The position numbers and the translations under genes were made by a program. Of a stretch of DNA of 64,000 nt, positions 1 to 64,000 are shown one piece after another. The stretch lies in assembly GCA_016235065.1 (NCBI GenBank), contig JACRMB010000004.1, forward strand, positions 3,629 through 67,628. The letters run 5' to 3'. Each line of letters starts with the position of its first letter. Position 1 is the stretch's first letter. Source of the DNA: Actinomycetota bacterium (GTDB taxonomy: Bacteria; Actinomycetota; Thermoleophilia; BMS3ABIN01). Below the pieces are notes generated by a model. It saw nothing but the letters and a program-made list of their open reading frames with translations, was not told the DNA's origin and did no database searches.

Positions 1-2
1 GG

Positions 3-3000
3 TACACGACTGGTGTCCCGCTTTCGGTGCGTACCGGAGTCACTGTCAAGAACCTGACTGTATCCCAGTTCAACTACGGGATCTATCTGCTTTCGTCGAA
101 CTCGACCACACTCACCGGCAATACCGTTTCCAACAACGCCTTTGGGGTTTACGAGGTATTCTCGAACAACAGCCAGGTATTCAATAACAACTTCATCAGC
201 AACGGCATCCAGGCTTATGTGACCGGCGGCAGCGGTAACGTCTTCGATACGCCAAGCGGCGGTAACCACTGGAGCAATTACAGCACGCCAGGCCAGGGCT
301 GCGACGACAACAATGGCAACTTCGTCTGCGACGTCCAGTACACATTCACTGGCGGAATCGACCATATGCCCTGGAGAGACGCCGATGGCTGGAAATACAC
401 CCCGCCACCGGACTCGACTCCACCGAACATCACCAGCGTATTGCCAGCCGGGATAATCGAAACGAACTCTACGACGATCAGCATCGACTATAACGATCCG
501 GGAAGCAATATAAATCTGGCATCGATCTCAGTCACGCTTGATGGAGTGGCGCTTTCGGGATGCACTTCAAACCAGTCCAATACCAGTTGCCTGGTGACCG
601 GCGTGGCGCTGGGAGCCCATTCGATCGGCGGCACTCTGGAGGATAACCGTGGCAATGTCAGCCTTATAAACGGCGCCTTCAATTTCGTCGATACAACCGC
701 TCCTGCAGTAGGCACGGTTCTACCGGCGGGAACTGTCAATTCGACTTCGACGATGATCACTGCTGGTTATTCAGACGGGAGCGGTTCCGGCATCAATCCT
801 GCAACGGTAAGTGTGACCCTCGACGGTTCGCCGCTAGCTGGTTGTGCGATTGATTCGGGAAGTCTCAGCTGTGCCGTGTCAGGCCTGTCACAGGGTAACC
901 ATACAGCCGTTATCAGCGTAAGCGACGTCGCCGGCAACACCGGTACAGGCACCAGCAACTTCGCAGTGGACAGCCTGCCACCGTCAGTGTCCGCAGTATC
1001 ACCTTCCGGGACGATGACGACAGGGTCAGCGACGATCAGCGCCAGCTATTCTGACAGCCAGAGCCCGATCAACACCGGATCAGTGGTTGTTACGCTTGAT
1101 GGCACCAACCTTTCAGGATGTACGGTATCTGCCACTGGTGTCAGCTGCCAGGTCAGTAATCTGACAGTGGGTGCACATACGATCGGCGGTTCAGTCTCAG
1201 ACACCGCTGGCAACACCGCTCCCATCAGTGGCAGTTTCGTATTCTCCGACACCGTCGCTCCGACAGTAGCCAGTATCCTTCCTAGCGGAAGGATCACAAG
1301 CAATACGGCTACCCTGAGTGCAAGCTACAGCGATGGCACTGGCTCCGGCATCGACACGGGCACCGTTGCCGTGCTGCTGGATGGCAGTCCTGCAAGCGGC
1401 TGTGTTGCGGGTGCGGCGACGGTCAACTGTAACGTCAGCGGCCTGGCCGATGGCAGCCATACGCTTGCGGTCAGTGTCAATGACAGAGCGGGGAACACTG
1501 GCAGCGGAACCGGCTCCTTCACCGTGGACACGACGGGACCGGTTGTTACTCCGACTAAATACATCAGCGCCAGCGCCACCGGCGGCGACTGTCCCAGCAT
1601 CGGTGTCTGGGATGACGCGACCAAGACCTGTTTTCTCACTGGTGACTATTACTTCGCCAACAAGAACGGCATCCAGATCACAGCGAATGGAGTGACGCTT
1701 GATGGCAATGGCCACACGATATCCGGAAGCACGGCCTTCAACAGTGGCGTCTCGTATACGGTCAAGACTGGGGTCACGGTCAAGAACCTGACGGTGAAGT
1801 CGTTCAACTACGGCATCTACCAGGTCGCTTCGAACGGCAATACCATCACCGGCAACACCATCCTGTCTAACAAGAACGGCATATACATGTCGTCTTCGAG
1901 CAATAACACCATCTACGGGAATAGCATCAGCAGCAGTGTGACCCAACAGATAGTGATAGCTGGAGGAGCCGGCAACGTCTTCGATATGGCCGCACCGATA
2001 GGTGGCAACTACTGGAGCAACTTCGACACACCAGCAGAAGGCTGCAACGATCTCAACTTTGACGGTTTCTGCGACCTGCCGCTCTTATTCACAGGCGGCC
2101 AGGACAATCTTCCCAGGGTGAGCCCGCCTAACCAGTGGCTCGATATCACGCCTCCCAACGTGACCAGCGTGACGCCCTCAGGGACGATCAATGTCGATTC
2201 AACCAATATCAATATCAGCTACTTCGACATCGGTTCCGGCGTCGATACCAATACGGTTGTAGTGAGGCTTGATGGGACGACGCTGGCAGGCTGCGCGATA
2301 AGCGCCAGCAGCGCCAGCTGCCCGGTATCCGGGCTCGCCCAGGGCGCCCACACCATCAGCGGCTCGCTCGCTGACACTTCAGGCAACAGCGGTCTTATAA
2401 GCGGCAGTTTCATGGTGGAGATACTCACCGACGTCACACCGCCGGCAATAAGCAGCGTCCAGCCTTCAGGCACTATAACGACTTCAACAACTAACGTCAG
2501 CGCCAACTATACTGATTCCGGTTCAGGAATAAACAGCGCAACAGTTGCTGTTTATCTGGATGGAAGCCTGCGCGGCGGCTGCTCGGTGACCGCCAGCAGC
2601 GTCAACTGTCCCGTATCGGGTCTGGCTGACGGCGCCCACGGCATCAGCGTCAGCGTTTCTGATAACGCCGGCAACACCGGCACGGCAACTGGCTCGTTCA
2701 CAGTCTCCACCGTAGCGCCTGATACGACTCCGCCATCGGTGACCAGCGTATTGCCTTCGGGAATACAGACATCGACGAGCGCGACCATCACAGCCTATCT
2801 GAGCGACGCGGGCTCGGGAGTCAATCCCAGTTCCGTCGTCGCCAGGCTCGACGGAGTCGCCATGACCGGCTGCACCGCGACAGCCAGCTCGGTGAGCTGT
2901 CCGAAGACCGGCATCGGCCAGGGTGCTCATGCCATAAGTGTGACCGCTTCGGATAACGCCGGCAACAGCGGCACCGGCACTGGTTCATTCACGGTCGACT

Positions 3001-6000
3001 CGCTAGCGCCTTCGGTCACCGCCCTGTCGCCGACAGGCGCGCTGGCTTCACCCACTACGACCATATCCGCAAGTCTCTCAGACTCGGGTACCGGTATTAA
3101 TTCAGCAACCGCCCAAGTCTATGTCGAAGGCGGCACCGTCGGAACCTGCAACCGGACGGCCACGTCCGTCAGCTGCCAGGTATCCGGGATGGTCGACGGT
3201 ATCCACAACTACACGGTCACGGTCTCGGATATGGCTGGAAATACTGGAAGCGCTTCAGCCAGTCTGAATATCGATACCGTGGCTCCCGCGGTCTCCAATA
3301 TCCAGCCCTCGGGCACCATAACGACCTCGAGCGCGACCATAAGCGCCTACTATAGCGATACCGGCTCCGGGCTCAACATCTCGACCGCGGTAGTAACGCT
3401 CGACGGCACAGCGCTGACTGGCTGTACCCGTACTTTCTCCGGAGTCAGTTGCCCAGCCACGGGGCTCACGGACGGTATCCATAATATAAGCGTCAGTGTC
3501 CAGGACAATATCACCAACATGGGCACGGGCACCGGTTCGTTCACGGTAACGCTGCCTCAGGCTGACACGACAGCGCCTACTGTTACCAACGTGCAGCCAG
3601 GCGGCACTATTGCGACAGGTACAGCCACAATCAGTGCTTACTACAGCGATTCCGGATCGGGCATCAATAGTGCCACTGCAGCAGTGACTCTCGACGGGAC
3701 CCCGATTACTGGTTGCGTCGCATCTGCCAGCGCGGTCAGCTGCGATGCCATCGGCCTCTCCGAGGGCGCGCACAATATCACAGTCTCCGTCGCCGACAAT
3801 GCCGGGAACACTGGCACTGGCAGCGGCAGCTTCGTGGTCGACAGCGTGATACCGGTGGTAAGCAATGTGATGCCCAACCAGGCCACTAACTCCACGAGCG
3901 CTACGGTCAGCGCCTACTTCAACGACGGTTCCGGCACCGGCATCGACCCCGCTTCGGTGAGAGTCTATCTGGACGACGTACTGATGGCTGGTTGCGCGGT
4001 AAGCACTTCCGACGTCAGCTGCGCTGTCAGCGGTCTCACTGATGGATATCACTCCATCAGGGTGGATGTTCTGGACAATGCCGGCAACAGCGGCCACGGA
4101 ACTGACTCATTCCTGGTAGATACGACTATCCCGGTCATAAGCGACATCCAGCCGAGCGGCACTATCAGTACATCCGCCGCCACAGTAAGCGCGTATCTGA
4201 GCGACTCATGGAGTGACGTAAACGATACGAGCGTAGTTGTAATGCTCGATTCTGTCGCGATAACAGGATGTACGGCCACGAATACTTCCGTCAGCTGCCC
4301 GGTCACCGGCCTGGTTGACGGTTACCATACAATCGACATCTCCGTAGCTGATAACACCGGCAATACCGGTACAGGCACCGGAAGCTTCACGGTGGACACC
4401 ACAGTGCCGGACACGACGCCACCAGTGATCAATAATGTGATGCCGTCTGGCACGATTACGACGACAGGCGCCAACGTCAGCGCTTACCTCAGCGACACTG
4501 GCAGCGGCATCAACACCGCCTCGGTGAGCGTCCAGGTAGACTCCGTAGCCCTCACCGGATGCACGGTATCGGCCTCCAGCGTAAGCTGCGCCGCCACAGG
4601 CCTGGCCGAAGGCGCGCACAACATCAGCGTCACCGCCGCCGACAACGCCGGCAACTCAAGCACCAGCACCGGCAGCTTCACGGTAGACTCCATGAGCCCG
4701 ACCGTAAGCGGCCTGGCTCCGACAGGTCTCGTCAACTTGGCCGACCAGACAATAACCGCCAGCTACTCCGACTCGGGCACCGGCATTGACAGCTCCACCG
4801 CCCAGGTCTATATGGACTCCGGCGTGCTCAGCGGCTGCACAGCAACCGCAACCTCGATCAGCTGCCCGGCTGCAGGACTAGCCGAGGGAGCCCACAGCTA
4901 CACAGTGAGCGTCAGGGACACGGCCGGCAATACCGGCTCGGCTTCGGCCAGCTTCACGGTGGACTCGATCCGCCCGACGGCAGGCAATTTCGCTCCCCAG
5001 GGCTATCTGACCACGACCAGCGCCACGATCACTGCATATATCAGCGATAGCGGCAGTGGAATCGACACAGCGGCTGTCTGGGCTGCGGTCGACGGGGTCC
5101 AGCTCAGCGGCTGTACCGTAACCACATCATCAATATCCTGTCCGGCCACCGGGCTTGCGGAAGGCCATCACATCGTCAGCGTCCGCGTGCAGGATATGGC
5201 CAACAACGGCGACATATACTTCTGGGGTATAGATGTTGACTCCCTGGCGCCGTCCGTGACCGGCCTTTCACCTTATGGGTCGCTCGCTTCACCGATAACA
5301 CGGATATCAGCCAGCTTAAGTGACTCCGGTTCGGGAATAGACAGCGCTACCGCCCAGGTCTATGTAGAAGGCGGTACGGTCTCGAACTGCAGCGCGAGTG
5401 CCACTTCCATCAGTTGTGATGTAGCCGGCATGGCTGACGGCGTCCATTACTACACGGTCAGCGTCAGCGACCTGGCCGGCAACACCGGCACAGCCTCAGC
5501 CAGCCTGCATGTTGACACTGTGGCGCCGACAGTCAGCAATATCCAGCCCAGCGGTACTATCACAACCGATAACGCGACTATCAGCGCCTACTACAGTGAC
5601 GCCGGCGTCGGGCTCAACATATCGACCGCCGTGGTCACCCTGGACGGAACCGCGCTGACCGGCTGCACCCGGACTTTCACCGGAGTCAGCTGCCCGGCCA
5701 CCGGACTTGCCGATGGCGTGCATAACATCACTGTCAGCGTCCTTGATAACATCACCAACGTGGGCACCGGCACCGGCTCGTTCACCGTCGCCATTCCTCA
5801 GGCAGACACGACGGCGCCTTCGGTGACCAATGTCCAGCCAACGGGCACGGTAACGACGGGCACGGCTACGATCAGCGCTGATTACAGCGACGCCGGCAGC
5901 GGCATCAACGCTGCCACAGCCAGGGTATACCTGGACGGAACAGCGCTGACAGGCTGCACGGCTACCGCGACATCGGTTAGCTGTCCAGCATCGGGCCTGA

Positions 6001-7088
6001 CTGAGGCCGTTCATAATATCAGCGTCTCAATCGCTGACAACGCCGGCAACACCGGCACCGGCACCGGCTCGTTCACGGTGAATCTGCCTGACACGACGCC
6101 GCCTTCGGTGACGAACATCCTGCCGAGCGGCACCATAACGACCAGTGCGGCAACTGTCTACGCTTACTACAGCGATACTGACAGCGGCATCAACTCCGCC
6201 ACCGCAAAGGTCTACCTGGACGGCACGGCGTTAACCGGCTGTACAGCGACAGCAACCGGCGTCAGCTGCCCGGCAACGGGTCTCGCCAACGGCGTCCATA
6301 ACATCAGCGTCAGAGTCGCCGACAACGCCGGCAACACCGGCACAGGCACCGGTTCCTTCACGGTCAGCCTGCCGTCATGTACGACCGATTACACCGACGC
6401 CAGCGGCGCGTCCATCTCGGTCTACAGCGATTCGTCATATACGACCAAGGTCTGCCAGCAGACCCAGCTGACTCCAAACACGAACTACTACGTGCAGCTG
6501 ACACATCCGACGATGAACCTGTCGTCGGAAGGCACGAACAGGAACCGAATGAGGATGTACAACCTTATGGGAACCCAGGTGAACTACGGTGACGGCACGA
6601 ACGAGAAGACGTTCACCCAGCAGTCAGGCGGAGCACCGTACCGGTACCGCACGACCTTCCGGACTCCGTCCACGGCCGACATCTACACGCTGGAGCCCAG
6701 CCTGCGGAACAACGCCCAGACCAAGCAGGTCACGATATATGGATGGATGACCAAGGTCGGCAATTCAGCCAGCTATGTGGCTACCTATTCTGACGCCGCC
6801 TATTCGGTCTACACTGATACGTTCGCTCCTGGAGCCACGGTCTACGTGCAGATGTACAGCGCCAGCTTCAGCGACGGCACTCCGACCACGTCGGCTACTT
6901 CGATCAACAGCTACGACTTTGCCGCGGCCTCTACCGTGCTGTCGGAGAGCTCTGTGAGCAGGATCGCCTCAAAGACGTACAGGACCGCGTTCACGATGCC
7001 GAGCGGCACCGGAGACCGCGGATTCCGGCTCAGCATATCCAGCGGAAGTACACTGGCAAGACCTGAATTCCTGCTGAACAGGCAGTAA
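3..7088 (+). CDS. giant secreted surface protein, 5' partial at window edge: two parallel beta-helix modules each followed by arrays of ~95-aa Ig-like domains (about 20 copies), plus a distinct ~230-aa C-terminal domain
   Basis: ORF 27..7088 is open to the window start and its first residues (TGVTVKNLTVSQFNYGIY) repeat an internal segment (KTGVTVKNLTVKSFNYGIY, ~aa 570), so the true start lies upstream. Beta-helix signature NNxFxxNGIxxY/GNxIxxN; Ig-like unit PSGTIxTxxATISAxYSDxGSGIxxATxxVxLDGxxLxGCxxxxxxVSCxxxGLxxGxHxIxVxVxDxAGNxGxGxGSFxVD with two conserved Cys. Confidence 0.8.
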   Translation, partial: YTTGVPLSVRTGVTVKNLTVSQFNYGIYLLSSNSTTLTGNTVSNNAFGVYEVFSNNSQVFNNNFISNGIQAYVTGGSGNVFDTPSGGNHWSNYSTPGQGCDDNNGNFVCDVQYTFTGGIDHMPWRDADGWKYTPPPDSTPPNITSVLPAGIIETNSTTISIDYNDPGSNINLASISVTLDGVALSGCTSNQSNTSCLVTGVALGAHSIGGTLEDNRGNVSLINGAFNFVDTTAPAVGTVLPAGTVNSTSTMITAGYSDGSGSGINPATVSVTLDGSPLAGCAIDSGSLSCAVSGLSQGNHTAVISVSDVAGNTGTGTSNFAVDSLPPSVSAVSPSGTMTTGSATISASYSDSQSPINTGSVVVTLDGTNLSGCTVSATGVSCQVSNLTVGAHTIGGSVSDTAGNTAPISGSFVFSDTVAPTVASILPSGRITSNTATLSASYSDGTGSGIDTGTVAVLLDGSPASGCVAGAATVNCNVSGLADGSHTLAVSVNDRAGNTGSGTGSFTVDTTGPVVTPTKYISASATGGDCPSIGVWDDATKTCFLTGDYYFANKNGIQITANGVTLDGNGHTISGSTAFNSGVSYTVKTGVTVKNLTVKSFNYGIYQVASNGNTITGNTILSNKNGIYMSSSSNNTIYGNSISSSVTQQIVIAGGAGNVFDMAAPIGGNYWSNFDTPAEGCNDLNFDGFCDLPLLFTGGQDNLPRVSPPNQWLDITPPNVTSVTPSGTINVDSTNINISYFDIGSGVDTNTVVVRLDGTTLAGCAISASSASCPVSGLAQGAHTISGSLADTSGNSGLISGSFMVEILTDVTPPAISSVQPSGTITTSTTNVSANYTDSGSGINSATVAVYLDGSLRGGCSVTASSVNCPVSGLADGAHGISVSVSDNAGNTGTATGSFTVSTVAPDTTPPSVTSVLPSGIQTSTSATITAYLSDAGSGVNPSSVVARLDGVAMTGCTATASSVSCPKTGIGQGAHAISVTASDNAGNSGTGTGSFTVDSLAPSVTALSPTGALASPTTTISASLSDSGTGINSATAQVYVEGGTVGTCNRTATSVSCQVSGMVDGIHNYTVTVSDMAGNTGSASASLNIDTVAPAVSNIQPSGTITTSSATISAYYSDTGSGLNISTAVVTLDGTALTGCTRTFSGVSCPATGLTDGIHNISVSVQDNITNMGTGTGSFTVTLPQADTTAPTVTNVQPGGTIATGTATISAYYSDSGSGINSATAAVTLDGTPITGCVASASAVSCDAIGLSEGAHNITVSVADNAGNTGTGSGSFVVDSVIPVVSNVMPNQATNSTSATVSAYFNDGSGTGIDPASVRVYLDDVLMAGCAVSTSDVSCAVSGLTDGYHSIRVDVLDNAGNSGHGTDSFLVDTTIPVISDIQPSGTISTSAATVSAYLSDSWSDVNDTSVVVMLDSVAITGCTATNTSVSCPVTGLVDGYHTIDISVADNTGNTGTGTGSFTVDTTVPDTTPPVINNVMPSGTITTTGANVSAYLSDTGSGINTASVSVQVDSVALTGCTVSASSVSCAATGLAEGAHNISVTAADNAGNSSTSTGSFTVDSMSPTVSGLAPTGLVNLADQTITASYSDSGTGIDSSTAQVYMDSGVLSGCTATATSISCPAAGLAEGAHSYTVSVRDTAGNTGSASASFTVDSIRPTAGNFAPQGYLTTTSATITAYISDSGSGIDTAAVWAAVDGVQLSGCTVTTSSISCPATGLAEGHHIVSVRVQDMANNGDIYFWGIDVDSLAPSVTGLSPYGSLASPITRISASLSDSGSGIDSATAQVYVEGGTVSNCSASATSISCDVAGMADGVHYYTVSVSDLAGNTGTASASLHVDTVAPTVSNIQPSGTITTDNATISAYYSDAGVGLNISTAVVTLDGTALTGCTRTFTGVSCPATGLADGVHNITVSVLDNITNVGTGTGSFTVAIPQADTTAPSVTNVQPTGTVTTGTATISADYSDAGSGINAATARVYLDGTALTGCTATATSVSCPASGLTEAVHNISVSIADNAGNTGTGTGSFTVNLPDTTPPSVTNILPSGTITTSAATVYAYYSDTDSGINSATAKVYLDGTALTGCTATATGVSCPATGLANGVHNISVRVADNAGNTGTGTGSFTVSLPSCTTDYTDASGASISVYSDSSYTTKVCQQTQLTPNTNYYVQLTHPTMNLSSEGTNRNRMRMYNLMGTQVNYGDGTNEKTFTQQSGGAPYRYRTTFRTPSTADIYTLEPSLRNNAQTKQVTIYGWMTKVGNSASYVATYSDAAYSVYTDTFAPGATVYVQMYSASFSDGTPTTSATSINSYDFAAASTVLSESSVSRIASKTYRTAFTMPSGTGDRGFRLSISSGSTLARPEFLLNRQ
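2995..3700. repeat. intragenic segmental duplication, copy A (~0.7 kb, two Ig-like domains)
   Basis: Encoded segment SLAPSVTALSPTGALASP...GSFTVTLPQADTTAPTVTNVQPGG is near-identical in protein and closely similar in DNA to copy B. Confidence 0.6.
5236..5945. repeat. intragenic segmental duplication, copy B
   Basis: Encoded segment SLAPSVTGLSPYGSLASP...GSFTVAIPQADTTAPSVTNVQPTG; long runs of identical nucleotides with copy A. Confidence 0.6.
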
Positions 7089-7152
7089 CAGGCAGGAAGT
7101 CGGGCATTTCCCGACCAGCGAGAATCTGGCCGGAGAACAGGATGAATCACGA

Positions 7153-7188
7153 GGCCCCGCCGTCAGGCGGGGCCTCTTTCTTGCTGTT
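7153..7188 (+). terminator. rho-independent terminator after the giant gene
   Basis: GGCCCCGCC-gtca-GGCGGGGCC perfect 9-bp stem followed by TCTTTCTTGCTGTT, 65 nt after the stop codon. Confidence 0.55.
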
Positions 7189-7257
7189 CTGAAACCATTT
7201 GTTCGTTTCCGCGTCTAACCGGGTAACACTAAACAGTCAAGCCATCGGAGGAAGACC

Positions 7258-7674
7258 TTGGAGACATCCGCAGCCATAAGTTTCGAAGTCCATACGGGCC
7301 AGCCGTTCGACCAGGCCATCGAAAGCCTGACGAAGGCACTCAAGGCAGAAAGCTTCGGCATCCTCACCCGCATCGACGTCCACACTACTCTCAAGGAAAA
7401 GCTGGACAAGGATTTTCGCAAGTACGCCATCATCGGAGCCTGTAACCCGCCGCTCGCGCACCGCGCCCTCGAGCACCAGGCGGAAGTAGGTTTGATGCTT
7501 CCCTGCAATATCACTGTCGAGGAAGACCCCAAAGGCGGTTCCATAGTCCGCATAGGCGATCCCGGAGCCATGTTGAAGGGTTTTGGAATGGATCAGGACC
7601 CGGTGCTCGCCGAGGTTGGAGCCGAAGCCCGCAAGCGGCTTGAGCGGGTGGCCAGAGCACTGGAAGCTACATAA
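7258..7674 (+). CDS. DUF302 domain protein
   Basis: TTG start preceded by GGAGGAAG; motifs ILTRIDVHTTLKEKL, YAIIGACNPPLAHRAL and LMLPCNITVEED typical of DUF302. Confidence 0.65.
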   Translation: METSAAISFEVHTGQPFDQAIESLTKALKAESFGILTRIDVHTTLKEKLDKDFRKYAIIGACNPPLAHRALEHQAEVGLMLPCNITVEEDPKGGSIVRIGDPGAMLKGFGMDQDPVLAEVGAEARKRLERVARALEAT

Positions 7675-8809
7675 GCTCCCGCACAAAGAAATCGACTATC
7701 ATCGCGTTGATCTCCTGGCGTGACGGGTCGATCTCTCCACCCTGGGGAACAAAAGCGTGTCCTGCGTTCTTCACCATCACCAGCGTGGCCGGCACTCCGG
7801 CAGCCTTCAGCAGGTCATAGAGCCCCTGGGACTGGTCCGGCGGCACGAGCATGTCTGAGTCGCCCTGCAGTATCAGGAACGGTGGATCGTCCGCGGTGAC
7901 GTAGGTGACCGGGCTAGCGATCTTCAGGATCTCAGAGCCGCTGTCGCTGGTGCCGAACACCCTTGCCCCCAGTGCCTTGCCGATGGCGCCACCCTCGAAT
8001 TCCCGGGTCAGATCCGAGGGGCCGAACATGTCCACGACCGCCTGTACCCGGCTTGATTCATCCTGGTTCCCGCACGATCCCTCGAGACCGTCGTCGTCAT
8101 CCATGACTCCCAGCAGCGATACCAGATGGCCGCCCGCACTGCCGCCCCAGGCGCCGATCCTATCGGGGTCAAGGGCATACTTGCCAGCATTAGCCCGAAG
8201 ATAGCGCAACGCGCATTTAACGTCCTCGATCTGTGCCGGGAACCGGTATTCGGGCGCGAGTCGATAATTGACCGACACCACCAGGAAGCCGGCCTCCTGC
8301 AGGCTGGGGATGGTAGTGGTGCCGGCTCCGTCCTGCTTGTCGCCTTTGGTCCAGCCGCCTCCGTGGACATACATCACCACCGGCACCGGCCCGGCTGCCT
8401 TTAACGGATAATAGATATCCATCTTCAGGTCGACGCCGTTAGCCCTGCCGTAGGTCACGTCACGTTCCACGGTGCCAAGCTTTGCGGGGTCCAGCGGTAC
8501 AAAAGTGCTCGCCGCATCGCCGTCAGATCCGGTGGTCGAAGCGGTCTCTTTGCCAGTCTCAGAATTGCTGCCCGGGCTATCAGTGCCGGCGTCCGCGGTA
8601 GCGCCGGATCCATCGCCGGACAGAACGCCTGCGGAGCTTCTATCTGCGTCAGGATCTCCGCAGCCTGTAACCAGCATTATCAGTACCAGCATCATGAGCA
8701 CCAGCAGCACGACTGCAAGGGAGGTAAGGGCCGTGAATAACCTTCCCGCACGGAGGCCACGCAAAAGTCTCCGCCGGATGATACCGCCCGATGTCAGACC
8801 GGCACTCAC
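7667..8809 (-). CDS. alpha/beta-hydrolase fold esterase/lipase, lipoprotein
   Basis: MYVHGGGWTKGDK (HGGG oxyanion motif) and GGSAGGHL (GxSxG nucleophile elbow); N-terminal hydrophobic segment ending in lipobox LVTGC. Confidence 0.7.
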   Translation of the reverse strand: MSAGLTSGGIIRRRLLRGLRAGRLFTALTSLAVVLLVLMMLVLIMLVTGCGDPDADRSSAGVLSGDGSGATADAGTDSPGSNSETGKETASTTGSDGDAASTFVPLDPAKLGTVERDVTYGRANGVDLKMDIYYPLKAAGPVPVVMYVHGGGWTKGDKQDGAGTTTIPSLQEAGFLVVSVNYRLAPEYRFPAQIEDVKCALRYLRANAGKYALDPDRIGAWGGSAGGHLVSLLGVMDDDDGLEGSCGNQDESSRVQAVVDMFGPSDLTREFEGGAIGKALGARVFGTSDSGSEILKIASPVTYVTADDPPFLILQGDSDMLVPPDQSQGLYDLLKAAGVPATLVMVKNAGHAFVPQGGEIDPSRQEINAMIVDFFVRELM

Positions 8810-10143
8810 TGGCCACCCGCCATCGTCACGATATCCTCGGAAGTGACTACCCGCAGGTTAGCGCTGGCCCAGGCGACCATCTCCTCGTATGCCGCCCAGA
8901 TGGCTTCCTGCTCTTCGGCGGAGCGCACGGTGGAGCTCTCCGGTCTGGTCAGATCGAAGGGAGGCGACAGCGGCCGCGACTTGTCGCCACCGGTGAAGTA
9001 GTAAGCAGTCCAGCCTTCCGGCCCGCTGCGGGCGAAGTTGTTCTCATGGATAAGCGAGGTGATGATCGGCGGGCGGCCGACCGCCGCCGTGTTCCAGCCT
9101 GCGAGACGCTCCTGCAGGTAAGCGGTGGGATCATATTCTCCGGCATTGGGAGTCGTCAGCATGTTCCACCAGAAAGGTTCTTCACCTTTTTTGGACTGAG
9201 CACTTCCCGTGGCATCCCAGCGGGTGATGCTGAAGTCGCTTGGCCGCACCAGCAGGCCGTTCACCCAGACGAACGGCTCTTCCAGGTCCGTCCCTTCCTC
9301 ATGGTAAAGGAGGGTCATGTGTGCGCCGAGGTTGGCATACAGCTGCTGGCCGGCAGCCTTGATCTCGGGGCTCTTGCTGGGAACCGGCGCACAGACAGGG
9401 TCACGCCCGAAAGTGTCAGCAACATATGAATAGCCACCGGGCTGATCGCGCAGGAGGCCGCCAGTCGTCATATCGAGGGCGAAAGTCTCATAGTCTTGGA
9501 GCGTCGCCGCCAGCGCCGTTCCATCCAGGCCTTGCAGGCTCTGGTCGAACCCGGCATAGAGGGGGTGGGGAGGACGCACGTGATAACTGATCGTCATCTC
9601 GCTGTTCTTCAGTCGCTCGATCACATCGGGGCGTTCCCGGCTGTAAGCCTGCACGATCGGCGCAGTCAGATAGAAGTCGCCGCGAACGCCGTATTTCTCA
9701 TAGATGCCGATCAGCCTCAGGATCGTGTCAGCGCTCTCATCCACATGCACGGTGTCATGGACGTTGATCACGAATGTGATATAGCCGGGAGCGGTCTTAT
9801 CGAAGGTCGTGTAGGTGACGCCGCCACCAGCTCCGCCGTCAGTAACGCCATCCATCCCGGCCGATTCGGTGGCGCTGCCGGTCTCATCGGAAACCGCATC
9901 GCTGGTTCCGTCCGGTCCCGCGGCAACATCCGTGCTCGGACCGCCATCCGCCTCTCTGTCGCAGGCGAGAGCTGACAGCAGCAGCATCGCGCTTACCAGA
10001 GACACGAGCAGGAAAAACGTGATGCGCAGCCCGGCGCAAGTACCGCCAACCGTGCTGATACCGCCGGCCGTCACGCTGCTATCGCCACACAGCCGGACTC
10101 TGCGTATTCTGCTCTTCCCGCTCTCTCTGCTCACTCTGATCAC
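8806..10143 (-). CDS. secreted lipoprotein, putative polysaccharide-deacetylase-like hydrolase (paralog 1)
   Basis: GTG start; lipobox LSALAC; TFVINVHDTVHVDES...ISYHVRPPHP His-rich motifs; paralogous to the downstream gene. Family assignment is tentative. Confidence 0.45.
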   Translation of the reverse strand: MIRVSRESGKSRIRRVRLCGDSSVTAGGISTVGGTCAGLRITFFLLVSLVSAMLLLSALACDREADGGPSTDVAAGPDGTSDAVSDETGSATESAGMDGVTDGGAGGGVTYTTFDKTAPGYITFVINVHDTVHVDESADTILRLIGIYEKYGVRGDFYLTAPIVQAYSRERPDVIERLKNSEMTISYHVRPPHPLYAGFDQSLQGLDGTALAATLQDYETFALDMTTGGLLRDQPGGYSYVADTFGRDPVCAPVPSKSPEIKAAGQQLYANLGAHMTLLYHEEGTDLEEPFVWVNGLLVRPSDFSITRWDATGSAQSKKGEEPFWWNMLTTPNAGEYDPTAYLQERLAGWNTAAVGRPPIITSLIHENNFARSGPEGWTAYYFTGGDKSRPLSPPFDLTRPESSTVRSAEEQEAIWAAYEEMVAWASANLRVVTSEDIVTMAGGQ

Positions 10144-11321
10144 GTTTTCGGGTTGACGCCGGGATTGGTCTGCTCCCAGGCTTCATAGGAGTCGGCCATC
10201 TCCGAGAAGGTGGCCCACTGCACTCTTCCGGACGCCACCAGCGGATCGACAACTTCTGCCAGGAACCGGTCGATGACCTCGAACGGATGCTCCGGCTCGC
10301 CGCGGAACTCACCCGGATGGACCGTGAAGTGGAAGACGCTGACGCGGGAAGGATCTGCCTCAGCCTCGGCCAGCGACTGCATCAGGCTCTCTTTGAGAAA
10401 ATCGAAGTATGCCTGGTCGCCGCCCATAGCCCTGGCGGATCCGCCATAGTCGTTCCGTGAGTATGAGCCCTGGGGCAGGTAGACCACGGGACCGTCAGGA
10501 TCATGCGCGGCGAACTGTGAGACGTCGTTGCCGTTCGAGCCTCCGGCAGGCCGCCAGGGATTGATGCCTATCAGGTCGCTGACGGTTGTCTGCTCGTTCG
10601 GATTCTTCCAGTCGCTGTTGACATCGAGGCCGGCGCAGCTGGCCGCGTCGATGAGGCCGGGGTAGAGGTTGCCGCCGCTCCAGTAACGGATGTCTACTTC
10701 ACTGCCGGCGGCCTGCCTGATGAAACCGACCTCCTCCTTCATCACCGCGCACCAGGTCTCTGCAGGCAGTTCGTTGCCGTTCTTGCCCAGATGCGCGTCT
10801 TCATGAAAGTGAAGCGCGATCTCGTGGCCGCTGGCCGCCAGGTCGGAGAGCACGGGATCACCGCTACTGGCCGCGACTGTTGTGAAAGGGGTCTGCGCCT
10901 GCACGGTCATGCTGCCCTGGTGCTTCTCGACGATGGCGGCGACGGATTTTATATCTTCCACGTGCCGCTGGAAGAACTCAGGGTTGTTATAGTCCCCCTT
11001 GTTCGTCCAGGTCGGGCCCGCGGCATTGCCGCCCACGATCGGACTGGGCGAAGCGCCCCGCGGCTCGATATGCATGCCGATACCGAACAGGAGAACGCCG
11101 GCGGACGATGAGGTCGTGGCGCCGGTCGACGTCGATCCCACGGCTGATCCTTCACTGTCTCCAGTTTGCGAGAGACTCTCGTCAGCCGAATCACCCACAG
11201 TCCCTGTGGTGACGATTCCCGCATTCCCATCATCCTGTCCGTTCATAGAACAGGCGACTGAAAGCGAGAGCATGGAAGCGAGCAGCAATATGCCTACTGA
11301 TATCAGAATAATGCGCCGCAT
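10140..11321 (-). CDS. secreted lipoprotein, putative deacetylase/hydrolase-like (paralog 2)
   Basis: AGGAG RBS 10 nt upstream of ATG; signal peptide with lipobox LSVAC; EIALHFHEDAH motif. Confidence 0.45.
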   Translation of the reverse strand: MRRIILISVGILLLASMLSLSVACSMNGQDDGNAGIVTTGTVGDSADESLSQTGDSEGSAVGSTSTGATTSSSAGVLLFGIGMHIEPRGASPSPIVGGNAAGPTWTNKGDYNNPEFFQRHVEDIKSVAAIVEKHQGSMTVQAQTPFTTVAASSGDPVLSDLAASGHEIALHFHEDAHLGKNGNELPAETWCAVMKEEVGFIRQAAGSEVDIRYWSGGNLYPGLIDAASCAGLDVNSDWKNPNEQTTVSDLIGINPWRPAGGSNGNDVSQFAAHDPDGPVVYLPQGSYSRNDYGGSARAMGGDQAYFDFLKESLMQSLAEAEADPSRVSVFHFTVHPGEFRGEPEHPFEVIDRFLAEVVDPLVASGRVQWATFSEMADSYEAWEQTNPGVNPKT

Positions 11322-11552
11322 CTTTCATCACTCCTGACAACTGCTTCGCTTTTTAGCTTCCGTCACTATCATTATTGGTATTTACGGTTATCCCCGTGTA
11401 ACGGGAATGTAAAATCTCTGTAAGTGATTGCGGGCCCGCGACACCTGGGAAACTTGACTAATCCTCCGCTGTGCCAATATGCTCAGGACGAATTCTGTAA
11501 TGGGATCCCGGATGGAATGGATCGGGAAAGACGGGCAGGAGCAGATTCACGT

Positions 11553-12038
11553 ATGGCTGATAGTAAAGGCACAAATCCAGCGAGGAAATGGCGGCCGTCG
11601 CCGCCTGAACTGATCGTCCTGTTCGAAAAGCTCATCGAGGCCGTGCCCGGCGCTCAACCACGCAAGATGTTCGGATACCCGTGCGCATTCGTGAACGGAA
11701 ACATGTTTACAGGGCTGCACCAGGAGAACCTGATGCTGAGGCTGTCTGAAGAGGACCGCGCTACACTGCTCAGCATCAAGGGAGCGGCGCCATTCGAGCC
11801 GATGCCCGGCCGGGCGATGAAGGAATATGTCACCGTGCCGGATTCGATGCTGAAGAAACAAGCTGAGCTGAAGAAGTGGCTGGCAAGGTCATTCGGGTAC
11901 GCGAACTCGCTGCCACCCAAAGTAAAAAAGCAGCCGGCTGTGACAAAGAATTCTGCAGGGAAGAATCCAGTGGCGAAGAAGCAGCCCGCTGCGAAGAAAC
12001 AGGCGAAGAAGCCGGCCGGACCGGCAAAAAAGAGATAA
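11553..12038 (+). CDS. TfoX N-terminal domain-like protein with lysine-rich C-terminal tail
   Basis: RKMFGYPCAFVNGNMFTGLHQENLMLRLSEEDRATLL matches the TfoX_N pattern as I recall it; ATG at 11553 preferred over the longer ORF-track start at 11424; KKQPAAKKQAKKPAGPAKKR tail. Confidence 0.5.
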   Translation: MADSKGTNPARKWRPSPPELIVLFEKLIEAVPGAQPRKMFGYPCAFVNGNMFTGLHQENLMLRLSEEDRATLLSIKGAAPFEPMPGRAMKEYVTVPDSMLKKQAELKKWLARSFGYANSLPPKVKKQPAVTKNSAGKNPVAKKQPAAKKQAKKPAGPAKKR

Positions 12039-12057
12039 ACGACAAGGAGCCAGGCAG

Positions 12058-12549
12058 ATGCCATCATTCGATATCGTAAACAAGGTTGACCTGCAGGAAG
12101 TCGACAACGCCCTCAACAACACCCGCAAGATGACTCAGACGCGTTATGATTTCCGTGGGTCGAAGACCGAGATCGAGCTGAACCGCAAGGACAGCAAGAT
12201 CAGCATCCTCACCGAAGACAGCATGAAGATGAAGGCCATCGAGAATGAGCTGATCTCAAATCTGGTCAAGCGCAAGGTCGATGCGAAATCAGTGAAGTTT
12301 GGCGAGCCGGAGCGGGCTGCCGGCGATATGGTCAAGCTCGACGCGGAGATCCTCGCCGGCATCGACAAGGAAACCGCCCGCAAGATCGTAAAGATGATCA
12401 AGGAAACGAAGATGAAGGTCCAGGCGGCGATCCAGGAAGACCAGGTGCGTGTGACCGGCAAGAAGATTGACGACCTGCAGTCAGTCATTGCCCTGCTAAA
12501 GGAAAAAGACCTGGGCATGCCGCTGCAGTACATCAACATGCGCGACTGA
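12058..12549 (+). CDS. yajQ: YajQ family nucleotide-binding protein (UPF0234; cyclic-di-GMP binding in some species)
   Basis: MPSFDIVNKVDLQEVDNA...RYDFRG...KIVKMIKETKMKVQAAIQEDQVRVTGKKIDDLQSVIALL is collinear with E. coli YajQ; AGGAG RBS. Confidence 0.9.
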   Translation: MPSFDIVNKVDLQEVDNALNNTRKMTQTRYDFRGSKTEIELNRKDSKISILTEDSMKMKAIENELISNLVKRKVDAKSVKFGEPERAAGDMVKLDAEILAGIDKETARKIVKMIKETKMKVQAAIQEDQVRVTGKKIDDLQSVIALLKEKDLGMPLQYINMRD

Positions 12550-12594
12550 AACTCAGGGACACCATAGCTTTATTAGCAGGGATAAAAGGACAGC

Positions 12595-13395
12595 CTAAAC
12601 CGGCCGCATCGTCCCGAAGAACATCTGCCACGCCAGCGCCGACTTGGCCACCAGGCTGAGGATGATATACACCCTCTCACCGTAAAGGTAGTCTTTCCAC
12701 GGCCCGATCTGCCGGTACTGCAGCCACTGGTTCACGGCGAAGATGTTGAAGAAGATGAACAGCGAAACCATGATGCCGTAGACGAAGTCAGGTACTGATG
12801 TATCCGGGTACTGGTTGGACCCGATCGTGTAGAGCGCTATCACCACCCAGGGGATGATCCCCGCGAAGCAGCCGAAATAGAACGCGGTCCAGCTTGTCTT
12901 TTCCGTAGTCTGGTTATGCAGCTCCATCATGTAGCCAAAGAAGATCATGCAGGCGTTGATGCAGAAGATGAGGATCAGGCTCGAAAGGTCGTAGACGCCC
13001 ACCAACATGGCGATCAGCACTATCATGATCGACGAGCTCAGCGAATACTCCCACCAGCGCGCCTTGTTGATGTGCTGCTTGAGGTTTGCCACATACCAGT
13101 TGAATCCGAACGAAGCCAGGATGAAGTGCGCCATCGCCGACAGCAGCAGGAAGATGGCAACCATGGGTGCGATGCGCAGGGTATAAGGGTCCTGAAGATT
13201 CTGGACCAGTCTGCCGGAGGAGACATCGAATTTCAGGTAGATAGTCGACACCGGCAGTGAGAAGCTGGTGCTCAGCCACAGCATCAGCACACCCTGGCCC
13301 AGGTGCAGGCAGCCCATGATGAAGTTGAAGCGGCGAAGGCCGCCGTAGGTTATTTTACTGGCGGGCGCGGCGTCTGTAGCTAAGGCGATATTCAT
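12595..13395 (-). CDS. heliorhodopsin (7-TM retinal protein)
   Basis: Strong match to heliorhodopsin 48C12 as recalled: WWEYSLSSSIMIVLIA (TM3 with Glu counterion), FGCFAGIIPWV, VPDFVYGIMVSLFIFFN, GERVYIILSLVAKSALAWQMF (TM7 with retinal-binding Lys); GGGAGG RBS 5 nt upstream of ATG. Confidence 0.85.
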   Translation of the reverse strand: MNIALATDAAPASKITYGGLRRFNFIMGCLHLGQGVLMLWLSTSFSLPVSTIYLKFDVSSGRLVQNLQDPYTLRIAPMVAIFLLLSAMAHFILASFGFNWYVANLKQHINKARWWEYSLSSSIMIVLIAMLVGVYDLSSLILIFCINACMIFFGYMMELHNQTTEKTSWTAFYFGCFAGIIPWVVIALYTIGSNQYPDTSVPDFVYGIMVSLFIFFNIFAVNQWLQYRQIGPWKDYLYGERVYIILSLVAKSALAWQMFFGTMRPV

Positions 13396-13428
13396 TTAGG
13401 CCTCCCGGTTCCGGGGACGGGTACGATC

Positions 13429-13458
13429 ATTACAACGTGACCTATGCAGCACGCTCAA
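13429..13458 (-). promoter_or_regulatory. candidate sigma70-type promoter for the heliorhodopsin gene
   Basis: On the minus strand TTGAGC, 18 nt, TGTAAT, about 35 nt upstream of the heliorhodopsin start; no intrinsic terminator seen between the polymerase gene and the heliorhodopsin gene. Confidence 0.25.
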
Positions 13459-13552
13459 TCGATTACTACTGCCTTGGATACCGTTTCCCTTTTATCGTCG
13501 GGCTAATCTCTTGCTTCGGCGCCGGGAGTCGGTCGTCACAGGTTACTTCTGC

Positions 13553-14869
13553 TCACTTCACCTCACCCATGAACATGGGGATATTGATCCGCTGCCGCTC
13601 CGTCTCGCCCTTGAACAGCTCCTCCCGCCGCGCCGGCACGTCGCCGCGGTCGCCCAGGTGCTGCGCGAATTTATTAGCAGTGAAGCTCGAGCCCAAAAAC
13701 AGCGTGTGTTTGCCGTATTTCACCCGCACGCCGTCCACCGCCTCATAGACTCGCGCCAGCCGTTCGATGCGCGCCGTCACGCCGAAGAGGTCCGGCTGAG
13801 TGATGACGTCCTCGGTGAGCTTCAACAGAACCACGCCGGTCGACCGGTACAGCTTCGTCGGCTTGAACAGCCGCTGGAACACCGGCTCCAGCGCCGCCAT
13901 GATCTCATGGGGGAAGGCGGTGGGCCGCGAGAACTTCACCTTGGCGCCGACGCCGTGGAAATCCTGGGTCTTGAGGAAGCAGACCGCCTCCCGCGCCGCC
14001 AGCTTGTAGCGCCGCGCCTTCATGGTGGCGTTCTCCACGTTCTTGGATAGTTGGGCGAAGACGAACTCCGGGTCGCTGGACGGCGGCGTGAAGGTCTTCA
14101 CTTTCTGGATGGTGTAATAGCTCTCTTTTTCCTCGGTGTCGAGCCCCATGACCATGCGCCCGTTCAGCTCCTGCCAGGTCTCGTAGAATGGCTTGCTGAA
14201 GTTCGCTTTCACCCAGTCCTCGTCGCGCCGGGCGAAGTCGAGCGCCGTGGTGATGCCGAACTTGGCGAGATAGGCGGTGGTCTGCGGCCCGATGCCCCAG
14301 ACCTTCTCCACCGGCATGCCGCGCAGGAACTCGTGGATGTCGCGCCCGGGGATCACCGTCAGCCCCGAAGGCTTCTGCCATTTGGAGGCGATCTTGGCGA
14401 TGGTCTTGTTGGGCGCGAGCCCGGTGGAGAAGGTGAAACCGAAGGCCTCGTCCAGCTCCTCCTTCATCGCCCTGGCGATGGCCCGGTAGCCCATGCGCAG
14501 CGGCCGCTGCATGCCGGTGATATCGGCGAAGCACTCGTCGATGCCGTATTCCTCCACATCGGGCGTGTAGCGCCGCACTATGGCGAAGAAGCGTTTCGAC
14601 AGCAGGCTGTAAGTCTCGTAATCGGAGGGAAGGAAGACCGCGTCGGGGCAGAGCTTACGCACCTCGGAGAGCCGCATGGCTCGCACGACGCCACGGGCCT
14701 TGGCCTCGTAGCTCATGGAGGCGACGATGTTGCGCTCCTTGCCGGTGATCACAGGGATACCCTGGAGCTTGGGGTTCCGTGATTGCTCACACGACGCAAA
14801 AAAAGCGTCGGCGTCGATGTGGATGACCGCCCGGGGGAAGGAGCGGATGGAGAGGGGGTTGTCACCCAT
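13553..14869 (-). CDS. Y-family (UmuC/DinB-like) translesion DNA polymerase
   Basis: VIHIDADAFFASCEQSRNP (catalytic Asp motif), IDECFADITG, NIVASMSYEAKARGV; start 1 nt after the lexA stop, so translationally coupled. Confidence 0.85.
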   Translation of the reverse strand: MGDNPLSIRSFPRAVIHIDADAFFASCEQSRNPKLQGIPVITGKERNIVASMSYEAKARGVVRAMRLSEVRKLCPDAVFLPSDYETYSLLSKRFFAIVRRYTPDVEEYGIDECFADITGMQRPLRMGYRAIARAMKEELDEAFGFTFSTGLAPNKTIAKIASKWQKPSGLTVIPGRDIHEFLRGMPVEKVWGIGPQTTAYLAKFGITTALDFARRDEDWVKANFSKPFYETWQELNGRMVMGLDTEEKESYYTIQKVKTFTPPSSDPEFVFAQLSKNVENATMKARRYKLAAREAVCFLKTQDFHGVGAKVKFSRPTAFPHEIMAALEPVFQRLFKPTKLYRSTGVVLLKLTEDVITQPDLFGVTARIERLARVYEAVDGVRVKYGKHTLFLGSSFTANKFAQHLGDRGDVPARREELFKGETERQRINIPMFMGEVK

Positions 14870-14870
14870 C

Positions 14871-15443
14871 TCAATACTTCCGAATGACCGCTCGCACGAT
14901 CGCCGCGACCCGCAGCTCGTTCTCCGGCGTGATCGGCCCGAACCTGCTATTGGCCGCTTCCAGCCAGACTTTGCCGCCGCGTTTGCGGTAATACTTCATG
15001 GTCCACTCGCCGTCGACCTCGGCGATGATGATGTCGCCGTCCTTCTCGGTGACGCCCCGTTCCACCAGCACCATGTCGCCGGGCATGATGCCGGCGTCGA
15101 CCATCGACTCGCCCTGCACCTTGAGCAGGTAGGTCTGCTCCGGGCGCTTGATGAGGAACTCCTCCAGGCTCATGGTGTCCAGCAGCTCCTCCTCGGCGGG
15201 AGAGGGCCAGCCGGCCTCGACCGTGCCGAGCTGGGGCACGGCGTTGAAGCGCCGCCCCGGCAGCAGTTTGCCGGTCTCGTCGCGCTCCACGAAGCCCTGT
15301 TCCACCAGCCGGTTCACCAGTTTGTAGGTGGTTCCCTTTGAGCGCAGGCCAGCCGCCCGGGCGATCTCGGCATGGCTGGGCATGCGCCGGTTGGCCCGGT
15401 AGAAGGCGATGATCTTATCCAGATGTTTTGGTGTCTTTTTCAT
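14871..15443 (-). CDS. lexA: LexA repressor (S24 peptidase)
   Basis: N-terminal wHTH (HAEIARAAGLRSKGTTYKLVNRLVEQGFVER), cleavage-site region VEAG, catalytic Ser in VQGESMVDAGI and Lys in WTMKYY. Confidence 0.9.
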   Translation of the reverse strand: MKKTPKHLDKIIAFYRANRRMPSHAEIARAAGLRSKGTTYKLVNRLVEQGFVERDETGKLLPGRRFNAVPQLGTVEAGWPSPAEEELLDTMSLEEFLIKRPEQTYLLKVQGESMVDAGIMPGDMVLVERGVTEKDGDIIIAEVDGEWTMKYYRKRGGKVWLEAANSRFGPITPENELRVAAIVRAVIRKY

Positions 15444-15467
15444 GATGAGAGTGGGGTGACACAGTAT

Positions 15468-15487
15468 AGGCGTACGAAAGTACGCCT
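15468..15487. promoter_or_regulatory. perfect palindrome AGGCGTAC-GAAA-GTACGCCT, candidate LexA operator
   Basis: 8-bp perfect inverted arms with a 4-bp spacer, 25 to 45 bp upstream of the lexA start in the divergent intergenic region; the GTAC-N4-GTAC core resembles non-E. coli LexA boxes. Confidence 0.4.
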
Positions 15488-15538
15488 GTCAACTTTCCGG
15501 AAGGAGGGCTCTAAACGCGGGATGGTGGGGAGGAAGTC

Positions 15539-15937
15539 GTGAAAAAAGAAAGAAATGCCGAGGGACGGAAGATCATGTGGAATTTATTGGTTATGAGAAG
15601 TTTTGCCCGTGCCGCCGCAGCAGATGACCGGCCTGTTCTCATTTCCGTTGTTTGCATATTAGGCTTTATGAGCGGCTTCACTTCGCTACTGGCTCCACTG
15701 TTGCTGGTAAACCCTGTTGCCTGGCTGACGGCCTATATGCTTGTCTCAGGCATTTTCAGCCTGGCTTGCATGATAGCGCTGTGGCGCATGAGGCTTTGGG
15801 CTGTTCCGGCTTTCATTCTGTTATTCATCATCAATCAGATCGTCTGGCTGTCAGCTGGTATCTGGTCCGGCCGTGATATTCCTTTTTCACTCATGGTTAT
15901 CGCAGTCGGAATTTATTATTTCCGGGAGCTGGAATAA
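15539..15937 (+). CDS. small integral membrane protein (3-4 TM), hypothetical
   Basis: GTG start after GGGAGGAAG; hydrophobic helices; divergent from lexA. Confidence 0.45.
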   Translation: MKKERNAEGRKIMWNLLVMRSFARAAAADDRPVLISVVCILGFMSGFTSLLAPLLLVNPVAWLTAYMLVSGIFSLACMIALWRMRLWAVPAFILLFIINQIVWLSAGIWSGRDIPFSLMVIAVGIYYFRELE

Positions 15938-16112
15938 ATGTCCATCGAATCAGGAGGGCAACGCAACATGAGTGCCATCGAACCTGTTTGGCAAACAGTA
16001 CGACTACAAGTTTGATTTCAGCGCGATCCGCGGCAGCATGCAGAAGATCGCCGTCGATAACGGCTACTCGTTAAGCTACAGCATCACGCCAGCCGGGATC
16101 TGACGCAACCGC

Positions 16113-16547
16113 TTACGCGTAAGGATACAGCTTCTTCTTGAAGTCATTCAGCTGGTGCAGAAGCATATAGTGCTTCCTCTCGTCCTCGAGCAGATATGAC
16201 ACAAGGTGGTTAACCACGAAATTGCGGCTCAGTTCCAGCTGCTCCGCCGCCAGCTCGACGGTATCCTTCTCCAGGTCACGGTGTTTCTCCAGCAGCCCTG
16301 ACAGCTCGCCGAGTTCATCCGGGGTCAGGGTGATGGTGCCGTTGAGTGCTTCCTGTACTACGCCGAGGACCATCTTGTGCTTCGTCGAGTCAGACTTGAT
16401 GATGCCTGCGATCGTCGTCACCAGTTTATTGTCGGTCGCCGCCAGGATCTCGTCGCAGGTCGCGATGGTAAGGTCTTCCATCTCCTGCCACTTGATGATG
16501 CCAGCCTCGAAAGTCTCCTGTTCCTCCACAAGGTTCCGTGTAGACAT
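16113..16547 (-). CDS. hypothetical protein, possibly ferritin-like (two ExxH motifs)
   Basis: AAGGAG RBS 8 nt upstream of ATG at 16547 (ORF-track start at 16556 lies inside the RBS); LEKHRDLE and EDERKHYML. Confidence 0.4.
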   Translation of the reverse strand: MSTRNLVEEQETFEAGIIKWQEMEDLTIATCDEILAATDNKLVTTIAGIIKSDSTKHKMVLGVVQEALNGTITLTPDELGELSGLLEKHRDLEKDTVELAAEQLELSRNFVVNHLVSYLLEDERKHYMLLHQLNDFKKKLYPYA

Positions 16548-16694
16548 TCTGATCACTCCTTAAGGTCTATTTTCATCAGTGCTTTCTGTATACCCGCATA
16601 GCGGAAAAAGGCATCAAGATTGAATTCCGCATTTTCCGGGCAATATTAATCCAGGGTATTCGGTCCGTATAAACGAGCCCAACCGGCGGCAACA

Positions 16695-17309
16695 ATGAAA
16701 TTACGCAGGAGACGCGAAGAATCACGCTGGGAGCAGGTGTACGAGAACCAGGCTGTGGAAACGCTGCCCTGGTACTATCCCGCCCTGGATCCGGACTTCG
16801 CGGCCGCGCTGGAACGCTACGGCATCTACGGCGGCGAGGTGCTCGACCTCTGCACTGGTCCCGGCACCCAGGCCATGGCTTTGGCCGAGCGGGGCTTCAA
16901 GGTCACCGCCATGGATATCGCGGGCTCCGCGGTCGAGAAAGCCTGTCTAAGGGCAAGGGATGATGGCATGGACATCGTCTTCCACCAGGATGATATCCTT
17001 GCGAGCAGCCTCGACCGTACATTCGACCTCGTCTTCGACCGTGGCTGCTACCACGTCTTCCCCCGCGACAAGCGCAGGGATTATGTACCCGCTGTCAGCC
17101 GCCTGATCAATCCCGGCGGCTATCTGATGCTCAAATGTTTCAGCCACCTTGAAACGCGCCCCGAAGGCCCTTATCGCATTCCCCCGAGTGAGATCGAGCA
17201 ACTTTTCAGCACCGATTTTGATATCCTGGCGCTCCAGCACACTACCTTCATCGGCCAGAACCAAAAAACACCACCAAAAGCACTATTCTGCGTTTTGCGC
17301 AAGCGCTGA
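16695..17309 (+). CDS. class I SAM-dependent methyltransferase
   Basis: EVLDLCTGPGTQAMALAERGFKVTAMDIA (SAM-binding motif I), FDLVFDRGCYHV. Confidence 0.7.
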   Translation: MKLRRRREESRWEQVYENQAVETLPWYYPALDPDFAAALERYGIYGGEVLDLCTGPGTQAMALAERGFKVTAMDIAGSAVEKACLRARDDGMDIVFHQDDILASSLDRTFDLVFDRGCYHVFPRDKRRDYVPAVSRLINPGGYLMLKCFSHLETRPEGPYRIPPSEIEQLFSTDFDILALQHTTFIGQNQKTPPKALFCVLRKR

Positions 17310-17324
17310 ATTAGCTGCTTTCGC

Positions 17325-18995
17325 CTAACTCCCGCCGGCATCCTCCAGCCGCTCCCGATGAAATCGCTCGAAACTCTTCCAGCCGCCGGCGAGGTTGTAG
17401 AGGTCGCTGAAGCCGTTCAGGTGGAGTATCCGGTAGGCGAGGTAACTCCTTATCCCCGTCAGGCAGTAGATGAAAATCGGTTCCGGCGCTCCGCGCAGCT
17501 CGTCGAGCCGCCCGCGGAGCCTGTCCACAGGAATCAGGACCGCGCCGTCCACATGCCCTTTCTCATATTCCTTCGGTGTGCGGACGTCGAGGACGGTACC
17601 GCTGAGAGTCATTTCAGGATGGTCTTCCGCGAACCAGAAGCGCACATCTCCCTTGAGCACATTGGCGCCGACGAAACCGGCCATATTGATGGCATCCTTA
17701 GCCGAGCCATAGGGCGGCGCATAAGCCAGCTCCTGCTCTTCCAGGTCGTAGACGGTCATGCCCGTGCGAACGGCGACCGCCAGCACGTCGATGCGCTTGT
17801 CGACGCCGTCGAAGCCGACTATCTGGGCGCCGAGGATCCGGCCGTCATCGGGATCGAACAGCACCTTTGTATGCATATGGCCGGTGCCGGGGTAATAGAT
17901 CGCGTGCCCGAATGGATAGATATAGATCTTTTCGAATCGCCTGCCCACACAGAGCAGGGTCTTCTCAGAAGCGCCAGTCATGGCGGCGGTCAGATCGAAG
18001 ACCTTGACGATGGCTGTGCCCTGCGTCGTGGTATAGACGCTCTCGCGGCCGCAGATGTTATCAGCGGCGATGCGCCCCTGGCGGTTGGCTGGACCGGCCA
18101 GCGGGATGTTCGTCTGTTCGCCGGTCACGGTATCGGTGACTTCGACCATGTCGCCGGCGGCGAAGATATCAGGGTCGGATGTGCGCATGTGCGCGTCGAC
18201 TTTCACCGCGCCACGGGCTCCAAGCTCCAGGCCGGCGTCTGCTGCCAGCGCCGATTCCGGAGTCACGCCGATAGCCATGACCACAAGGTCGGCGCAGACG
18301 CTGGAGCCATCAGAGAGCTCTACAGTGACACGTCCCTGCGCATCCGCAAACGACTCCACTCCGGCGCCGAGCCGCAGTCGCACTCCCTTCTCCTCCAGGT
18401 GATAGCGGAGGTCGTCCGCCATCTCCGGATCGAGGGTGGGGAGTACATGGTCCTGAAGCTCGACCAGGTCGACGCTGAGACCGCGATTCACCAGGGCCTC
18501 AACCGTCTCCAGACCGATATAGCCGGCGCCGACGACGACCGCTGAACCGGCGCCTCCATCAACAAGCTGCTTGACGGCGTCCATGTCAGGGATGTTCCTC
18601 AGGGCGAAAATCCGTGGGTGGCCGATGCCCGGCAGATCCGGCCGAACCGCCGAGGCCCCCTGGGCGAGGACCAGCCGATCGTAAGTCTCGTCATATTCGC
18701 GGCCGCCAGCGTGGTCGACCACCCGCACCGACTTGTTGTCGCGGTCGATCCTAACGACCTCATGACCGGTACGGACTTCGATCTCGAACTGCTCGCGGAA
18801 ATGTTCGGGAGTGGCGATCAGCAGATCCCGCCGCCGCTTGATATCTCCGCCTATGTGATAGGGAAGCCCGCAGTTGGCGAAGGATACATACTCACCGCGT
18901 TCCAGCATCACTATCTCAAGCTCTTCGGAAAGCCGTCTCATCCTGGCCGCCGCCGAAGCGCCACCGGCGACTCCGCCGACGATTACGACTTTCAT
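17325..18995 (-). CDS. CoA-disulfide reductase / NADH oxidase family flavoprotein with C-terminal rhodanese domain
   Basis: MKVVIVGGVAGGASAA (FAD-binding GxGxxG) with redox Cys in SFANCGLPY; C-terminal rhodanese with active-site Cys loop IFIYCLTGIRS. Confidence 0.85.
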   Translation of the reverse strand: MKVVIVGGVAGGASAAARMRRLSEELEIVMLERGEYVSFANCGLPYHIGGDIKRRRDLLIATPEHFREQFEIEVRTGHEVVRIDRDNKSVRVVDHAGGREYDETYDRLVLAQGASAVRPDLPGIGHPRIFALRNIPDMDAVKQLVDGGAGSAVVVGAGYIGLETVEALVNRGLSVDLVELQDHVLPTLDPEMADDLRYHLEEKGVRLRLGAGVESFADAQGRVTVELSDGSSVCADLVVMAIGVTPESALAADAGLELGARGAVKVDAHMRTSDPDIFAAGDMVEVTDTVTGEQTNIPLAGPANRQGRIAADNICGRESVYTTTQGTAIVKVFDLTAAMTGASEKTLLCVGRRFEKIYIYPFGHAIYYPGTGHMHTKVLFDPDDGRILGAQIVGFDGVDKRIDVLAVAVRTGMTVYDLEEQELAYAPPYGSAKDAINMAGFVGANVLKGDVRFWFAEDHPEMTLSGTVLDVRTPKEYEKGHVDGAVLIPVDRLRGRLDELRGAPEPIFIYCLTGIRSYLAYRILHLNGFSDLYNLAGGWKSFERFHRERLEDAGGS

Positions 18996-19058
18996 CGCGC
19001 TTTTCCTTTCAATGTCTGATCAAATCATATCTATACCAAAAGAGAAACAAATATCAAC

Positions 19059-19643
19059 TCAGGCCATCGCCATGGATCCAGGATTCCTTGCCGCCAGCGC
19101 CAGCATTATCATGGTCATTCCGGCGAACAGCAGGTCTATGCCTACCAGCAGGCCGATGACCCACTCGGATGAACTGGGCCAGCTGGCCAGGATAAGTATG
19201 CCAAGGATGATACCCAGAAGGCCGCTCACCAGCAGCATTCCCCAGCCCTGTGATTTTTGCGAAGCAAGCGCGATCACGGATTTGAAAGTACCGGAAACCA
19301 GGAAGCAGATCCCGAGTACCAGCGTCAGGGTGACGACGCCTGAAAGCGGATAGACCAGTAGCATGATCCCGACGCCAAGATAAAGAAGGCCCAGCAGCAG
19401 CTGCCAGACAAAACCTTGCTTGCGGGAAGCGATCGCATTGATCATATAGGCACAGCCACTGATCAATAGCAGGATGCCGACAAAAACTTCGATTCCATAG
19501 GCGGCACCCAGCGGAAAGACCATGGCAAAGCCTCCAGTCACTGCAAGCACGATCCCCAGGGCCAGATACCACTTCCAGGAGTCGCGGGTTACCTGCACCG
19601 ACATCATGCCCATCGATACCTGACCTTCAGAAACAGCGTTCAT
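19059..19643 (-). CDS. HdeD-family (DUF308) membrane protein
   Basis: Six hydrophobic helices with repeated GxxxG-rich segments in an HdeD-like arrangement. Confidence 0.55.
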   Translation of the reverse strand: MNAVSEGQVSMGMMSVQVTRDSWKWYLALGIVLAVTGGFAMVFPLGAAYGIEVFVGILLLISGCAYMINAIASRKQGFVWQLLLGLLYLGVGIMLLVYPLSGVVTLTLVLGICFLVSGTFKSVIALASQKSQGWGMLLVSGLLGIILGILILASWPSSSEWVIGLLVGIDLLFAGMTMIMLALAARNPGSMAMA

Positions 19644-19944
19644 CAGATCTCCTTTCCTGCCTGGGAAAAAACGACGATAAATATCGTGGATATATTCTGT
19701 ATCCAGCCGTTTTATCCCCCTTCAGCAGGAGGCTGAAACCGCTTAGCGGGGCCGGTTTGCATAGTAGCGGAGACGATGCTACTCTTTCAAAGGTACGTTA
19801 TTAAGCAGTAATAGTCGGAAACACACAATCCAGTCTCGCGGCGTTCTTTTAGCCCAAATCTCCGTTTCGAATCCCGATGAATTCTGCCGTTTTTTTCATC
19901 CGCGTGCCCTAAACAAAAAAAACCCCTCCCCCGGAGCGCATTTA

Positions 19945-20892
19945 ATGAAAAAACTAACCGCCCTTAGCGTATTCCTCCTGTCGATCGCATGCTTGCTGAC
20001 ATTCGCCGGCCAGGCCATGGCCGAGATGCAGGGCATCGATGTCTCCAGATGGCAGGGTACTATCGACTGGGATACCACCTACAATTACACTAACTTCGCC
20101 TTTATCAAGGCCGGCGGCAGCGACGAGGGCATGTATACCGACAGCCAGTTCGAACGCAATCGGGACGAAGCCCGCCGCGTGGGTATACCTCGGGGTTACT
20201 ATTATTATGCCGGCGGCGGTGACCCGATCCAGGAGGCTGAGCATTTCGCCAGCCTGGTCGCGGATCTGCAGCCTGGTGAGATCCTGGCTATCGATCTTGA
20301 GATCGACCATCCGGATCCAGTGGCCTATGCCTGGACATTCCTGGTGCGAACCGAACATCTGACCGGCAGCAAGCCGCTCCTGTATACGAACATGAACCGG
20401 GTCTGGGGTTACGACTGGCATGCCGTGGTCGAGAATGGCAATCATCTGTGGGGCGCCATCTACGACGGCAATCCCCAGGTCATGCCGGATCCCGGCCCCT
20501 GGCCGGCAGTGGCCGTCAAGCAATACACCAGCGAGGGGACTCTTCCCGGGATCAACAGCAACGTCGACCTGAATATCTTCCCCAGCGTGATCGATGATTT
20601 CAAGGCGATGGGCCAGATCAAACCGGCTCTCCCCATCGTCGAGAAGCTCGAGCCTGCAGCCCCTGCGGCCATCGAACCGCAGCCGCCAGTCATGGTCGAG
20701 CCCGAGGCTGGCAACTGGAAGACTGACATCCAGGTGGTGGAAGTGATCGAGCCCGAGCGTCTTGTCGGCATCGTCCCGGCGGAGCGGCCAGCGGCTGGCG
20801 AGACTGAGATCCTCACCATCCAGTGGCCAGCCAGGCGCCCGGTCATCGAGACCAGCTTCGAGATGGATTTCGCCGCCGCGCTCGATTCCTGA
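19945..20892 (+). CDS. secreted GH25 family lysozyme (muramidase)
   Basis: Signal peptide MKKLTALSVFLLSIACLLTFAGQAMA; GIDVSRWQGTIDW and FAFIKAGGSDEGMYTDSQF GH25 motifs. Confidence 0.8.
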   Translation: MKKLTALSVFLLSIACLLTFAGQAMAEMQGIDVSRWQGTIDWDTTYNYTNFAFIKAGGSDEGMYTDSQFERNRDEARRVGIPRGYYYYAGGGDPIQEAEHFASLVADLQPGEILAIDLEIDHPDPVAYAWTFLVRTEHLTGSKPLLYTNMNRVWGYDWHAVVENGNHLWGAIYDGNPQVMPDPGPWPAVAVKQYTSEGTLPGINSNVDLNIFPSVIDDFKAMGQIKPALPIVEKLEPAAPAAIEPQPPVMVEPEAGNWKTDIQVVEVIEPERLVGIVPAERPAAGETEILTIQWPARRPVIETSFEMDFAAALDS

Positions 20893-21039
20893 TCGCCCCC
20901 GATCCCGAACGCGGTCGGGTCCCACCTTCCGTGCGGGTGATTCCCGCTGTTCTCACGATTCCTGATAGAAGTGCCTGAAAAAGGGTATTAATTCAATATA
21001 CCTTGCACCTGACAGGCACCTCGAAAAGGGGATGATGAG

Positions 21040-21189
21040 ATGGAAAGCATGTATTGGGGAATAGACGTATCGCAGATCATCTTTGGCGTGGGCATGCTTA
21101 TTGTTCTGGTCTTCTTCGCGGTCTGGGGAATCCGGGTGGGCAGGGGCAGGACGGGCGGCACCAAGCCGGGTGGCACCAAGACCAGTTGA
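21040..21189 (+). CDS. 49-aa single-TM small protein (not in ORF track)
   Basis: ATG preceded by AAGGGGA; MESMYWGIDVSQIIFGVGMLIVLVFFAVWGIRVGRGR... has one clear TM helix followed by a basic tail. Confidence 0.25.
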   Translation: MESMYWGIDVSQIIFGVGMLIVLVFFAVWGIRVGRGRTGGTKPGGTKTS

Positions 21190-21198
21190 TCGAAAGCT

Positions 21199-22020
21199 TC
21201 AGAAACCGATAGCGACCGCCCGCATGGAAACGCTTCCGTGGGCGATGCCATTCACGGGAAAGCCGACCGTTTCTTCTTGCCCTTTCAGGGCAAGGATATA
21301 AAGGAGCGGCCAGTAGTGGTCCGGCGTAGGTATTGAAAGCATGGCCGCCGGACCAAGCCTCGTATATTCGATAAGCGCCTCGTGGTCCCCCTCCTCGATC
21401 AACTTCCGGGAAAGCTCGTCGAATTCGATCGACCAGTCGTAAGGATCGGCGTCCGGATCGTAATCGACCCGGCCGAGGTTGTGGACGATGTTGCCACTGC
21501 CGACGATCAGCACTCCCTTGTCGCGAAGCGGCGCCAGTTCCTTCCCGATCCGGTAATGGAATTCAGACGGCTTGCTCATGTCGATACTGAGCTGAAAAAC
21601 CGGTATGTCAGCATCGGGGAACAGCCGCAGCAGCGGCACCCAGGTCCCATGGTCAAGCCCCCAGTCCCGGTCACGTTCCACCCTGGTTTTCCTCACCAGG
21701 GAAATCAGATCTTCAGCCAGTTCCGGCGCACCCGGGCAGGCATATTCGATCCCGTACAACTCCTCCGGAAATCCCCAGAAATCATGGATGGTCCGCGGTC
21801 GCGGCGAAGTGTGCACTGATGTGCCGTGGGTAAGCCAGTGGGCGGAAACCGAGAGCACGGCGGCGGGCCTGGGCAGCCTGCCACCCAGTTCCTTCCAGGC
21901 ACGGGAGTAAGTATTATCCTCGATCCCGTTCAGGGGGCTGCCGTGCCCCACGAAAAGTGCGGGCATCTTCTCAGTCCCGGGGAACTTTTCAGCCTGATGT
22001 CTAAACTGTTCAGGATTCAT
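21199..22020 (-). CDS. class III extradiol dioxygenase, 4,5-DOPA dioxygenase (YgiD/LigB-like)
   Basis: MPALFVGHGSPLNGIEDNTYSRAWKELGGRLPRPAAVLSVSAHW is collinear with E. coli YgiD. Confidence 0.85.
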   Translation of the reverse strand: MNPEQFRHQAEKFPGTEKMPALFVGHGSPLNGIEDNTYSRAWKELGGRLPRPAAVLSVSAHWLTHGTSVHTSPRPRTIHDFWGFPEELYGIEYACPGAPELAEDLISLVRKTRVERDRDWGLDHGTWVPLLRLFPDADIPVFQLSIDMSKPSEFHYRIGKELAPLRDKGVLIVGSGNIVHNLGRVDYDPDADPYDWSIEFDELSRKLIEEGDHEALIEYTRLGPAAMLSIPTPDHYWPLLYILALKGQEETVGFPVNGIAHGSVSMRAVAIGF

Positions 22021-22138
22021 CTTTGAAACCTCGGCGGACGCTATACCTCAGGGTACCCCTCAGGGGATGCCTGGTAACTTCCGAAACTCCAGTGAAGGTT
22101 TGGGACCTGTCTACATGATAGCGATCAGGGAGTGACAG

Positions 22139-22897
22139 GTGCAGATGAACTCGATGACGGATGAAAAGCCATACGAGCCAGATGTGCTGCTGGGCGTGAG
22201 CGCAAAGGGCTGGGCGTCCCTGGGCGGCGGTTTCGCGGCAGCACTGATAGTCTCCCTGCTTCCGTTCCTGCAGTATGTCTTCAGCTTCTTCTCGATCCTG
22301 GTCCATGAGATGGGCCACGCCCTGTCGGGCTGGCTGTTCGGCTACCCGTCTATCCCTTCCTTCGATTTCTATTACGGCGGCGGGGTCACGCTGCACCAGA
22401 ACCGGCTCATATTCCTTGCGGGCGCCGTCCTGCTGCTCTTCGCGATCCTGGGATTCATGGTCAGGGAAAGCAACGCGAAGTTGCTGCTGGTTGCAGCCGG
22501 CGCCGCGGCTTATGCATTCCTGGCGTTCACGCTCTGGCATGAGGTCCTTATCATCGCGCTGGGGCATGGTACCGAACTGATCATCGCCGGCATATTCATC
22601 TACAGGGCTGCCAGCGGTAGCGCCATCCTGCAAAAAGCCGAGCGGCCTGTCTATGCATTCATTGGCTTTCTGATAATCGTCCAGAATCTGATGTTCAACT
22701 ATCGCCTGATCACCAGCACTACCTTCCGCTTCGAATATGAATACGCCAAAGGCGGTATGGAGATGGACTACAGCCGCCTGGCTTATGAATACCTTCATCT
22801 CAGTCTGGCCTCGGTTGCGACGCTGTTCCTGGTCATGACCATCGCGACCCCGTTCATCAGTCTCGGGGTCAACATGGCGCAGCGCCTGCGTGACTAG
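22139..22897 (+). CDS. polytopic membrane protein with HExxH motif (putative M50-like metalloprotease)
   Basis: LVHEMGHALSGWLFGYP embedded in a TM helix; multiple hydrophobic segments. Confidence 0.45.
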   Translation: MQMNSMTDEKPYEPDVLLGVSAKGWASLGGGFAAALIVSLLPFLQYVFSFFSILVHEMGHALSGWLFGYPSIPSFDFYYGGGVTLHQNRLIFLAGAVLLLFAILGFMVRESNAKLLLVAAGAAAYAFLAFTLWHEVLIIALGHGTELIIAGIFIYRAASGSAILQKAERPVYAFIGFLIIVQNLMFNYRLITSTTFRFEYEYAKGGMEMDYSRLAYEYLHLSLASVATLFLVMTIATPFISLGVNMAQRLRD

Positions 22898-22985
22898 CCA
22901 GCCGGCTGCAGGCTACCGGATTTCGCCCCATAAATGGACCGTAGTATAATCGTGGCTTCAGGAAACGATCAAGGGGAGACACGAT

Positions 22986-24026
22986 ATGGCCTCATCCGAA
23001 TTCATCAGCGGCAATCCCAGCCTTGAATGCAAATATGGCGAGAACGGCTACCAGACGCCCGCAGCGTTGTATAGCGGCGGCACCGCCGATCCGCTCGCCA
23101 TGGACAGGTTCGATGTGGTCCAGGGGACCGCTCCCAGCTACAACAATCTCTGCGACCTGGACCGTCTGCTCCAGACCTCTACCCATATAGCTGCTGGTTT
23201 CGATGTGAACAGCGGCGTGGTGCCGCGCATCGCCGTCGCCTGCAAGCACGGCAATCCCTGCGGCGGCGCGGCAGGCGACGATGCGGCGAAGGTCGTCATG
23301 GCCGCGCTTGAAGGCGATCTTCGCGCGGTCTTCGGCGGCCTGGTGCTACTCAACTTCCAGGTGGACGAGGAGATCGCCGAAGTGCTGATGACCCACAAGA
23401 TGGACGCCGGCGGCCGCCGGCTCCTGGACGGCATCGTCGCTCCTGGTTTCACCGCCGGAGCCATGGAGATGCTCGAGCGCAAGGGTGATAAATGCCGCCT
23501 GCTGGCCAACCCGGCCCTGGAGAACATGGACCGGGGATCTCTCGACGCGGCGCAGCGTTTCCGTTATGTGCGCGGCGGCTTCCTGGCTCAGCCGAACTAC
23601 ACTTTCGTGCCGGAGCTTATGTCCGGAGCGGTGGAGAGGACCGGCGAGGCCAGCGACCGCCAGGTCGGCGACATGATCCTCGCCTGGGCGATCGGTTCGA
23701 CATCCAACAGCAACACGGTGACCATCGTGCGTGAGGGAATGCTTCTCGGCAACGGCGTCGGCCAGCAGGACCGGGTCGGCGGCTGCAAGCTCGCGGTGAT
23801 GCGGGCGAAGGATGCCGGCCATGACACCAGCGGCTCGGTCGCTTACAGCGACAGCTTCTTCCCCTTCGTCGACGGGCCGACTGAGCTCGCGGACGCCGGT
23901 GTCGAAGCTATAGTGGCGACCAGCGGCTCTATCCGTGACGATGAGGTGAAGGAATTCTGCCAGGGCAGGGGGATCACCCTGTTCCTGTATCCCGATTCCG
24001 CGGGACGAGGTTTCTTCGGCCACTGA
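22986..24026 (+). CDS. AICAR transformylase-domain protein (PurH C-terminal domain homolog, standalone)
   Basis: KYGENGYQ, KHGNPCGGA and AYSDSFFPFVDG...ATSGSIRDDEV match the PurH formyltransferase domain; no IMP cyclohydrolase/MGS domain. Confidence 0.7.
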   Translation: MASSEFISGNPSLECKYGENGYQTPAALYSGGTADPLAMDRFDVVQGTAPSYNNLCDLDRLLQTSTHIAAGFDVNSGVVPRIAVACKHGNPCGGAAGDDAAKVVMAALEGDLRAVFGGLVLLNFQVDEEIAEVLMTHKMDAGGRRLLDGIVAPGFTAGAMEMLERKGDKCRLLANPALENMDRGSLDAAQRFRYVRGGFLAQPNYTFVPELMSGAVERTGEASDRQVGDMILAWAIGSTSNSNTVTIVREGMLLGNGVGQQDRVGGCKLAVMRAKDAGHDTSGSVAYSDSFFPFVDGPTELADAGVEAIVATSGSIRDDEVKEFCQGRGITLFLYPDSAGRGFFGH

Positions 24027-24067
24027 GCACATCTGTAGGAAAAAACTGAACACCAAAACATCACAGG

Positions 24068-24100
24068 ACCGCTCCCATATGGGGGCGGTTTCTTTTACTC
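24068..24100 (+). terminator. candidate rho-independent terminator after the PurH-like gene
   Basis: ACCGCTCCC-atat-GGGGGCGGT hairpin (one mismatch) followed by TTCTTTTACT. Confidence 0.4.
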
Positions 24101-24141
24101 AAACCAAATCACCTCTTGACACCGAATGCCCCTTGATTTAT

Positions 24142-24194
24142 TCTACGCCGTAGATTAGTATTTCTACATTGTAGTAAAGTTCCTACACCGTAGG
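24142..24194. promoter_or_regulatory. array of three related palindromes (CTAC-N1-3-GTAG), candidate TetR operator
   Basis: TCTACGcCGTAGA (24142..24154), TCTACAtTGTAG (24163..24174), CCTACaccGTAGG (24182..24194), each followed by ATTAGT-like sequence; 50 to 100 bp upstream of the tetR start. Confidence 0.45.
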
Positions 24195-24241
24195 ATTAGT
24201 CCCTGCTAGAACAGTCAGTTGTATCAGGAAGTGAGGCGAAG

Positions 24242-24955
24242 ATGGCACCACCAAGAAAAAGAGCTTCATCAGATGAAGGAAAGTCCCGCCCGGGGCTTAC
24301 CCGTGAAGCGATTATTGCCGCCGCCCTGGAGATAGTCGACAAAGAGGGCCTGGATGCCCTTTCCATGAGGCACCTGGGGTCCGTTCTCAAGGTCGACCCC
24401 ATGGCGATCTACTACCATGTGCCCAACAAATCGGCATTGCTCGACGGCCTCATGGAAGCGGTCATGTCCGAGATCGACCTGTCGCTGGACGATCCTTCAC
24501 AGCCGGGCCCTGAGCGCATCCGTGTGGCGGCCCACATGTATCGTAACGTGATGATGGCCCATCCCAACGCGGTCCAGGTGGTTGCCGTCCGTAACCTCAA
24601 TACTACGGAGTCATTCCGCCCGGTCGAATTCCTCCTTGGCGTTTTTGTCGAAGCTGGCCTTTCCCCGGCCATGGCCATGGCCGCAGTGGACATCTTCGCC
24701 CTGTTCGTCCGCGGCTTTGTCCTTTTTGAAACCGGTAAGACCCTGGCTGAAGAAGCCGCCTGTAAGGGATGTGAGGCTGCTGATCTCCTGAAACAGATAC
24801 TTCCAATGGACGAATTCCCGGTCATGTATGAAGTGATGGCAAAGACCCGCTTCAACACTGCTGATGAGGAATTCGATCTTGGCATCAGGGCTCTGATAAG
24901 GGGCATGTTCGAGACTTTCAATGAAAACGCTGAGCAAATCGAGGAGTGTGATTAG
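24242..24955 (+). CDS. TetR/AcrR family transcriptional regulator
   Basis: N-terminal HTH LTREAIIAAALEIVDKEGLDALSMRHLGSVLKVDPMAIYYHVPNKSALL. Confidence 0.85.
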   Translation: MAPPRKRASSDEGKSRPGLTREAIIAAALEIVDKEGLDALSMRHLGSVLKVDPMAIYYHVPNKSALLDGLMEAVMSEIDLSLDDPSQPGPERIRVAAHMYRNVMMAHPNAVQVVAVRNLNTTESFRPVEFLLGVFVEAGLSPAMAMAAVDIFALFVRGFVLFETGKTLAEEAACKGCEAADLLKQILPMDEFPVMYEVMAKTRFNTADEEFDLGIRALIRGMFETFNENAEQIEECD

Positions 24956-24957
24956 TA

Positions 24958-27218
24958 TGAGCCTGTCCACTGGAAAAGTAGCGGCAAAATGCGCCCGCCA
25001 TCCCTGGATGACGATCGGTGTCTGGCTTGTCATCCTCGTTGCCGCGATAGCCGCCTCTTCGATGCTTCTCAGCAGCGCACTGACTACCGAGATGAAGTTC
25101 ACCAGCCCCACTGAATCGGACCAGGGGTTCAACCTGTTGTCTGACAGGTTGCGGGGCCCTGAAAGGGTCAAGGAGATCGCAGTCGTGACATCGAAGGACG
25201 CCACGGTCGACGATCCCGCGTTCAAGGCGCAGGTCGACCTTCTGGCTCTTGACCTGATCGCACTGGGTAGCGATGTGGTCGAGGGCGGCACCTACTACTA
25301 TCAGTTCCGGGATGAGACCCTCGTCTCGAAAGATCGCCACACGACGATATTGCCGATCGTGATGGCCGGCACGATCGCCGACGCGATTGACAACGTCGAC
25401 CAGATCCACGAGGTGGCGGCGGACGCCGCCGAGCGCAGCGGTTACGAAATCGTCGTCACCGGCACCGCCAGCAGCAATGCCGAATCCAACCAGCTGTCCG
25501 AAAGCGATCTGCAGAAAGCCGAGCTGTTCGGCATTCCGGTGGCCATGATCATCCTGGTCGTCGTTTTCGGCACTCTGGTTGCCGCCGGACTGCCGCTGAT
25601 ACTCGCCGGTTTCTCGATCATCATTGCCATAGGTATCACCGCGCTGGTCGGGCAGCAGTTCGAGATGAGCTTCTTTGTGGTCAACATGATCACGATGATG
25701 GGCATGGCGGTCGGTATCGATTATTCGCTTTTCGTGGTATCCCGTTACCGTGAGGAGCTGCTAGCTGGGCGGGACAGATACGAGGCCATTGAGATCGCAG
25801 GTTCGACTGCCAGCCGGGCGGTACTGTTCAGCGGCATGACCGTGATCCTGGCACTGGCGGGGCTGCTGATCGTACCCATGAGCATCTTTTACAGCCTGGG
25901 CGCAGGTGCGATCTTCGTGGTGGCCGTATCCGTACTTGCTGCCCTGACACTGCTGCCTGCGGTCCTGGGACTGATGGGGGAGAAGATCAACAGCCTGAGG
26001 GTTCCCTTCATCCATAGCTATGAGGCCGGTCGTGAAGGCGGGGAGGGTGGCCGTTTCTGGGACTGGATCACCCGCAAGGTCATGGGCCGGCCGGTGATAA
26101 GCGCGGTGCTGGCGGTCAGCCTGCTGCTCCTGCCGGCGCTTTACTACTTTCAGATCGAGACCGGCGCCAACGGCATCAATGCCCTTCCGGCGGAATTCGA
26201 ATCCCGCAGAGGCTTTGAGATCCTTGACCGGGAATTCTCCTTCGGACTGGTATCACCTGTGGAGATCGTGATCGACGGCGACGTGAATTCGCCGGCCGTC
26301 AAGGACGCGATCGCCAGGTTGCAGGAAGAGCTCAAGGGTGATGAAGTCTTCTACGGGAATGGCCAAGTGCAGACCAACGACAGCGGCGACCTGGCATTGC
26401 TTTCAGTTCCGGTATCGGGTTCACCCGAGAGCGACCAGGCGACTGGAGCTGTCAAGAAGTTGCGCCAGGAATATATACCCCGGATATTCGCCGATTCGGG
26501 AGCGGATGTGAAAATCACGGGCGCCTCGGCCATGAACCTGGATTATTTCAACATGACCGACGACTACCGTCCCATCGTCTTCATCTTTGTGCTGGGACTG
26601 AGTTTCGTGTTGCTGACAGTCGTCTTCCACTCGCTGGTGGTGCCGCTGAAGGCAATCCTCATGAACCTGCTCTCGGTGGGAGCAGCCTATGGTCTGATCG
26701 TTCTGGTCTTCCAGGAGGGCATCGGCGCCAGCCTGTTCGGCTTCCAGCAGGTGCCGGTCATCGAAGCCTGGGTACCGATATTCCTGTTCTCGGTGCTTTT
26801 CGGCCTCTCGATGGATTATCACGTCTTCCTGCTGGGACGCATCCGCGAGAATTACGTGCTGACCGGCGACAACAGCGAGTCGGTGGCCTCCGGCCTCAGA
26901 TCGACCGGGCGGATCATCACTGGCGCAGCCCTTATCATGGTAGCTGTATTCAGCGGTTTCGCCAGCGGGCAGCTGGTCATGTTCCAGCAGATGGGTTTCG
27001 GCCTGGCGGTTTCGGTGCTGCTGGATGCCACCATCGTGCGGAGCGTGCTCGTGCCTGCGACTATGAAACTGCTCGGTGACTGGAACTGGTATCTGCCCCG
27101 CTGGCTGCAGTGGCTGCCGGATGTCCATGTGGAAGGGGGCGGCGGAGAGCCACGGGACGCTACTGTAGACAGCTCTTCAGTTTCCGGGCACACAGAGGCA
27201 GGGCTGCGCAGGCATTAA
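24958..27218 (+). CDS. MMPL family (RND superfamily) transporter
   Basis: Two 6-TM bundles with large extracytoplasmic loops; ATG at 24958 immediately after the tetR stop preferred over the ORF-track start at 24921. Confidence 0.8.
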
Positions 27219-27301
27219 ATCACTGGCCTGGCTGTTTATCTGGTCTTAATTGCCATGTATAATGAGGTTACTCAACCAATGGAACCTTTCTTGGGGGAAC
27301 C

Positions 27302-29953
27302 ATGCGGAGTAAATCCAGGCTGGTCCTGATTGCAGCGGTACTTCAGACAGCGCTTTTGATAGCCGTTTTCCTTCTGTCAGTAGATACCGCCACTGCTGGA
27401 TATCCAGGCATGATCCGGGTGTCAACAAACAGCAGTGGCGCCGAAGCGCACGGTGACCTGAGCTTCGCCTCGGCGGACTACAGAAGTTCTGCTATCAGCG
27501 GATCGGGTCGGTACGTAGCCTTCGAATCGCGAGCCACCGATCTGGTTTCTGGTGATACCGACGAACTCAGCGATATCTTTGTCAAGGACGCTGAGACTGG
27601 TGCGACTACGATGGTATCGACTGATTCTGCGGGCGCCGCGGTCTATTCTGAAAGCATAAGGCCATCGATTTCCACGGATGGACGTTTTGTCACGTTCACA
27701 TCAGATTCTCCAGATCTTGTAGCGGGCGATACCAATGGCGTCTCGGATGTTTTCCTGAAAGACACCCAGACGGGAGTGACCACCCGGATCTCAACCGATT
27801 CGTCCGGTGTTCAGGCGAATTCTTATGGGTTTTATTCTGCTATCTCAGGTGATGGGCGTTATGTGGCTTTCGAATCAGATGCAGACAATCTGGTTGCAGA
27901 CGACACCAATCAAGCAACAGATATTTTCGTCAAGGACACCCTAACCAGTGTGACTGCCAGGGTTTCCACTGATTCATCCGGCAACCAGGCCACGCGCACG
28001 GATACTCCCTGGTTCGGAAACAGCATCAACATGGCGCCGACGATCTCACATGATGGCCGCTATGTTGCTTTCCAGTCATTCGCCGAGAACCTTGCAGCTG
28101 GGGATGCAAACGGCTGCTGGGACATATTCATCAAGGATACTGTGACCGGAGGCACAACTATAGTATCTACCGACACAGCTGGCTTTCAGAGTAACTTCCA
28201 CAGCTATTATCCGTCTATCTCCGCCGACGGGCGCTATCTTGCGTTTGAATCCTGGTCCAACAACCTTGTCGCTGGTGATACAAACTATAGCTCTGATATA
28301 TTCCAAAAGGACATTCTGACAGGCGTTACCATGAGGGTCTCAACCAGTTCGTCAGGAGACCAGGGAGCCTACAATACTCCCTTTCTGGGTGGCGGTTCCT
28401 TCACACCGACGATCTCCGCCGACGGGCGATATGTCACTTTCATTTCCGAGGCTGCAAACCTGGCGCCTGGAGATGTAAACCGGGAGCGCGACATCTTCGT
28501 CAAGGACACAGTTACCGGCGCAACCGCGCTGGTCTCGTCCGACGCGGTGGGAAGAAACGGCATCGGCTACAGCTACGGCCCGGCCATTTCCGCGGACGGC
28601 CGCTACATTTCATTCCTTTCCGAAGATTACCTGCTGGTCCCTGATGACACCAATGCCGCCCGCGACTACTATAGAGCCCGTAACTCCCTCGCGACCAACC
28701 TCTATTTTCCCTGGTACGACAATCTCTACGGGCGCACCTGGCTGATGATGGCCAATCCAGCCGGCAGCAGGACCAGTTCTTACTATAACTTCCTGGAAGG
28801 CGACGCCCTGGATGCGAACATCTCTGTAGCTTCTGGCAGCACCGCATTTCGCCGCTATGATGGCCAGATGGGCGGGCCGGCGCAGTCCTTCGCTACCAAA
28901 TTCCAGCCTCTAGTCAGCGAGCGTTCGCTCTATGGCAGCTCATTCGAAGAGGTCTGGGCGACGCCTTACAAAGAACTGGATTCCCACTACTACTGGCCTA
29001 ATTATCTGGGTTCGTCCATGGACATGTGGGTGCTGGCTGCCAATCCTGAGGAGAATGGCGAGGCGATCCAGGTGGATCTGACCATTTTGACTGAAGGATC
29101 GCCCGGCACGCCGGTCACACAACAGCAGGTGATCCAGCCTGGGGATAGCTGGACCCCGATCGTTCCCGGACTTGCGGGCTATAGCGTTGAGGTCGAGGCT
29201 TACAGGGTGGGTGGTGCCCCGGACAATCCTGCCGACGCGCGCAAGGTGATCGCCTCCGAGCGCTCGCTGATGGCAGGCGCCTTCAACGAGATGCCGGGTA
29301 TCCCGGCGTCGCGGCTCAGCGATCACTGGCTCTGGCCCTGGTATGACAGTCTCAACAGCCTGGACTTCATCTGTGTCGGTAATCCCGGCAGCCAGCCGGT
29401 CTGGGTCTCTGTTTATGTGGGTGGCGTGCTCAGGGGTACGCCCCATCAACTTGCCGCAGGGCAGGTGCAAAACTGGGGCAGCTATCTGGAGAGGTACGCC
29501 GACGGTCCGGTGGAGGTATACGGCTGCGCCAACGGCTCAGTACCCTGTGATACTCCCGCTGACATCTATGCTTCGCAGGCTGTGGTATTCGGTCCTTCAT
29601 ATCAGGAGACGTCCGGAATCAGATATGAAGACCTGCTGCCGACAGCCCACTGGACCTGGTACGACATGAGCACGCCAGGCTCAGCTGATTGGGTTCTGGT
29701 TTCGAATCCAAACGATTACGAGATCTATTATGAGATCAGCATGCCCGGCCTGGATACAGCCGGGGACATTCGCGCCCATGGGATCCTTGGGCCGGGAGAC
29801 ACAGTTACTCCCACATTCCCTGGTTTTATCGGTGGCCCGGTCCAGGTAAGCGCCTGGCGTGATTCCCAGAAGAACGTGACTGCGAGCATATACAGTTCGC
29901 AGCGGGTTCTCTGGAACGGCTATTTCAACGAGCTGACTGGTTTGGGCTTTTGA
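27302..29953 (+). CDS. secreted protein: N-terminal TolB-like (PD40-type) beta-propeller repeats plus four copies of the shared ~105-aa C-terminal repeat module
   Basis: Signal peptide; repeated GRYVAFES.A.NLV.GDTN...DIFVKD blades; C-terminal repeats (about 28683..29950) with WPWYD, WVLVANP, GGPVQV and ASQRVLW motifs. Confidence 0.8.
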   Translation: MRSKSRLVLIAAVLQTALLIAVFLLSVDTATAGYPGMIRVSTNSSGAEAHGDLSFASADYRSSAISGSGRYVAFESRATDLVSGDTDELSDIFVKDAETGATTMVSTDSAGAAVYSESIRPSISTDGRFVTFTSDSPDLVAGDTNGVSDVFLKDTQTGVTTRISTDSSGVQANSYGFYSAISGDGRYVAFESDADNLVADDTNQATDIFVKDTLTSVTARVSTDSSGNQATRTDTPWFGNSINMAPTISHDGRYVAFQSFAENLAAGDANGCWDIFIKDTVTGGTTIVSTDTAGFQSNFHSYYPSISADGRYLAFESWSNNLVAGDTNYSSDIFQKDILTGVTMRVSTSSSGDQGAYNTPFLGGGSFTPTISADGRYVTFISEAANLAPGDVNRERDIFVKDTVTGATALVSSDAVGRNGIGYSYGPAISADGRYISFLSEDYLLVPDDTNAARDYYRARNSLATNLYFPWYDNLYGRTWLMMANPAGSRTSSYYNFLEGDALDANISVASGSTAFRRYDGQMGGPAQSFATKFQPLVSERSLYGSSFEEVWATPYKELDSHYYWPNYLGSSMDMWVLAANPEENGEAIQVDLTILTEGSPGTPVTQQQVIQPGDSWTPIVPGLAGYSVEVEAYRVGGAPDNPADARKVIASERSLMAGAFNEMPGIPASRLSDHWLWPWYDSLNSLDFICVGNPGSQPVWVSVYVGGVLRGTPHQLAAGQVQNWGSYLERYADGPVEVYGCANGSVPCDTPADIYASQAVVFGPSYQETSGIRYEDLLPTAHWTWYDMSTPGSADWVLVSNPNDYEIYYEISMPGLDTAGDIRAHGILGPGDTVTPTFPGFIGGPVQVSAWRDSQKNVTASIYSSQRVLWNGYFNELTGLGF

Positions 29954-29988
29954 TCAGCAGGCGGGTGCCAGGCTGAAATTGCTTGATA

Positions 29989-31239
29989 TCAACCTGAAGG
30001 CGCCACCGCCGGCGTCGCCGGCTGTACCGGCAATATCTGGCCGCAGGTGGGACTGGTCGGCTTGCCGTTGAAACGATCGTCCAGCCACATGGTCACTGTC
30101 GGTCCCGAGACTTTGGCCGCTACCTGGTGGCCGATGCCGCCGAACCACATCGTGGTCAGGTTTGAGCCGGCATCGCATGAGCGTTGAACATAAAGCATCG
30201 TGGTGTTCGGCAGCACTACCTGGTCGTCCAGGCCCTGGGCGATCAGCAGCGGCTGGTCCGGCGGTAGCACCGCAGGGGTCTCACTAGTGGAAGCGCTGTA
30301 CCATGCCGGAAACGTGACCGGATTGTTCTGGAAGAAGTCCTGCCCGAGCTCTTTCCTTATCAGGGCTTCGTCTCCACCCTTCGCCAGGCAATCATTGGCC
30401 ATGGACTCATACCTTTTCTGCCCCGACGAAGATATGACGTCGTCGACGGGGATATCCGGATAGACGCCGGGCCAGGCGACCAGGACCTCGGGTCCGATGA
30501 CCCAGCCTACAACCGACTGGTATTGCTCGGAAAACAGCGTCGCCAGTTCGGCGGCAGGTGCGGCGGCAGCCGTCGCGACAAGGTCCAGCTCGGGAGCGTA
30601 AGACTCTGATTCCATGGCAGTGAAGAGGGCCGCGTGGCCTCCCTGGGAGTGCCCCCAGACGGCATATTCCTTTCCCGCATACGCGGCTTCGACCCGCTGA
30701 GCAGCCCGGACGGAATTGATGACATCCCTGGCTTCGTCACGGCCGACCAGATAGCGCTCGGTGCCCGGCGTACCGAGGCCGGCGTAATCGGTGGCGGCTA
30801 CCACCCAGCCGCGCGCCAGCATCTCCGAAAGCCAGCTCATGTCCCCGATCGGATCCTCGGTACGCGACGGGGCGCAGGCGTCGCCCATCCCCACGGTCGG
30901 ATGAGCCCAGGCGACTACTTTGCGTTTTTCCGCCGGTGCCGGCCCCTCCGGGTAGAAGACCATGCCGGACGAGGCGGTCATCGTGCCGTCAGACTGCTGG
31001 CTGAGATAAAGGACACGCACTCCCTGTCCGCCGCCGGGAATCGAAACATCCAGCGGTTCCTGGCTGATGATCGTGCCGGGAGCTCCGGCAGGCAGGGGTG
31101 ATGGCGGGGCATAGAAGGATTCGAGAGTTTTTTGCCTCTCGTCCTCCTTGATATCTTCACGGCCGACCTTTATCGCTAACGCGAACAGGGCAATGAGTAT
31201 CACTACTCCAACAGCGGTCAATAAACGGTGTCTTGCCAC
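29989..31239 (-). CDS. secreted/membrane-anchored alpha/beta-hydrolase (lipase-like)
   Basis: GHSQGG nucleophile motif; N-terminal signal-anchor; GTG at 31239 (GAAGG RBS) preferred because the ORF-track start at 31335 overlaps the kinase gene. Confidence 0.6.
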   Translation of the reverse strand: MARHRLLTAVGVVILIALFALAIKVGREDIKEDERQKTLESFYAPPSPLPAGAPGTIISQEPLDVSIPGGGQGVRVLYLSQQSDGTMTASSGMVFYPEGPAPAEKRKVVAWAHPTVGMGDACAPSRTEDPIGDMSWLSEMLARGWVVAATDYAGLGTPGTERYLVGRDEARDVINSVRAAQRVEAAYAGKEYAVWGHSQGGHAALFTAMESESYAPELDLVATAAAAPAAELATLFSEQYQSVVGWVIGPEVLVAWPGVYPDIPVDDVISSSGQKRYESMANDCLAKGGDEALIRKELGQDFFQNNPVTFPAWYSASTSETPAVLPPDQPLLIAQGLDDQVVLPNTTMLYVQRSCDAGSNLTTMWFGGIGHQVAAKVSGPTVTMWLDDRFNGKPTSPTCGQILPVQPATPAVAPSG

Positions 31240-31310
31240 GAAGCCAGCCTTCGGTTTTGCGTTCAAGTCATTCCTCCTGAATCGATTCTGATGACAAAGC
31301 AGGCAGACAG

Positions 31311-34094
31311 CTAACTTTCGTTCAGCAGCTCCCATATTTTTTTCAGGATGATCTCCCTCGAATAAGGCTTCTGCAGGAAAGGATATTCGCGCTCATGGAT
31401 GTTTTCCTGCCATTCGATCTCGCTGTAGCCGCTGGCGAGGAGTACGCGCAGGCCGGCTTTTTTCTTCAGCAGCCGGTCGACGAGCATGATCCCGTTTTCC
31501 TGAGGCAGCACCACATCGCTGAAGACAAGATCAAAATCTCCCCGGGCTTCGTCAAATAGCGACAACGCTTCCTCGGCGCTGGCAGCGGTCGTGACGGCAT
31601 ACCCTGCCTTTACCAGGATCCTTTCAGCCAGCTTCCTGACAGTATCTTCATCCTCGACCAGCAGGATCTTTTCTCCCCGTCCCGTCAACTGCGCGGGAGG
31701 GGTCACTTCCTTCACAGTGTCTTCTTCCGTCAAGGGGATGACCGGGAGAAAGAAATAAAGGGTGGAGCCGCGACCAGGATCGCTCTCAACATCTACCCAG
31801 CCTTCATGGTGGGAGATTATGCCGTAGACCACGGAAAGGCCCAGGCCGGTGCCCTGGGCTGCGCCCTTGGTGGTGAAGAATGGCTCATACATATGTGCGA
31901 TCGTCTCGGCGTCCATGCCGCTACCCTCGTCCCTGACGGAGATGCGGACGAATTCTCCTTCCCGGGAATCGGCGTGGGCTTCGGCGTACTTTCTGTCCAC
32001 CGGGAAGTTCTCTGATCTGATCTCGATCTTCCCGCCGTCAGGCATGGCATCCCTGGCATTGACTGCCAGGTTCATGATCACCTGCTGGATATGTGATTTG
32101 TCTGCGCTGACTGTCTTGAGATCCGGTGCGAGGTCGGTAGTCAACATGTAGCGTTCGCCAATGAGCCTCCTGAGCATCTTCATGGCGTCGGTTATCAGTG
32201 CGTTCAGGTTTGTCGGCGCCGGATGCATGGCTTCCTGACGGCTGAAGATCAGCAGCTGCCGGGCCAGGTTGGCGGCGCTCTCGGAAGCCTTGCGTGACTC
32301 CAGCAGTTGCCCATATTCAGCGCTCTCCTCGGGAAGCTCAGTCAACACCAGGTCCGTATAGCCCTCTATGACTGTGAGGAAGTTATTGATGTCATGGGCG
32401 ATCCCTCCCGCCAGCCTGCCGACGGCCTCCATCTTCTGGGCCTGGAGCAGCTGCGCGCGCAGGCTTCTCCGTTCTACCTCAGACTTTTTGCGGTCAGTAA
32501 CCTCCCTGACCGCCTCTATCCCGCCGATTATCTCTCCCTCGGAGTTCCTCAGCGGCGATGCGGTTATTTCGAAATAATGATTACCGTCAGGGAAGACTAC
32601 GGTCCTTTCAGTAAAGTGGATCTTTCCGTCGGCCATCGCCATTGCGACCGGACACCCTTCACAGGCCCCATCCCGCTTTTCATATCCGTTATAGCAATAT
32701 TCCCCTACGTGATCACCGATAAAATCCCGGTGGACCTGGTTCTGGAACAGGACTTTCAGGTCGGTATCCTGGATGCTTATCCCGTCACCGATCCCCTCGA
32801 TGATCGCCCGGTTCTTCTCCTTTTCGTCCTCAGCGAGCTTAAGTGCTTCCTTAAGGGATGCTTCAGCAGTTATGCGTTCAGTGATGTTCTGGGCCGTGCC
32901 GCGCAGCCCTGTGATCGCGCCGGTGGTGTCATGTTTGACTTCACCGCGGGCTACTATCCATCGGCGAGTTGCGTCGGGCTGGGAAAGTTCCAGATCGAGC
33001 TCATAAGGCTCGCCGGTCTTCATGGTCTCTTCGACCGAAGCATTGAGCCGGGCGGCGCTTTCCGGCGTATAGATCCTGAGATGTTCCTTGTAGTTGGGCG
33101 AAGGCTTCGCCGGATCGAAGTTCAGTATGTGATACAGCTCCTCTGACCAGAAAGTGGCGTCGGTAACGGCATCCCAGTCCCAGTTGCCGATCTGCGCGAT
33201 CTGCTGCGCCTCCTTGAATTGCTGCTCGCTTTCAGAGAGCGTTTCTTCCGCATGCCTGCGCTCGGTCAGCTCGACCTGCAGCTGCCTGTTTGCATCCTGC
33301 AGTTCTCCTGTCCTCTCTTTGACACGGACCTCGAGGTCATCCCTTGACCGGCGAAGTTCCAGCTCACCGCGTCTTTGCCTGACAGCCCCCAGGGAGATTC
33401 CAGCGCAACCGGTGAGCCAGATAAGCGAATATATGATGCCGGCCTGCTTCTTCTGAGAATCCGCATGGGCCGCAACCTGAGAGAAGGGTATCGAGATGCT
33501 GACGCCGCCGCGGATGTCACCCTCCTGATAGCCCTGTCCGGCATGGCATTTCAGACAGGGTTTTTCGGTGACCATGGGCCGCATCAGGCGCAGATAGGGC
33601 TGGCCGTCGATCTGCTCGATCGAAGTGACTTCAGTCTGCCCCTCATCGAATGCCCTGAGGGCGGTCGTTTCCCACTGGTCTGCTGCATTCCCGGGACGGA
33701 TCGGATTCAGGCTGGTGATATGGCCAAAAACATCGCCTTCGGCAGCGGCAAGTTCGTTTACCTGCCGGGTCATGTAAGCGGGATTCATGAGTGTCAGCTG
33801 CTTGCCGGATGGTGTGACGATATCCCGCTCAGGTATTTGAGTAAGATATGGATTAGAAGGAGTCTGCGCTGAAACCGGAACATAGACTCCGCCGTGCGAA
33901 GCGTTCCAGCGGCGATAGAGCACGTCCTTTTCCCAGACCACGCTGGCCCGGGTGACGGCTTCGTCTTCGGCCTGCTGATCGATCTCGCTGGCGCTCAAAA
34001 AATAGATGACCACCATTATCGCCGTCCAGCAGACGGCAAGCAGCGTCGCATACCGTGCGGCGCGGGTATATCTATTCCTTATTGTTTTCAGCAT
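31311..34094 (-). CDS. hybrid sensor histidine kinase with periplasmic CxxCH (heme-c) sensor domain, PAS domains, HisKA, HATPase_c and C-terminal receiver
   Basis: TM1, ~150-aa periplasmic domain containing KPCLKCHAGQ (CxxCH at 33543..33557), TM2, PAS repeats, AHDINNFLTVIEGYTDL (H-box), GTGLGLSVVYGII (G2 box), receiver ILLVEDEDTVRKL...DLVFSDVVLP. Confidence 0.85.
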   Translation of the reverse strand: MLKTIRNRYTRAARYATLLAVCWTAIMVVIYFLSASEIDQQAEDEAVTRASVVWEKDVLYRRWNASHGGVYVPVSAQTPSNPYLTQIPERDIVTPSGKQLTLMNPAYMTRQVNELAAAEGDVFGHITSLNPIRPGNAADQWETTALRAFDEGQTEVTSIEQIDGQPYLRLMRPMVTEKPCLKCHAGQGYQEGDIRGGVSISIPFSQVAAHADSQKKQAGIIYSLIWLTGCAGISLGAVRQRRGELELRRSRDDLEVRVKERTGELQDANRQLQVELTERRHAEETLSESEQQFKEAQQIAQIGNWDWDAVTDATFWSEELYHILNFDPAKPSPNYKEHLRIYTPESAARLNASVEETMKTGEPYELDLELSQPDATRRWIVARGEVKHDTTGAITGLRGTAQNITERITAEASLKEALKLAEDEKEKNRAIIEGIGDGISIQDTDLKVLFQNQVHRDFIGDHVGEYCYNGYEKRDGACEGCPVAMAMADGKIHFTERTVVFPDGNHYFEITASPLRNSEGEIIGGIEAVREVTDRKKSEVERRSLRAQLLQAQKMEAVGRLAGGIAHDINNFLTVIEGYTDLVLTELPEESAEYGQLLESRKASESAANLARQLLIFSRQEAMHPAPTNLNALITDAMKMLRRLIGERYMLTTDLAPDLKTVSADKSHIQQVIMNLAVNARDAMPDGGKIEIRSENFPVDRKYAEAHADSREGEFVRISVRDEGSGMDAETIAHMYEPFFTTKGAAQGTGLGLSVVYGIISHHEGWVDVESDPGRGSTLYFFLPVIPLTEEDTVKEVTPPAQLTGRGEKILLVEDEDTVRKLAERILVKAGYAVTTAASAEEALSLFDEARGDFDLVFSDVVLPQENGIMLVDRLLKKKAGLRVLLASGYSEIEWQENIHEREYPFLQKPYSREIILKKIWELLNES

Positions 34095-34307
34095 TCTGAG
34101 AGTACCTTCCCAATTCACTCTTTAGCTAAAACAGGAGTTATTCCTGTTGAACGTAACTTCATGCGGCTACCAGTTCGCCTTTGAGTATCACCGGCGTTGA
34201 AGGGCGTCAAACTTTTGTGTTGAACTGTGATGAGATGATATAGAGTGACGGAATGCGTCATGCTCGCCTGGTCATTTGTCCAGGTCGTGATTCCAGGATG
34301 GGAAAAA

Positions 34308-35183
34308 ATGGGAATAATCGAGACCAAAAGCCTGACCAAGTATTACGGCAGTGCCAAAGGCATAGAAGATGTCACCCTCAGCGTCGAGAAGGGCGAGATA
34401 CTGGGCTTCATCGGCCCCAACGGCGCCGGCAAGTCAACGACTATCCGCCTGCTGCTCTCCCTGATATATCCGACCAGCGGCAGCGCCACCATCTTCGGCA
34501 AAGACATCATCAAGTACGGTCCCGAGATCAAGCGTGAGATCGGCTACATGCCGTCCGAAGTGTTCTATTACGAGAACATGCGGGTCAGGGAGCTGCTCGA
34601 CTACTCCGCCAGTTTTTACGGCAAGGACTGCTCGAAGCGCATCAACGAACTGTCCGGCCTCCTGAAACTGGATCTGAACAAGAAGATAGACGACCTTTCC
34701 TACGGCAACAAGAAGAAAGTCGGCATAGTCCAGGGCCTGCTGCACGACCCGCAGCTTATCATCCTCGACGAGCCGACTGGCGGCCTGGATCCCCTGATGC
34801 AGAAGAACTTCTTCGCTCTGCTCAGGGAGGAGAACAGAGCGGGCAAGACTATCTTCTTCTCGTCGCATATCCTCAGCGAGGTCCAGAAGATCTGCAACCG
34901 TGTAGCTATCATCAGGGACGGTGCGGTGATCAACATCGAATCCATGGAGCACCTGATCCAGAACAACTACAAGCGGGTCCACCTGACAACGAGGCAGAAG
35001 CCTGACAGAAAGCTGTTCGATTTTCCAGGCGTGAGCGACCTGCTGGTTGAGAAGAACGTGGTCAGCTTCCTCTACAAGGGCGATGTGAATACGATCTCCA
35101 GAACCATCGCGCAGATCGACCTGGTCGATTTCATGGTCGGCGAACCGGACCTGGAAGAGATATTCATGCACTACTACCAGTGA
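34308..35183 (+). CDS. ABC transporter ATP-binding protein (ABC-2 type)
   Basis: Walker A GPNGAGKST, signature LSYGNKKKVG, Walker B LIILDEPTGGLD; ATG at 34308 preferred over the longer ORF-track start. Confidence 0.85.
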   Translation: MGIIETKSLTKYYGSAKGIEDVTLSVEKGEILGFIGPNGAGKSTTIRLLLSLIYPTSGSATIFGKDIIKYGPEIKREIGYMPSEVFYYENMRVRELLDYSASFYGKDCSKRINELSGLLKLDLNKKIDDLSYGNKKKVGIVQGLLHDPQLIILDEPTGGLDPLMQKNFFALLREENRAGKTIFFSSHILSEVQKICNRVAIIRDGAVINIESMEHLIQNNYKRVHLTTRQKPDRKLFDFPGVSDLLVEKNVVSFLYKGDVNTISRTIAQIDLVDFMVGEPDLEEIFMHYYQ

Positions 35184-35980
35184 TGCCCATGAACGTCTTT
35201 AGACTGGAGCTGAGGCAGAACCGCAACTCGACGATAGCCTGGACCATCGCCCTGATCGCCGTGGCTGCATTGTACATCTCCATATATCCTTCGATTTCAG
35301 GAAACACGGCCGTGACTGACGTCTACAAGAACTTCCCCGAGGCGTTCAAGAAGACTTTTGGCATCAATGAAGATTTTCTGTCTACTTTTTCCGGCCTGTA
35401 TGCACTGATACTCAACCTGGTGCTGCTTACCGGGGCGGTGCAGGCGATGAACCTCGGCACCGGCATCACTTCAAAGGAGGTGCGGGAGAGGACGGCGGAT
35501 TTCCTGTTGACCAGGCCTGTCAGCCGGATTTCGGTCCTGCGGCAGAAGCTGCTCACGGTATTCCTGCTTATCCTGATCACGGACCTGGTCTTCATGGCGG
35601 CGGACTGGGCCTTGATCCGGGCGGTGATCGACGATCCATTCCGGTTCAGCACCTTCATCACTAGCACCAGCAGCCTGGTCCTGATCCAGCTGTTCTTCGT
35701 CTCGTTCGGTTTTCTCCTGGGTACGTCGCTGCGGCGGATCAAGTCAGTGATCGCCGTATCGCTGCCTGCGGTGTTCGGATTCTATGTGGTCGGGCTGCTG
35801 GACACGGTAGTTGGGGAAAAAATCAAATATCTGACGCCGTTCAAATCCTTCAATCTGAACCTGCTGACGGCCGGAGGCAGCTATGAGACTGGGATTCTTA
35901 TATATCTGGCTGGCCTGTCGATGGCAGCCATCGCCGTGAGTTTTGTGGTTTACAAGAAGAAGGACATCCCCACGATATGA
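35183..35980 (+). CDS. ABC-2 family transporter permease
   Basis: Six predicted TM helices; start overlaps the ATPase stop (TGATG). Confidence 0.7.
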   Translation: MPMNVFRLELRQNRNSTIAWTIALIAVAALYISIYPSISGNTAVTDVYKNFPEAFKKTFGINEDFLSTFSGLYALILNLVLLTGAVQAMNLGTGITSKEVRERTADFLLTRPVSRISVLRQKLLTVFLLILITDLVFMAADWALIRAVIDDPFRFSTFITSTSSLVLIQLFFVSFGFLLGTSLRRIKSVIAVSLPAVFGFYVVGLLDTVVGEKIKYLTPFKSFNLNLLTAGGSYETGILIYLAGLSMAAIAVSFVVYKKKDIPTI

Positions 35981-36010
35981 GGGGCATCTCCACTATATGA
36001 GCCCGGAACG

Positions 36011-36808
36011 ATGAACATATACCTGAAAGAGCTGAAGGATTACCGGAAAGCGATGTTCTTCTGGACGATCGCCATCATCGCCTTCATGCTCTCGGCAATG
36101 AGCAAATATCAGGGATATGCCAAGTCGGGCACCTCGATAAACGAGGTCATCGAGAGCATGCCGGCGGGGCTGGGTGCGGTCCTGGGTTTCAAGGGGCTGG
36201 ACATGCAGACGGCCGGCGGATTCTTCGCCATGTGCGCCCTCTATCTCTCCATAATGCTCGGGGTGCACGCCGTGCTGCTTGGTTCCGGCATCATATCCAA
36301 GGAAGAATCCGACAAGACCATCGAGTTCCTCTACACGAAACCGGTGTCGAGGAACACCATCCTGTTCTCCAAGATGCTTGCGGCTCTCACCACGATAGTG
36401 ATCCTGAATATCGTCACCGCCATTACCTCTGTCATCAGTGTGGCAGCGTTTGCTGAAGGGCCACCCATGAGCAGCGACATAATATTCCTGATGCCGTCAA
36501 TATTCTTCCTGCAACTCTGGTTCCTGATGATCGGGGCCACCTTCGCGGCGGTCATGCGCCAACCGAGGCGCGCAGGGACGTATTCCGCCTCGGTGCTCCT
36601 GGCGACCTTCGTCATCTCCGCGTTCGTCGACATCACCGACAGGTTCGGATTCCTGAGATATATGACGCCGTTCAAGTACTTCGATCCGAAAACCATATTC
36701 GCCGAGCACAGTTACAGCGTCACTTATATTCTGATCACGCTGATGGCGACGGCCATCATGCTCGCGTGGTCCGGTGTGGCGTACAGGAACAGGGACTTCA
36801 TTATTTGA
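36011..36808 (+). CDS. ABC-2 family transporter permease (paralog)
   Basis: Same topology and recognisable similarity to the preceding permease. Confidence 0.7.
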   Translation: MNIYLKELKDYRKAMFFWTIAIIAFMLSAMSKYQGYAKSGTSINEVIESMPAGLGAVLGFKGLDMQTAGGFFAMCALYLSIMLGVHAVLLGSGIISKEESDKTIEFLYTKPVSRNTILFSKMLAALTTIVILNIVTAITSVISVAAFAEGPPMSSDIIFLMPSIFFLQLWFLMIGATFAAVMRQPRRAGTYSASVLLATFVISAFVDITDRFGFLRYMTPFKYFDPKTIFAEHSYSVTYILITLMATAIMLAWSGVAYRNRDFII

Positions 36809-37038
36809 CAGTAGTCGCATATATGACAGATATAAAACATGTGTAGGGCTGGGATCCTGGTGATATCCTTGGTGTTGTGAAATGATTGGTCTGAGTTCAC
36901 CGAAGGTATCTTGGGAGTCATGTATTGCCATCAATAGGATTTCCGGAATTAATAGCGATGTTCATCATTGGTACGGTAATCACGGTCATAGCGATACTTG
37001 TGCAGAATGGCAAGTAAGAAGAACCGGGTAATGACCTG

Positions 37039-38283
37039 ATGAACCGCCTCGCGGTCGCGACGATCGTCGCAAAAAATCACATCTCCTACGCGCGCGTGCT
37101 CGCGGAGTCTTTCAGGGAACACCATTCGGATGTTCCGTTCCATGTCCTGCTGGCAGACGAGATCGACGGGCTGTTCGATCCGGCGAACGAACCGTTCGAA
37201 CTTCTCACCCTGAAGGACCTGTCCATCCCGCATCAGGAGCGCTTCCGCTTCAACTACGCGCAGCAGGAACTAAGCTATGCCTGTACGCCGTATCTTCTGG
37301 AGATGCTTCTCGACCGCGGTTTCACTGCCGCGGCCTTCCTCAAGCAGGAAAGCCTGGTGCTGGATGATCTTTCTCCCGTCATGTCGGAGATGCTGCGGCA
37401 CCCGATCACGCTGACTCCGCACCTGCTGGAGCCCCTGATCGGCGAGGACGCCGCCGCCCGGGAACTCAATATCCTCCAGTCCGGCATCTATAACGTGGGT
37501 TTTCTCGGGGTCAGCGACTCCACTGCTGCGCGCCGGTTCCTCTCCTGGTGGCAGGACCGGGTCTACCGGCATTGCCGTCACGACGTTCCGGGAGGCATGC
37601 ACTTCGAGCAGCGCTGGCTCGACCTGGCGCCCGTCTATTTCGAAGGAACTCACATGGTGCGCGATCCCGGCTTCAACCTGGGCCACTGGAATCTCTCCGA
37701 GCGGGAGGTGCGAGTCTCCGCCAGCGGCCTGACCGCCGGCGGCAGCACCTTGCGGTTCATGCGTTTCAGCGGCTTCGAGCCGGAACAGCCCGAGGCAGTT
37801 ACCAGGTACAACGGGCGTCTGGAGATGGGGGATATAGGCCCGGCTGCGGACCTGTTCCGCAGGTATGCCCGCCTGCTTGACGAGGCGGGATATCAGGAGA
37901 CGAGCCTCTGGAAATATTCCTATGACAGTTTCGATAACGGGGTCGGTATCCCGTTTGTGGCCAGGCAGATTTACCGGGATCTAGGGGTGGAGGCTGAAGC
38001 ATTCGGCGATCCCTTCGAGTCATCTGGATCCGCCGGCTATTTCAACTGGTTACGTGAGCCGGCTGGGCGGGAATCCATCAATCCCTCCTCAAGCGAAGGA
38101 GCAGACGACGGCGGGATTGTGTCAAACCTCTGGCAGGGAGTCTACGAGAGGCGGCCCGACGTCAGGGCGGCGTTTCCCGATCTTGCAGGTTCGGACCACA
38201 GCGCCTTTCTGGATTGGGCTGAACGTTACGGTATTAATGAACACAGCATCCCCGAAGTCTTCCATCCGAAAGGCCGGCCGTAG
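37039..38283 (+). CDS. GT-A fold glycosyltransferase, GT8-like (paralog 1)
   Basis: Shares FARVLA.SFREHH, TPHLLEP, ILQSG and EQRWLDLAPVYFE motifs with the next two genes; DxD-like LVLDDL at the position where paralogs have YLDADI. Confidence 0.55.
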   Translation: MNRLAVATIVAKNHISYARVLAESFREHHSDVPFHVLLADEIDGLFDPANEPFELLTLKDLSIPHQERFRFNYAQQELSYACTPYLLEMLLDRGFTAAAFLKQESLVLDDLSPVMSEMLRHPITLTPHLLEPLIGEDAAARELNILQSGIYNVGFLGVSDSTAARRFLSWWQDRVYRHCRHDVPGGMHFEQRWLDLAPVYFEGTHMVRDPGFNLGHWNLSEREVRVSASGLTAGGSTLRFMRFSGFEPEQPEAVTRYNGRLEMGDIGPAADLFRRYARLLDEAGYQETSLWKYSYDSFDNGVGIPFVARQIYRDLGVEAEAFGDPFESSGSAGYFNWLREPAGRESINPSSSEGADDGGIVSNLWQGVYERRPDVRAAFPDLAGSDHSAFLDWAERYGINEHSIPEVFHPKGRP

Positions 38284-39226
38284 CGTGTTCCGGAAAAGAA
38301 GAAAAACCGGAGCCAGGCAGAAGTACGCCGCAGCCGCAGCCGGCACCATCATATCGAAGAATTATCTGCCCTTCGCTCGCGTTCTGGCATCCTCCTTCCG
38401 GGAGCATCACCCCGAGATTCCGTTCCACGTCCTGCTGATGGACGAGGTCGACGGTTGCTTCGACCCGCTCCGGGAGTCCTTCCCCATACTGAACCCTGGC
38501 GATGCAGGGATCACGGGTATCCCCGGTTTCGGGCGGGGCTACAGCCGCGAGCAGCTGCTCTCGGCGGCAAAGCCATACCTGCTTAGCCACCTGCTCGATG
38601 CCGGCCATGAGACTGCCGTCTACCTGGATGCCGATATCATGGTACTGGCAGATCTGATGGCGCCGCTCGGGGAAGCGGCGGCGCGGGGTGTGGTGCTGAC
38701 GCCCCATCTCCTGGAGCCCCTGGTCTCTGAGGACAGGGCGGCCCGGGAGCTCAACATCCTCCAGTCAGGATGCTTCAACGCCGGCTTTCTATCTGTTTCG
38801 GATCAGCCATCCTCGCGGCAGTTCCTCTCCTGGTGGCAGAAAAGAGTGAGGGAGCACTGCCAGCCGGCGGTAGCCGAAGGCATGCATCTTGACCAGCGCT
38901 GGCTCGACCTGGCTCCGGTCTACTTCGAGGATATGCAGGTCATGCGGCATCCAGGCTTCAACGTGGGACACTGGAACCTGCCCGAGCGGGCGCTGCTTCA
39001 GGATGAACGAGGCCTTACGGCAGACGGTGATCCCTGCTGTTTCTTCCACTTCAGCGGTTTCGATCCCGAGTGGCCGCAGGTCGTCACCAGATATAACGGG
39101 CGGCTGACGATGGATGATATCGGCCCGGCGGCGGCGGGGCTATTCATTCAGTACGCTTCCCTGCTCAAAGCCGCCGGCTATGAAGAGGCCCGGGATTGGC
39201 CATTCAGGAATCCTCTCGGGAAGTAG
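38237..39226 (+). CDS. GT-A fold glycosyltransferase, GT8-like (paralog 2)
   Basis: AVYLDADIMV (GT8-type DxD), TPHLLEPLVSED, DQRWLDLAPVYFE; start ambiguous (ATG 38237 overlapping upstream gene, or GTG 38285). Confidence 0.55.
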   Translation: MNTASPKSSIRKAGRSVFRKRRKTGARQKYAAAAAGTIISKNYLPFARVLASSFREHHPEIPFHVLLMDEVDGCFDPLRESFPILNPGDAGITGIPGFGRGYSREQLLSAAKPYLLSHLLDAGHETAVYLDADIMVLADLMAPLGEAAARGVVLTPHLLEPLVSEDRAARELNILQSGCFNAGFLSVSDQPSSRQFLSWWQKRVREHCQPAVAEGMHLDQRWLDLAPVYFEDMQVMRHPGFNVGHWNLPERALLQDERGLTADGDPCCFFHFSGFDPEWPQVVTRYNGRLTMDDIGPAAAGLFIQYASLLKAAGYEEARDWPFRNPLGK

Positions 39227-39265
39227 CCGGCTCCCATACATGAAAAGTAGCCGATCCTCTGAATC

Positions 39266-41692
39266 CTAAGGGGTAGTAGCCGGCCCCCGGAATCGTTTCA
39301 GGATGAACCCTCCGGGCTGGCGGCCGGGACCTTTTGTTACTTTACGGCCCCTGATACCGCCTAGTCGTCTGTTGATGAGATCCAGCCTGGCTTCCGGGCT
39401 GTGCATTTCGGCCATGTCACTGCGTGCTTTTTCCGCTTTAAGCCTCGCCTCATCCGGATTGTCATACACCAGTCGTATGTACGAGGCCGCTGCTTCCGTG
39501 TCTGGATCGGCCCAGGCATAACCCCTGGGATAAGGCGCGCATCCCCCGGGGACCTCTGTCATCGTGAACGGGACCAGGTAGCTGTTATCGTCGTCCATGA
39601 ATTCCAGGTTTCCCGAATACCCCGTGGCGATCACCGGTTTTCCATGCGCCATCGCTTCGGCCATGGTCAGTCCGAAACCCTCGGCCCGGTGCAGCGAGAC
39701 GTAGGCGTCGCACGAAGAGATCAGCGCCTGCTGATCCTCCCGACTCAGGTAACCGTCGATGACTCTGATATCAGGCCGGCCGGCGGCAGCCGCAGCCAGG
39801 CGCTCCATCTCCAGTATCCTTCTGTCACCGTTGATGGTCTTGATGATCAAAGCCGGCCCTTCACCGGGGTCGAAGGCCAGTTTGAAAGCTTCGATGACCG
39901 CCAGCGGATTCTTCCTCTCCATAACGCTGAGAAAATCGAAACAGAAGAGGAAGGAGAATCCGTCTGGAGGGCTTGAGTCTGTCAGTTGGCGGTCCGTGGA
40001 CAGGAGCGCCGGCGTGGAGACTGGCAGCGGGAACTTGTACACCGGTTTGCCGGTCGCCTCTGCGAGTGCTTTTACCGCATGATCGCTGTAAGTCCAGATC
40101 TCATCGACTGACCCCAGGGTCACGGGATCTATGCCGCCGGGATGCTCCTCCAGTTCCCAGGCCCACACCGCTATGGTGTAGCGTCCGTCGAAGAGTTCGA
40201 GGCCTGCATTGCTGGCGAAGACCGGGAACTGGTCGGCATTGACGCAGATGATCGAGATGTCGAAGCAGGCCGCGGCAGTCTGCAGATCGGAATCCAGTTG
40301 CCGCGACTGTGTAGCTTCGAGCGGCGCCATCGTGACATGAGGTATGCCGCCTGCCTTCAGTGTCTCGAGTATCAGACGGACGGATTCTCCCAGGCCACTT
40401 TGGCTATTGATGTAGCCGGCGACGTTGACGCCGGTGTCCATGCCAGGTTCAATGCTGGTCCTGCGGCGCCGGCCGCCCGTTTTTTTCGGCAGGCATTCGG
40501 ATGGTATGCCATGTTCCTTCCCGCCGTGCTCCAGCACCCAGTCGAGAAAGCGGTCAGCATCCGCGCCATGGATGTCGGGGAAGTTGAGCTTGAGGTCGAG
40601 GCGGCTGTCATGGATGAATGAGAGAAGGCGTGATATCCCGGCCTGAGGCGAAGAGGGAAGCGGCGAGTTGAGCCAGCTGGTGAACTCATCCGAACTGGCG
40701 ATGTCGAACGGGTCCGGGAACGGTTCCTCACCGGTTGTGTCCTCCAGTAATAATCGCCGGCAAGCCCGGCGCAGGTCCTTGCTGAAGCTGAGGCCGCCGG
40801 CAGCCGAGTCGAAGCCGAAGCCGCGGGGTGAGTCAGGGCTGCCGTGACCATGCTTTCGCAGTTGCCTGGCGTAGCGGTCACAGATCCGGGCGGTTGCGGG
40901 GTTCTGGCTGAGCAGGATGCGCGGCCGGGTCCCCTGATGCCGGCTCAAAAGGTGTGGCGCGTCCGGATCGAAGCCGCTGAGATGAAAGCAGCGTAGCGGC
41001 ATGCCATCTACCAGGAAGTCATCGTTCTCAAAAGTCAGGTTCCGGCTGGCAAGATTCCAGTAAGCCACGTTGAAAGCGGGGTCCCGCAAAACATGACGGG
41101 GGATGAAATCGGGCAGGATGTCCAGCCACCGCTGGTCGGCGAAATAGCCATCCGCCGGAGATATTATACAGTCACGCCGCAGCCGTTCCTTCCACCAGCT
41201 GAGAAAGTCACCGTTGCCGGCAGCCACTGCGATGAAACCGAGATTGAAAGTCCCCGCCATCAGCAGATCGGTTTCCCGCGGGGATAGATCATCCCGCGGC
41301 AGCGGCTCGAGAAGGTGTGGCGTCAGCACGATGCCATGTTGCCGGGCCAGGGCATCCACTTCATCCAGTGGTGCGTAGACATCCATATCGGCGTCGAGGT
41401 AGAGCACGACATCGCTACCCTGTCCGTGGAGATGGTCGATCAGCCATGGTTTCAGGGCGGAAGCAAGCTCCCTGGGCTCATAAATGGCAGCCATGGTATG
41501 GAAATCTCGCCGGTCGAGCGGGAGATCTTCCGGCCGGACAAGATCGAAGCCCTCGCCCTCGCCACTGAAGCCGCCCCCGACGTCATCGAATACAAGGACG
41601 CTGATCCGGTCGCCATGACAGGCCGAATATGAATCGGCCAGCACCCTGGCGAAAGGAAGGTGACTGCGGGAGATGATCGTGCAGGCTTTCAT
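39266..41692 (-). CDS. bifunctional glycosyltransferase: N-terminal GT8-like domain fused to C-terminal GT4 (GT-B) domain
   Basis: N-terminal VLYLDADMDV, TPHLLEP, DQRWLDILP; C-terminal GT4 signature RAEGFGLTMAEAMAHGKPVIATGYSGNLEF. Confidence 0.75.
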   Translation of the reverse strand: MKACTIISRSHLPFARVLADSYSACHGDRISVLVFDDVGGGFSGEGEGFDLVRPEDLPLDRRDFHTMAAIYEPRELASALKPWLIDHLHGQGSDVVLYLDADMDVYAPLDEVDALARQHGIVLTPHLLEPLPRDDLSPRETDLLMAGTFNLGFIAVAAGNGDFLSWWKERLRRDCIISPADGYFADQRWLDILPDFIPRHVLRDPAFNVAYWNLASRNLTFENDDFLVDGMPLRCFHLSGFDPDAPHLLSRHQGTRPRILLSQNPATARICDRYARQLRKHGHGSPDSPRGFGFDSAAGGLSFSKDLRRACRRLLLEDTTGEEPFPDPFDIASSDEFTSWLNSPLPSSPQAGISRLLSFIHDSRLDLKLNFPDIHGADADRFLDWVLEHGGKEHGIPSECLPKKTGGRRRRTSIEPGMDTGVNVAGYINSQSGLGESVRLILETLKAGGIPHVTMAPLEATQSRQLDSDLQTAAACFDISIICVNADQFPVFASNAGLELFDGRYTIAVWAWELEEHPGGIDPVTLGSVDEIWTYSDHAVKALAEATGKPVYKFPLPVSTPALLSTDRQLTDSSPPDGFSFLFCFDFLSVMERKNPLAVIEAFKLAFDPGEGPALIIKTINGDRRILEMERLAAAAAGRPDIRVIDGYLSREDQQALISSCDAYVSLHRAEGFGLTMAEAMAHGKPVIATGYSGNLEFMDDDNSYLVPFTMTEVPGGCAPYPRGYAWADPDTEAAASYIRLVYDNPDEARLKAEKARSDMAEMHSPEARLDLINRRLGGIRGRKVTKGPGRQPGGFILKRFRGPATTP

Positions 41693-41729
41693 GGCGTTCT
41701 AATTCTAATGGTATTTGCATCGCACATGT

Positions 41730-41759
41730 AGTCTGAAGGAGTCTGAAAGAGTCTGAAGG
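41730..41759. repeat. three tandem copies of 10-mer AGTCTGAARG in a divergent intergenic region
   Basis: aGTCTGAAGG aGTCTGAAAG aGTCTGAAGG between the glycosyltransferase fusion gene (-) and the LVIVD surface protein gene (+). Confidence 0.5.
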
Positions 41760-41832
41760 TGAAAATTCAAACCGATAATGTAAGTGGTATATATGAAGAT
41801 TAAAAACCACTGCTGATGGGAATCTTCGCGCC

Positions 41833-44800
41833 ATGATAGCAAAGACATCTATTCGCTGTGTTACTGCGGCAGTGCTGTTCATGTTTCTTGTTCTGCTGTA
41901 CGTATCCAGCGTAATGGCAGCGCCCGGGCCGGATATCAGCGGGCTTGTTTCTCCCACACACGCTGATGAGAACACCTGGTACTCGAACAACGATCCTTCG
42001 TTTTCCTGGAGCTCCGCGTTTGAAACCGGCCTGGCAGGTTCGTATTCGACGCCGGGCCATTCATATGATGTCGCTGTTTCGGGCATATATGCATATATTG
42101 CGGATGGGGGTTACGGACTTCGTATAATCAACATCTCCAATCCGGCAAGCCCGACGCTCGCAGGCTTTTACGACACGCCCGCCGCCGCCAGCGGTCTGGA
42201 CATCTCCGGCAGCTATGCTTATGTGGCCGACGATACTAGCCTGCAGATAATCAACATCTCCAACCCGGCCAGCCCGACTCTGGCTGGATCACTTGCGATG
42301 TCCAGCGCCGTCGACGTTGCCGTTTCAGGCGACTTCGCTTACGTCGCCAGCTATGGCTACGGATTGAGAGTCATAGATATTTCGAACCCGGCCAGCCCGG
42401 CGCTCAGGGGAACATTCAATACGCCGGGCATCGCCGTAGGAGTCGCTCTTTCGGGAAATCATGCGTATGTGGCCGACAACAACTCCGGCCTACAGATAAT
42501 CGATGTCACCGATCCGGACAATCCGGCGTTCGCGGGTGCATACAACCCAGGCTATTCATTCTTAGCGGCCAGAGTTTCCGGGACGCTGGCTTATATGGCC
42601 GCAGGCAGTTCGGGCCTTGTCATCGTCGACATCTCTGATCCGGCTAATACGTCACTGGCTGGAGCATACGATACACCGGGCAGTGCTCTCGATGTTGCTG
42701 TTTCAGGAATCTATGCATATATGGCGGATTATTCCTCCGGCCTGCAGATCCTGGATATCTCAAACCCGGCAAATCCGACGCTGGCTGGCTCCTACGCCAC
42801 GTTGCCGGCCAGTTATGCAGAAGACGTCGATGTCTCAGGCAGTTTTGCATACCTGAGCGACTATACCGTCGGCCTGACGATCGTTGAAGCGTCTACGGCC
42901 ACCGGTTATTCCTATATATTCGACCAGAATCCGGCAACGGTACCGGATACTGTTTCCGAGGGGGCCGATACCAGCAAGGCCTACACTGATACCGGCGATG
43001 GCATCTGGTATTTTCATGTAAGGGCAGTGGATCCCCTGGGTAACTGGGGCGCGGCCAGCCATCGTAAAGCGCAGATCGACACCGGAGCACCGGTTATCAC
43101 CAACATCCTGCCTTCGGGCACCATAACCACCGGCGATCCCGCTACCGTACAGGCAGACCTGAGCGACAGCATCTCCGGCATCGACGTCGCCACGGGTTCC
43201 GTCTCAGTTGACGGTACTGAACTGACAGGCTGCGTCGTCAACAGCTCGCTGGTGAGCTGCGATACCAGCTCGGCCGGTTTCGCTGAGGGGGCACACAGCA
43301 TATCGGTGACCGCCTATGACAACGCGGGTAACCCCAATACGGCCACCGGATCCTTCTCAGTCGACTCCATCGCTCCCTCTGTGACCGGCATTCAGCCTGG
43401 TGGCACGATCAACACCACTTCGACGACCATAAGCGCTGATTATAGTGATTCCGGTTCCGGCATCGACTCCGCGACTGCGACAGTCTACCTGGATTCAGTG
43501 CTTGTTACAGGATGCACGGCTGATGCAGTTAGCGTCAGCTGCCCGGTCACGGGGCTGTCTGTAGGAGCCCATTCGATCACAGTGTACGTCAGTGACAATG
43601 CGGGCAACACCGGATCGGGGTCAGGCAGCTTCACCATGACCCTGAGCCGGGACTACTACTGGGGACGTTATGACGGCACCAACAGTCTGGACTGGATCCT
43701 GCTGGGGAATCCGCCTGGTTCATCAGGGAACCTGACATTCGATCTTTATATCAGCACGGATGAGCAGTCACTGGCGCCATTCGTCATACCCGGCTATGGC
43801 GTGGGTGAGGTGCCGCCGGGCCAGTCGATAACTCCGATGTTCAACATGCCACCGGCGGGCCCGGTCAAAGCCTTGTCCACTACGGGCGGTCAGGCTATCG
43901 CTTCCCAGCGCATCCTCTGGAAAAGCAGGTATTTCGAAGAGGTGCCGGGGATCGAGGCAGGAAGCTTGTCCAGCCATTATTACTGGACCTGGTATGACCA
44001 GTTCTCACCAGGATTCTCCCAGGATGAGATCATCGTCGTCAATACCAACACGGAGCCGGTCATGGTGGAGATCTCCTTTACTGATGTGGCTCATCCACCG
44101 GCGGCCGATCCTGTGGACGACACTTTCCCGTTGCAGCCAGCTGGGACTCCCGGAGGCACGGATACCCTGAGACAGAGTTACCCGGGCAAGATGGGCGGCC
44201 CTGTGGAAGTCAAGGCATGGCTGGCTGGCGGTACATACGAGAGCGATCCCAGGAATGTGGTAGCAACCCAGCGGGTGATCAAGGACCAGGGTGCCGCTAC
44301 GGAGCATCTAAACGAGGTCCCCGGCATCCCGGCAGATGATCTCACCAGCGATTACTGGTGGACCTGGTACGACTGGAACAGCTCGGGAGCTTCCAACTGG
44401 GTACTGGTCTCAAATCCCGGCGCTGAAGCAGTCCATGTGGATATCTCATTCAGGAACGACCAGACAGGGACGATTGAGACCCTGGATGCCGACCTGCCCC
44501 CGGCAGCTCCCGGTGTCGCCCCATGGACGCCCAGCTTCGCCGGCAAAAAAGGTGGGCCTGTTGAAGTCAGGGCGTCGCTCGCCAGCGACCATAACCAGCC
44601 GCGTGACGTCATCGCCTCCCAACGATCGGTCTGGACCACATTCTTCGAAGAGGTGCCGGGCTTCGCGGCCTCGCAGCTATCGCCCCGCTATCTATGGACC
44701 TGGTATGACTGGAACAGCGCCGGCTCACAGAACTGGGTGATGGTAGCCAATCCGACCGCGGATACGGTTCACTCCGAGATCTCCTTCAAGGACTCGACTA

Positions 44801-45021
44801 CCGGAGAGACCAGGGGGGACGCCAATGTGATCCTCCAGCCGGCCGGCTCCAACGGGTCCATCAGGTACCTGCGCTTCGACGGATACATGGGAGGGCCCGT
44901 GGAAGTAAAGGCCTACCTGGAAGGCAGCGATTACGTAACCAGTCCGCGTGATGTCATAGCCTCCCAGCGGGTGCTATGGAACGGACAGTTCAATGAGGTG
45001 CTGGGAACTCTGCTGGAGTAG
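41833..45021 (+). CDS. secreted surface protein: LVIVD-repeat beta-propeller, Ig-like domains, and five copies of the shared C-terminal repeat module
   Basis: Signal anchor; repeats GLRIINISNPASP/GLVIVDISDPANT (LVIVD family); two two-Cys Ig-like domains; C-terminal repeats (about 43645..45018) with WTWYD, WVLVSNP, GGPVEV and ASQRVLW. Confidence 0.8.
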   Translation: MIAKTSIRCVTAAVLFMFLVLLYVSSVMAAPGPDISGLVSPTHADENTWYSNNDPSFSWSSAFETGLAGSYSTPGHSYDVAVSGIYAYIADGGYGLRIINISNPASPTLAGFYDTPAAASGLDISGSYAYVADDTSLQIINISNPASPTLAGSLAMSSAVDVAVSGDFAYVASYGYGLRVIDISNPASPALRGTFNTPGIAVGVALSGNHAYVADNNSGLQIIDVTDPDNPAFAGAYNPGYSFLAARVSGTLAYMAAGSSGLVIVDISDPANTSLAGAYDTPGSALDVAVSGIYAYMADYSSGLQILDISNPANPTLAGSYATLPASYAEDVDVSGSFAYLSDYTVGLTIVEASTATGYSYIFDQNPATVPDTVSEGADTSKAYTDTGDGIWYFHVRAVDPLGNWGAASHRKAQIDTGAPVITNILPSGTITTGDPATVQADLSDSISGIDVATGSVSVDGTELTGCVVNSSLVSCDTSSAGFAEGAHSISVTAYDNAGNPNTATGSFSVDSIAPSVTGIQPGGTINTTSTTISADYSDSGSGIDSATATVYLDSVLVTGCTADAVSVSCPVTGLSVGAHSITVYVSDNAGNTGSGSGSFTMTLSRDYYWGRYDGTNSLDWILLGNPPGSSGNLTFDLYISTDEQSLAPFVIPGYGVGEVPPGQSITPMFNMPPAGPVKALSTTGGQAIASQRILWKSRYFEEVPGIEAGSLSSHYYWTWYDQFSPGFSQDEIIVVNTNTEPVMVEISFTDVAHPPAADPVDDTFPLQPAGTPGGTDTLRQSYPGKMGGPVEVKAWLAGGTYESDPRNVVATQRVIKDQGAATEHLNEVPGIPADDLTSDYWWTWYDWNSSGASNWVLVSNPGAEAVHVDISFRNDQTGTIETLDADLPPAAPGVAPWTPSFAGKKGGPVEVRASLASDHNQPRDVIASQRSVWTTFFEEVPGFAASQLSPRYLWTWYDWNSAGSQNWVMVANPTADTVHSEISFKDSTTGETRGDANVILQPAGSNGSIRYLRFDGYMGGPVEVKAYLEGSDYVTSPRDVIASQRVLWNGQFNEVLGTLLE

Positions 45022-45068
45022 ATATCATACTTGTGCGTGTAGTTCTTTCTGCTGCCGAAGGTAGGGAT

Positions 45069-45275
45069 ATGAAGAGAACGGCAGCAATCATGGTGCTTCT
45101 TACGGTACTTGTCTCAACGAGCTTGCTTGTTCCGGCGGCAGCGCTGGCTATCGACAGCTCCCTTTCCTGGCCTGTCCGGGGCTTCGATTATCCATCCTGG
45201 TGGCACGACGAATACCTGGATCAAAGTTCCAGCGTCTCCCTGACCCGCATCGCTTCAACCGGATCGAATGCCTAG
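45069..45275 (+). pseudogene. possible truncated remnant of a secreted enzyme (signal peptide plus ~40 aa only)
   Basis: MKRTAAIMVLLTVLVSTSLLVPAAALA followed by SWPVRGFDYPSWWHDEY, then stop. Confidence 0.2.
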
Positions 45276-45397
45276 ATGGCGCAGGAGACAGGCACAGATT
45301 CCCGGATGGGCAGCAGGTATAAAAAACGAGTTAAAGGGTAGGATACCGGTGTCTTTACCCCTGCCATTAATGGCCCTGGTGAGCCGGAGGACAGGAA

Positions 45398-45613
45398 ATG
45401 ATCAGCAGGCTTCTGGATATCTGCATTGGTGCTATGTTGGTCGCTCTGGTGGCACTGACTGCGCAGCTCGCGTATCTCTACATCCAGCCCGCGGAACTCC
45501 AGGCCGAGCAACTCGCACAGAGGACTTCATCGCATCCAGTGGTTAACGGTCAGGTGATCAGCGAGATGCCTACGGCTGAGTGCATGGTCTGTCACGCCGG
45601 CAGTCTGCCCTAG
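45398..45613 (+). CDS. small TM protein ending in a CxxCH motif (possible N-terminal fragment of a NapC/NrfH-like cytochrome)
   Basis: One TM helix then ...TAECMVCHAGSLP-stop; resembles the membrane anchor plus first heme site of NapC/NirT-type cytochromes but terminates immediately. Confidence 0.2.
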   Translation: MISRLLDICIGAMLVALVALTAQLAYLYIQPAELQAEQLAQRTSSHPVVNGQVISEMPTAECMVCHAGSLP

Positions 45614-45637
45614 CGCTTCCATTCTCGCTATCAACCA

Positions 45638-46186
45638 GTGAGGTGCGTCATTAAGTCGAGCTGCATCAATGCTATTTCCGGATTATTCCTGCTTGTGGCC
45701 CTGCTCTTTGTGCTTGCACTAGCCGGTGAGGCCCAGGCGCAGACGGCGCCTGTGTGCGGCTCCGCCGGCACGCCCACTCCCGGGAGCCTGCATGCCTCGT
45801 TACTGCGGGAACCCCTGTATAACAGCGAAGGCAATTTTCTCAGCATTTCTTGGGAAGGCGCCATTCCACCTATGGAAATATGGATAGATGACGCGCTTTC
45901 CGAAATCACATACGTAAGCAATGGCGGCTCTGGACAGGCCCGAAACGAGCCCGAAACTGCGACGCACGTGGTGGCATTCATCACGCAGGGATACGCGCCA
46001 GTGTGCATAGAGGTGGCTGTCAGTCCTTCAGTGACCCAGGACGCCTATCCCGCAGCGCAGCAGGGCGAGTCTGTGCTACCGTCGACAGGTTTTGACACCA
46101 TCATGTTGCTCGCAGGCCTGTTGACATCCTTGGCTGGTGTCTTTCTGCTGCACCAACGAGCGCAATCACGAGAAAACCCTTTCTAG
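45638..46186 (+). CDS. small secreted protein with C-terminal LPSTG cell-wall sorting signal
   Basis: Signal peptide; C-terminus LPSTGFDTIMLLAGLLTSLAGVFLLHQRAQSR (LPxTG, hydrophobic span, basic tail). Confidence 0.6.
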   Translation: MRCVIKSSCINAISGLFLLVALLFVLALAGEAQAQTAPVCGSAGTPTPGSLHASLLREPLYNSEGNFLSISWEGAIPPMEIWIDDALSEITYVSNGGSGQARNEPETATHVVAFITQGYAPVCIEVAVSPSVTQDAYPAAQQGESVLPSTGFDTIMLLAGLLTSLAGVFLLHQRAQSRENPF

Positions 46187-46197
46187 GAAGGAAATCC

Positions 46198-46254
46198 TGG
46201 TGCCGAAGGTGGGAATCGAATCCACACCGGGGGTGACCCCGACCGGATTTTGAG
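46198..46254 (-). repeat. 57-bp copy of the 3' half of tRNA-Leu(CAA) (anticodon loop to 3' end), candidate distal att site
   Basis: Identical to 50970..51026 except one mismatch; the 5' half of a tRNA is absent here. Confidence 0.75.
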
Positions 46255-46416
46255 TTACGCGTCCGACTTCCCGGTTGTCAACTTAAAGTCCCAGAATAGC
46301 GCTGTAAATTTTGGTTTCAATGCTACGCGCTTCACGGCTTATGCTATCCCTTACTGCTTGGTCCCACGAATTTGGTTGGCAAAATTTGGTGGAAATGAGG
46401 TGAACAAGCAGGAATA

Positions 46417-49400
46417 TCACAAACCTGCACCGACCAACTCGTTGAAGTAGCCTTTCCACAGTACCCTCTGCGAAGCTAGCACATTTGCGGGATTCTCTTT
46501 TGATGACCCGTTCCATTGCCAGGCTCTGACCTGAACGGGTCCGCCGATGATGCCGGGGAAGCGCGGCGTTACTCGCTGGCCGGGCGCCAATACGCCGTGG
46601 TTGGTCGAGTAATAAGGATCTGCGGGATTGGCTGGATCGAGTTTGCCAGGCACTGAGATCTCGTAATAAATAGCGCTAGCGTTCGGGTTTGCGACTAGCA
46701 CCCAGTTGAGCGAGCCGGCCGATTTTTCGTCATACCAAGTCCAGTTCGCGGTTGGTTTAAGGCTATTTAGCGGCACGCCGGCAGTCTCCTCGTAAGAAGG
46801 CCCATAGATCACGATTTGGGAAGTATATATGTTAGCCGGACTGTAACAAGCCTCAGTGGTGTCAAAACAGGCCTTGACCTCAATCGGGCCGTCCATCAAT
46901 TTTTGCGGTGAGCTATCCCACCAAATGGTCGTGCCCGATGGAACGCCGTCGCTACTGGCCATCAGTTGACCGTGCAGGTAAAGAAAAAGATAAACAGGCT
47001 CGGAGTTGGGATTGCCGACAATGACTAGGTCGTTTGCGTTTTGGCTGTCATACCATGGCCACTCGTATTCGTTGCTCAATTTCGAGGCCGCGATGCCGGC
47101 CATTTCGTTAAACGAGTCACCCATCAGGATACGTTCCGAGGCGACGACCTTGCGAGCATCCGCAGAATTATTGGGCGAGCCACCGACCCGGTAGGCTTTG
47201 ACCTCAACTGGTCCACCGCTGTAGGGCCAGGTTGGCGTCCAGGTATCACCCGGCTGGATCACATGCCTATTAACGTAGATATCCGGCACAGGTATTTTGT
47301 TGATGTCTTCAACATTTCGTATAGAAATGTCAACCTCGACAGCTTCCCCATTTTCGGCCGGATTTGCAACCAGAACCCATTCAGAAGTCATGCTGCCGAG
47401 GTAGACCGGCCAATAATAGTGCGTGTCGAGATCATCGTATGAAGTGGACCAGACTTCCTCGAAAGAGTTTCCGAACAGCGAACGCTCGCTCGAGATGCCG
47501 TTACCATACTGGGACATGATCTTGATCGGGCCGCCGAGTCTTTTGTCGTACGAGCGGAACTGCGTTTCCCCATCATTGACACCGATGCCTTGTTCAAGAG
47601 AGTTGGTCTTCATCCAGAAGTCGACGATATTCGTTCCACTGCCAGGCATTTGCGCTGCTAGCAGCCACGTATGACCATAGATATTGTCATACCAGGGGAA
47701 GTAATAATGCATCGGGGTCGAGTATGACCAGTCAGCGGTCTGGGTATTGCCTACAACGTCGCTCACTTCAAGGTGCACGTTTTGAATGCCACAATTAGGA
47801 TTGAAATAAGAGACTTGGTCAACAGAAATCGTTGCCCGAGAAGTAACGACGATTCCATTCACAGTCAGCTTGACTGAATTCGGATTGACTCCCGACTTCG
47901 AGTCAGTATAAGAAGCATTGATTATTGCCGTGCTGGCCCAAACGTTTCCACTCGGGCTCGTTCCTCCTATTTCAGGTTTTGTCGTTTCGACTTCGAAGCT
48001 GCCATTAAGGGTCGCGCTGTTGCCAGCTTTGTCTCGCCCGACTATCAAGAAATCATGGTGTCCGTCTGAAAGGCCCGACGCCTGGCACCTCAACAGAGAT
48101 GAATCAGAGATATCGCAATTGGTAAGCGGCTGGCTGCTACCATCCAGATAAACCGCGCTTGCGGAGCTGTCTGGCCCCGATTGCTGATCGCTCAAAGTTG
48201 CACCGATTACGGTCGCGCTGCCGCTCCAGACTGGAGGAATGGCTTCGGAAATCGCAGGGGGCGCGAGGTCGACGCCGAATGGTGAGTCAGACAGCCCCGG
48301 CGTTCCGTCATTAGTCTCATACGAGATCGTTAGAGAGTGCCAGCCTGCAGAAAAGTCTGAAGTTGAGCAGCTGAGATGAGCGCCGACGAGCGAGCAGCCA
48401 GGCGCTGAGGTATCGTCGATATAAACGGCTACACTGCTCGAATCGATACCCGAACCGTTATCCGTTAGGTCCGCTTCAATCGCTTGGCTGGTCGTACGGA
48501 GCCAGCCTGAAGGGGAGATGTTTTGCGCTTGGAGAACCAGTGGTCCCCATGATGGGGTGATTCGTTCATAAAAAGGATGGCCCAAATCCGCAATGTTGTA
48601 ACAGCCTCCACCCGTTGCTCTTGCTGTGCAAAGAGTGCAGTTGTTGGAGTTATCTTTTTGGATAAATGCAATACTGGTACCATCCGGTGACCACGCGGGT
48701 TGACTATAAAATGGGGACCATGTCCATGTTCGTGTAATCACGGGTTGTGGTTGTGTGCCATCGGGCTTCATCGTATAGATTCCCGAGTCATTTGCATTGA
48801 AATAAACGTAACAGGCAATTTTGGAAGAATCAGGCGCCCAGCTTGGCATCGAATTGAAACTGGCTGGCCATCCATAGACGTTAAGAGCGGTCTGGTTTCC
48901 ACCATCGGGATTAATAAAAAAGATTCCATAAGTACCACTGTTGGCGTTGAAGGCGATCCTGGAACCGTCTGGTGACCAAGCAGGATTCTCGTAGGTACCC
49001 GAATTATTAGTCAGTTGATTCAGCTCACTTCCGTCGGAATTCATTACGTATAGCTTCTGAACACCGAAGCCAACGATTCCAAACGTCCTCGTAAAAGCTA
49101 TGCGGGAACCGTCGGGCGACCAGGTGGGGCTGTCATCGTAATTCGAGCCGAAGGTCAGCTGACTTATGCTCATATCCGATAGTCTGAGAACGTAAATCTT
49201 ATTAGTACCATTTCTGTTGCTGGAAAAAGCTATCTTGCTGCCGTCAGGCGAGAAGGCGGGTGACTGTTCGACCGCGGGGCTATTGGTGATACGAGTTAGG
49301 CCGCTGCGGTCAGGATTTACAGTGTATATCTCAGCATTGCCATCCCTATAAGAAACAAAAGCAATCTTGCCGTTTGGTTTTACAGTGGCATCCGCTGAGG

Positions 49401-49542
49401 ACGACATGGCCAGGATGGCGATTACTGAGAAGAGGAAGATAAACGCAAATGAGGATTTTTGGCGTGCGCTTTCAACGAACCCACCCATTGCGCCTCCAGA
49501 ATCTGGCATATCTGAGAGAAGCTTAATTGAAACGATTGCCAA
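46417..49542 (-). CDS. secreted surface protein: TolB-like beta-propeller, two-Cys Ig-like domains, and four copies of the shared C-terminal repeat module
   Basis: N-terminal signal; GKIAFVSYRDGNAEIYTVNPDRSG-type PD40 blades; Ig-like domains with GC...C pattern; C-terminal repeats (about 46420..47715) with FPWYD, WVLVANP and ASQRVLW. Confidence 0.8.
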   Translation of the reverse strand: MAIVSIKLLSDMPDSGGAMGGFVESARQKSSFAFIFLFSVIAILAMSSSADATVKPNGKIAFVSYRDGNAEIYTVNPDRSGLTRITNSPAVEQSPAFSPDGSKIAFSSNRNGTNKIYVLRLSDMSISQLTFGSNYDDSPTWSPDGSRIAFTRTFGIVGFGVQKLYVMNSDGSELNQLTNNSGTYENPAWSPDGSRIAFNANSGTYGIFFINPDGGNQTALNVYGWPASFNSMPSWAPDSSKIACYVYFNANDSGIYTMKPDGTQPQPVITRTWTWSPFYSQPAWSPDGTSIAFIQKDNSNNCTLCTARATGGGCYNIADLGHPFYERITPSWGPLVLQAQNISPSGWLRTTSQAIEADLTDNGSGIDSSSVAVYIDDTSAPGCSLVGAHLSCSTSDFSAGWHSLTISYETNDGTPGLSDSPFGVDLAPPAISEAIPPVWSGSATVIGATLSDQQSGPDSSASAVYLDGSSQPLTNCDISDSSLLRCQASGLSDGHHDFLIVGRDKAGNSATLNGSFEVETTKPEIGGTSPSGNVWASTAIINASYTDSKSGVNPNSVKLTVNGIVVTSRATISVDQVSYFNPNCGIQNVHLEVSDVVGNTQTADWSYSTPMHYYFPWYDNIYGHTWLLAAQMPGSGTNIVDFWMKTNSLEQGIGVNDGETQFRSYDKRLGGPIKIMSQYGNGISSERSLFGNSFEEVWSTSYDDLDTHYYWPVYLGSMTSEWVLVANPAENGEAVEVDISIRNVEDINKIPVPDIYVNRHVIQPGDTWTPTWPYSGGPVEVKAYRVGGSPNNSADARKVVASERILMGDSFNEMAGIAASKLSNEYEWPWYDSQNANDLVIVGNPNSEPVYLFLYLHGQLMASSDGVPSGTTIWWDSSPQKLMDGPIEVKACFDTTEACYSPANIYTSQIVIYGPSYEETAGVPLNSLKPTANWTWYDEKSAGSLNWVLVANPNASAIYYEISVPGKLDPANPADPYYSTNHGVLAPGQRVTPRFPGIIGGPVQVRAWQWNGSSKENPANVLASQRVLWKGYFNELVGAGL

Positions 49543-49715
49543 TGATAACTGTAATAAGTGGCTTAGTCAAAATTCTGAGATCTGGCAATAAGCTAAGAAT
49601 GACCCATTATTGAAGCCCAATCATTGTAACGTCGTGCTACGCGGCTCATTAATCACCAGGGTCCGGGCGACCGCTGTCGACGACTATCTCTAGTTCTCCC
49701 ACACTATGATTGTTC

Positions 49716-49944
49716 TCAGGCGGCAGACAGCTTTCTTACCTTGAGATTCTTGCGATTCTGTTCGGCCAGCCACAGATCGTACTGCGTCTGCTGATTGAGC
49801 CAGCTCTCCGCCGAAGCTCCGAAGGCTATCGAAAGCCGTATAGCCATTTCCGGACTGATCCCAGCCCGGCCGTTGAGAATTGCCGAAAGCGTCTTGCGGC
49901 TGACACCGAGAGCATCCTACGCCCTTCAAGAACTTCTCGGGCAT
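49716..49944 (-). pseudogene. higA-like (HTH_XRE) antitoxin gene disrupted by frameshift / internal deletion
   Basis: One frame gives the start MPEKFLKGV...; a second frame, entered after in-frame stops, gives [53 protein letters not shown], a typical HigA HTH core; no toxin ORF in the adjacent 235 bp. Confidence 0.55.
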
Positions 49945-50181
49945 TCAGACCCTAAACAACGATGGTCTATGTGACAAGCCCAGGTTTTTGATGCCAGTCC
50001 ATAGTTTAGGCCGGGCGTCTGTATGTGAGAGGAACCTGGGATGATATACCGTTGGCAGGCCGATTTCGGCTTAAACGGAACCCCTGACTCTTCCCTTAAA
50101 GCGAAGTATGCCGGTAATCACCACAAAAATATCGAGGACGCACCGGGTGCGCCCTCGGGCTAATCAGTTTATCTGATGCTG

Positions 50182-50688
50182 CTAGGCCTTACGGCGATTC
50201 TTCCTGAAGGTCGCTGCCCCCAAACCACCCAGAACCAGCCCTGCCGCCGGCAATAGCAGCATGAAGCCCGTGCTAGGCAGAGTGGCGGGCAATGAAGCTG
50301 GTGCGTATGCGTTCTGTTGCACGCTCTCTGTCACAGTGAAAGTCTCCGGGCACGCAATATCAATATCTTCGCTATCTGTTCCTTCAACGATGATGTTGTG
50401 GCTGCCCACAACAGCATCGGCTGGTATTGTCAGGACATCATTGAAATTTCCGGAGCCGTCACTAGTCGTTATGCCCAGTAGTGTAGTGCCGCTGACAGTG
50501 TCAAAGAACAATCCTAATAAATCACTGCTCCTTGCCCCGGAACCGCTATAGCTAACAGAGCTCCCGGCTGGCCCCTGGTTGGGGGTCAGGGTGAAACTTA
50601 CAGTGCCGCACGCGCTTTGAGCATAGGCCATGGGAGCTAAGGCAAGCGTAAAAAATATAGCTACAACTAATGCGACAACTTTCTTCAT
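50182..50688 (-). CDS. small secreted protein with C-terminal LPSTG cell-wall sorting signal
   Basis: Signal peptide MKKVVALVVAIFFTLALAPMAYA; C-terminus LPSTGFMLLLPAAGLVLGGLGAATFRKNRRKA. Confidence 0.6.
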   Translation of the reverse strand: MKKVVALVVAIFFTLALAPMAYAQSACGTVSFTLTPNQGPAGSSVSYSGSGARSSDLLGLFFDTVSGTTLLGITTSDGSGNFNDVLTIPADAVVGSHNIIVEGTDSEDIDIACPETFTVTESVQQNAYAPASLPATLPSTGFMLLLPAAGLVLGGLGAATFRKNRRKA

Positions 50689-50969
50689 GATGATTCCCCT
50701 TCTCCGTTTGTCCAGAATGATTTCGGTCCTGTTTTTTTAATTTTTTTGCCGGCAGCTAATCAAGGTCGGCAAACCAAAAAAATTATTTGACCATTGTATA
50801 CTTATTTCCCCTGGATGATATAAAACTGGCGATAGCCAGAGAGGTGGCTGGGTTTGTTTGGACAGCAAAATGCTTTTTTATAAGTGGCAAGAAGTCCCCT
50901 GTTCATGCCGTCATCTCATTGGCGAGCGTAGGGCAATAGACCTCATCTGGTGTTCTCCTGCTCAGATTC

Positions 50970-51058
50970 TGGTGCCGAAGGTGGGAATCGAACCCACACC
51001 GGGGGTGACCCCGACCGGATTTTGAGTCCGGCGCGTCTGCCAGTTCCGCCACTTCGGC
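50970..51058 (-). tRNA. tRNA-Leu (anticodon CAA), CCA encoded
   Basis: Minus-strand sequence GCCGAAG-TG-GCGGAACTGGCAGACGCG-CCGGA-CTCAAAA-TCCGG-long variable arm-TGGGTTCGATTCCCACCTTCGGCACCA; 7-bp acceptor stem pairs GCCGAAG/CTTCGGC; anticodon loop CUCAAAA; long variable arm (class II). Confidence 0.85.
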
Positions 51059-51124
51059 ACAGTCAAGCGGGGTGGAGCGATGAATGCTCCAGACGGATTC
51101 TACAATATCGGCGAGTTAAAGGCT

Positions 51125-52204
51125 CTAACCTTTTACCGCCCAGACGTGGAACTTCGCGTATCCCTTGTGCCCGACACCGACTGCACCCTTGTTCATATAT
51201 AGAGCCCAGGCCCAGTCCGGCTCGAACATGCTCGTGGTCGAGGACCAGTAAACTTCCTGGCATTTCCTGAACGGATGGCCGCCCGGCAGCGCCGGATCAT
51301 GCCGGCTCATGTCCACCAGCGATTCCAGTTCATTGATATTGGGGAGCCGCCAGATGTCATAGTCGCGCCGGGAATTCCGCAGACGGTTGCGCCCTGCACG
51401 AAACGCTGAATCGTCTTCAGCAGCATCAAACTTTCTGATAGCATCGAGTGCTTCTTCCCATAAAACCGGCTCTCCGGTCAGATCTGCCACACGCTGCCAG
51501 GTCAGGCCCGTCAGGTTGTCGCGGACTGCATCGCCGCCGCCGTATTTATTACCAGCGCCACCCCTGCGGATCGTGCTGTCGCCGTTCTCAACAGGCCCAA
51601 CCTCAAAACGCGGCTCAGGCCAGCTCGCGCCGAAGGGTGAATCACCCTGTTGCCCTGTCGCCGGCAGCACTCCATTGCCCTCGCCACGCACTGGCCAGAC
51701 AAGGTAGTACTGGTTCCTGGCTCCATAGAACGTGCGCCCACCTTCCATATGCACATACCAGGCAAATGCGTCGTCGATGGCTGCCTTGGTCGACGACCAG
51801 TACCATCCCATGAAGACGTTAATAAATGGATGGCCTTCAGGCAGAGCCGGATTCCTCGTCTGGTGGCTTATGAGACTCCTTAGCTCGCGCCGGTCGGGCA
51901 GACGCCAGTCGTCGAAACCATGCTGCCGCTCCCGGTTCATCCGCCTGATGAACTCATGGGCTTCCGCCCAGTCCATGGGAAACTCGCTGGGATCGGCGTC
52001 ACGGGTCCAGACGAGGCCGGTGAGAAGATCGGTCACGGTCCCGCCGCCTTCGGACTCAGCCGCCCTTACCTCGAATCGCGGTTCCGGCCAGGCGACGCCC
52101 CGCGGGAACTCGGCATCCTGACCGCTGCCATCGCAATCGATCCGCCGGCCGCCGGCATCGTGGCAGGATGTCTGTCCCGTCTGCAGAAATCCTTTAATAT
52201 CCAT
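51125..52204 (-). CDS. DUF1566 (Lcl C-terminal-like) domain protein, two tandem copies
   Basis: Twice-repeated TGLxWxR...W.EA...DWRLP...EL.SL...P...F...YWSST...AW...M. Confidence 0.65.
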   Translation of the reverse strand: MDIKGFLQTGQTSCHDAGGRRIDCDGSGQDAEFPRGVAWPEPRFEVRAAESEGGGTVTDLLTGLVWTRDADPSEFPMDWAEAHEFIRRMNRERQHGFDDWRLPDRRELRSLISHQTRNPALPEGHPFINVFMGWYWSSTKAAIDDAFAWYVHMEGGRTFYGARNQYYLVWPVRGEGNGVLPATGQQGDSPFGASWPEPRFEVGPVENGDSTIRRGGAGNKYGGGDAVRDNLTGLTWQRVADLTGEPVLWEEALDAIRKFDAAEDDSAFRAGRNRLRNSRRDYDIWRLPNINELESLVDMSRHDPALPGGHPFRKCQEVYWSSTTSMFEPDWAWALYMNKGAVGVGHKGYAKFHVWAVKG

Positions 52205-52293
52205 GAATTGAGGATAGTAAATTTTTTGCCATCATGGTACACTTAGTAATCTTCAGGATCTGCTGAGAACCTGGGGGAGGCGGAAAGACAGGT

Positions 52294-52566
52294 ATGGAAG
52301 AGCTAGTTTGTCCACATTGTCATAAGGTCAGCTATAGTGCTTCAGCTAGGGCGTTCTCGCCCTGTCCCCACTGCAAGTTCCGGTTTGCGATCTCCGAGGA
52401 TAACGGCCACAAGTATCTCGTTATCGACCGCCAGCTGGCCCATCTCCTCCAGAACTATTCAGAGTCTGTGGAGAACCATGAAGATATCGAAGTGATCGTC
52501 GACCGGAGGATATCCAACCGGCCCTTCGATGGTGTAGACAGCCGCAAGGTCACGACGCCGAACTAG
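52294..52566 (+). CDS. small zinc-ribbon protein
   Basis: CPHC...(16 aa)...CPHC pairs at the N-terminus. Confidence 0.4.
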   Translation: MEELVCPHCHKVSYSASARAFSPCPHCKFRFAISEDNGHKYLVIDRQLAHLLQNYSESVENHEDIEVIVDRRISNRPFDGVDSRKVTTPN

Positions 52567-52721
52567 AATCACAGTGATCTGAAGCCTGGTATCTCATTGC
52601 GAGGCCTGATTCAGATCTGATGCTGACAGCCTGATTCATAATTTCCCCAGCCTGTGCCTGTGTGCAATCGCAGGCTTTTTTTATTTTAACGGGCAACAAA
52701 CGGTGGGGCAGGGAGTCTGAC

Positions 52722-54260
52722 ATGAAAACGATCAGAGCGTTTTGCTTTCTGGGGATAGCAGCGGGCGTGTTTTTTGCCATTGTGGCTTCCGCCATGGCAT
52801 TGCAGGCCACGAATGTAGCGGTGAGCCGCGTTGCTTCAACATCCGCAGTCATTGTAGTCAAGGCGGATACAGTCGCTGATGTAAGGATCGATTATGGCTC
52901 GGCGCCTGGCGTTCTCACCTCGTCAAAAACCAGCTCTGCACTGGTCAGACATGAGATTCTGCTCGACAGCCTTTCGCCCTCATCCACGGTCTATTATCAG
53001 GTCACTATCACTGATAGCGCCAATCCGGCAATAACGAGCACCCTGGCGGAAAAGAGCTTCCATACAGCTCGCTCAAGCGGCCAGCCGTTCAGTTTTGCGG
53101 TAGCTGCGGACAATCGTCCTGCGAGCAACACCACAGTGCAGCCGGCTGCCTGGGGCACGATCAACAGCCAGATGGCCGCTGAGGGCCTGGACCTGGTTTT
53201 AAACGCCGGGGACCTCATATACGGGCTTCCCTCTGATACGCTTGACCAGAATGTCGCCAAATATGATGGTTTCTTTGCGGTCACGGCGCCGCTCACGGCT
53301 TCTGTCCCCATGTACACCGCCATCGGCAATCACGAGTACGCAGGTAGCGCCGGCAGCCGTGCCGGTTATGAGCAGGAATTCACCCTGCCCGTGAATAACG
53401 GTATTGACGCCGCTACCAGCGGCGAGCACTACTACAGCTTTGATAATGGCGACACCCACTTCGTCGCCCTGTCTACCGAAATCCCCGGGCAGGAAGGGAT
53501 GATCACAGGCAATCAGCGGTTATGGCTTACGCAGGACCTGGTTGCGAACAACAAGCCCTGGACCGTCATCTTCATGCACCGGCCGCTCTATTCCGGCATC
53601 CATATGACTGAACCCTGGATGAATACCAGTAACCTCGCGGGGCAGCAGAACAAGGCTGAGATCCATGCATTGTTCCTGCAATACGGCGTTGATGTCGTCT
53701 TTGAGGGGCACGATCATTTTTACCTGCGGCACGTGGAGGATGGTATCCAGTATGTCATCACTGGCGGTGGCGGTTCACCACTATACTGGGCACCGGCTCT
53801 CAAGCCTGGTGATGTCTTTGCCTGGAGCGGTTATGAACACGTCAAAGTCGACGAAACGGCAAGCTCGCTTAAACTGAGCGCCATCGATACGACCGGTTTC
53901 GTCCAGGAGAGTTTTACACTGGGAACCCCGGCCCTCAGTCTTTCACAGACAAGGACTTACTGGGCCTCATACGCCGATTATCTTATCCGTGACCTGTCCG
54001 TGGACTACTCGCTGTCCAATACGGGAACCGGGGATGCGGCCGGGTTGCAGGTCGTTTACCTGAATTCGACGAATGGCGTACTGCCTTTGACCAGCGTACC
54101 GGCATCCCTGGGAAACGTGGCTGTGGGAGCCGGCGCCTCGATGACAGTACACTACCAGGTTCCCAATGATGTCTTATTGTTCCGTTCTACTATCTATGTG
54201 ACCTGCACCGATCTTGCGGGGGGATCATACGCCTTCCCTGGTCCAGCCCCTGTGTTTTAA
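52722..54260 (+). CDS. secreted metallophosphoesterase, purple acid phosphatase-like (paralog 1)
   Basis: Signal peptide; GDLIYG (GDxxY), IGNHEY (GNHE), MHRPLYS, FEGHDHFY (GHxH) phosphoesterase motifs; N-terminal FN3-like domain. Confidence 0.75.
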   Translation: MKTIRAFCFLGIAAGVFFAIVASAMALQATNVAVSRVASTSAVIVVKADTVADVRIDYGSAPGVLTSSKTSSALVRHEILLDSLSPSSTVYYQVTITDSANPAITSTLAEKSFHTARSSGQPFSFAVAADNRPASNTTVQPAAWGTINSQMAAEGLDLVLNAGDLIYGLPSDTLDQNVAKYDGFFAVTAPLTASVPMYTAIGNHEYAGSAGSRAGYEQEFTLPVNNGIDAATSGEHYYSFDNGDTHFVALSTEIPGQEGMITGNQRLWLTQDLVANNKPWTVIFMHRPLYSGIHMTEPWMNTSNLAGQQNKAEIHALFLQYGVDVVFEGHDHFYLRHVEDGIQYVITGGGGSPLYWAPALKPGDVFAWSGYEHVKVDETASSLKLSAIDTTGFVQESFTLGTPALSLSQTRTYWASYADYLIRDLSVDYSLSNTGTGDAAGLQVVYLNSTNGVLPLTSVPASLGNVAVGAGASMTVHYQVPNDVLLFRSTIYVTCTDLAGGSYAFPGPAPVF

Positions 54261-54373
54261 GAGAATCGGCACTTTCCCCTATCAACCGCCGCCAGCCTTC
54301 CGGTAACAGCTTCTCCTGTCGACTCTATTATTGAGTGAACGAACCCCAGGTTCGCTGAATACAGGAAGTTGTC

Positions 54374-55924
54374 ATGATTGCTGGCAGGTCGAATATCATG
54401 CTTTTCCCGGTTGCAGCGCTGATCCTTACCGTGCTGTTCCTGCTGACTGCGGCAGCCCCGGCATCCGCTGTCACCGCGATGAATGTCGCCATAAGCGATG
54501 TCGCCTCCACTGAAGCCGTACTGGTCGTGAAAGCAGATGTAACCGCGGATGTTACCGTGGATTACGGCCAGTCGACCGGAGTCTACACAGCCACAGCAAC
54601 GAGCAATGGCGCCACCAGGCATGAACTTACGCTTTCCGGCCTAAATCCGTCATCTGTGGTCTATTACCGGGTCACCATCTACGACAGCTCGGATCATGGT
54701 GTCAGCATCACGATCACGGAAAAGAGCTTCCACACCAGCCGGGCCGCAGGCGAGCCTTTCAGTTTCTCCGCTGCCGGTGATAACCGGCCTACTTCCGATA
54801 CCGCCGTTCAGCCGGCAATGTGGAACACGATCCTCGGGCAGATGGCGGGGGAGAGCCTGGACCTCTCGCTTCACGTCGGCGATATCATCTTCGGGACCAG
54901 CAGCGACAGCCTGGCTCAGAACGTGGCCAAGTATGATGGACTGTTCGCGGTGACCGCCCAGCTGACTTACTCGACGCCGATGTATGTAGCGGCAGGTAAC
55001 CACGAGCGGCTCTACGCCGCCAGCAGCCGCGCCGGTTATGAGCAGGAGTTCACCTTCCCGGTCAATAACGGCGCGGATTCCGGTACTTACGGCGAGCACT
55101 ATTACAGTTTCGACAACGGCGACACCCACTTCATCGCCCTGTCCACTGAGCTTCCCGGGCAGGAAGGGCTGATCACCGGCAACCAGAAGGCCTGGCTCGA
55201 ACAGGATCTTGCCGCAAGCAGCAAACCCTGGACCGTCGTCTTCATGCACAGGCCCCTGTTCTCCGGCCAGCATGGCGGCGACCCCTGGGTGAATACCGGT
55301 AATGCCACCGGCCAGCAGAACAAGGCGGATATCCACGCGCTGTTCCTGCAGAGCGGGGTCGACGTAGTCCTCGAAGGGCATGATCATTATTATCTGCGGC
55401 ATGTTGAGGATGGCATCCAGTACATCATCACTGGCGGCGGCGGCTGTTCACTGTCTGGAGTCCCGGCGCTCGGCCCTGGGGATGTATTCGCATCCAGCAG
55501 CTACGAGCATGTGAAAGTCGACGAGACTTCCACTTCGCTGGGGTTCGATGTGATCAATAGTGCCGGCGCCACCCTGGAGAGTTTTTCCGTGGCCATCCCC
55601 GACCTGTCACTCACGCTCGGTAACGCCTACTGGGAAAGCTACGCTGACTATCTCAGCCGCTCGCTCAGCGTCGACTATACCCTCACAAACAGCGGCGCCG
55701 GCGATGCTTCCTCGCTGCAGGTGCTGTCGCTTTCCGCCTCACAGGGTGTCACGCCGCTGACGGCCACGCCTTTCTCGCTGCCCGACGTCGCCGCTGGGGC
55801 AACGGGCACGATGACGGTGAGCTACCAGCTGCCCCAGGGTGTGGAAGCCTTTGCGGCCACGGCCACGGCTTCATGCACTGATGACCGCGGGTTCACCTAT
55901 CAGTATCCCGGATCGGACCTGTAG
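54374..55924 (+). CDS. secreted metallophosphoesterase, purple acid phosphatase-like (paralog 2)
   Basis: Same motif set (GDIIFG, AGNHE, MHRPLFS, LEGHDHYY); collinear with paralog 1. Confidence 0.75.
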   Translation: MIAGRSNIMLFPVAALILTVLFLLTAAAPASAVTAMNVAISDVASTEAVLVVKADVTADVTVDYGQSTGVYTATATSNGATRHELTLSGLNPSSVVYYRVTIYDSSDHGVSITITEKSFHTSRAAGEPFSFSAAGDNRPTSDTAVQPAMWNTILGQMAGESLDLSLHVGDIIFGTSSDSLAQNVAKYDGLFAVTAQLTYSTPMYVAAGNHERLYAASSRAGYEQEFTFPVNNGADSGTYGEHYYSFDNGDTHFIALSTELPGQEGLITGNQKAWLEQDLAASSKPWTVVFMHRPLFSGQHGGDPWVNTGNATGQQNKADIHALFLQSGVDVVLEGHDHYYLRHVEDGIQYIITGGGGCSLSGVPALGPGDVFASSSYEHVKVDETSTSLGFDVINSAGATLESFSVAIPDLSLTLGNAYWESYADYLSRSLSVDYTLTNSGAGDASSLQVLSLSASQGVTPLTATPFSLPDVAAGATGTMTVSYQLPQGVEAFAATATASCTDDRGFTYQYPGSDL

Positions 55925-56099
55925 CCGCCGCCCTGTGTGGTGATCGTGTTTCGCCTCGACCGTCAGCTGTCCTACTTTCCTGACCACCTGCCTGTCAGGC
56001 TCTTCCGTTAAGGAACTTCGACTCCGGGGAATACTCTCGTCGGAGCCATTTACTCCCGCATCCGCCTGCCCTGTGGGCGCTGCGGGGTATTTCTCGAGC

Positions 56100-58367
56100 A
56101 TGCCTGCCACACCGGACAACAGCGAACGGAACTCCCGTCTTCAGGCCGACGGCGGATTCTGGCTGGACCTGCGCCTGCCGGAAGTGCTCGCGGATGTGAC
56201 CGCGGCCCGCGCCGGCGGCAAGGCCGCCAACCTGGCGCGGCTGGCAGAACTGGGTCTGCCGACTCCGAGGGCCGTTGTCCTTACGACCGATGCCTGGCAT
56301 TTTTTTCTGGATAGTGCCGGCCTAAGGCCGCGGCTTGAGGCGGCACTGACCCTGCTTGAATCGGCGCCGGATGAAGCTGAGGCGCCGGCACGGATGATCA
56401 ACCTGCTCATCACGAAGGCGCCGATGCCGGCGGTGCTCGAGGAACAGATCCGTGAAGTATACGATGACCTTTCCGGGTGCGGCGCCGATCCCATCGCCGT
56501 CCGCAGTTCCGGTTCCTATGAAGACAGCGCTGATGCCTCCTTCTCCGGGATGCTCTCGACCGTGCTCGGCATCAGCGGCATCGAAGGGGTGTTCGCGGCG
56601 ATCCGGAAATGCTGGAGTTCAGGTTTCAATGCGCGCGGGCTTCGTTATCTGGTGAGGATGGGCCTGGATCCTTCGGGGATGGCGGTGGCGCTCCTCTTCC
56701 AGCAGATGGTGAAAGCAAAAAGTTCGGGAGTCCTTTTCACTGTCGATCCCGCAACCGGCGACCAGGACACCGCGGTGCTGGAGGCCGCATATGGTTATGG
56801 GCCGGGAGTGGTGTCCGGCAACGTGACTCCCGACTTGTACCGGATCAGGAAAAGCGATTTTGAGATCGTCCACAGGGACTCGCGCCCCCAGGAATATTAT
56901 TACGACGCCAACGGCCAGCGGCAGGATGTGAAGCCCGACAATCGTGAAGCGACCAAACTGACCGATGATCAGGTCCGCGAGCTGGTGGGATATGGACTCA
57001 AGGCGGAACTGGAACTCGGTGCCCCCCAGGATATCGAATGGTGCCTCGGGCCTGACGGACTGGTCCTGTTGCAGACGCGGCCGGTAACGGGGCTCGAACG
57101 CCTGTCGCTACGGCAGAAGAAATACACCCGGCCTGAGATAGTCATGGTCCGCGGTATCGGCGTCAGCCCGCGGATCGGCTGGGGAGAGGTCGTGAACGCG
57201 GATCCGGAGAAGGGGATGCCGGATACCGTCAAGGGGAAAGTCGTGGTCCTCAGGCGGCTCACCCAGGATCTCGCTCCCGGCCTCAAGGACGCCGCCGCGG
57301 TCATTGCCGACCAGGGCGGCGCTACCAGCCACGGCGCCAACATCCTGCGTGAGTTCCAGGTACCGTGCGTGGTCGGCACCCGCTACGGCCAGGATGTCCT
57401 CCACGACGGCGATATCGTCACTGTTGACGGCTGGCGTGGTCTGGTCCTCGACGGCATCGGCCCCAGGGTCAAGGAGAGGGATTTCGGCCCCGAGCACATG
57501 CTGAAAACGCGGACGCGGCTGATGACCACCATCAACGTCCCCGAGTCTGCGGAGAAAGCTGCCGCCATCGCCGACGGCGTCATCTCCTTCCGCAACGATT
57601 ACCTGCTGCTGCAGGGCGGGGTGCATCCCCGGCGGCTGCTGCAGAGCGGCAAGGGAGAGATCCTGACCGGCTCGGTGCTGGAGGCGTTGCAGGTCGTGGC
57701 CACCGCCTTCAAGGGAAAGCCTGTCTGGTACAAGACTCTCGACGCCCCCACCGATGATTTCCGGCGCCTGCGTGGCGGGGAGGACGAACCACTGGAGCGT
57801 AATCCTCTGCTTGGCTGGCGGGGGATCCGCCGGGAGCTGGAGGATTCGACCCTGCTGCGCGCCGAGTACGAAGCGGTGCGCCAGGCGGTCGAATCAGGCT
57901 GTGGCAATCTGGGCATCAAAGTCCCCTTCATCCGCAGCGTCGAGGAGTATGAATGGGCCCGTCAGGTAGCGATCGATGTCGGGCTTAAACCTCATGAAGA
58001 CGTGGCTTTCGGAGCTTCCATCGAGACACCGGCGGCAGCTATGACCCTCGACCGGATCCTCGATGCCCAGACCGACTTCATCAGCGTCGGCATCAACGAC
58101 ATGACCATGTGCTGTCTGGGGGTCGACCGCGAGAGTGAGAGAGTCGCTGAGCTTTTCGACCCCGCCCATCCGGCGGTCATACAGCTGCTGGCGGAGATCG
58201 CCAGGCGCGGCAAGGGGCGTACGATTCTGGCTGCAGCAGGCGATATCGCCCAGAGTCCCCGGCTGATGGAGGAGCTGATCCGCCTGGGGTTCGATGCTAT
58301 CGGTATCTCCCTGCCCTATCTGGGAACGGTGAGGGCGCAGGTGGCTAAGTGGGAGGAAGAAGGGTAG
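56100..58367 (+). CDS. PEP-utilising enzyme, phosphoenolpyruvate synthase (pyruvate, water dikinase) family
   Basis: N-terminal ATP-grasp (IAVRSSGSYEDSADASFSGM), central phospho-His domain (GGATSHGANILREFQVPCVVG), C-terminal PEP-binding barrel (GINDMTMCCLGVDRES); ATG at 56100 preferred. Confidence 0.8.
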   Translation: MPATPDNSERNSRLQADGGFWLDLRLPEVLADVTAARAGGKAANLARLAELGLPTPRAVVLTTDAWHFFLDSAGLRPRLEAALTLLESAPDEAEAPARMINLLITKAPMPAVLEEQIREVYDDLSGCGADPIAVRSSGSYEDSADASFSGMLSTVLGISGIEGVFAAIRKCWSSGFNARGLRYLVRMGLDPSGMAVALLFQQMVKAKSSGVLFTVDPATGDQDTAVLEAAYGYGPGVVSGNVTPDLYRIRKSDFEIVHRDSRPQEYYYDANGQRQDVKPDNREATKLTDDQVRELVGYGLKAELELGAPQDIEWCLGPDGLVLLQTRPVTGLERLSLRQKKYTRPEIVMVRGIGVSPRIGWGEVVNADPEKGMPDTVKGKVVVLRRLTQDLAPGLKDAAAVIADQGGATSHGANILREFQVPCVVGTRYGQDVLHDGDIVTVDGWRGLVLDGIGPRVKERDFGPEHMLKTRTRLMTTINVPESAEKAAAIADGVISFRNDYLLLQGGVHPRRLLQSGKGEILTGSVLEALQVVATAFKGKPVWYKTLDAPTDDFRRLRGGEDEPLERNPLLGWRGIRRELEDSTLLRAEYEAVRQAVESGCGNLGIKVPFIRSVEEYEWARQVAIDVGLKPHEDVAFGASIETPAAAMTLDRILDAQTDFISVGINDMTMCCLGVDRESERVAELFDPAHPAVIQLLAEIARRGKGRTILAAAGDIAQSPRLMEELIRLGFDAIGISLPYLGTVRAQVAKWEEEG

Positions 58368-58994
58368 CTAAAGCTCGCCTTCGTAAGTAAGCAACTCGTC
58401 GGCCGCGTCTTCGATGCTGTCAGCTATGCGGCCTGTCGTCAGGATCAGACGCCAGAATATGATAGTGCTCCAGGTGTCGAACTGCAGCCCGCTCGCCTTG
58501 CGCTGCATCTCGAACTCGATGTCGTCGACGCTCTCCTCCAGGTCGCTTATCCGCGCGGCATATTCCATGCGGCGCTCCGGGGGTTCGCTGAGGCAGTGGA
58601 TCGCTTCGGCCAGGTCGGCCATCGCCGCCTGTGAGAGCGAGACCATCTTCACCAGGTCACCCTTGAGTTCCGGCGGCAGCAGCAGGTCCTGGATGATGAG
58701 CAGGAAGCGTCCGGCGCGGCGGGCGGTATCGGCTACGTCATCGGTGAAATGGACAAGCCTGCGGAACAGATCTCCCTTGGCGTGAGCCAGCTCGGCATGG
58801 GATAGCTCGCGGGTGACGCTGCGGCGCAGGGAGTCGGCTTCCTTTTCGAAGTTGGAAAGCTCGGCGGTGAATTTGCCGAGCGCTTCGCGGTCGCCCCGCT
58901 GCCACGCTTCAGCAGCACTTTTCAGGGCGTGCACCGCCATAACAACCTTCTGGCTGTGCGCTATGAGCAGGCTATGTATTTTATCGCTCATCAA
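58368..58994 (-). CDS. PhoU-like / DUF47-family helical protein
   Basis: All-helical ~200-aa protein with repeated acidic E/D-rich motifs; family assignment tentative. Confidence 0.4.
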   Translation of the reverse strand: MMSDKIHSLLIAHSQKVVMAVHALKSAAEAWQRGDREALGKFTAELSNFEKEADSLRRSVTRELSHAELAHAKGDLFRRLVHFTDDVADTARRAGRFLLIIQDLLLPPELKGDLVKMVSLSQAAMADLAEAIHCLSEPPERRMEYAARISDLEESVDDIEFEMQRKASGLQFDTWSTIIFWRLILTTGRIADSIEDAADELLTYEGEL

Positions 58995-59155
58995 GGATCC
59001 TCCATGATCCGCGGGTACGCTGCCTGATACAATTCGCTCAACTCTCCCTGGGTTTTACCCGAACCTGCCAGGGGTATAATCCTATTGGGAAAGATCAAGT
59101 ACAAACAATGGAGGGATGACCTGTTGAGTGGGTCAACAGGTTATCATCTCTCAAA

Positions 59156-59183
59156 GGCCCGGATCGTCCGGGCCTTTTCTTTT
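59156..59183. terminator. GC hairpin with T-tract (intrinsic terminator, possibly bidirectional)
   Basis: GGCCCGGA-tcgt-CCGGGCC followed by TTTTCTTTT on the plus strand; lies downstream of the minus-strand MTH1187-like gene; a second hairpin CCTGTTGA-gtgg-TCAACAGG at 59120..59140. Confidence 0.4.
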
Positions 59184-59200
59184 GCCGTCAAACGGAACCC

Positions 59201-59254
59201 GTCAACGAAATCCCTCCAGTTTGCCTTCCAGGCCGGTCAACGAAATCCCTCCAG
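59201..59254 (+). repeat. 19-bp direct repeat GTCAACGAAATCCCTCCAG (2 copies, 35 bp apart)
   Basis: Copy 2 (59236..59254) is the last codons plus stop of the MTH1187-like gene; copy 1 (59201..59219) duplicates it just downstream. Confidence 0.6.
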
Positions 59255-59533
59255 CTTTCCCTCGATCGTGAGCCCGCTGTCGCGGTCGTCGATCTTGATG
59301 CTGGTTATCACGCGCCCGGCACCGGCGGCAAGCACCGCGCGGTGAGCGCTTTTGACCACTTCGAGGACCTCGTCGAGTGTTCCTTCCACCGTGGTGCCCA
59401 TGGCCCCGACCTCGAACTTGAGTCCGGCCTTTTCCACCTCGGCCACTGCCGCCTTCACGAAAGGTCTGAGCGACCCCTCGACGATGGGTATTACTGTGAA
59501 TTCCGCGACTACCATCCTGCCTCCCGAATGCAC
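59237..59533 (-). CDS. MTH1187/YkoF-family (DUF77) small protein
   Basis: VAEFTVIPIVEGSLRPFV...GLKFEVGAMGTTVEG; true start may be the second ATG at 59515 (GGGAGG just upstream). Confidence 0.7.
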   Translation of the reverse strand: MHSGGRMVVAEFTVIPIVEGSLRPFVKAAVAEVEKAGLKFEVGAMGTTVEGTLDEVLEVVKSAHRAVLAAGAGRVITSIKIDDRDSGLTIEGKLEGFR

Positions 59534-59896
59534 ATCGGACCGTACATTGCGTGCCTTCTTTCATGGACAGATACTGGTAGTCAGATATTGCCCCGGGAAC
59601 TGTTTAATAAAACACAAATGGGACCCGGAAAAGGCGAGGCCCCGGGTCGGGGCCCGGGGCCATGTCTCGGCGGATGAGTCAATCCACCAGTAAATCTGTA
59701 AGAATCAGGCGGTGGCGCCCCCTACTTACACCGATTCCGTATCTCAGCTGCGCTGCTATCTGCCGTATCCACATTTCCGCTGACAACGCCGCCGCCTGAT
59801 ATATTTATCGGGTCGTCCCCGGGGAAGCATGACCCGGGACTAATAAACCAGGGCTTTCCTTTACACTCCAACAGCGCACCTATACACTCTGATGCC

Positions 59897-61171
59897 ATGA
59901 AAATAACGCCGATACCAACAGCCATGAGGGATGTCCTGCCAGCGGAGGCAGGCGAGATCCGCCATCTCGAAGCCGCGATCTGCGGAGTCTTCGACAGCTT
60001 TGGCTATGGCGAGGTCATGACGCCCACGCTGGAGCTCGAAGAGGCAATCGAGACGGCTGGCGAGCAGCGCTTCGGCAGGTCGTTCCGTCTCTTCGACGAG
60101 CGTGGCGAGGTGCTTATGCTGCGGCCCGAGATGACCACTCCGATAGCGCGCCTGGTGGCTACCAGGATGGCAGACCGGGAGCCGCCCTTCCGCCTGTGCT
60201 ATTTCGCCAATTCTTTCCGGCCGACGAAGGCACAGCGTGGCCGCCAGTCCGAGTTCTTCCAGGCAGGACTGGAGCTGGTCGGCAGCGATTCGCCGGCGGT
60301 GGATGCCGAAGTCCTGGCGGTAGCCTGCGGCTCACTCGAAGTCTGCGGACTCACTGATTTTTCGATCGCCCTGGGTGAGGCTTCCTTTTTCAGGGCCCTG
60401 CTTGACAGCATCGGTGTCGCCGGCACGGATCGCATCTCCCTGTTCGAAGCCCTTGCCGGCCGCGACCTGGTAAAGTTCGGGTCGGTGGTCGAGGGGCTTG
60501 ATATCAGCGGGAAGGACCGGCAGGCGATCCTGGATGTGATCGCGCTGCGTGGCGGGTCAGAAGTGCTTGTCGCCGCTAAAGACCTCGTGCGTGGCGAAGC
60601 GATGGAAGCGGCTCTGACGCGGCTGGCGCGTACATATTATCTGGTCAGCCGTCATGGTTATGCCGGACGCATACTCTTCGACCTGGGCATCCTCAGGAAT
60701 TTTGATTATTACACCGGCATCGTCTTCGAGGTGCTGAGCGGAGACCTTGGTTTCCCCCTCGGGGGAGGTGGGCGCTATGACAGCCTGCTCGCCCGGTTCG
60801 GGCGGCCGCTTCCAGCTGTGGGATTCGCAGTGGGACTGGACCGCCTGCACATAGCTGTCACCAGGCAGGGTGGCGTTGCCATGCCGGGGAGTCGTGGCCT
60901 GGCGCTGGCAGGCGGCCTGGATCCCGCCCTGGATCTGGCGAGAGAGTTGAGGGAAGCCGGCGTGCCGGTCTCGGCTTTCGCCAGGGATACTGGTGCGGAC
61001 GAGCTATTGCGCCATGCGGCTGCTGCTGACCTGCCCTGGGCTGCCATCCCCGAAGGCGACGGCTATCTGCTGTTCGATTCGGCTTCCCCAGAAGGGATTG
61101 CTGCTGAAGGGATTAATGTGTCGCCGGAGGAACTCATAAGCAGGCTGACCGGCTCAGGCGGGCGGTCCTGA
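59897..61171 (+). CDS. hisZ: ATP phosphoribosyltransferase regulatory subunit HisZ (HisRS-like)
   Basis: Class II aaRS catalytic-core motifs (FRLFDERGEVLMLRPEMTTPIARL) without an anticodon-binding domain; directly upstream of short-form hisG with overlapping stop/start. Confidence 0.75.
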   Translation: MKITPIPTAMRDVLPAEAGEIRHLEAAICGVFDSFGYGEVMTPTLELEEAIETAGEQRFGRSFRLFDERGEVLMLRPEMTTPIARLVATRMADREPPFRLCYFANSFRPTKAQRGRQSEFFQAGLELVGSDSPAVDAEVLAVACGSLEVCGLTDFSIALGEASFFRALLDSIGVAGTDRISLFEALAGRDLVKFGSVVEGLDISGKDRQAILDVIALRGGSEVLVAAKDLVRGEAMEAALTRLARTYYLVSRHGYAGRILFDLGILRNFDYYTGIVFEVLSGDLGFPLGGGGRYDSLLARFGRPLPAVGFAVGLDRLHIAVTRQGGVAMPGSRGLALAGGLDPALDLARELREAGVPVSAFARDTGADELLRHAAAADLPWAAIPEGDGYLLFDSASPEGIAAEGINVSPEELISRLTGSGGRS

Positions 61172-61833
61172 TGAACCGCTCACCCCTCGATCCCGGGATC
61201 CTGCGGCTGGCAGTGCCTCGCGGCAGCCTCTTTAACGAAACCATTGATATCCTCGAGGAGGTCGGTTTCAATATCGCCGAGCTGAGGCACAATGACCGCA
61301 AGCTCCAGTTCGAAGTCGGTCCGGGCCGGACCATAATCACCACGAGGCCCTCTGATGTCCCGACTTATGTGGAGTACGGCGCCTCGGACGTCGGGATTGT
61401 CGGCAAGGACGTGCTGCTGGAGCACCGGCGTGACGTCTACGAGTTGCTCGATATGGGTTACGGCCGCTGCCGGGTCGTCTATGCGACGCCTTCAGACCGG
61501 GATCCGGAGGATGAGGAACTCAAACATCTTGGCATCATGAGAGTCGCAACCAAATTTCCCAATATCACAAGAGCTTATTTCGAAGGCCTTGGCAAACAGG
61601 TAGAGACGATCGAGCTGCGCGGCTCTATCGAACTGGCGCCTCAGGTCGATCTGGCTGAAGGCATAGTCGACCTGACCGCCACGGGCGTCACCCTGAAGGA
61701 GAACAAACTGGTCGAGCGGGCGGAGATAGCCGTCTGTACCGCCAGGCTCATCGCAAACCGTGTTTCTCATAAACTCAAAGCCGGGATGATCAACGAACTC
61801 ACCCGGCGCCTTAAGGGGGTAACCGGGAGTTAG
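61171..61833 (+). CDS. hisG: ATP phosphoribosyltransferase, short form
   Basis: LRLAVPRGSLFNETIDILEEVGF...YVEYGASDVGIVGKDVLLEH. Confidence 0.9.
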   Translation: MNRSPLDPGILRLAVPRGSLFNETIDILEEVGFNIAELRHNDRKLQFEVGPGRTIITTRPSDVPTYVEYGASDVGIVGKDVLLEHRRDVYELLDMGYGRCRVVYATPSDRDPEDEELKHLGIMRVATKFPNITRAYFEGLGKQVETIELRGSIELAPQVDLAEGIVDLTATGVTLKENKLVERAEIAVCTARLIANRVSHKLKAGMINELTRRLKGVTGS

Positions 61834-63156
61834 ATGCAGATCAATCGCTACAACCTGAACAGGGATAATATCCCGGAGCTGGTAAAAAAATTGAGAGTGG
61901 AACCAGGAGAGGACGATAGCGTCCGTGAGCTGGTGGAGGAGATAATCGGGCGGGTCCGCCGGGAAGGCGACGCGGCGCTGGCCGCGCTCACGCGTGAATT
62001 CGACTGCCCGGACTTCAGTGTGGACCAGCTGCGCGTACCCCCGGAAGAGCTTGCCGAGGCCGCCGCGGCCGCTCCCGCGTCGTTGATGGACGCCCTCAAG
62101 ACCGCCTCCGAGAACATCCGGCTCTTCCATCAACACGAGATGCGCGGCAGCTGGACGGCGACCATGCGTCACAGCCAGATGCTGGGCCAACGGATGATCC
62201 CGGTGGACCGCGCGGGGCTGTACGTCCCCGGTGGCGGAGCAGCCTATCCTTCCACAGTGCTCATGACTGCTATCCCGGCGCAGGTTGCCGGAGTCAAGGA
62301 GATCTTTATCTGCACACCGCCAGGCGTGGACGGACAGGTCAACCAGGCGGTGATGGCGGCGGCACAGATGCTGGGCGTCAATGAGGTCTACCGCGTCGGC
62401 GGGGCCCAGGCTGTGGCCGCCATGGCTTTCGGCACCGACATGATCCGGCCAGCGGACGTGATAGTCGGGCCCGGTAACATCTTCGTCACCGAGGCCAAGC
62501 GCCAGGTCTACGGCCGCGTTGGGCTCGACAGCCTCGCCGGTCCCAGTGAAGTGATCATAATCGCCAGCGATTCCGCCCAGCCCGACCTGATCGCTGCCGA
62601 CCTGCTGGCTCAGGTCGAGCACGGCAGCGGCGCCATCGCCATCCTGGCATGCTGGTCCACGGATCTTGCCGGCGCTGTCGAGAAACAGGTGTTCGCGCTG
62701 GCGGAAGAGCTGGGTATGGACACGGCACTGCTCGACCAGATCTCGATAATCCTGGCCGAAGGGCCGGATCCCATCGATCTGGCGGTTACTTTCAGCAACG
62801 CCTTCGCGCCGGAGCATCTGCAGATACATACCGAACATCCCGAACAGGAAGTCCATGAAGTCACTGCTGCCGGTGCTGTCTTCCTCGGCGAGGATGTGTG
62901 TACTGCCTATGGCGACTATGTCGCCGGCTCGAATCACGTCCTGCCCACCGCGGGTACGGCTCGATTCGGCTCGGCGCTGTCGGTGGAAAATTTCCTGTGC
63001 AAGGTGGCTGTGATATCCTTGATTCCGACGGCGATCACCGAGCTGACGCCACCATTAGTGGAGATCGCGAGGGCCGAGGGGCTGGTAGCCCACGCCCGCG
63101 CGGCGGAACTCAGGCAGGAGAAGTTCGGCATGCCTGAGAATGAGGAAGATGACTGA
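61834..63156 (+). CDS. hisD: histidinol dehydrogenase
   Basis: Length and motifs (GLYVPGGGAAYPSTVLMTAIPAQVAGV, VGPGNIFVTEAKRQV, HVLPTAGTARF) match HisD. Confidence 0.9.
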   Translation: MQINRYNLNRDNIPELVKKLRVEPGEDDSVRELVEEIIGRVRREGDAALAALTREFDCPDFSVDQLRVPPEELAEAAAAAPASLMDALKTASENIRLFHQHEMRGSWTATMRHSQMLGQRMIPVDRAGLYVPGGGAAYPSTVLMTAIPAQVAGVKEIFICTPPGVDGQVNQAVMAAAQMLGVNEVYRVGGAQAVAAMAFGTDMIRPADVIVGPGNIFVTEAKRQVYGRVGLDSLAGPSEVIIIASDSAQPDLIAADLLAQVEHGSGAIAILACWSTDLAGAVEKQVFALAEELGMDTALLDQISIILAEGPDPIDLAVTFSNAFAPEHLQIHTEHPEQEVHEVTAAGAVFLGEDVCTAYGDYVAGSNHVLPTAGTARFGSALSVENFLCKVAVISLIPTAITELTPPLVEIARAEGLVAHARAAELRQEKFGMPENEEDD

Positions 63157-63245
63157 GCGCAGCGTTTGACTCAGGCGCCGGCGCTGTCCGGCACCTGCAT
63201 GCACTCAGGCTGGCAAACACAATCTTTTAGAAAGGAACGGGCCCG

Positions 63246-63833
63246 ATGTCACGAACCGCGACCATCGAACGGACCACTTCCGAGACTGACATAACCGTAA
63301 AGCTGAACGTGGACGGTACCGGCGAGTCGAAGATCGATACCGGCGTCGGCTTTTTCGACCACATGCTGACCCTGTTCGCCAAGCATGGCCACTTCGACCT
63401 GGACGTCGACGCCAAGGGCGACCTGCAGGTCGACGGGCATCACACGGTCGAGGATGTGGGCATATGCCTGGGCCAGGCATTCAGGGAAGCCCTCGGCACC
63501 AAGGAAGGCATCGCCCGCTACGGCTTTTTCATCCTGCCCATGGACGAAGCCCTGGCTACCGTCGCACTCGATATCAGCGGCCGGCCCTACCTTGCCTACA
63601 ATCTGGACATGACCGCTTCGAAGGTCGGCGGCTTCGATACCGACCTCACCCACGAGTTCTTCCAGGCGTTCATCACTAACGGTGGCGTTTCCATGCATGT
63701 GCGCCTGCAGGCGGGCACCAATCCGCATCATGTGATCGAGGCCGTCTTCAAGGCGTTCGCCCGGGCGATGGATGTGGCCACGACTATCGATCCACGAATC
63801 ACCGGAGTGCAGTCCACCAAGGGCATGCTCTAA
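63246..63833 (+). CDS. hisB: imidazoleglycerol-phosphate dehydratase
   Basis: TSETDITVKLNVDGTG...GFFDHMLTLFAKHGHFDLDV...DGHHTVEDVGICLG. Confidence 0.9.
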   Translation: MSRTATIERTTSETDITVKLNVDGTGESKIDTGVGFFDHMLTLFAKHGHFDLDVDAKGDLQVDGHHTVEDVGICLGQAFREALGTKEGIARYGFFILPMDEALATVALDISGRPYLAYNLDMTASKVGGFDTDLTHEFFQAFITNGGVSMHVRLQAGTNPHHVIEAVFKAFARAMDVATTIDPRITGVQSTKGML

Positions 63834-63902
63834 GCAGCCCCTGCCAGTATTCATGAACCCCAGCGCCTTTTCTCGACCAGCCTTCAGCCTCGGATGTCAT
63901 CG

Positions 63903-64000
63903 ATGATAACCATCGTCGACTACGGAATGGGCAACCTCCGCAGCGTGGAGAAAGCTCTGCAGAAAGTGGGCGCCGAGGTCACAGTCAGCCGTGATCCTGA
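63903..64000 (+). CDS. hisH: imidazole glycerol phosphate synthase, glutamine amidotransferase subunit (3' partial at window end)
   Basis: [32 protein letters not shown] is the canonical HisH N-terminus; gene runs off the window. Confidence 0.8.

Follow-up and report, generated by a model that had tools for sequence, protein, structure and literature searches.

Stacking at a tRNA is an already known route to genomic islands. Sublocation classes for integration into tRNA genes were reportedly set out by Williams in 2002. In classical phages and islands that cross over in the anticodon loop, with lambda-type tyrosine integrases and arm-type sites, the block of identity begins at the anticodon loop and takes in the rest of the tRNA, the opposite end of the element is marked by a direct repeat of this 3' part, and short repeats in tandem are found within conserved flanking arms at a constant distance. 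The same features recur at the tRNA-Leu(CAA) locus studied here, which lies in a 64,000-nucleotide stretch of an Actinomycetota (Thermoleophilia) genome (GCA_016235065.1, contig JACRMB010000004.1), hereafter the window. Unlike the classical elements, the locus has neither int nor xis, is far under self-sufficient size and consists of several stacked units.

Among the tandem ssrA islands of Dehalococcoides, 15 are without an integration module and were read as CIMEs (McMurdie et al. 2011, PMC3146451). As at our locus, a single small-RNA gene has a stack of islands downstream of it, a direct repeat of its 3' end bounds every island, conserved sequence adjoins the repeats and the content is strain-variable; many of the islands lack an integration module yet seem to be mobile. 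The repeat is 20 bp of ssrA in Dehalococcoides and 62 nt of tRNA here, and our cassettes are smaller than the islands. The Dehalococcoides integrase is a CcrB-like serine recombinase, kept by about half of the islands and with no counterpart in any of the ~23 cassettes described below, whereas a repeat that spans the tRNA between anticodon loop and 3' end, which is what we see here, is typical of tyrosine integrases. The tycheposon-built islands of Prochlorococcus contain scattered partial tRNAs (Hackl et al., bioRxiv 10.1101/2020.12.28.424599), as our arrays do, and in both systems tRNA genes seed the islands, older elements are shoved outward and the cargo is adaptive. Tycheposons, however, occur in a different host phylum and are defined by their own tyrosine recombinase and replication genes (helicase, primase), and neither the window nor the related arrays contained any such hallmark gene. 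Chromosomal integrons share with the locus small, mostly co-oriented cassettes split by a repeated recombination site, the presence of toxin-antitoxin cassettes and an order that varies among relatives. They differ in that no intI with adjacent attI and promoter (Pc) lies at the array end here, the site is a tRNA 3' half with a non-palindromic arm instead of an attC-type imperfect palindrome, and the cassettes bring their own upstream regions, sometimes several genes, in both orientations.

The sole tRNA of the window, called by ARAGORN and by Rfam each alone (RF00005, 60.7 bits), is an intact tRNA-Leu(CAA) gene on the minus strand (50970-51058) whose 5' half has the same sequence in 12 related loci; it anchors the array as the attB-derived end. 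The 3' part of the gene, which extends from the anticodon loop to the CCA and 4 nt downstream, constitutes the tRNA-proximal att core (50966-51027; nhmmer profile, E=1e-23), and a repeat search found this stretch again at 46194-46255, the distal att core, where the 5' half is absent. The initial annotation had reported a 57-bp repeat with one mismatch; the direct orientation held, but the two copies match over 62 nt (58 nt of tRNA and 4 nt past the CCA) at 97% identity and a spacing of 4772, with two mismatches. The first (46221 T versus 50993 C) corresponds to G53 of the T stem and disrupts the G53-C61 pair in the distal core, and the second (46196/50968) falls outside the tRNA. The repeat starts at the final base of the 5' arm of the anticodon stem, and both of its edges are sharp, the in-register identity dropping at once to background (~0.25). 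A search for the 58-nt pattern with up to three mismatches matched the window twice, at the two cores, and gave no match in 100 shuffles.

The segment between the cores (46256-50965; 4,710 bp) had been thought by eye to be lower in G+C, and this is borne out: its G+C of 0.510, against a window median of 0.583, is the lowest among all 4.7-kb windows, and the GC3 of its two intact genes is 0.54-0.56, compared with 0.63-0.89 in 18 other genes. The larger gene (46417-49542, minus strand; GC3 0.556) encodes a secreted PD40/Ig cargo protein of 1041 aa, or 1023 aa in the gene call, the start being probably at 49488. By Pfam, NCBIfam and module analysis, the protein consists of a signal peptide, a PD40/TolB-like beta-propeller, Ig-like domains and a C-terminal module of four beta-sandwich repeats of ~105 aa each. 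The smaller gene (50182-50688, minus strand) encodes a secreted 168-aa cargo protein with an LPSTG sortase signal (a weak LPXTG_anchor match), which is 37% identical to a cargo protein in an L008 cassette; a strong terminator-like hairpin was found 3' of the gene by a terminator scan (50133-50157). A higA antitoxin was correctly recognized between the two genes (49702-49916, minus strand; HTH_3, E=1.5e-7), but it is 5'-truncated to ~70 C-terminal codons rather than frameshifted. This remnant has lost its N-terminus and is without higB, is inverted with respect to the intact higBA cassettes of relatives, and shares 86-88% nucleotide identity with the higA genes of L007 and L028. It retains its own att junction, higA stop codon followed by att core, in the junction alignment. 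The cassette is thus partly decayed and rearranged, its higA being both inverted and truncated and its left arm degenerate; no inverted repeats were found at the plausible inversion ends of the segment.

We compared the locus with 19 related loci (278 kb) from Thermoleophilia and "Actinobacteria" MAGs. A profile of the core gave 39 matches, of which about 26 lie outside tRNA genes. Each relative has between zero and four further copies of the tRNA 3' segment, every core is co-oriented with the tRNA, and the identity stops at the anticodon loop each time. Within one genome the cores are 90-100% identical, and the variable-arm variant of the copies is that of the host's own tRNA, with the exception of one foreign-type copy (L035:8179). 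Together the cores bound ~23 cassettes of 0.6-4.7 kb, and 10 contigs traverse the arrays unbroken. The genes flanking the tRNA end encode Lcl_C, a 90-aa Zn-ribbon protein and metallophosphoesterases, whereas the distal ends vary. Cassette cargo consists of secreted envelope proteins (in relatives, FG-GAP/Ig, LGFP, PQQ-propeller, NosD and LPSTG proteins) and toxin-antitoxin modules, several cassettes being a single toxin-antitoxin pair (higBA, brnTA or MNT/HEPN). In two more distant relatives, the tRNA has no repeat (L036) or is abutted directly by a surface-protein gene (L026); the repeat is absent from these sites or persists there as a mere remnant. No relative showed the same gene order without any repeat, and none of the related loci examined carries the window's own 4.7-kb segment or, at species level, an empty site for it.

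The DNA adjoining the non-tRNA copies is not tRNA but a conserved element arm. In the window this arm ('P-prime', family A; 46256-46400, plus strand), identified by alignment with the arms of relatives, lies beside the distal core and aligns with those at the non-tRNA copies of L008, L012, L015, L016, L028 and others. It contains TTGGCAAAA at 46376-46384, 122 nt from the distal core, and a degenerate second unit at 46386-46395; in the non-tRNA copies, the common arm has tandem TTGGCAAAA at a spacing of ~121 nt to the core. The arm of ~135 nt with its 11-nt tandem motif is kept across cassettes with unrelated cargo. The motif T[TG]GCAAA was counted 31 times in the 15.4 kb around cores and 64 times in 260 kb elsewhere, an 8-fold enrichment (Poisson 2e-18); 14 copies, the window's included, have it at +120 to +122 (and +132), and about seven copies from relatives at -68 to -91. 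The TTGGCAAAA units are candidate arm-type recombinase-binding sites. The AT-rich left arm at the tRNA core (the 'P' arm of the cassette; 50689-50965), delimited by sequence and left-arm alignment, also includes the upstream region of the 168-aa gene and has the motif only as degenerate copies, AGCAAAA and TGGCAAGAA, ~75-95 nt from the core. Some cassettes are nearly armless: in L039, higB begins 18 nt past a core, and the stop codons of higA and of a surface-protein gene lie 4-10 nt ahead of the next core. Arm sites thus cannot be a universal requirement.

Cassette content differs between genomes. Two genomes that are ~99% identical differ by 5.4 kb comprising three cassettes, present in L038 and missing from L030 and placed exactly at a core; this is an empty/occupied pair of the kind anticipated by the initial annotation, although it concerns another block than the window's 4.7-kb segment, and no intact version bearing an integrase came to light in the 19 loci. 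Cassettes are much more alike between genomes than core genes are, or are discordant with them. The higBA of L039 is 86.6% identical to that of L028 (core genes 68-72%) but 75.6% identical to that of L038 (core genes 86%), and brnTA is 95% identical between L039 and L038/L030 (core genes 86%). The order varies as well, higBA and brnTA being swapped between L038 and L039, and the same cassette is found at different array positions in different genomes; the discordant similarities and the differing order are indirect evidence of mobilization. The initial interpretation of the repeat as an attL/attR signature is strengthened by the co-oriented copies, the conserved arm, the L030/L038 pair and the L036 and L026 sites.

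In agreement with the initial annotation, Pfam searches found no integrase or other recombinase in the whole window, and the segment has no int, xis, relaxase or conjugation genes. Nor was an integrase found in the ~23 cassettes or next to any core in the 19 related loci, or a recombinase at either array end in the loci examined; an excisionase-like HTH_17 gene persists in one L010 cassette. Viral contigs, phage records and plasmid records yielded no match to the core and arm, and no cognate integrase-bearing element was found in these sets or in the 19 loci, which come from MAG and short-read assemblies with 10-kb flanks. With no integrase in the window, in the cassettes or beside the cores, the central actor is missing. 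The segment has the intact target tRNA at one boundary, the co-oriented tRNA 3' repeat ending at the anticodon loop at the opposite boundary and the composition atypical of the host that mark a tRNA-integrated island, and lacks the integrase within it. It agrees with the description of a CIME, having attL/attR flanks without integration or transfer genes: a core on either side, a motif-bearing arm on one and a degenerate arm on the other. As the cassettes encode no recombinase, they correspond to CIMEs or satellite cassettes.

Our best reading is that the segment is one unit in a stack of small, swappable, recombinase-less cassettes at tRNA-Leu(CAA), of a kind that the related Thermoleophilia genomes all build there. 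The view of a lone element remnant was right in that the segment is tRNA-integrated and decayed, but it is one unit of a multi-cassette array and is internally rearranged. We consider it probable that it is an integrase-less cassette of the cis-mobilizable type in an accretion array built by a tyrosine integrase that was not among the genes found. The arrangement of the core and the ~135-nt arm with tandem TTGGCAAAA is what one would expect of sites for a lambda-type (heterobivalent) tyrosine integrase. The type of recombinase, the crossover point, the function of the motif and how the cassettes were transferred are inferred. On this model, 46256-50965 would have entered or been assembled through a site-specific crossover within the anticodon loop of the tRNA. 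An incoming circle would bring its own copy of the tRNA sequence, anticodon loop to 3' end, and recombination would restore the tRNA using the element's copy and displace the earlier 3' half downstream to 46194-46255. Repeated events would pile cassettes outward from the tRNA, and movement today would require an integrase from elsewhere or homologous recombination between cores. Counting against this model are the missing integrase, the lack of matches to the core and arm in the viral, phage and plasmid sets, the nearly armless cassettes, the lack of a relative with the 4.7-kb segment or a species-level empty site, and the rearranged interior.

Two alternatives concern how the cassettes would move now. 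The present turnover may be driven by homologous exchange between the 62-nt cores that depends on RecA and extends to double crossovers with incoming DNA, the original integrase being long gone; we regard this as rather unlikely. The cores exceed the minimum length for efficient homologous recombination, their high identity within a genome and their homogenization to the host's tRNA variant agree with such exchange, some cassettes have no arms, and a deletion between direct repeats could account for the L030/L038 difference just as well. Recombination between cores leaves unexplained, however, the origin of the first duplication of the tRNA half, the conservation of the arm and its tandem motif at a set distance from the core, and the constant stop of identity at the anticodon loop. 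It is unlikely, in our judgment, that tRNA-Leu(CAA) serves instead as an integron-like chromosomal site at which a recombinase whose gene lies at another place in the genome captures, excises and reshuffles minimal cassettes of 1-5 genes (~62-nt core and arm), the cassettes not being decay products of integrase-bearing elements. The uniform lack of integrases even though 10 contigs cross the arrays unbroken, the small size of the cassettes and their toxin-antitoxin pairs, which recall chromosomal integrons, the shifting array positions and discordant phylogenies, and the fixed motif distance all speak for such a platform. Against it, no recombinase was found at either array end, the distal flanks are not conserved, and the excisionase-like gene and the decayed or partial cores look like ordinary element decay. 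The absence of integrases is moreover weak evidence, because active mobile elements are prone to be lost from MAG assemblies or to cause breaks in them, and integrase-less tandem islands are already known (PMC3146451), so no new category is needed.

The two remaining alternatives question the repeat itself. A repeat-induced chimeric join in the MAG contig is very improbable: although short-read (Logan) contigs from three runs all break within or beside the repeat, one of them (L004) reproduces the left flank into the distal core and another (L005) spans the distal core, the whole island and the tRNA core, both at 100% identity, and related genomes show the same architecture in over 10 independent assemblies. 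Least credible of all is that the copy at 46.2 kb is what remains of a second, duplicated tRNA-Leu after loss of the 5' half, unrelated to integration. By eye, the flank GACGCG...GGAAG loosely resembles a tRNA 5' half, but 23-34% of random sequences match its score, no tRNA was called at the distal copy even at E<=10, and remains of a 5' half (acceptor, D arm) are not recognizable upstream. The flank belongs instead to the arm family that is also found beside ~20 other non-tRNA copies, and all ~26 extra copies share one end position; the 5' half is thus unrepeated, as first claimed.

The stacked-cassette reading is extended by the older material next to the segment, and the window has at least two cassettes, 46256-50965 and 45069-46193. 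The latter (plus strand) comprises two small secreted/membrane ORFs and a 182-aa LPSTG gene (45638-46186) and terminates at the distal core. The LPSTG cargo first reported is indeed the 168-aa protein within the segment, but the window thus holds a second such protein just outside it. The neighbour cassette is 94% identical in nucleotides to one in L028 that has att copies at both ends, with a third-codon identity of 0.91, compared with 0.49-0.69 for 10 core genes, and the core genes of the two genomes are 71-88% identical; with the surface cargo of relatives, this supports the earlier suggestion that envelope proteins are exchanged on such elements. Farther out from the tRNA, a 1062-aa secreted LVIVD/Ig protein (41833-45021, plus strand) has the C-terminal module in common with the 1041-aa protein, and its gene is possibly the cargo of a yet older cassette whose left boundary was not found, as Pfam, module homology and positional analogy with L016 and L026 suggest. 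Directly 3' of its stop codon lies a possible decayed short att remnant (45045-45067) with the acceptor and a partial T stem only, which is the best sub-threshold nhmmer match (E=0.13) and in the correct orientation, though marginal taken alone. The same succession, the stop codon of a module protein followed by att, is also found in L016 and twice in L026.

The segment at 46256–50965 is a true island remnant, bounded by att sites and carrying envelope-protein genes as cargo. It belongs to an array of cassettes without integrases that recurs across the lineage and is defined by a core, an arm and a motif; the system is of a known kind. The single tRNA gene of the window is tRNA-Leu(CAA), at 50970–51058 on the minus strand (ARAGORN; Rfam RF00005, 60.7 bits), and a repeat search aligned 46194–46255 with 50966–51027 over 62 nt at 97% identity and a spacing of 4772 nt. 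The direct repeat described in the initial annotation is real, although it measures 62 nt, not 57, and has two mismatches, not one. Read in the sense of the tRNA, the repeat, hereafter the core, runs from the final base of the anticodon stem's 5' arm through the anticodon loop, the variable and T arms and the acceptor 3' strand to CCA, with 4 nt more beyond it; in-register identity falls to background at both its left and right edges. A 58-nt core pattern allowing up to three mismatches matched twice in the window, both times at the repeat copies, and gave no match in 100 shuffles. One of the two mismatches (46221 T vs 50993 C) would disrupt the conserved G53–C61 pair in the distal copy. We rejected the reading of the distal copy as a degraded second tRNA gene, because the tRNA search there was empty even with E ≤ 10, its flank is at chance level, and the DNA beside it is homologous to the conserved arms described below. 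The chance-level flank, where 23–34% of random sequences resemble the tRNA 5' half as well as the adjoining 45 nt do, also bears out the claim that this half is unrepeated. A 19-nt match at the same 4772 offset (repeat family D12) prompted the idea of a longer duplication around the repeat, which was rejected as flank identity equals background.

Three independent short-read assemblies reproduce, at 100% identity, both the passage from the left flank into the distal core and that from the distal core through the island to the tRNA core. The Logan short-read contigs covering this locus all end within the repeat and are therefore uninformative on empty-site or circular junctions. Their ends (50998 in one, L005, and 51031 in L001–L003) lie a few bases off the break of a two-copy k=31 graph; the offset implies that the samples hold further sequences with parts of this tRNA-Leu(CAA), for example from additional strains, different tRNA-Leu genes or more att variants.

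The 4,710 bp between the repeats, which we call cassette 1, encode on the minus strand a 1041-aa secreted protein (46417–49542) with a PD40/TolB-like propeller, Ig-like domains and a C-terminal module of ~430 aa, a higA remnant (49702–49916) of ~70 C-terminal codons preceded by stop codons and without higB, and a 168-aa protein (50182–50688) ending in LPSTG and a membrane anchor, its gene followed by a terminator-like hairpin; an AT-rich stretch of 277 bp reaches the tRNA. The low G+C noticed by eye was confirmed by computation: at 0.510, the segment is the minimum among all 4.7-kb windows (median 0.583), and GC3 is 0.54–0.56 in its two intact genes vs 0.63–0.89 in 18 other genes. No recombinase domain was found in any ORF of the segment or of the whole 64-kb window, in agreement with the earlier statement that no integrase is present; three overlapping genes at 7667–11321, considered as a recombinase trio, proved by Pfam to be an esterase and two unknown proteins. 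Cassette 1 is not pristine: its higA piece points the opposite way from that in all intact higBA cassettes. The homology of this piece passes the stop codon into the first core bases and then breaks off (AACAATCATAGTG vs AAACAATCCTGGTG), which makes it an incorporated, truncated fragment of another cassette. No arm-like sequence was found beside the inverted junction, and an inversion of the interior between inverted repeats was dismissed, none being significant at plausible end points. No near-identical copy of the 1041-aa cargo was found elsewhere, the best homologue of its C-terminal module being only 53% identical; this gives no evidence that the gene moved very recently.

Outward from the tRNA, the array continues in the order core (50966–51027), cassette 1, core (46194–46255) and cassette 2 (45069–46193), the last with two small ORFs and LPSTG-182, a 182-aa LPSTG protein. 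The start codon of LPSTG-182 is ATG in the related locus L028 (2944) and ATT in the window (45638–45655), where the ORF can start only at an upstream GTG and expression, from the codon change, may be impaired. A 22-nt core-like sequence at 45045–45067, in the correct orientation, is a possible core remnant; the match is marginal, being the best sub-threshold one (nhmmer E=0.13). The gene of a 1062-aa LVIVD/Ig protein, which shares the C-terminal module of the 1041-aa protein, lies beyond it with its stop codon 25 nt away, and the same arrangement of module-protein stop codon and core was seen in L016 and at two places in L026, lending some support to the remnant. Core-like pieces of 17–24 nt that end in the T loop were seen in the window (45045–45067), L010 (5173–5203) and L026 (4920–4936); they cover the acceptor 3' strand and the T stem and loop, nothing more, and may be 62-nt cores in decay, or else att sites at which elements of a second class cross over in the T loop of the same tRNA.

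No older core remnants were detectable in the window left of 45 kb. On the left, the whole variable zone seems to be anchored by a conserved purH-like gene: its distance to the tRNA is 27 kb in the window (24026–50970), ~7.5 kb in L026 (746–8210) and ~9 kb in L035 (251–9320), and the interval differs in content as well as size. In the window, it also has an 883-aa PD40 module protein, an MMPL transporter, a hybrid kinase, an ABC-2 transporter and glycosyltransferases, and it may be an old accretion zone with decayed cores.

We collected relatives by the exact 58-nt core pattern in species-representative genomes and JGI metagenomes, by contigs encoding homologues of the neighbouring metallophosphoesterase, and by contigs encoding HigA homologues. 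Nearly all are Thermoleophilia MAGs, and most tRNA-side loci have a common right flank with a 90-aa Zn-ribbon protein, metallophosphoesterase(s), PEP synthase and the his operon. A core profile gave 39 matches in 19 loci (278 kb), comprising 12 true tRNA genes and ~26 extra copies. The extra copies are all co-oriented with the tRNA, and the tRNA identity of every one ends at the anticodon loop, or 8 nt beyond it in a second arm family. Core copies bound ~23 segments of 0.6–4.7 kb each. Their cargo includes toxin–antitoxin pairs (higBA, brnTA and MNT/HEPN), proteins of envelope type (LPSTG proteins, FG-GAP/Ig and LGFP proteins, a PQQ propeller and a NosD beta-helix protein) and enzymes (catalase, ABC1 kinase, nitroreductase and a flavodoxin-like protein), together with an ECF sigma/anti-sigma pair, a radical-SAM/SPASM cluster and one Y1 transposase. 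No integrase was found in these segments by Pfam tables and scans or by relaxed Pfam and PHROGs scans. Recombinases hidden among the unannotated cassette proteins were likewise rejected, the relaxed scans giving just an excisionase-like HTH_17 gene in one L010 cassette, the sole trace left of a recombination module. In L036, a more distant relative, no extra copy accompanies the tRNA within 7.5 kb; in L026, the gene of a 1034-aa module protein stops 8 nt short of the tRNA, and further out a 17-nt remnant is all that there is of a core.

Toxin–antitoxin pairs (MNT/HEPN, HigBA and BrnTA) form single-operon cassettes of 0.6–0.9 kb between att copies; these lie at L015 1909–2551, L028 3738–4311, L039 9715–11019 and L030 4688–5162. 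The cassette-type HigA is 86% identical to HigA in a Halomonas genome, indicating that the module travels widely. An isolated copy of the tRNA-Leu(CAA) 3' half with an arm of the second family (family B) was observed at L011 5584–6016, 280 nt downstream of an intact tRNA-Leu(GAG); in this genome (E14 bin.89), it is surrounded by housekeeping genes, has a terminator after it, and represents a secondary integration site or else the outcome of a rearrangement.

The DNA beside the cores is conserved as well. In window orientation, the ~150 nt that follow a non-tRNA core on its right can be aligned between genomes and between cassettes whose cargo is unrelated, and the distal copy of the window is a member of this right-arm family. 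The most conserved block of the arm (the TTGGCAAAATGTTGGCAGAAA arm) is GAATTTGGTTGGCAAAATGTTGGCAGAAAC, a tandem 11-nt unit. Within 200 nt of cores (15.4 kb), the heptamer T[TG]GCAAA was counted 31 times, vs 64 times in the other 260 kb, an 8-fold enrichment (Poisson 2e-18). It is placed at +120 to +122 in 14 copies (46376–46384 in the window), often again at +132, and on the other side of the core, at −68 to −91, in ~7 copies; its orientation is almost always that of the core. From their fixed distance to the crossover region in both arms, the motifs would be candidate arm-type sites of a lambda-family tyrosine integrase. The left arm of the window has degenerate motif copies only, and some cassettes of L039 are nearly armless, with the higB start 18 nt past a core and the stop codons of higA or surface-protein genes 4–10 nt ahead of the next. 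A sigma-54 promoter reading of TGGCA-N-GGCA was set aside, as the 11-nt unit is a direct repeat on both sides of the core; a second reason is that Actinobacteria are generally without RpoN. The family B arm (three times in L010, and in L011) is conserved over ~100 nt. At L010 7751–7839, ARAGORN called a tRNA-Leu(CAA) whose 5' half is unlike the sequence common to the 12 true genes and whose acceptor stem pairs poorly; the call is a core plus a family B arm mimicking 8 more tRNA nucleotides. An IS3-type transposase OrfA-like ORF (MNTRKRYPKELKERAVRMV...) was seen directly past the arm of an att copy at L013 ~100–170 (minus-strand orientation).

Comparison of loci indicates that the cassettes move. 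In L030 and L038, whose shared DNA is ~99% identical, the left flank of the L030 tRNA is identical to the left flank of the L038 distal copy and the right sides of both tRNAs are identical; L038 is thus L030 plus a 5.4-kb block of three cassettes with a duplicated core at its bounds, and no recombinase was found in this block. This pair, differing by a core-bounded block, upholds the proposal of a tRNA-integrated element, and the reading given in the initial annotation stands. The LPSTG-182 cassette (45621–46256) shares 94% identity with a cassette that two cores enclose in L028, and third-codon identity is 0.91 vs 0.49–0.69 in ten syntenic core genes. The higBA of L039 is 86.6% identical to that of L028 (core identity 68–72%) and only 75.6% to that of L038 (core identity 86%). 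brnTA is 95% identical between L039 and L038/L030 (core 86%). Seen from the tRNA, higBA and brnTA follow each other in opposite order in L038 and L039. The variable-arm variant in extra copies is usually the host's own, one L035 copy being of window type.

The best supported mechanism is repeated site-specific integration into the tRNA segment from the anticodon loop to the 3' end, which would build an accretion array. The 62-nt identity ending in the anticodon loop and the complex arms point to a probable tyrosine, not serine, recombinase, given the established architecture of att sites. Units that now lack a recombinase fit the definition of CIME-type (cis-mobilizable) or satellite cassettes. 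Their continued exchange would need an integrase acting in trans, mobilisation together with an incoming element, or homologous recombination between cores, three routes that the data cannot separate. Searches for an intact, integrase-bearing version gave no 58-nt core match in viral contigs, where arm motifs had no match or 9 chance matches without nearby tRNA or att; gapped core patterns gave no matches, and phage and plasmid collections one irrelevant Legionella match. We consider it unlikely that, in Thermoleophilia, tRNA-Leu(CAA) is an integron-like gene-capture platform whose cassettes are served by a heterobivalent tyrosine recombinase encoded elsewhere in the genome. Such a recombinase would insert, excise and reshuffle minimal envelope-protein or toxin–antitoxin cassettes, each with a 62-nt core and a ~135-nt arm that has tandem TTGGCAAAA sites at a fixed distance, and the cassettes would pass between lineages, never bearing their own integrase. 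The single-operon pairs recall the toxin–antitoxin cassettes of chromosomal integrons. The arrays are not integrons, because intI, attI and attC are absent.

Among described systems, the tandem ssrA islands of Dehalococcoides come closest; 15 of them are without an integration module and were interpreted as cis-mobilizable elements (PMC3146451). The same logic applies to the tycheposon-seeded islands of Prochlorococcus, where partial tRNAs mark older integrations (bioRxiv 10.1101/2020.12.28.424599); the present arrays are not tycheposons, because the hallmark genes are absent. They are set apart from the described islands by host clade, by target tRNA, by how small the units are and by the sample's complete lack of recombinases. 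The TIGER/Islander resource explicitly requires an integrase inside the island (PMC12424338), as does most island-finding software, and such pipelines therefore systematically miss arrays of this type.

A lineage-wide integrase-less array with a defined signature is more interesting than a lone decayed element. The locus is a hot spot of genome plasticity conserved in Thermoleophilia, an actinobacterial class that is mostly uncultured and little studied. Core, arm and motif are its sequence signature, and cell-envelope proteins and toxin–antitoxin pairs are traded there as small units, as the initial annotation had suggested for envelope proteins. If a trans-acting recombinase exists and can be identified, the system would offer this clade a compact tool for site-specific integration and be a test case for the spread of integrase-less cassettes.

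Elsewhere in the window, a 2353-aa ORF (27–7088, plus strand) has ~20 Ig-like repeats akin to the middle of the 1062- and 1041-aa proteins, with repeat-to-repeat identity of up to 60%, and a heliorhodopsin gene (12595–13395, minus strand; Pfam PF18761, E=9e-103) neighbours a TfoX-like gene and a LexA/DinB pair.

Follow-up and report, generated by a model that had tools for sequence, protein, structure and literature searches.

Genes and repeats at the tRNA-Leu locus

The window, by which we mean the whole 64-kb stretch of DNA that was analysed, carries a tRNA-Leu(CAA) gene on the minus strand at 50970..51058 (ARAGORN; Rfam RF00005, 60.7 bits), and nothing besides this tRNA was matched by Rfam between 44.8 and 52.4 kb. 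The 3' part of the tRNA, from the anticodon loop to the CCA end, forms one copy of a 62-nt direct repeat (D2; 50966..51027, minus strand), and a pseudo-tRNA 3' half at 46194..46255 on the same strand forms the other. The two att-like copies are 60/62 (97%) identical, with a spacing of 4772 nt. Between them lies an islet of ~4.7 kb (46256..50965), bounded on one side by the tRNA gene as the putative integration target and on the far side by the pseudo-tRNA. Its GC content is ~0.48-0.55 vs ~0.56-0.66 in the flanks. Pfam analysis of gene content revealed no integrase inside or adjoining the islet and no transfer genes inside it, and identified the neighbors as LVIVD, Lcl_C, and Metallophos proteins.

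Three items make up the islet content, all on the minus strand. The largest is a gene for a PD40/Tricorn-like beta-propeller protein of 1,041 aa (46417..49542; Pfam PD40, E 1e-36), the product of which matches the Tricorn_N and Tricorn_2nd families when searched as the identical protein of contig L002. The gene contains periodic DNA repeats with spacings of 132-285 nt (D1) and ~320-350 nt (D3), consistent with beta-propeller blades and Ig-like modules, and close relatives of the protein were not found beyond the identical Logan contig. Upstream of it lies the remnant of a higA antitoxin gene (higA'), and upstream of that a gene for a 168-aa secreted protein with an LPSTG sortase-type anchor (50182..50688). 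This LPXTG protein lacks a Pfam match and is rare, with 5 homologues in the protein database. Pairwise comparison showed it to be a distant paralogue (28% identity, E 2e-5) of the product of a plus-strand gene at 45638-46186, which stops 8 nt short of the 46194 att copy and is oriented opposite to the gene inside the islet. Both LPXTG proteins have a signal peptide, a Cys in the N-terminal region, the LPSTG sortase motif, a hydrophobic tail, and basic residues.

Several further sequence features were recorded around the islet. At 45047-45068, just past the gene for the LVIVD-repeat protein, 22 nt match (82-86%) the start of the tRNA-Leu 3'-half repeat and could represent a third att copy, much decayed, at the edge of an older islet (45069-46193); the alignment fails beyond these 22 nt, and a third copy is unproven. 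A decayed att copy after the higA stop (49543-49715) was sought and scored at chance level. The repeat spacing of 4772 nt also prompted a comparison of 45.0-46.2 kb with 49.8-51.0 kb, and in-register paralogy of the two regions was rejected on the basis of blastn and tblastx. On the same strand, the heptamer TGTTCTC (GAGAACA when read on the minus strand) is found at 49709-49715, the 3' border of higA', and at 50949-50955, ~12 nt from the tRNA-Leu 3' end; this pair, seen post hoc, may represent rearrangement microhomology or chance. At 50826-50850, ~120 nt downstream of the tRNA-Leu gene and before the promoter region of the LPXTG gene, a hairpin with T-runs on either strand resembles a bidirectional terminator. 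Outside the islet, Metallophos (calcineurin-like phosphoesterase) genes form tandem paralogues at 52662-54260 and 54374-55924 (two are also present in L006 and one in L001 and L007), and a very large plus-strand ORF of 2,353 aa (27-7088) occupies the left end of the window.

A CIME is a decayed ICE or IME that keeps attL and attR but has lost the integrase and transfer genes, and CIMEs often form tandem accretions at tRNA genes (PMC5704250). The islet resembles such elements in its tRNA 3'-end direct repeats, its lower GC, the lack of an integrase, and its content of cargo genes only, and in relatives the same tRNA-Leu has higBA and brnTA units in tandem, each bounded by repeats. It differs in that neither a cognate integrase nor a parent ICE/IME was found and in that the units of the relatives are unusually small (0.65-0.8 kb, one toxin-antitoxin operon each). 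Overall, the islet looks like a horizontally acquired, decayed integrative element of the CIME type, the mobilization of which is putative. The initial annotation had rightly placed the antitoxin remnant inside an islet.

Identity of the higA remnant and its 5' breakpoint

The remnant extends over 49716..49916 on the minus strand and comprises codons D30 to A95 and the TGA stop of a 95-aa HigA antitoxin. As read from the translation, the peptide runs for 66 residues from 49916 to the TGA at 49718-49716. A profile search matched it to TIGR02607 (HigA family addiction module antitoxin, NCBIfam) at E 7e-20, with a score of 70.6 bits that exceeds the cutoff of 47.7. This match covers profile positions 29-81 of 81, with positions 1-28 absent; that to Pfam HTH_3 spans positions 17-52 of 55, with positions 1-16 absent. 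When an intact HigA was used as the tblastn query against the window, the hit (E 1e-40) was 100% identical over 66 aa. The same peptide was found in a collection of 5.8 billion proteins as the C-terminal 66 residues, again at 100% identity, of proteins of either 95 or 106 aa. These proteins, which include P0001 and P0002, are annotated as HigA at their source and belong mostly to Thermoleophilia/Actinobacteria MAGs. The initial reading of the gene as a HigA-family antitoxin was therefore confirmed. In the translated search for HigA and HigB that the initial annotation had proposed, tblastn with full-length HigA and HigB recovered HigA residues 30-95 alone, both from the islet region (46000-51200) and from the whole window, and neither HigB nor the HigA N terminus was seen.

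The intact 95-aa HigA was aligned to solved relatives, namely GraA (6F8S/6F8H) and the HigA proteins of E. coli CFT073 (2ICP), P. aeruginosa (6JPI), and P. vulgaris (4MCX). As these alignments cover residues 1, 4, or 5 to 80-91, the lost stretch (residues 1-29) is part of the structured, conserved region. In the fold known from the solved GraA and HigA proteins, it makes up helix 1 and the greater part of helix 2, the first helix of the HTH. Thus, the retained 66 residues are those of an annotated HigA of the type II HigBA class (TIGR02607, HTH_3/XRE fold) and score above the family cutoff, whereas higA' differs from a working member in having no start codon, no N-terminal helix, no complete HTH, and no adjacent toxin. 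Judged by its sequence, higA' is a pseudogene fragment of the HigA family rather than a working member. With an incomplete HTH, it cannot give rise to a DNA-binding antitoxin, and neutralization of HigB or repression of the operon by any such product is unlikely given the loss of the HTH and the N terminus.

The remnant is also an orphan, as originally noted. Neither Pfam nor tblastn detected HigB-like sequence in the 64-kb window, all frames of 46000-51200 included, and no second HigA was present elsewhere in the window. Expression signals were similarly lacking. A strong intrinsic-terminator-like hairpin on the minus strand at 50133..50157 (11 pairs, 8 of them G-C, followed by the T-run ATATTTTTGT) ends the LPXTG gene upstream of higA', and no promoter-like site was found between this hairpin and 49916. 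The first in-frame start within higA' is Met53 (49847), which opens a 43-aa ORF (49716..49847) without an HTH.

To define the 5' breakpoint, the window was compared with nine closely related intact loci (L001, L004-L007, and L092-L095), to which it is 81.7-90.5% identical at the DNA level. Homology is bounded at 49916, the first base of codon D30, and the start of homology lies at or inside this position in all related loci compared, including the five intact loci against which the 5' junction itself was aligned. No DNA alignment extended past 49916 among the nine intact loci, 80 loci of GTDB species representatives, and one Thiolapillus plasmid HigA. At the 3' side, homology ends at the higA stop codon or a few nucleotides away (49715/49716 or 49720, with a gapped alignment of L094 reaching 49702). 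Directly upstream of codon 30, the higA frame is closed by stops within 49917..49928 on the minus strand (TAG at 49919-49917 and TGA at 49928-49926).

The DNA on either side of higA' is unrelated. Between the break and the LPXTG gene lies a 265-nt spacer (49917..50181, minus strand) in which tblastn and permutation tests revealed no higB remnant. Alignments of the spacer to higB and the 5'-terminal 87 nt of higA, taken from five intact loci, scored at chance level, with 98-280 of 300 dinucleotide shuffles scoring equal or higher. The last 90 nt of the spacer, which hold the MPEKFLKGV codons, likewise gave a shuffle-level local alignment to higB and the 5' part of higA. Against 85 related loci, blastn returned a single sub-threshold match for the spacer (31 nt, E 0.03). 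A string within the region, 'L*GKSQGFRLSRNRPANGI', was considered as a remnant of the HigB C terminus and was unsupported by Pfam or tblastn.

These data bear on the view in the initial annotation that the gene is frameshifted, that is, that a full-length higA with MPEKFLKGV as its original N terminus was broken by a frameshift together with a short internal deletion, or perhaps by a sequencing error. The annotation was right that the MPEKFLKGV start and the HTH core are in different frames and are separated by in-frame stops (ATG at 49944; stops at 49919-49917 and 49928-49926). An ATG ORF does begin 28 nt upstream of the homology, and its 'P-E-.-FL' pattern loosely resembles the HigA motif HPGE(V/I)LRE. 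However, the true HigA N terminus consists of 29 different residues, unrelated to MPEKFLKGV, and tblastn gave no N-terminal match; in local DNA alignments of this stretch to the 5' part of higA from five relatives, the top score was at or below the shuffle mean. Reconstruction of a frameshift by global and local DNA alignment of 49917-50181 to five loci was accordingly rejected, as all alignments were at chance level (300 dinucleotide shuffles each). The ORF itself (84 aa, 49690..49944, minus strand) overlaps higA' out of frame, lacks a Pfam match, and received no gene call on the identical contig L002; on these grounds it is a spurious, chance ORF and not a remnant of the HigA N terminus. What is absent is the whole of higB and 29 higA codons (87 nt), instead of the ~15 residues previously estimated, and with 87 nt missing, no single-base correction or indel can restore higA. 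We therefore consider the frameshift explanation extremely improbable. By all of the sequence comparisons made, higA is sharply truncated at its 5' end, with the break at codon 30.

A second artifactual origin would be a chimera, in which the 201-nt patch was joined by metagenome misassembly at a sequence shared between strains. The window is apparently derived from a MAG, the patch has sharp borders at both ends, and the higA family, being highly conserved and widespread, is a typical source of chimeric joins. Against this, identical contigs were recovered from two other sequencing runs (L002 and L003): the Logan assembly of SRR12113407 is 100% identical to the window over 4773 nt and spans both junctions, and that of SRR12113397 is 100% identical over 49874-50998 and spans the 5' junction. 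In addition, the DNA identity of the patch to the nearest intact copies is only 88-90%, so no known co-occurring strain shares it as a repeat. A chimera is thus very unlikely. Together with the 87 missing nucleotides, the same two assemblies also render moot the suggestion that a sequencing error created the lesion.

Intact higBA cassettes at the same site in relatives

The right flank of the islet (Metallophos, PPDK, PhoU_div, HisZ/G/D) is syntenic with L001, L006, and L007, so the window represents the same chromosomal site as these loci. Among relatives that share this synteny, the content at tRNA-Leu differs. A PF05015 HigB gene is called directly upstream of higA in L001, L005, L006, L094, and L095, and L004 and L007, although without a higB gene call, have an intact HigB-like reading frame upstream; higA directly downstream of the toxin gene is the toxin-first order typical of higBA. 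In the relatives, the intact higB-higA pair forms a unit of ~0.65-0.8 kb between two copies of the tRNA-Leu 3' half. At all eight loci at the att site (8/8), higA converges on a tRNA-Leu copy, either a repeat or the tRNA itself, with 2-8 nt separating its stop codon from the CCA end. L001 and L007 carry an extra brnTA unit, bounded likewise by tRNA-Leu repeats.

Toxin-antitoxin units with ~60-nt copies of the tRNA-Leu(CAA) 3' half were recorded at L001:9634-11224, L007:7673-9257, L006:280-1204, and L094:1437-2329, and in L092 and L093. They stand in tandem beside the real tRNA-Leu, with no integrase within 8-10 kb. Together, these units look like a mini-cassette array that arose by accretion and decay or by mobilization in trans.

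Linkage to a tRNA is not a general property of this HigA family. Any tRNA was found nearby at only 3 of 80 GTDB loci, by which general linkage was ruled out and the association is lineage specific. The subfamily (L012-L091) retains 76-84% protein identity across Gammaproteobacteria, Binatia, Nitrospira, Rokubacteria, Acidobacteriota, Chloroflexia, and Actinobacteria; antitoxins are rarely so well conserved, which implies that the subfamily has spread horizontally both widely and recently. Searches of phage and plasmid collections gave one plasmid match to HigA (Thiolapillus, annotated HigA) and no phage match.

In contrast to the cassettes of all relatives, higA' lies ~1 kb from the tRNA-Leu and in the opposite orientation. 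Because of this distance and direction, it is not a simple product of decay in place, and at least one further event or an independent origin is needed. It may have arrived with the islet as cargo, or a local inversion may have followed the deletion. In the latter case, higA' would be the remnant of a cassette that once abutted the tRNA-Leu. A deletion would have joined codon 30 to the DNA that follows the LPXTG gene, and the segment ~49716-50966 would then have been inverted. Undoing such an inversion restores the geometry seen at 8/8 related loci at the att site, with the higA stop 2-8 nt from the CCA end, and makes the 168-aa LPXTG gene read toward the tRNA, just as its 28%-identical paralogue (45638-46186, plus strand) reads toward the other att copy. 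The 10 nt beside the tRNA (50957-50966) also align weakly with the higA end and spacer of L093 and L094, although this similarity is short and was examined post hoc. The inversion would, however, require two rearrangements, and no inverted repeats were present at the proposed endpoints and no intermediate genome was found. We regard an in situ remnant followed by inversion as a possible but somewhat unlikely history, with carriage as islet cargo as its alternative.

No relative closer to the broken state was recovered. The exact higA' junction had no match in GTDB species representatives, and none of the loci of P0003, P0006, and P0007 exceeded 90.5% DNA identity to higA'. A relative of the islet from before the deletion was not found through homologues of the LPXTG protein (n = 5) or by a metagenome scan, which gave one short partial match; a 40%-identical LPXTG homologue sits in an unrelated Wood-Ljungdahl gene cluster.

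Age, history, and meaning of the loss

The reading frame of higA' was compared codon by codon with those of its relatives. Over 66 codons, L004/L005 are separated from higA' by 19 synonymous changes (dS 0.55) and L001 by 24, in both cases with 0 nonsynonymous changes. The comparison with L006/L007 yielded 24 synonymous changes and 1 nonsynonymous change, the latter private to L006/L007. As no change was seen over ~149.5 nonsynonymous sites, neutral drift since the loss would amount to no more than ~0.02 substitutions per site (95% upper bound 3/149.5). The divergence of the att repeats, identical at 60/62 positions, is of the same order as this bound. Because of the lack of nonsynonymous changes and the near identity of the repeats, we infer that the truncation is recent and that the remainder is as yet undecayed. 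The initial annotation had described a decaying toxin-antitoxin module of an old, degrading mobile element; a broken toxin-antitoxin relic is indeed what remains, but the absence of nonsynonymous changes and the 60/62 repeats speak against an old and degrading one.

Perfect amino acid conservation would also be expected from purifying selection on a piece that is still useful. Such a residual role could be played by the 43-aa Met53 peptide, which might act through the dimerization/C-terminal region of HigA against a HigB encoded elsewhere, or by higA' as an RNA or DNA regulatory element. The ratio of 0 nonsynonymous to 19-24 synonymous changes and the presence of the 43-aa ORF at 49716..49847 would fit this idea. 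A recent deletion, though, predicts the same conservation and is in keeping with the 97%-identical att repeats. Moreover, the HTH is destroyed, a terminator lies just upstream with no promoter-like site, no Rfam match or gene call coincides with the fragment, no HigB is present in the 64-kb window, and the truncated junction is absent from GTDB species representatives. Retention of higA' for a residual role is hence most improbable. In our assessment, higA' is very probably a nonfunctional, 5'-truncated higA pseudogene fragment and the last trace of a higBA module.

A single deletion probably accounts for this loss. In one illegitimate event, higB would have disappeared along with the 5'-terminal 87 nt of higA. 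In a toxin-first operon, a deletion of this kind would remove the module without releasing the toxin, as the toxin at no time outlasts the antitoxin. Once the toxin was gone, the remaining higA' would have been neutral and awaiting decay.

Chromosomal integron arrays carry toxin-antitoxin cassettes. The tRNA-Leu units of the relatives are similar in that single toxin-antitoxin operons form short units split by a repeated sequence resembling a recombination site, and this likeness fits the idea that toxin-antitoxin modules persist in and stabilize variable regions. The repeats here, in contrast, are tRNA-Leu 3' halves, the usual target of the tyrosine integrases of islands and phages, and not attC, and neither an IntI-type integrase nor attI is present. 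It is conceivable, though doubtful, that the tRNA-Leu(CAA) locus is an integron-like array in which single higBA and brnTA operons (0.65-0.8 kb) and small cargo islets, each set between ~60-nt tRNA 3'-half repeats and without an integrase of its own, are inserted, excised, and swapped in trans by a tyrosine integrase encoded elsewhere. If so, the inverted higA stub would be a scar of cassette turnover and not of slow decay.

For annotation, higA' is best recorded as a higA pseudogene fragment, an ordinary relic, and not as a frameshifted gene or an antitoxin. The repeat-bounded, single-operon toxin-antitoxin cassettes at tRNA-Leu fit the known CIME/accretion model and may be of use for studies of island accretion. 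The genome appears to have parted recently with a higBA module that is still present in its relatives at this tRNA-Leu hot spot. That the toxin and the 5' end of the antitoxin are gone together agrees with the expectation that a toxin-antitoxin module is safely lost only if the toxin goes first or simultaneously with the antitoxin.
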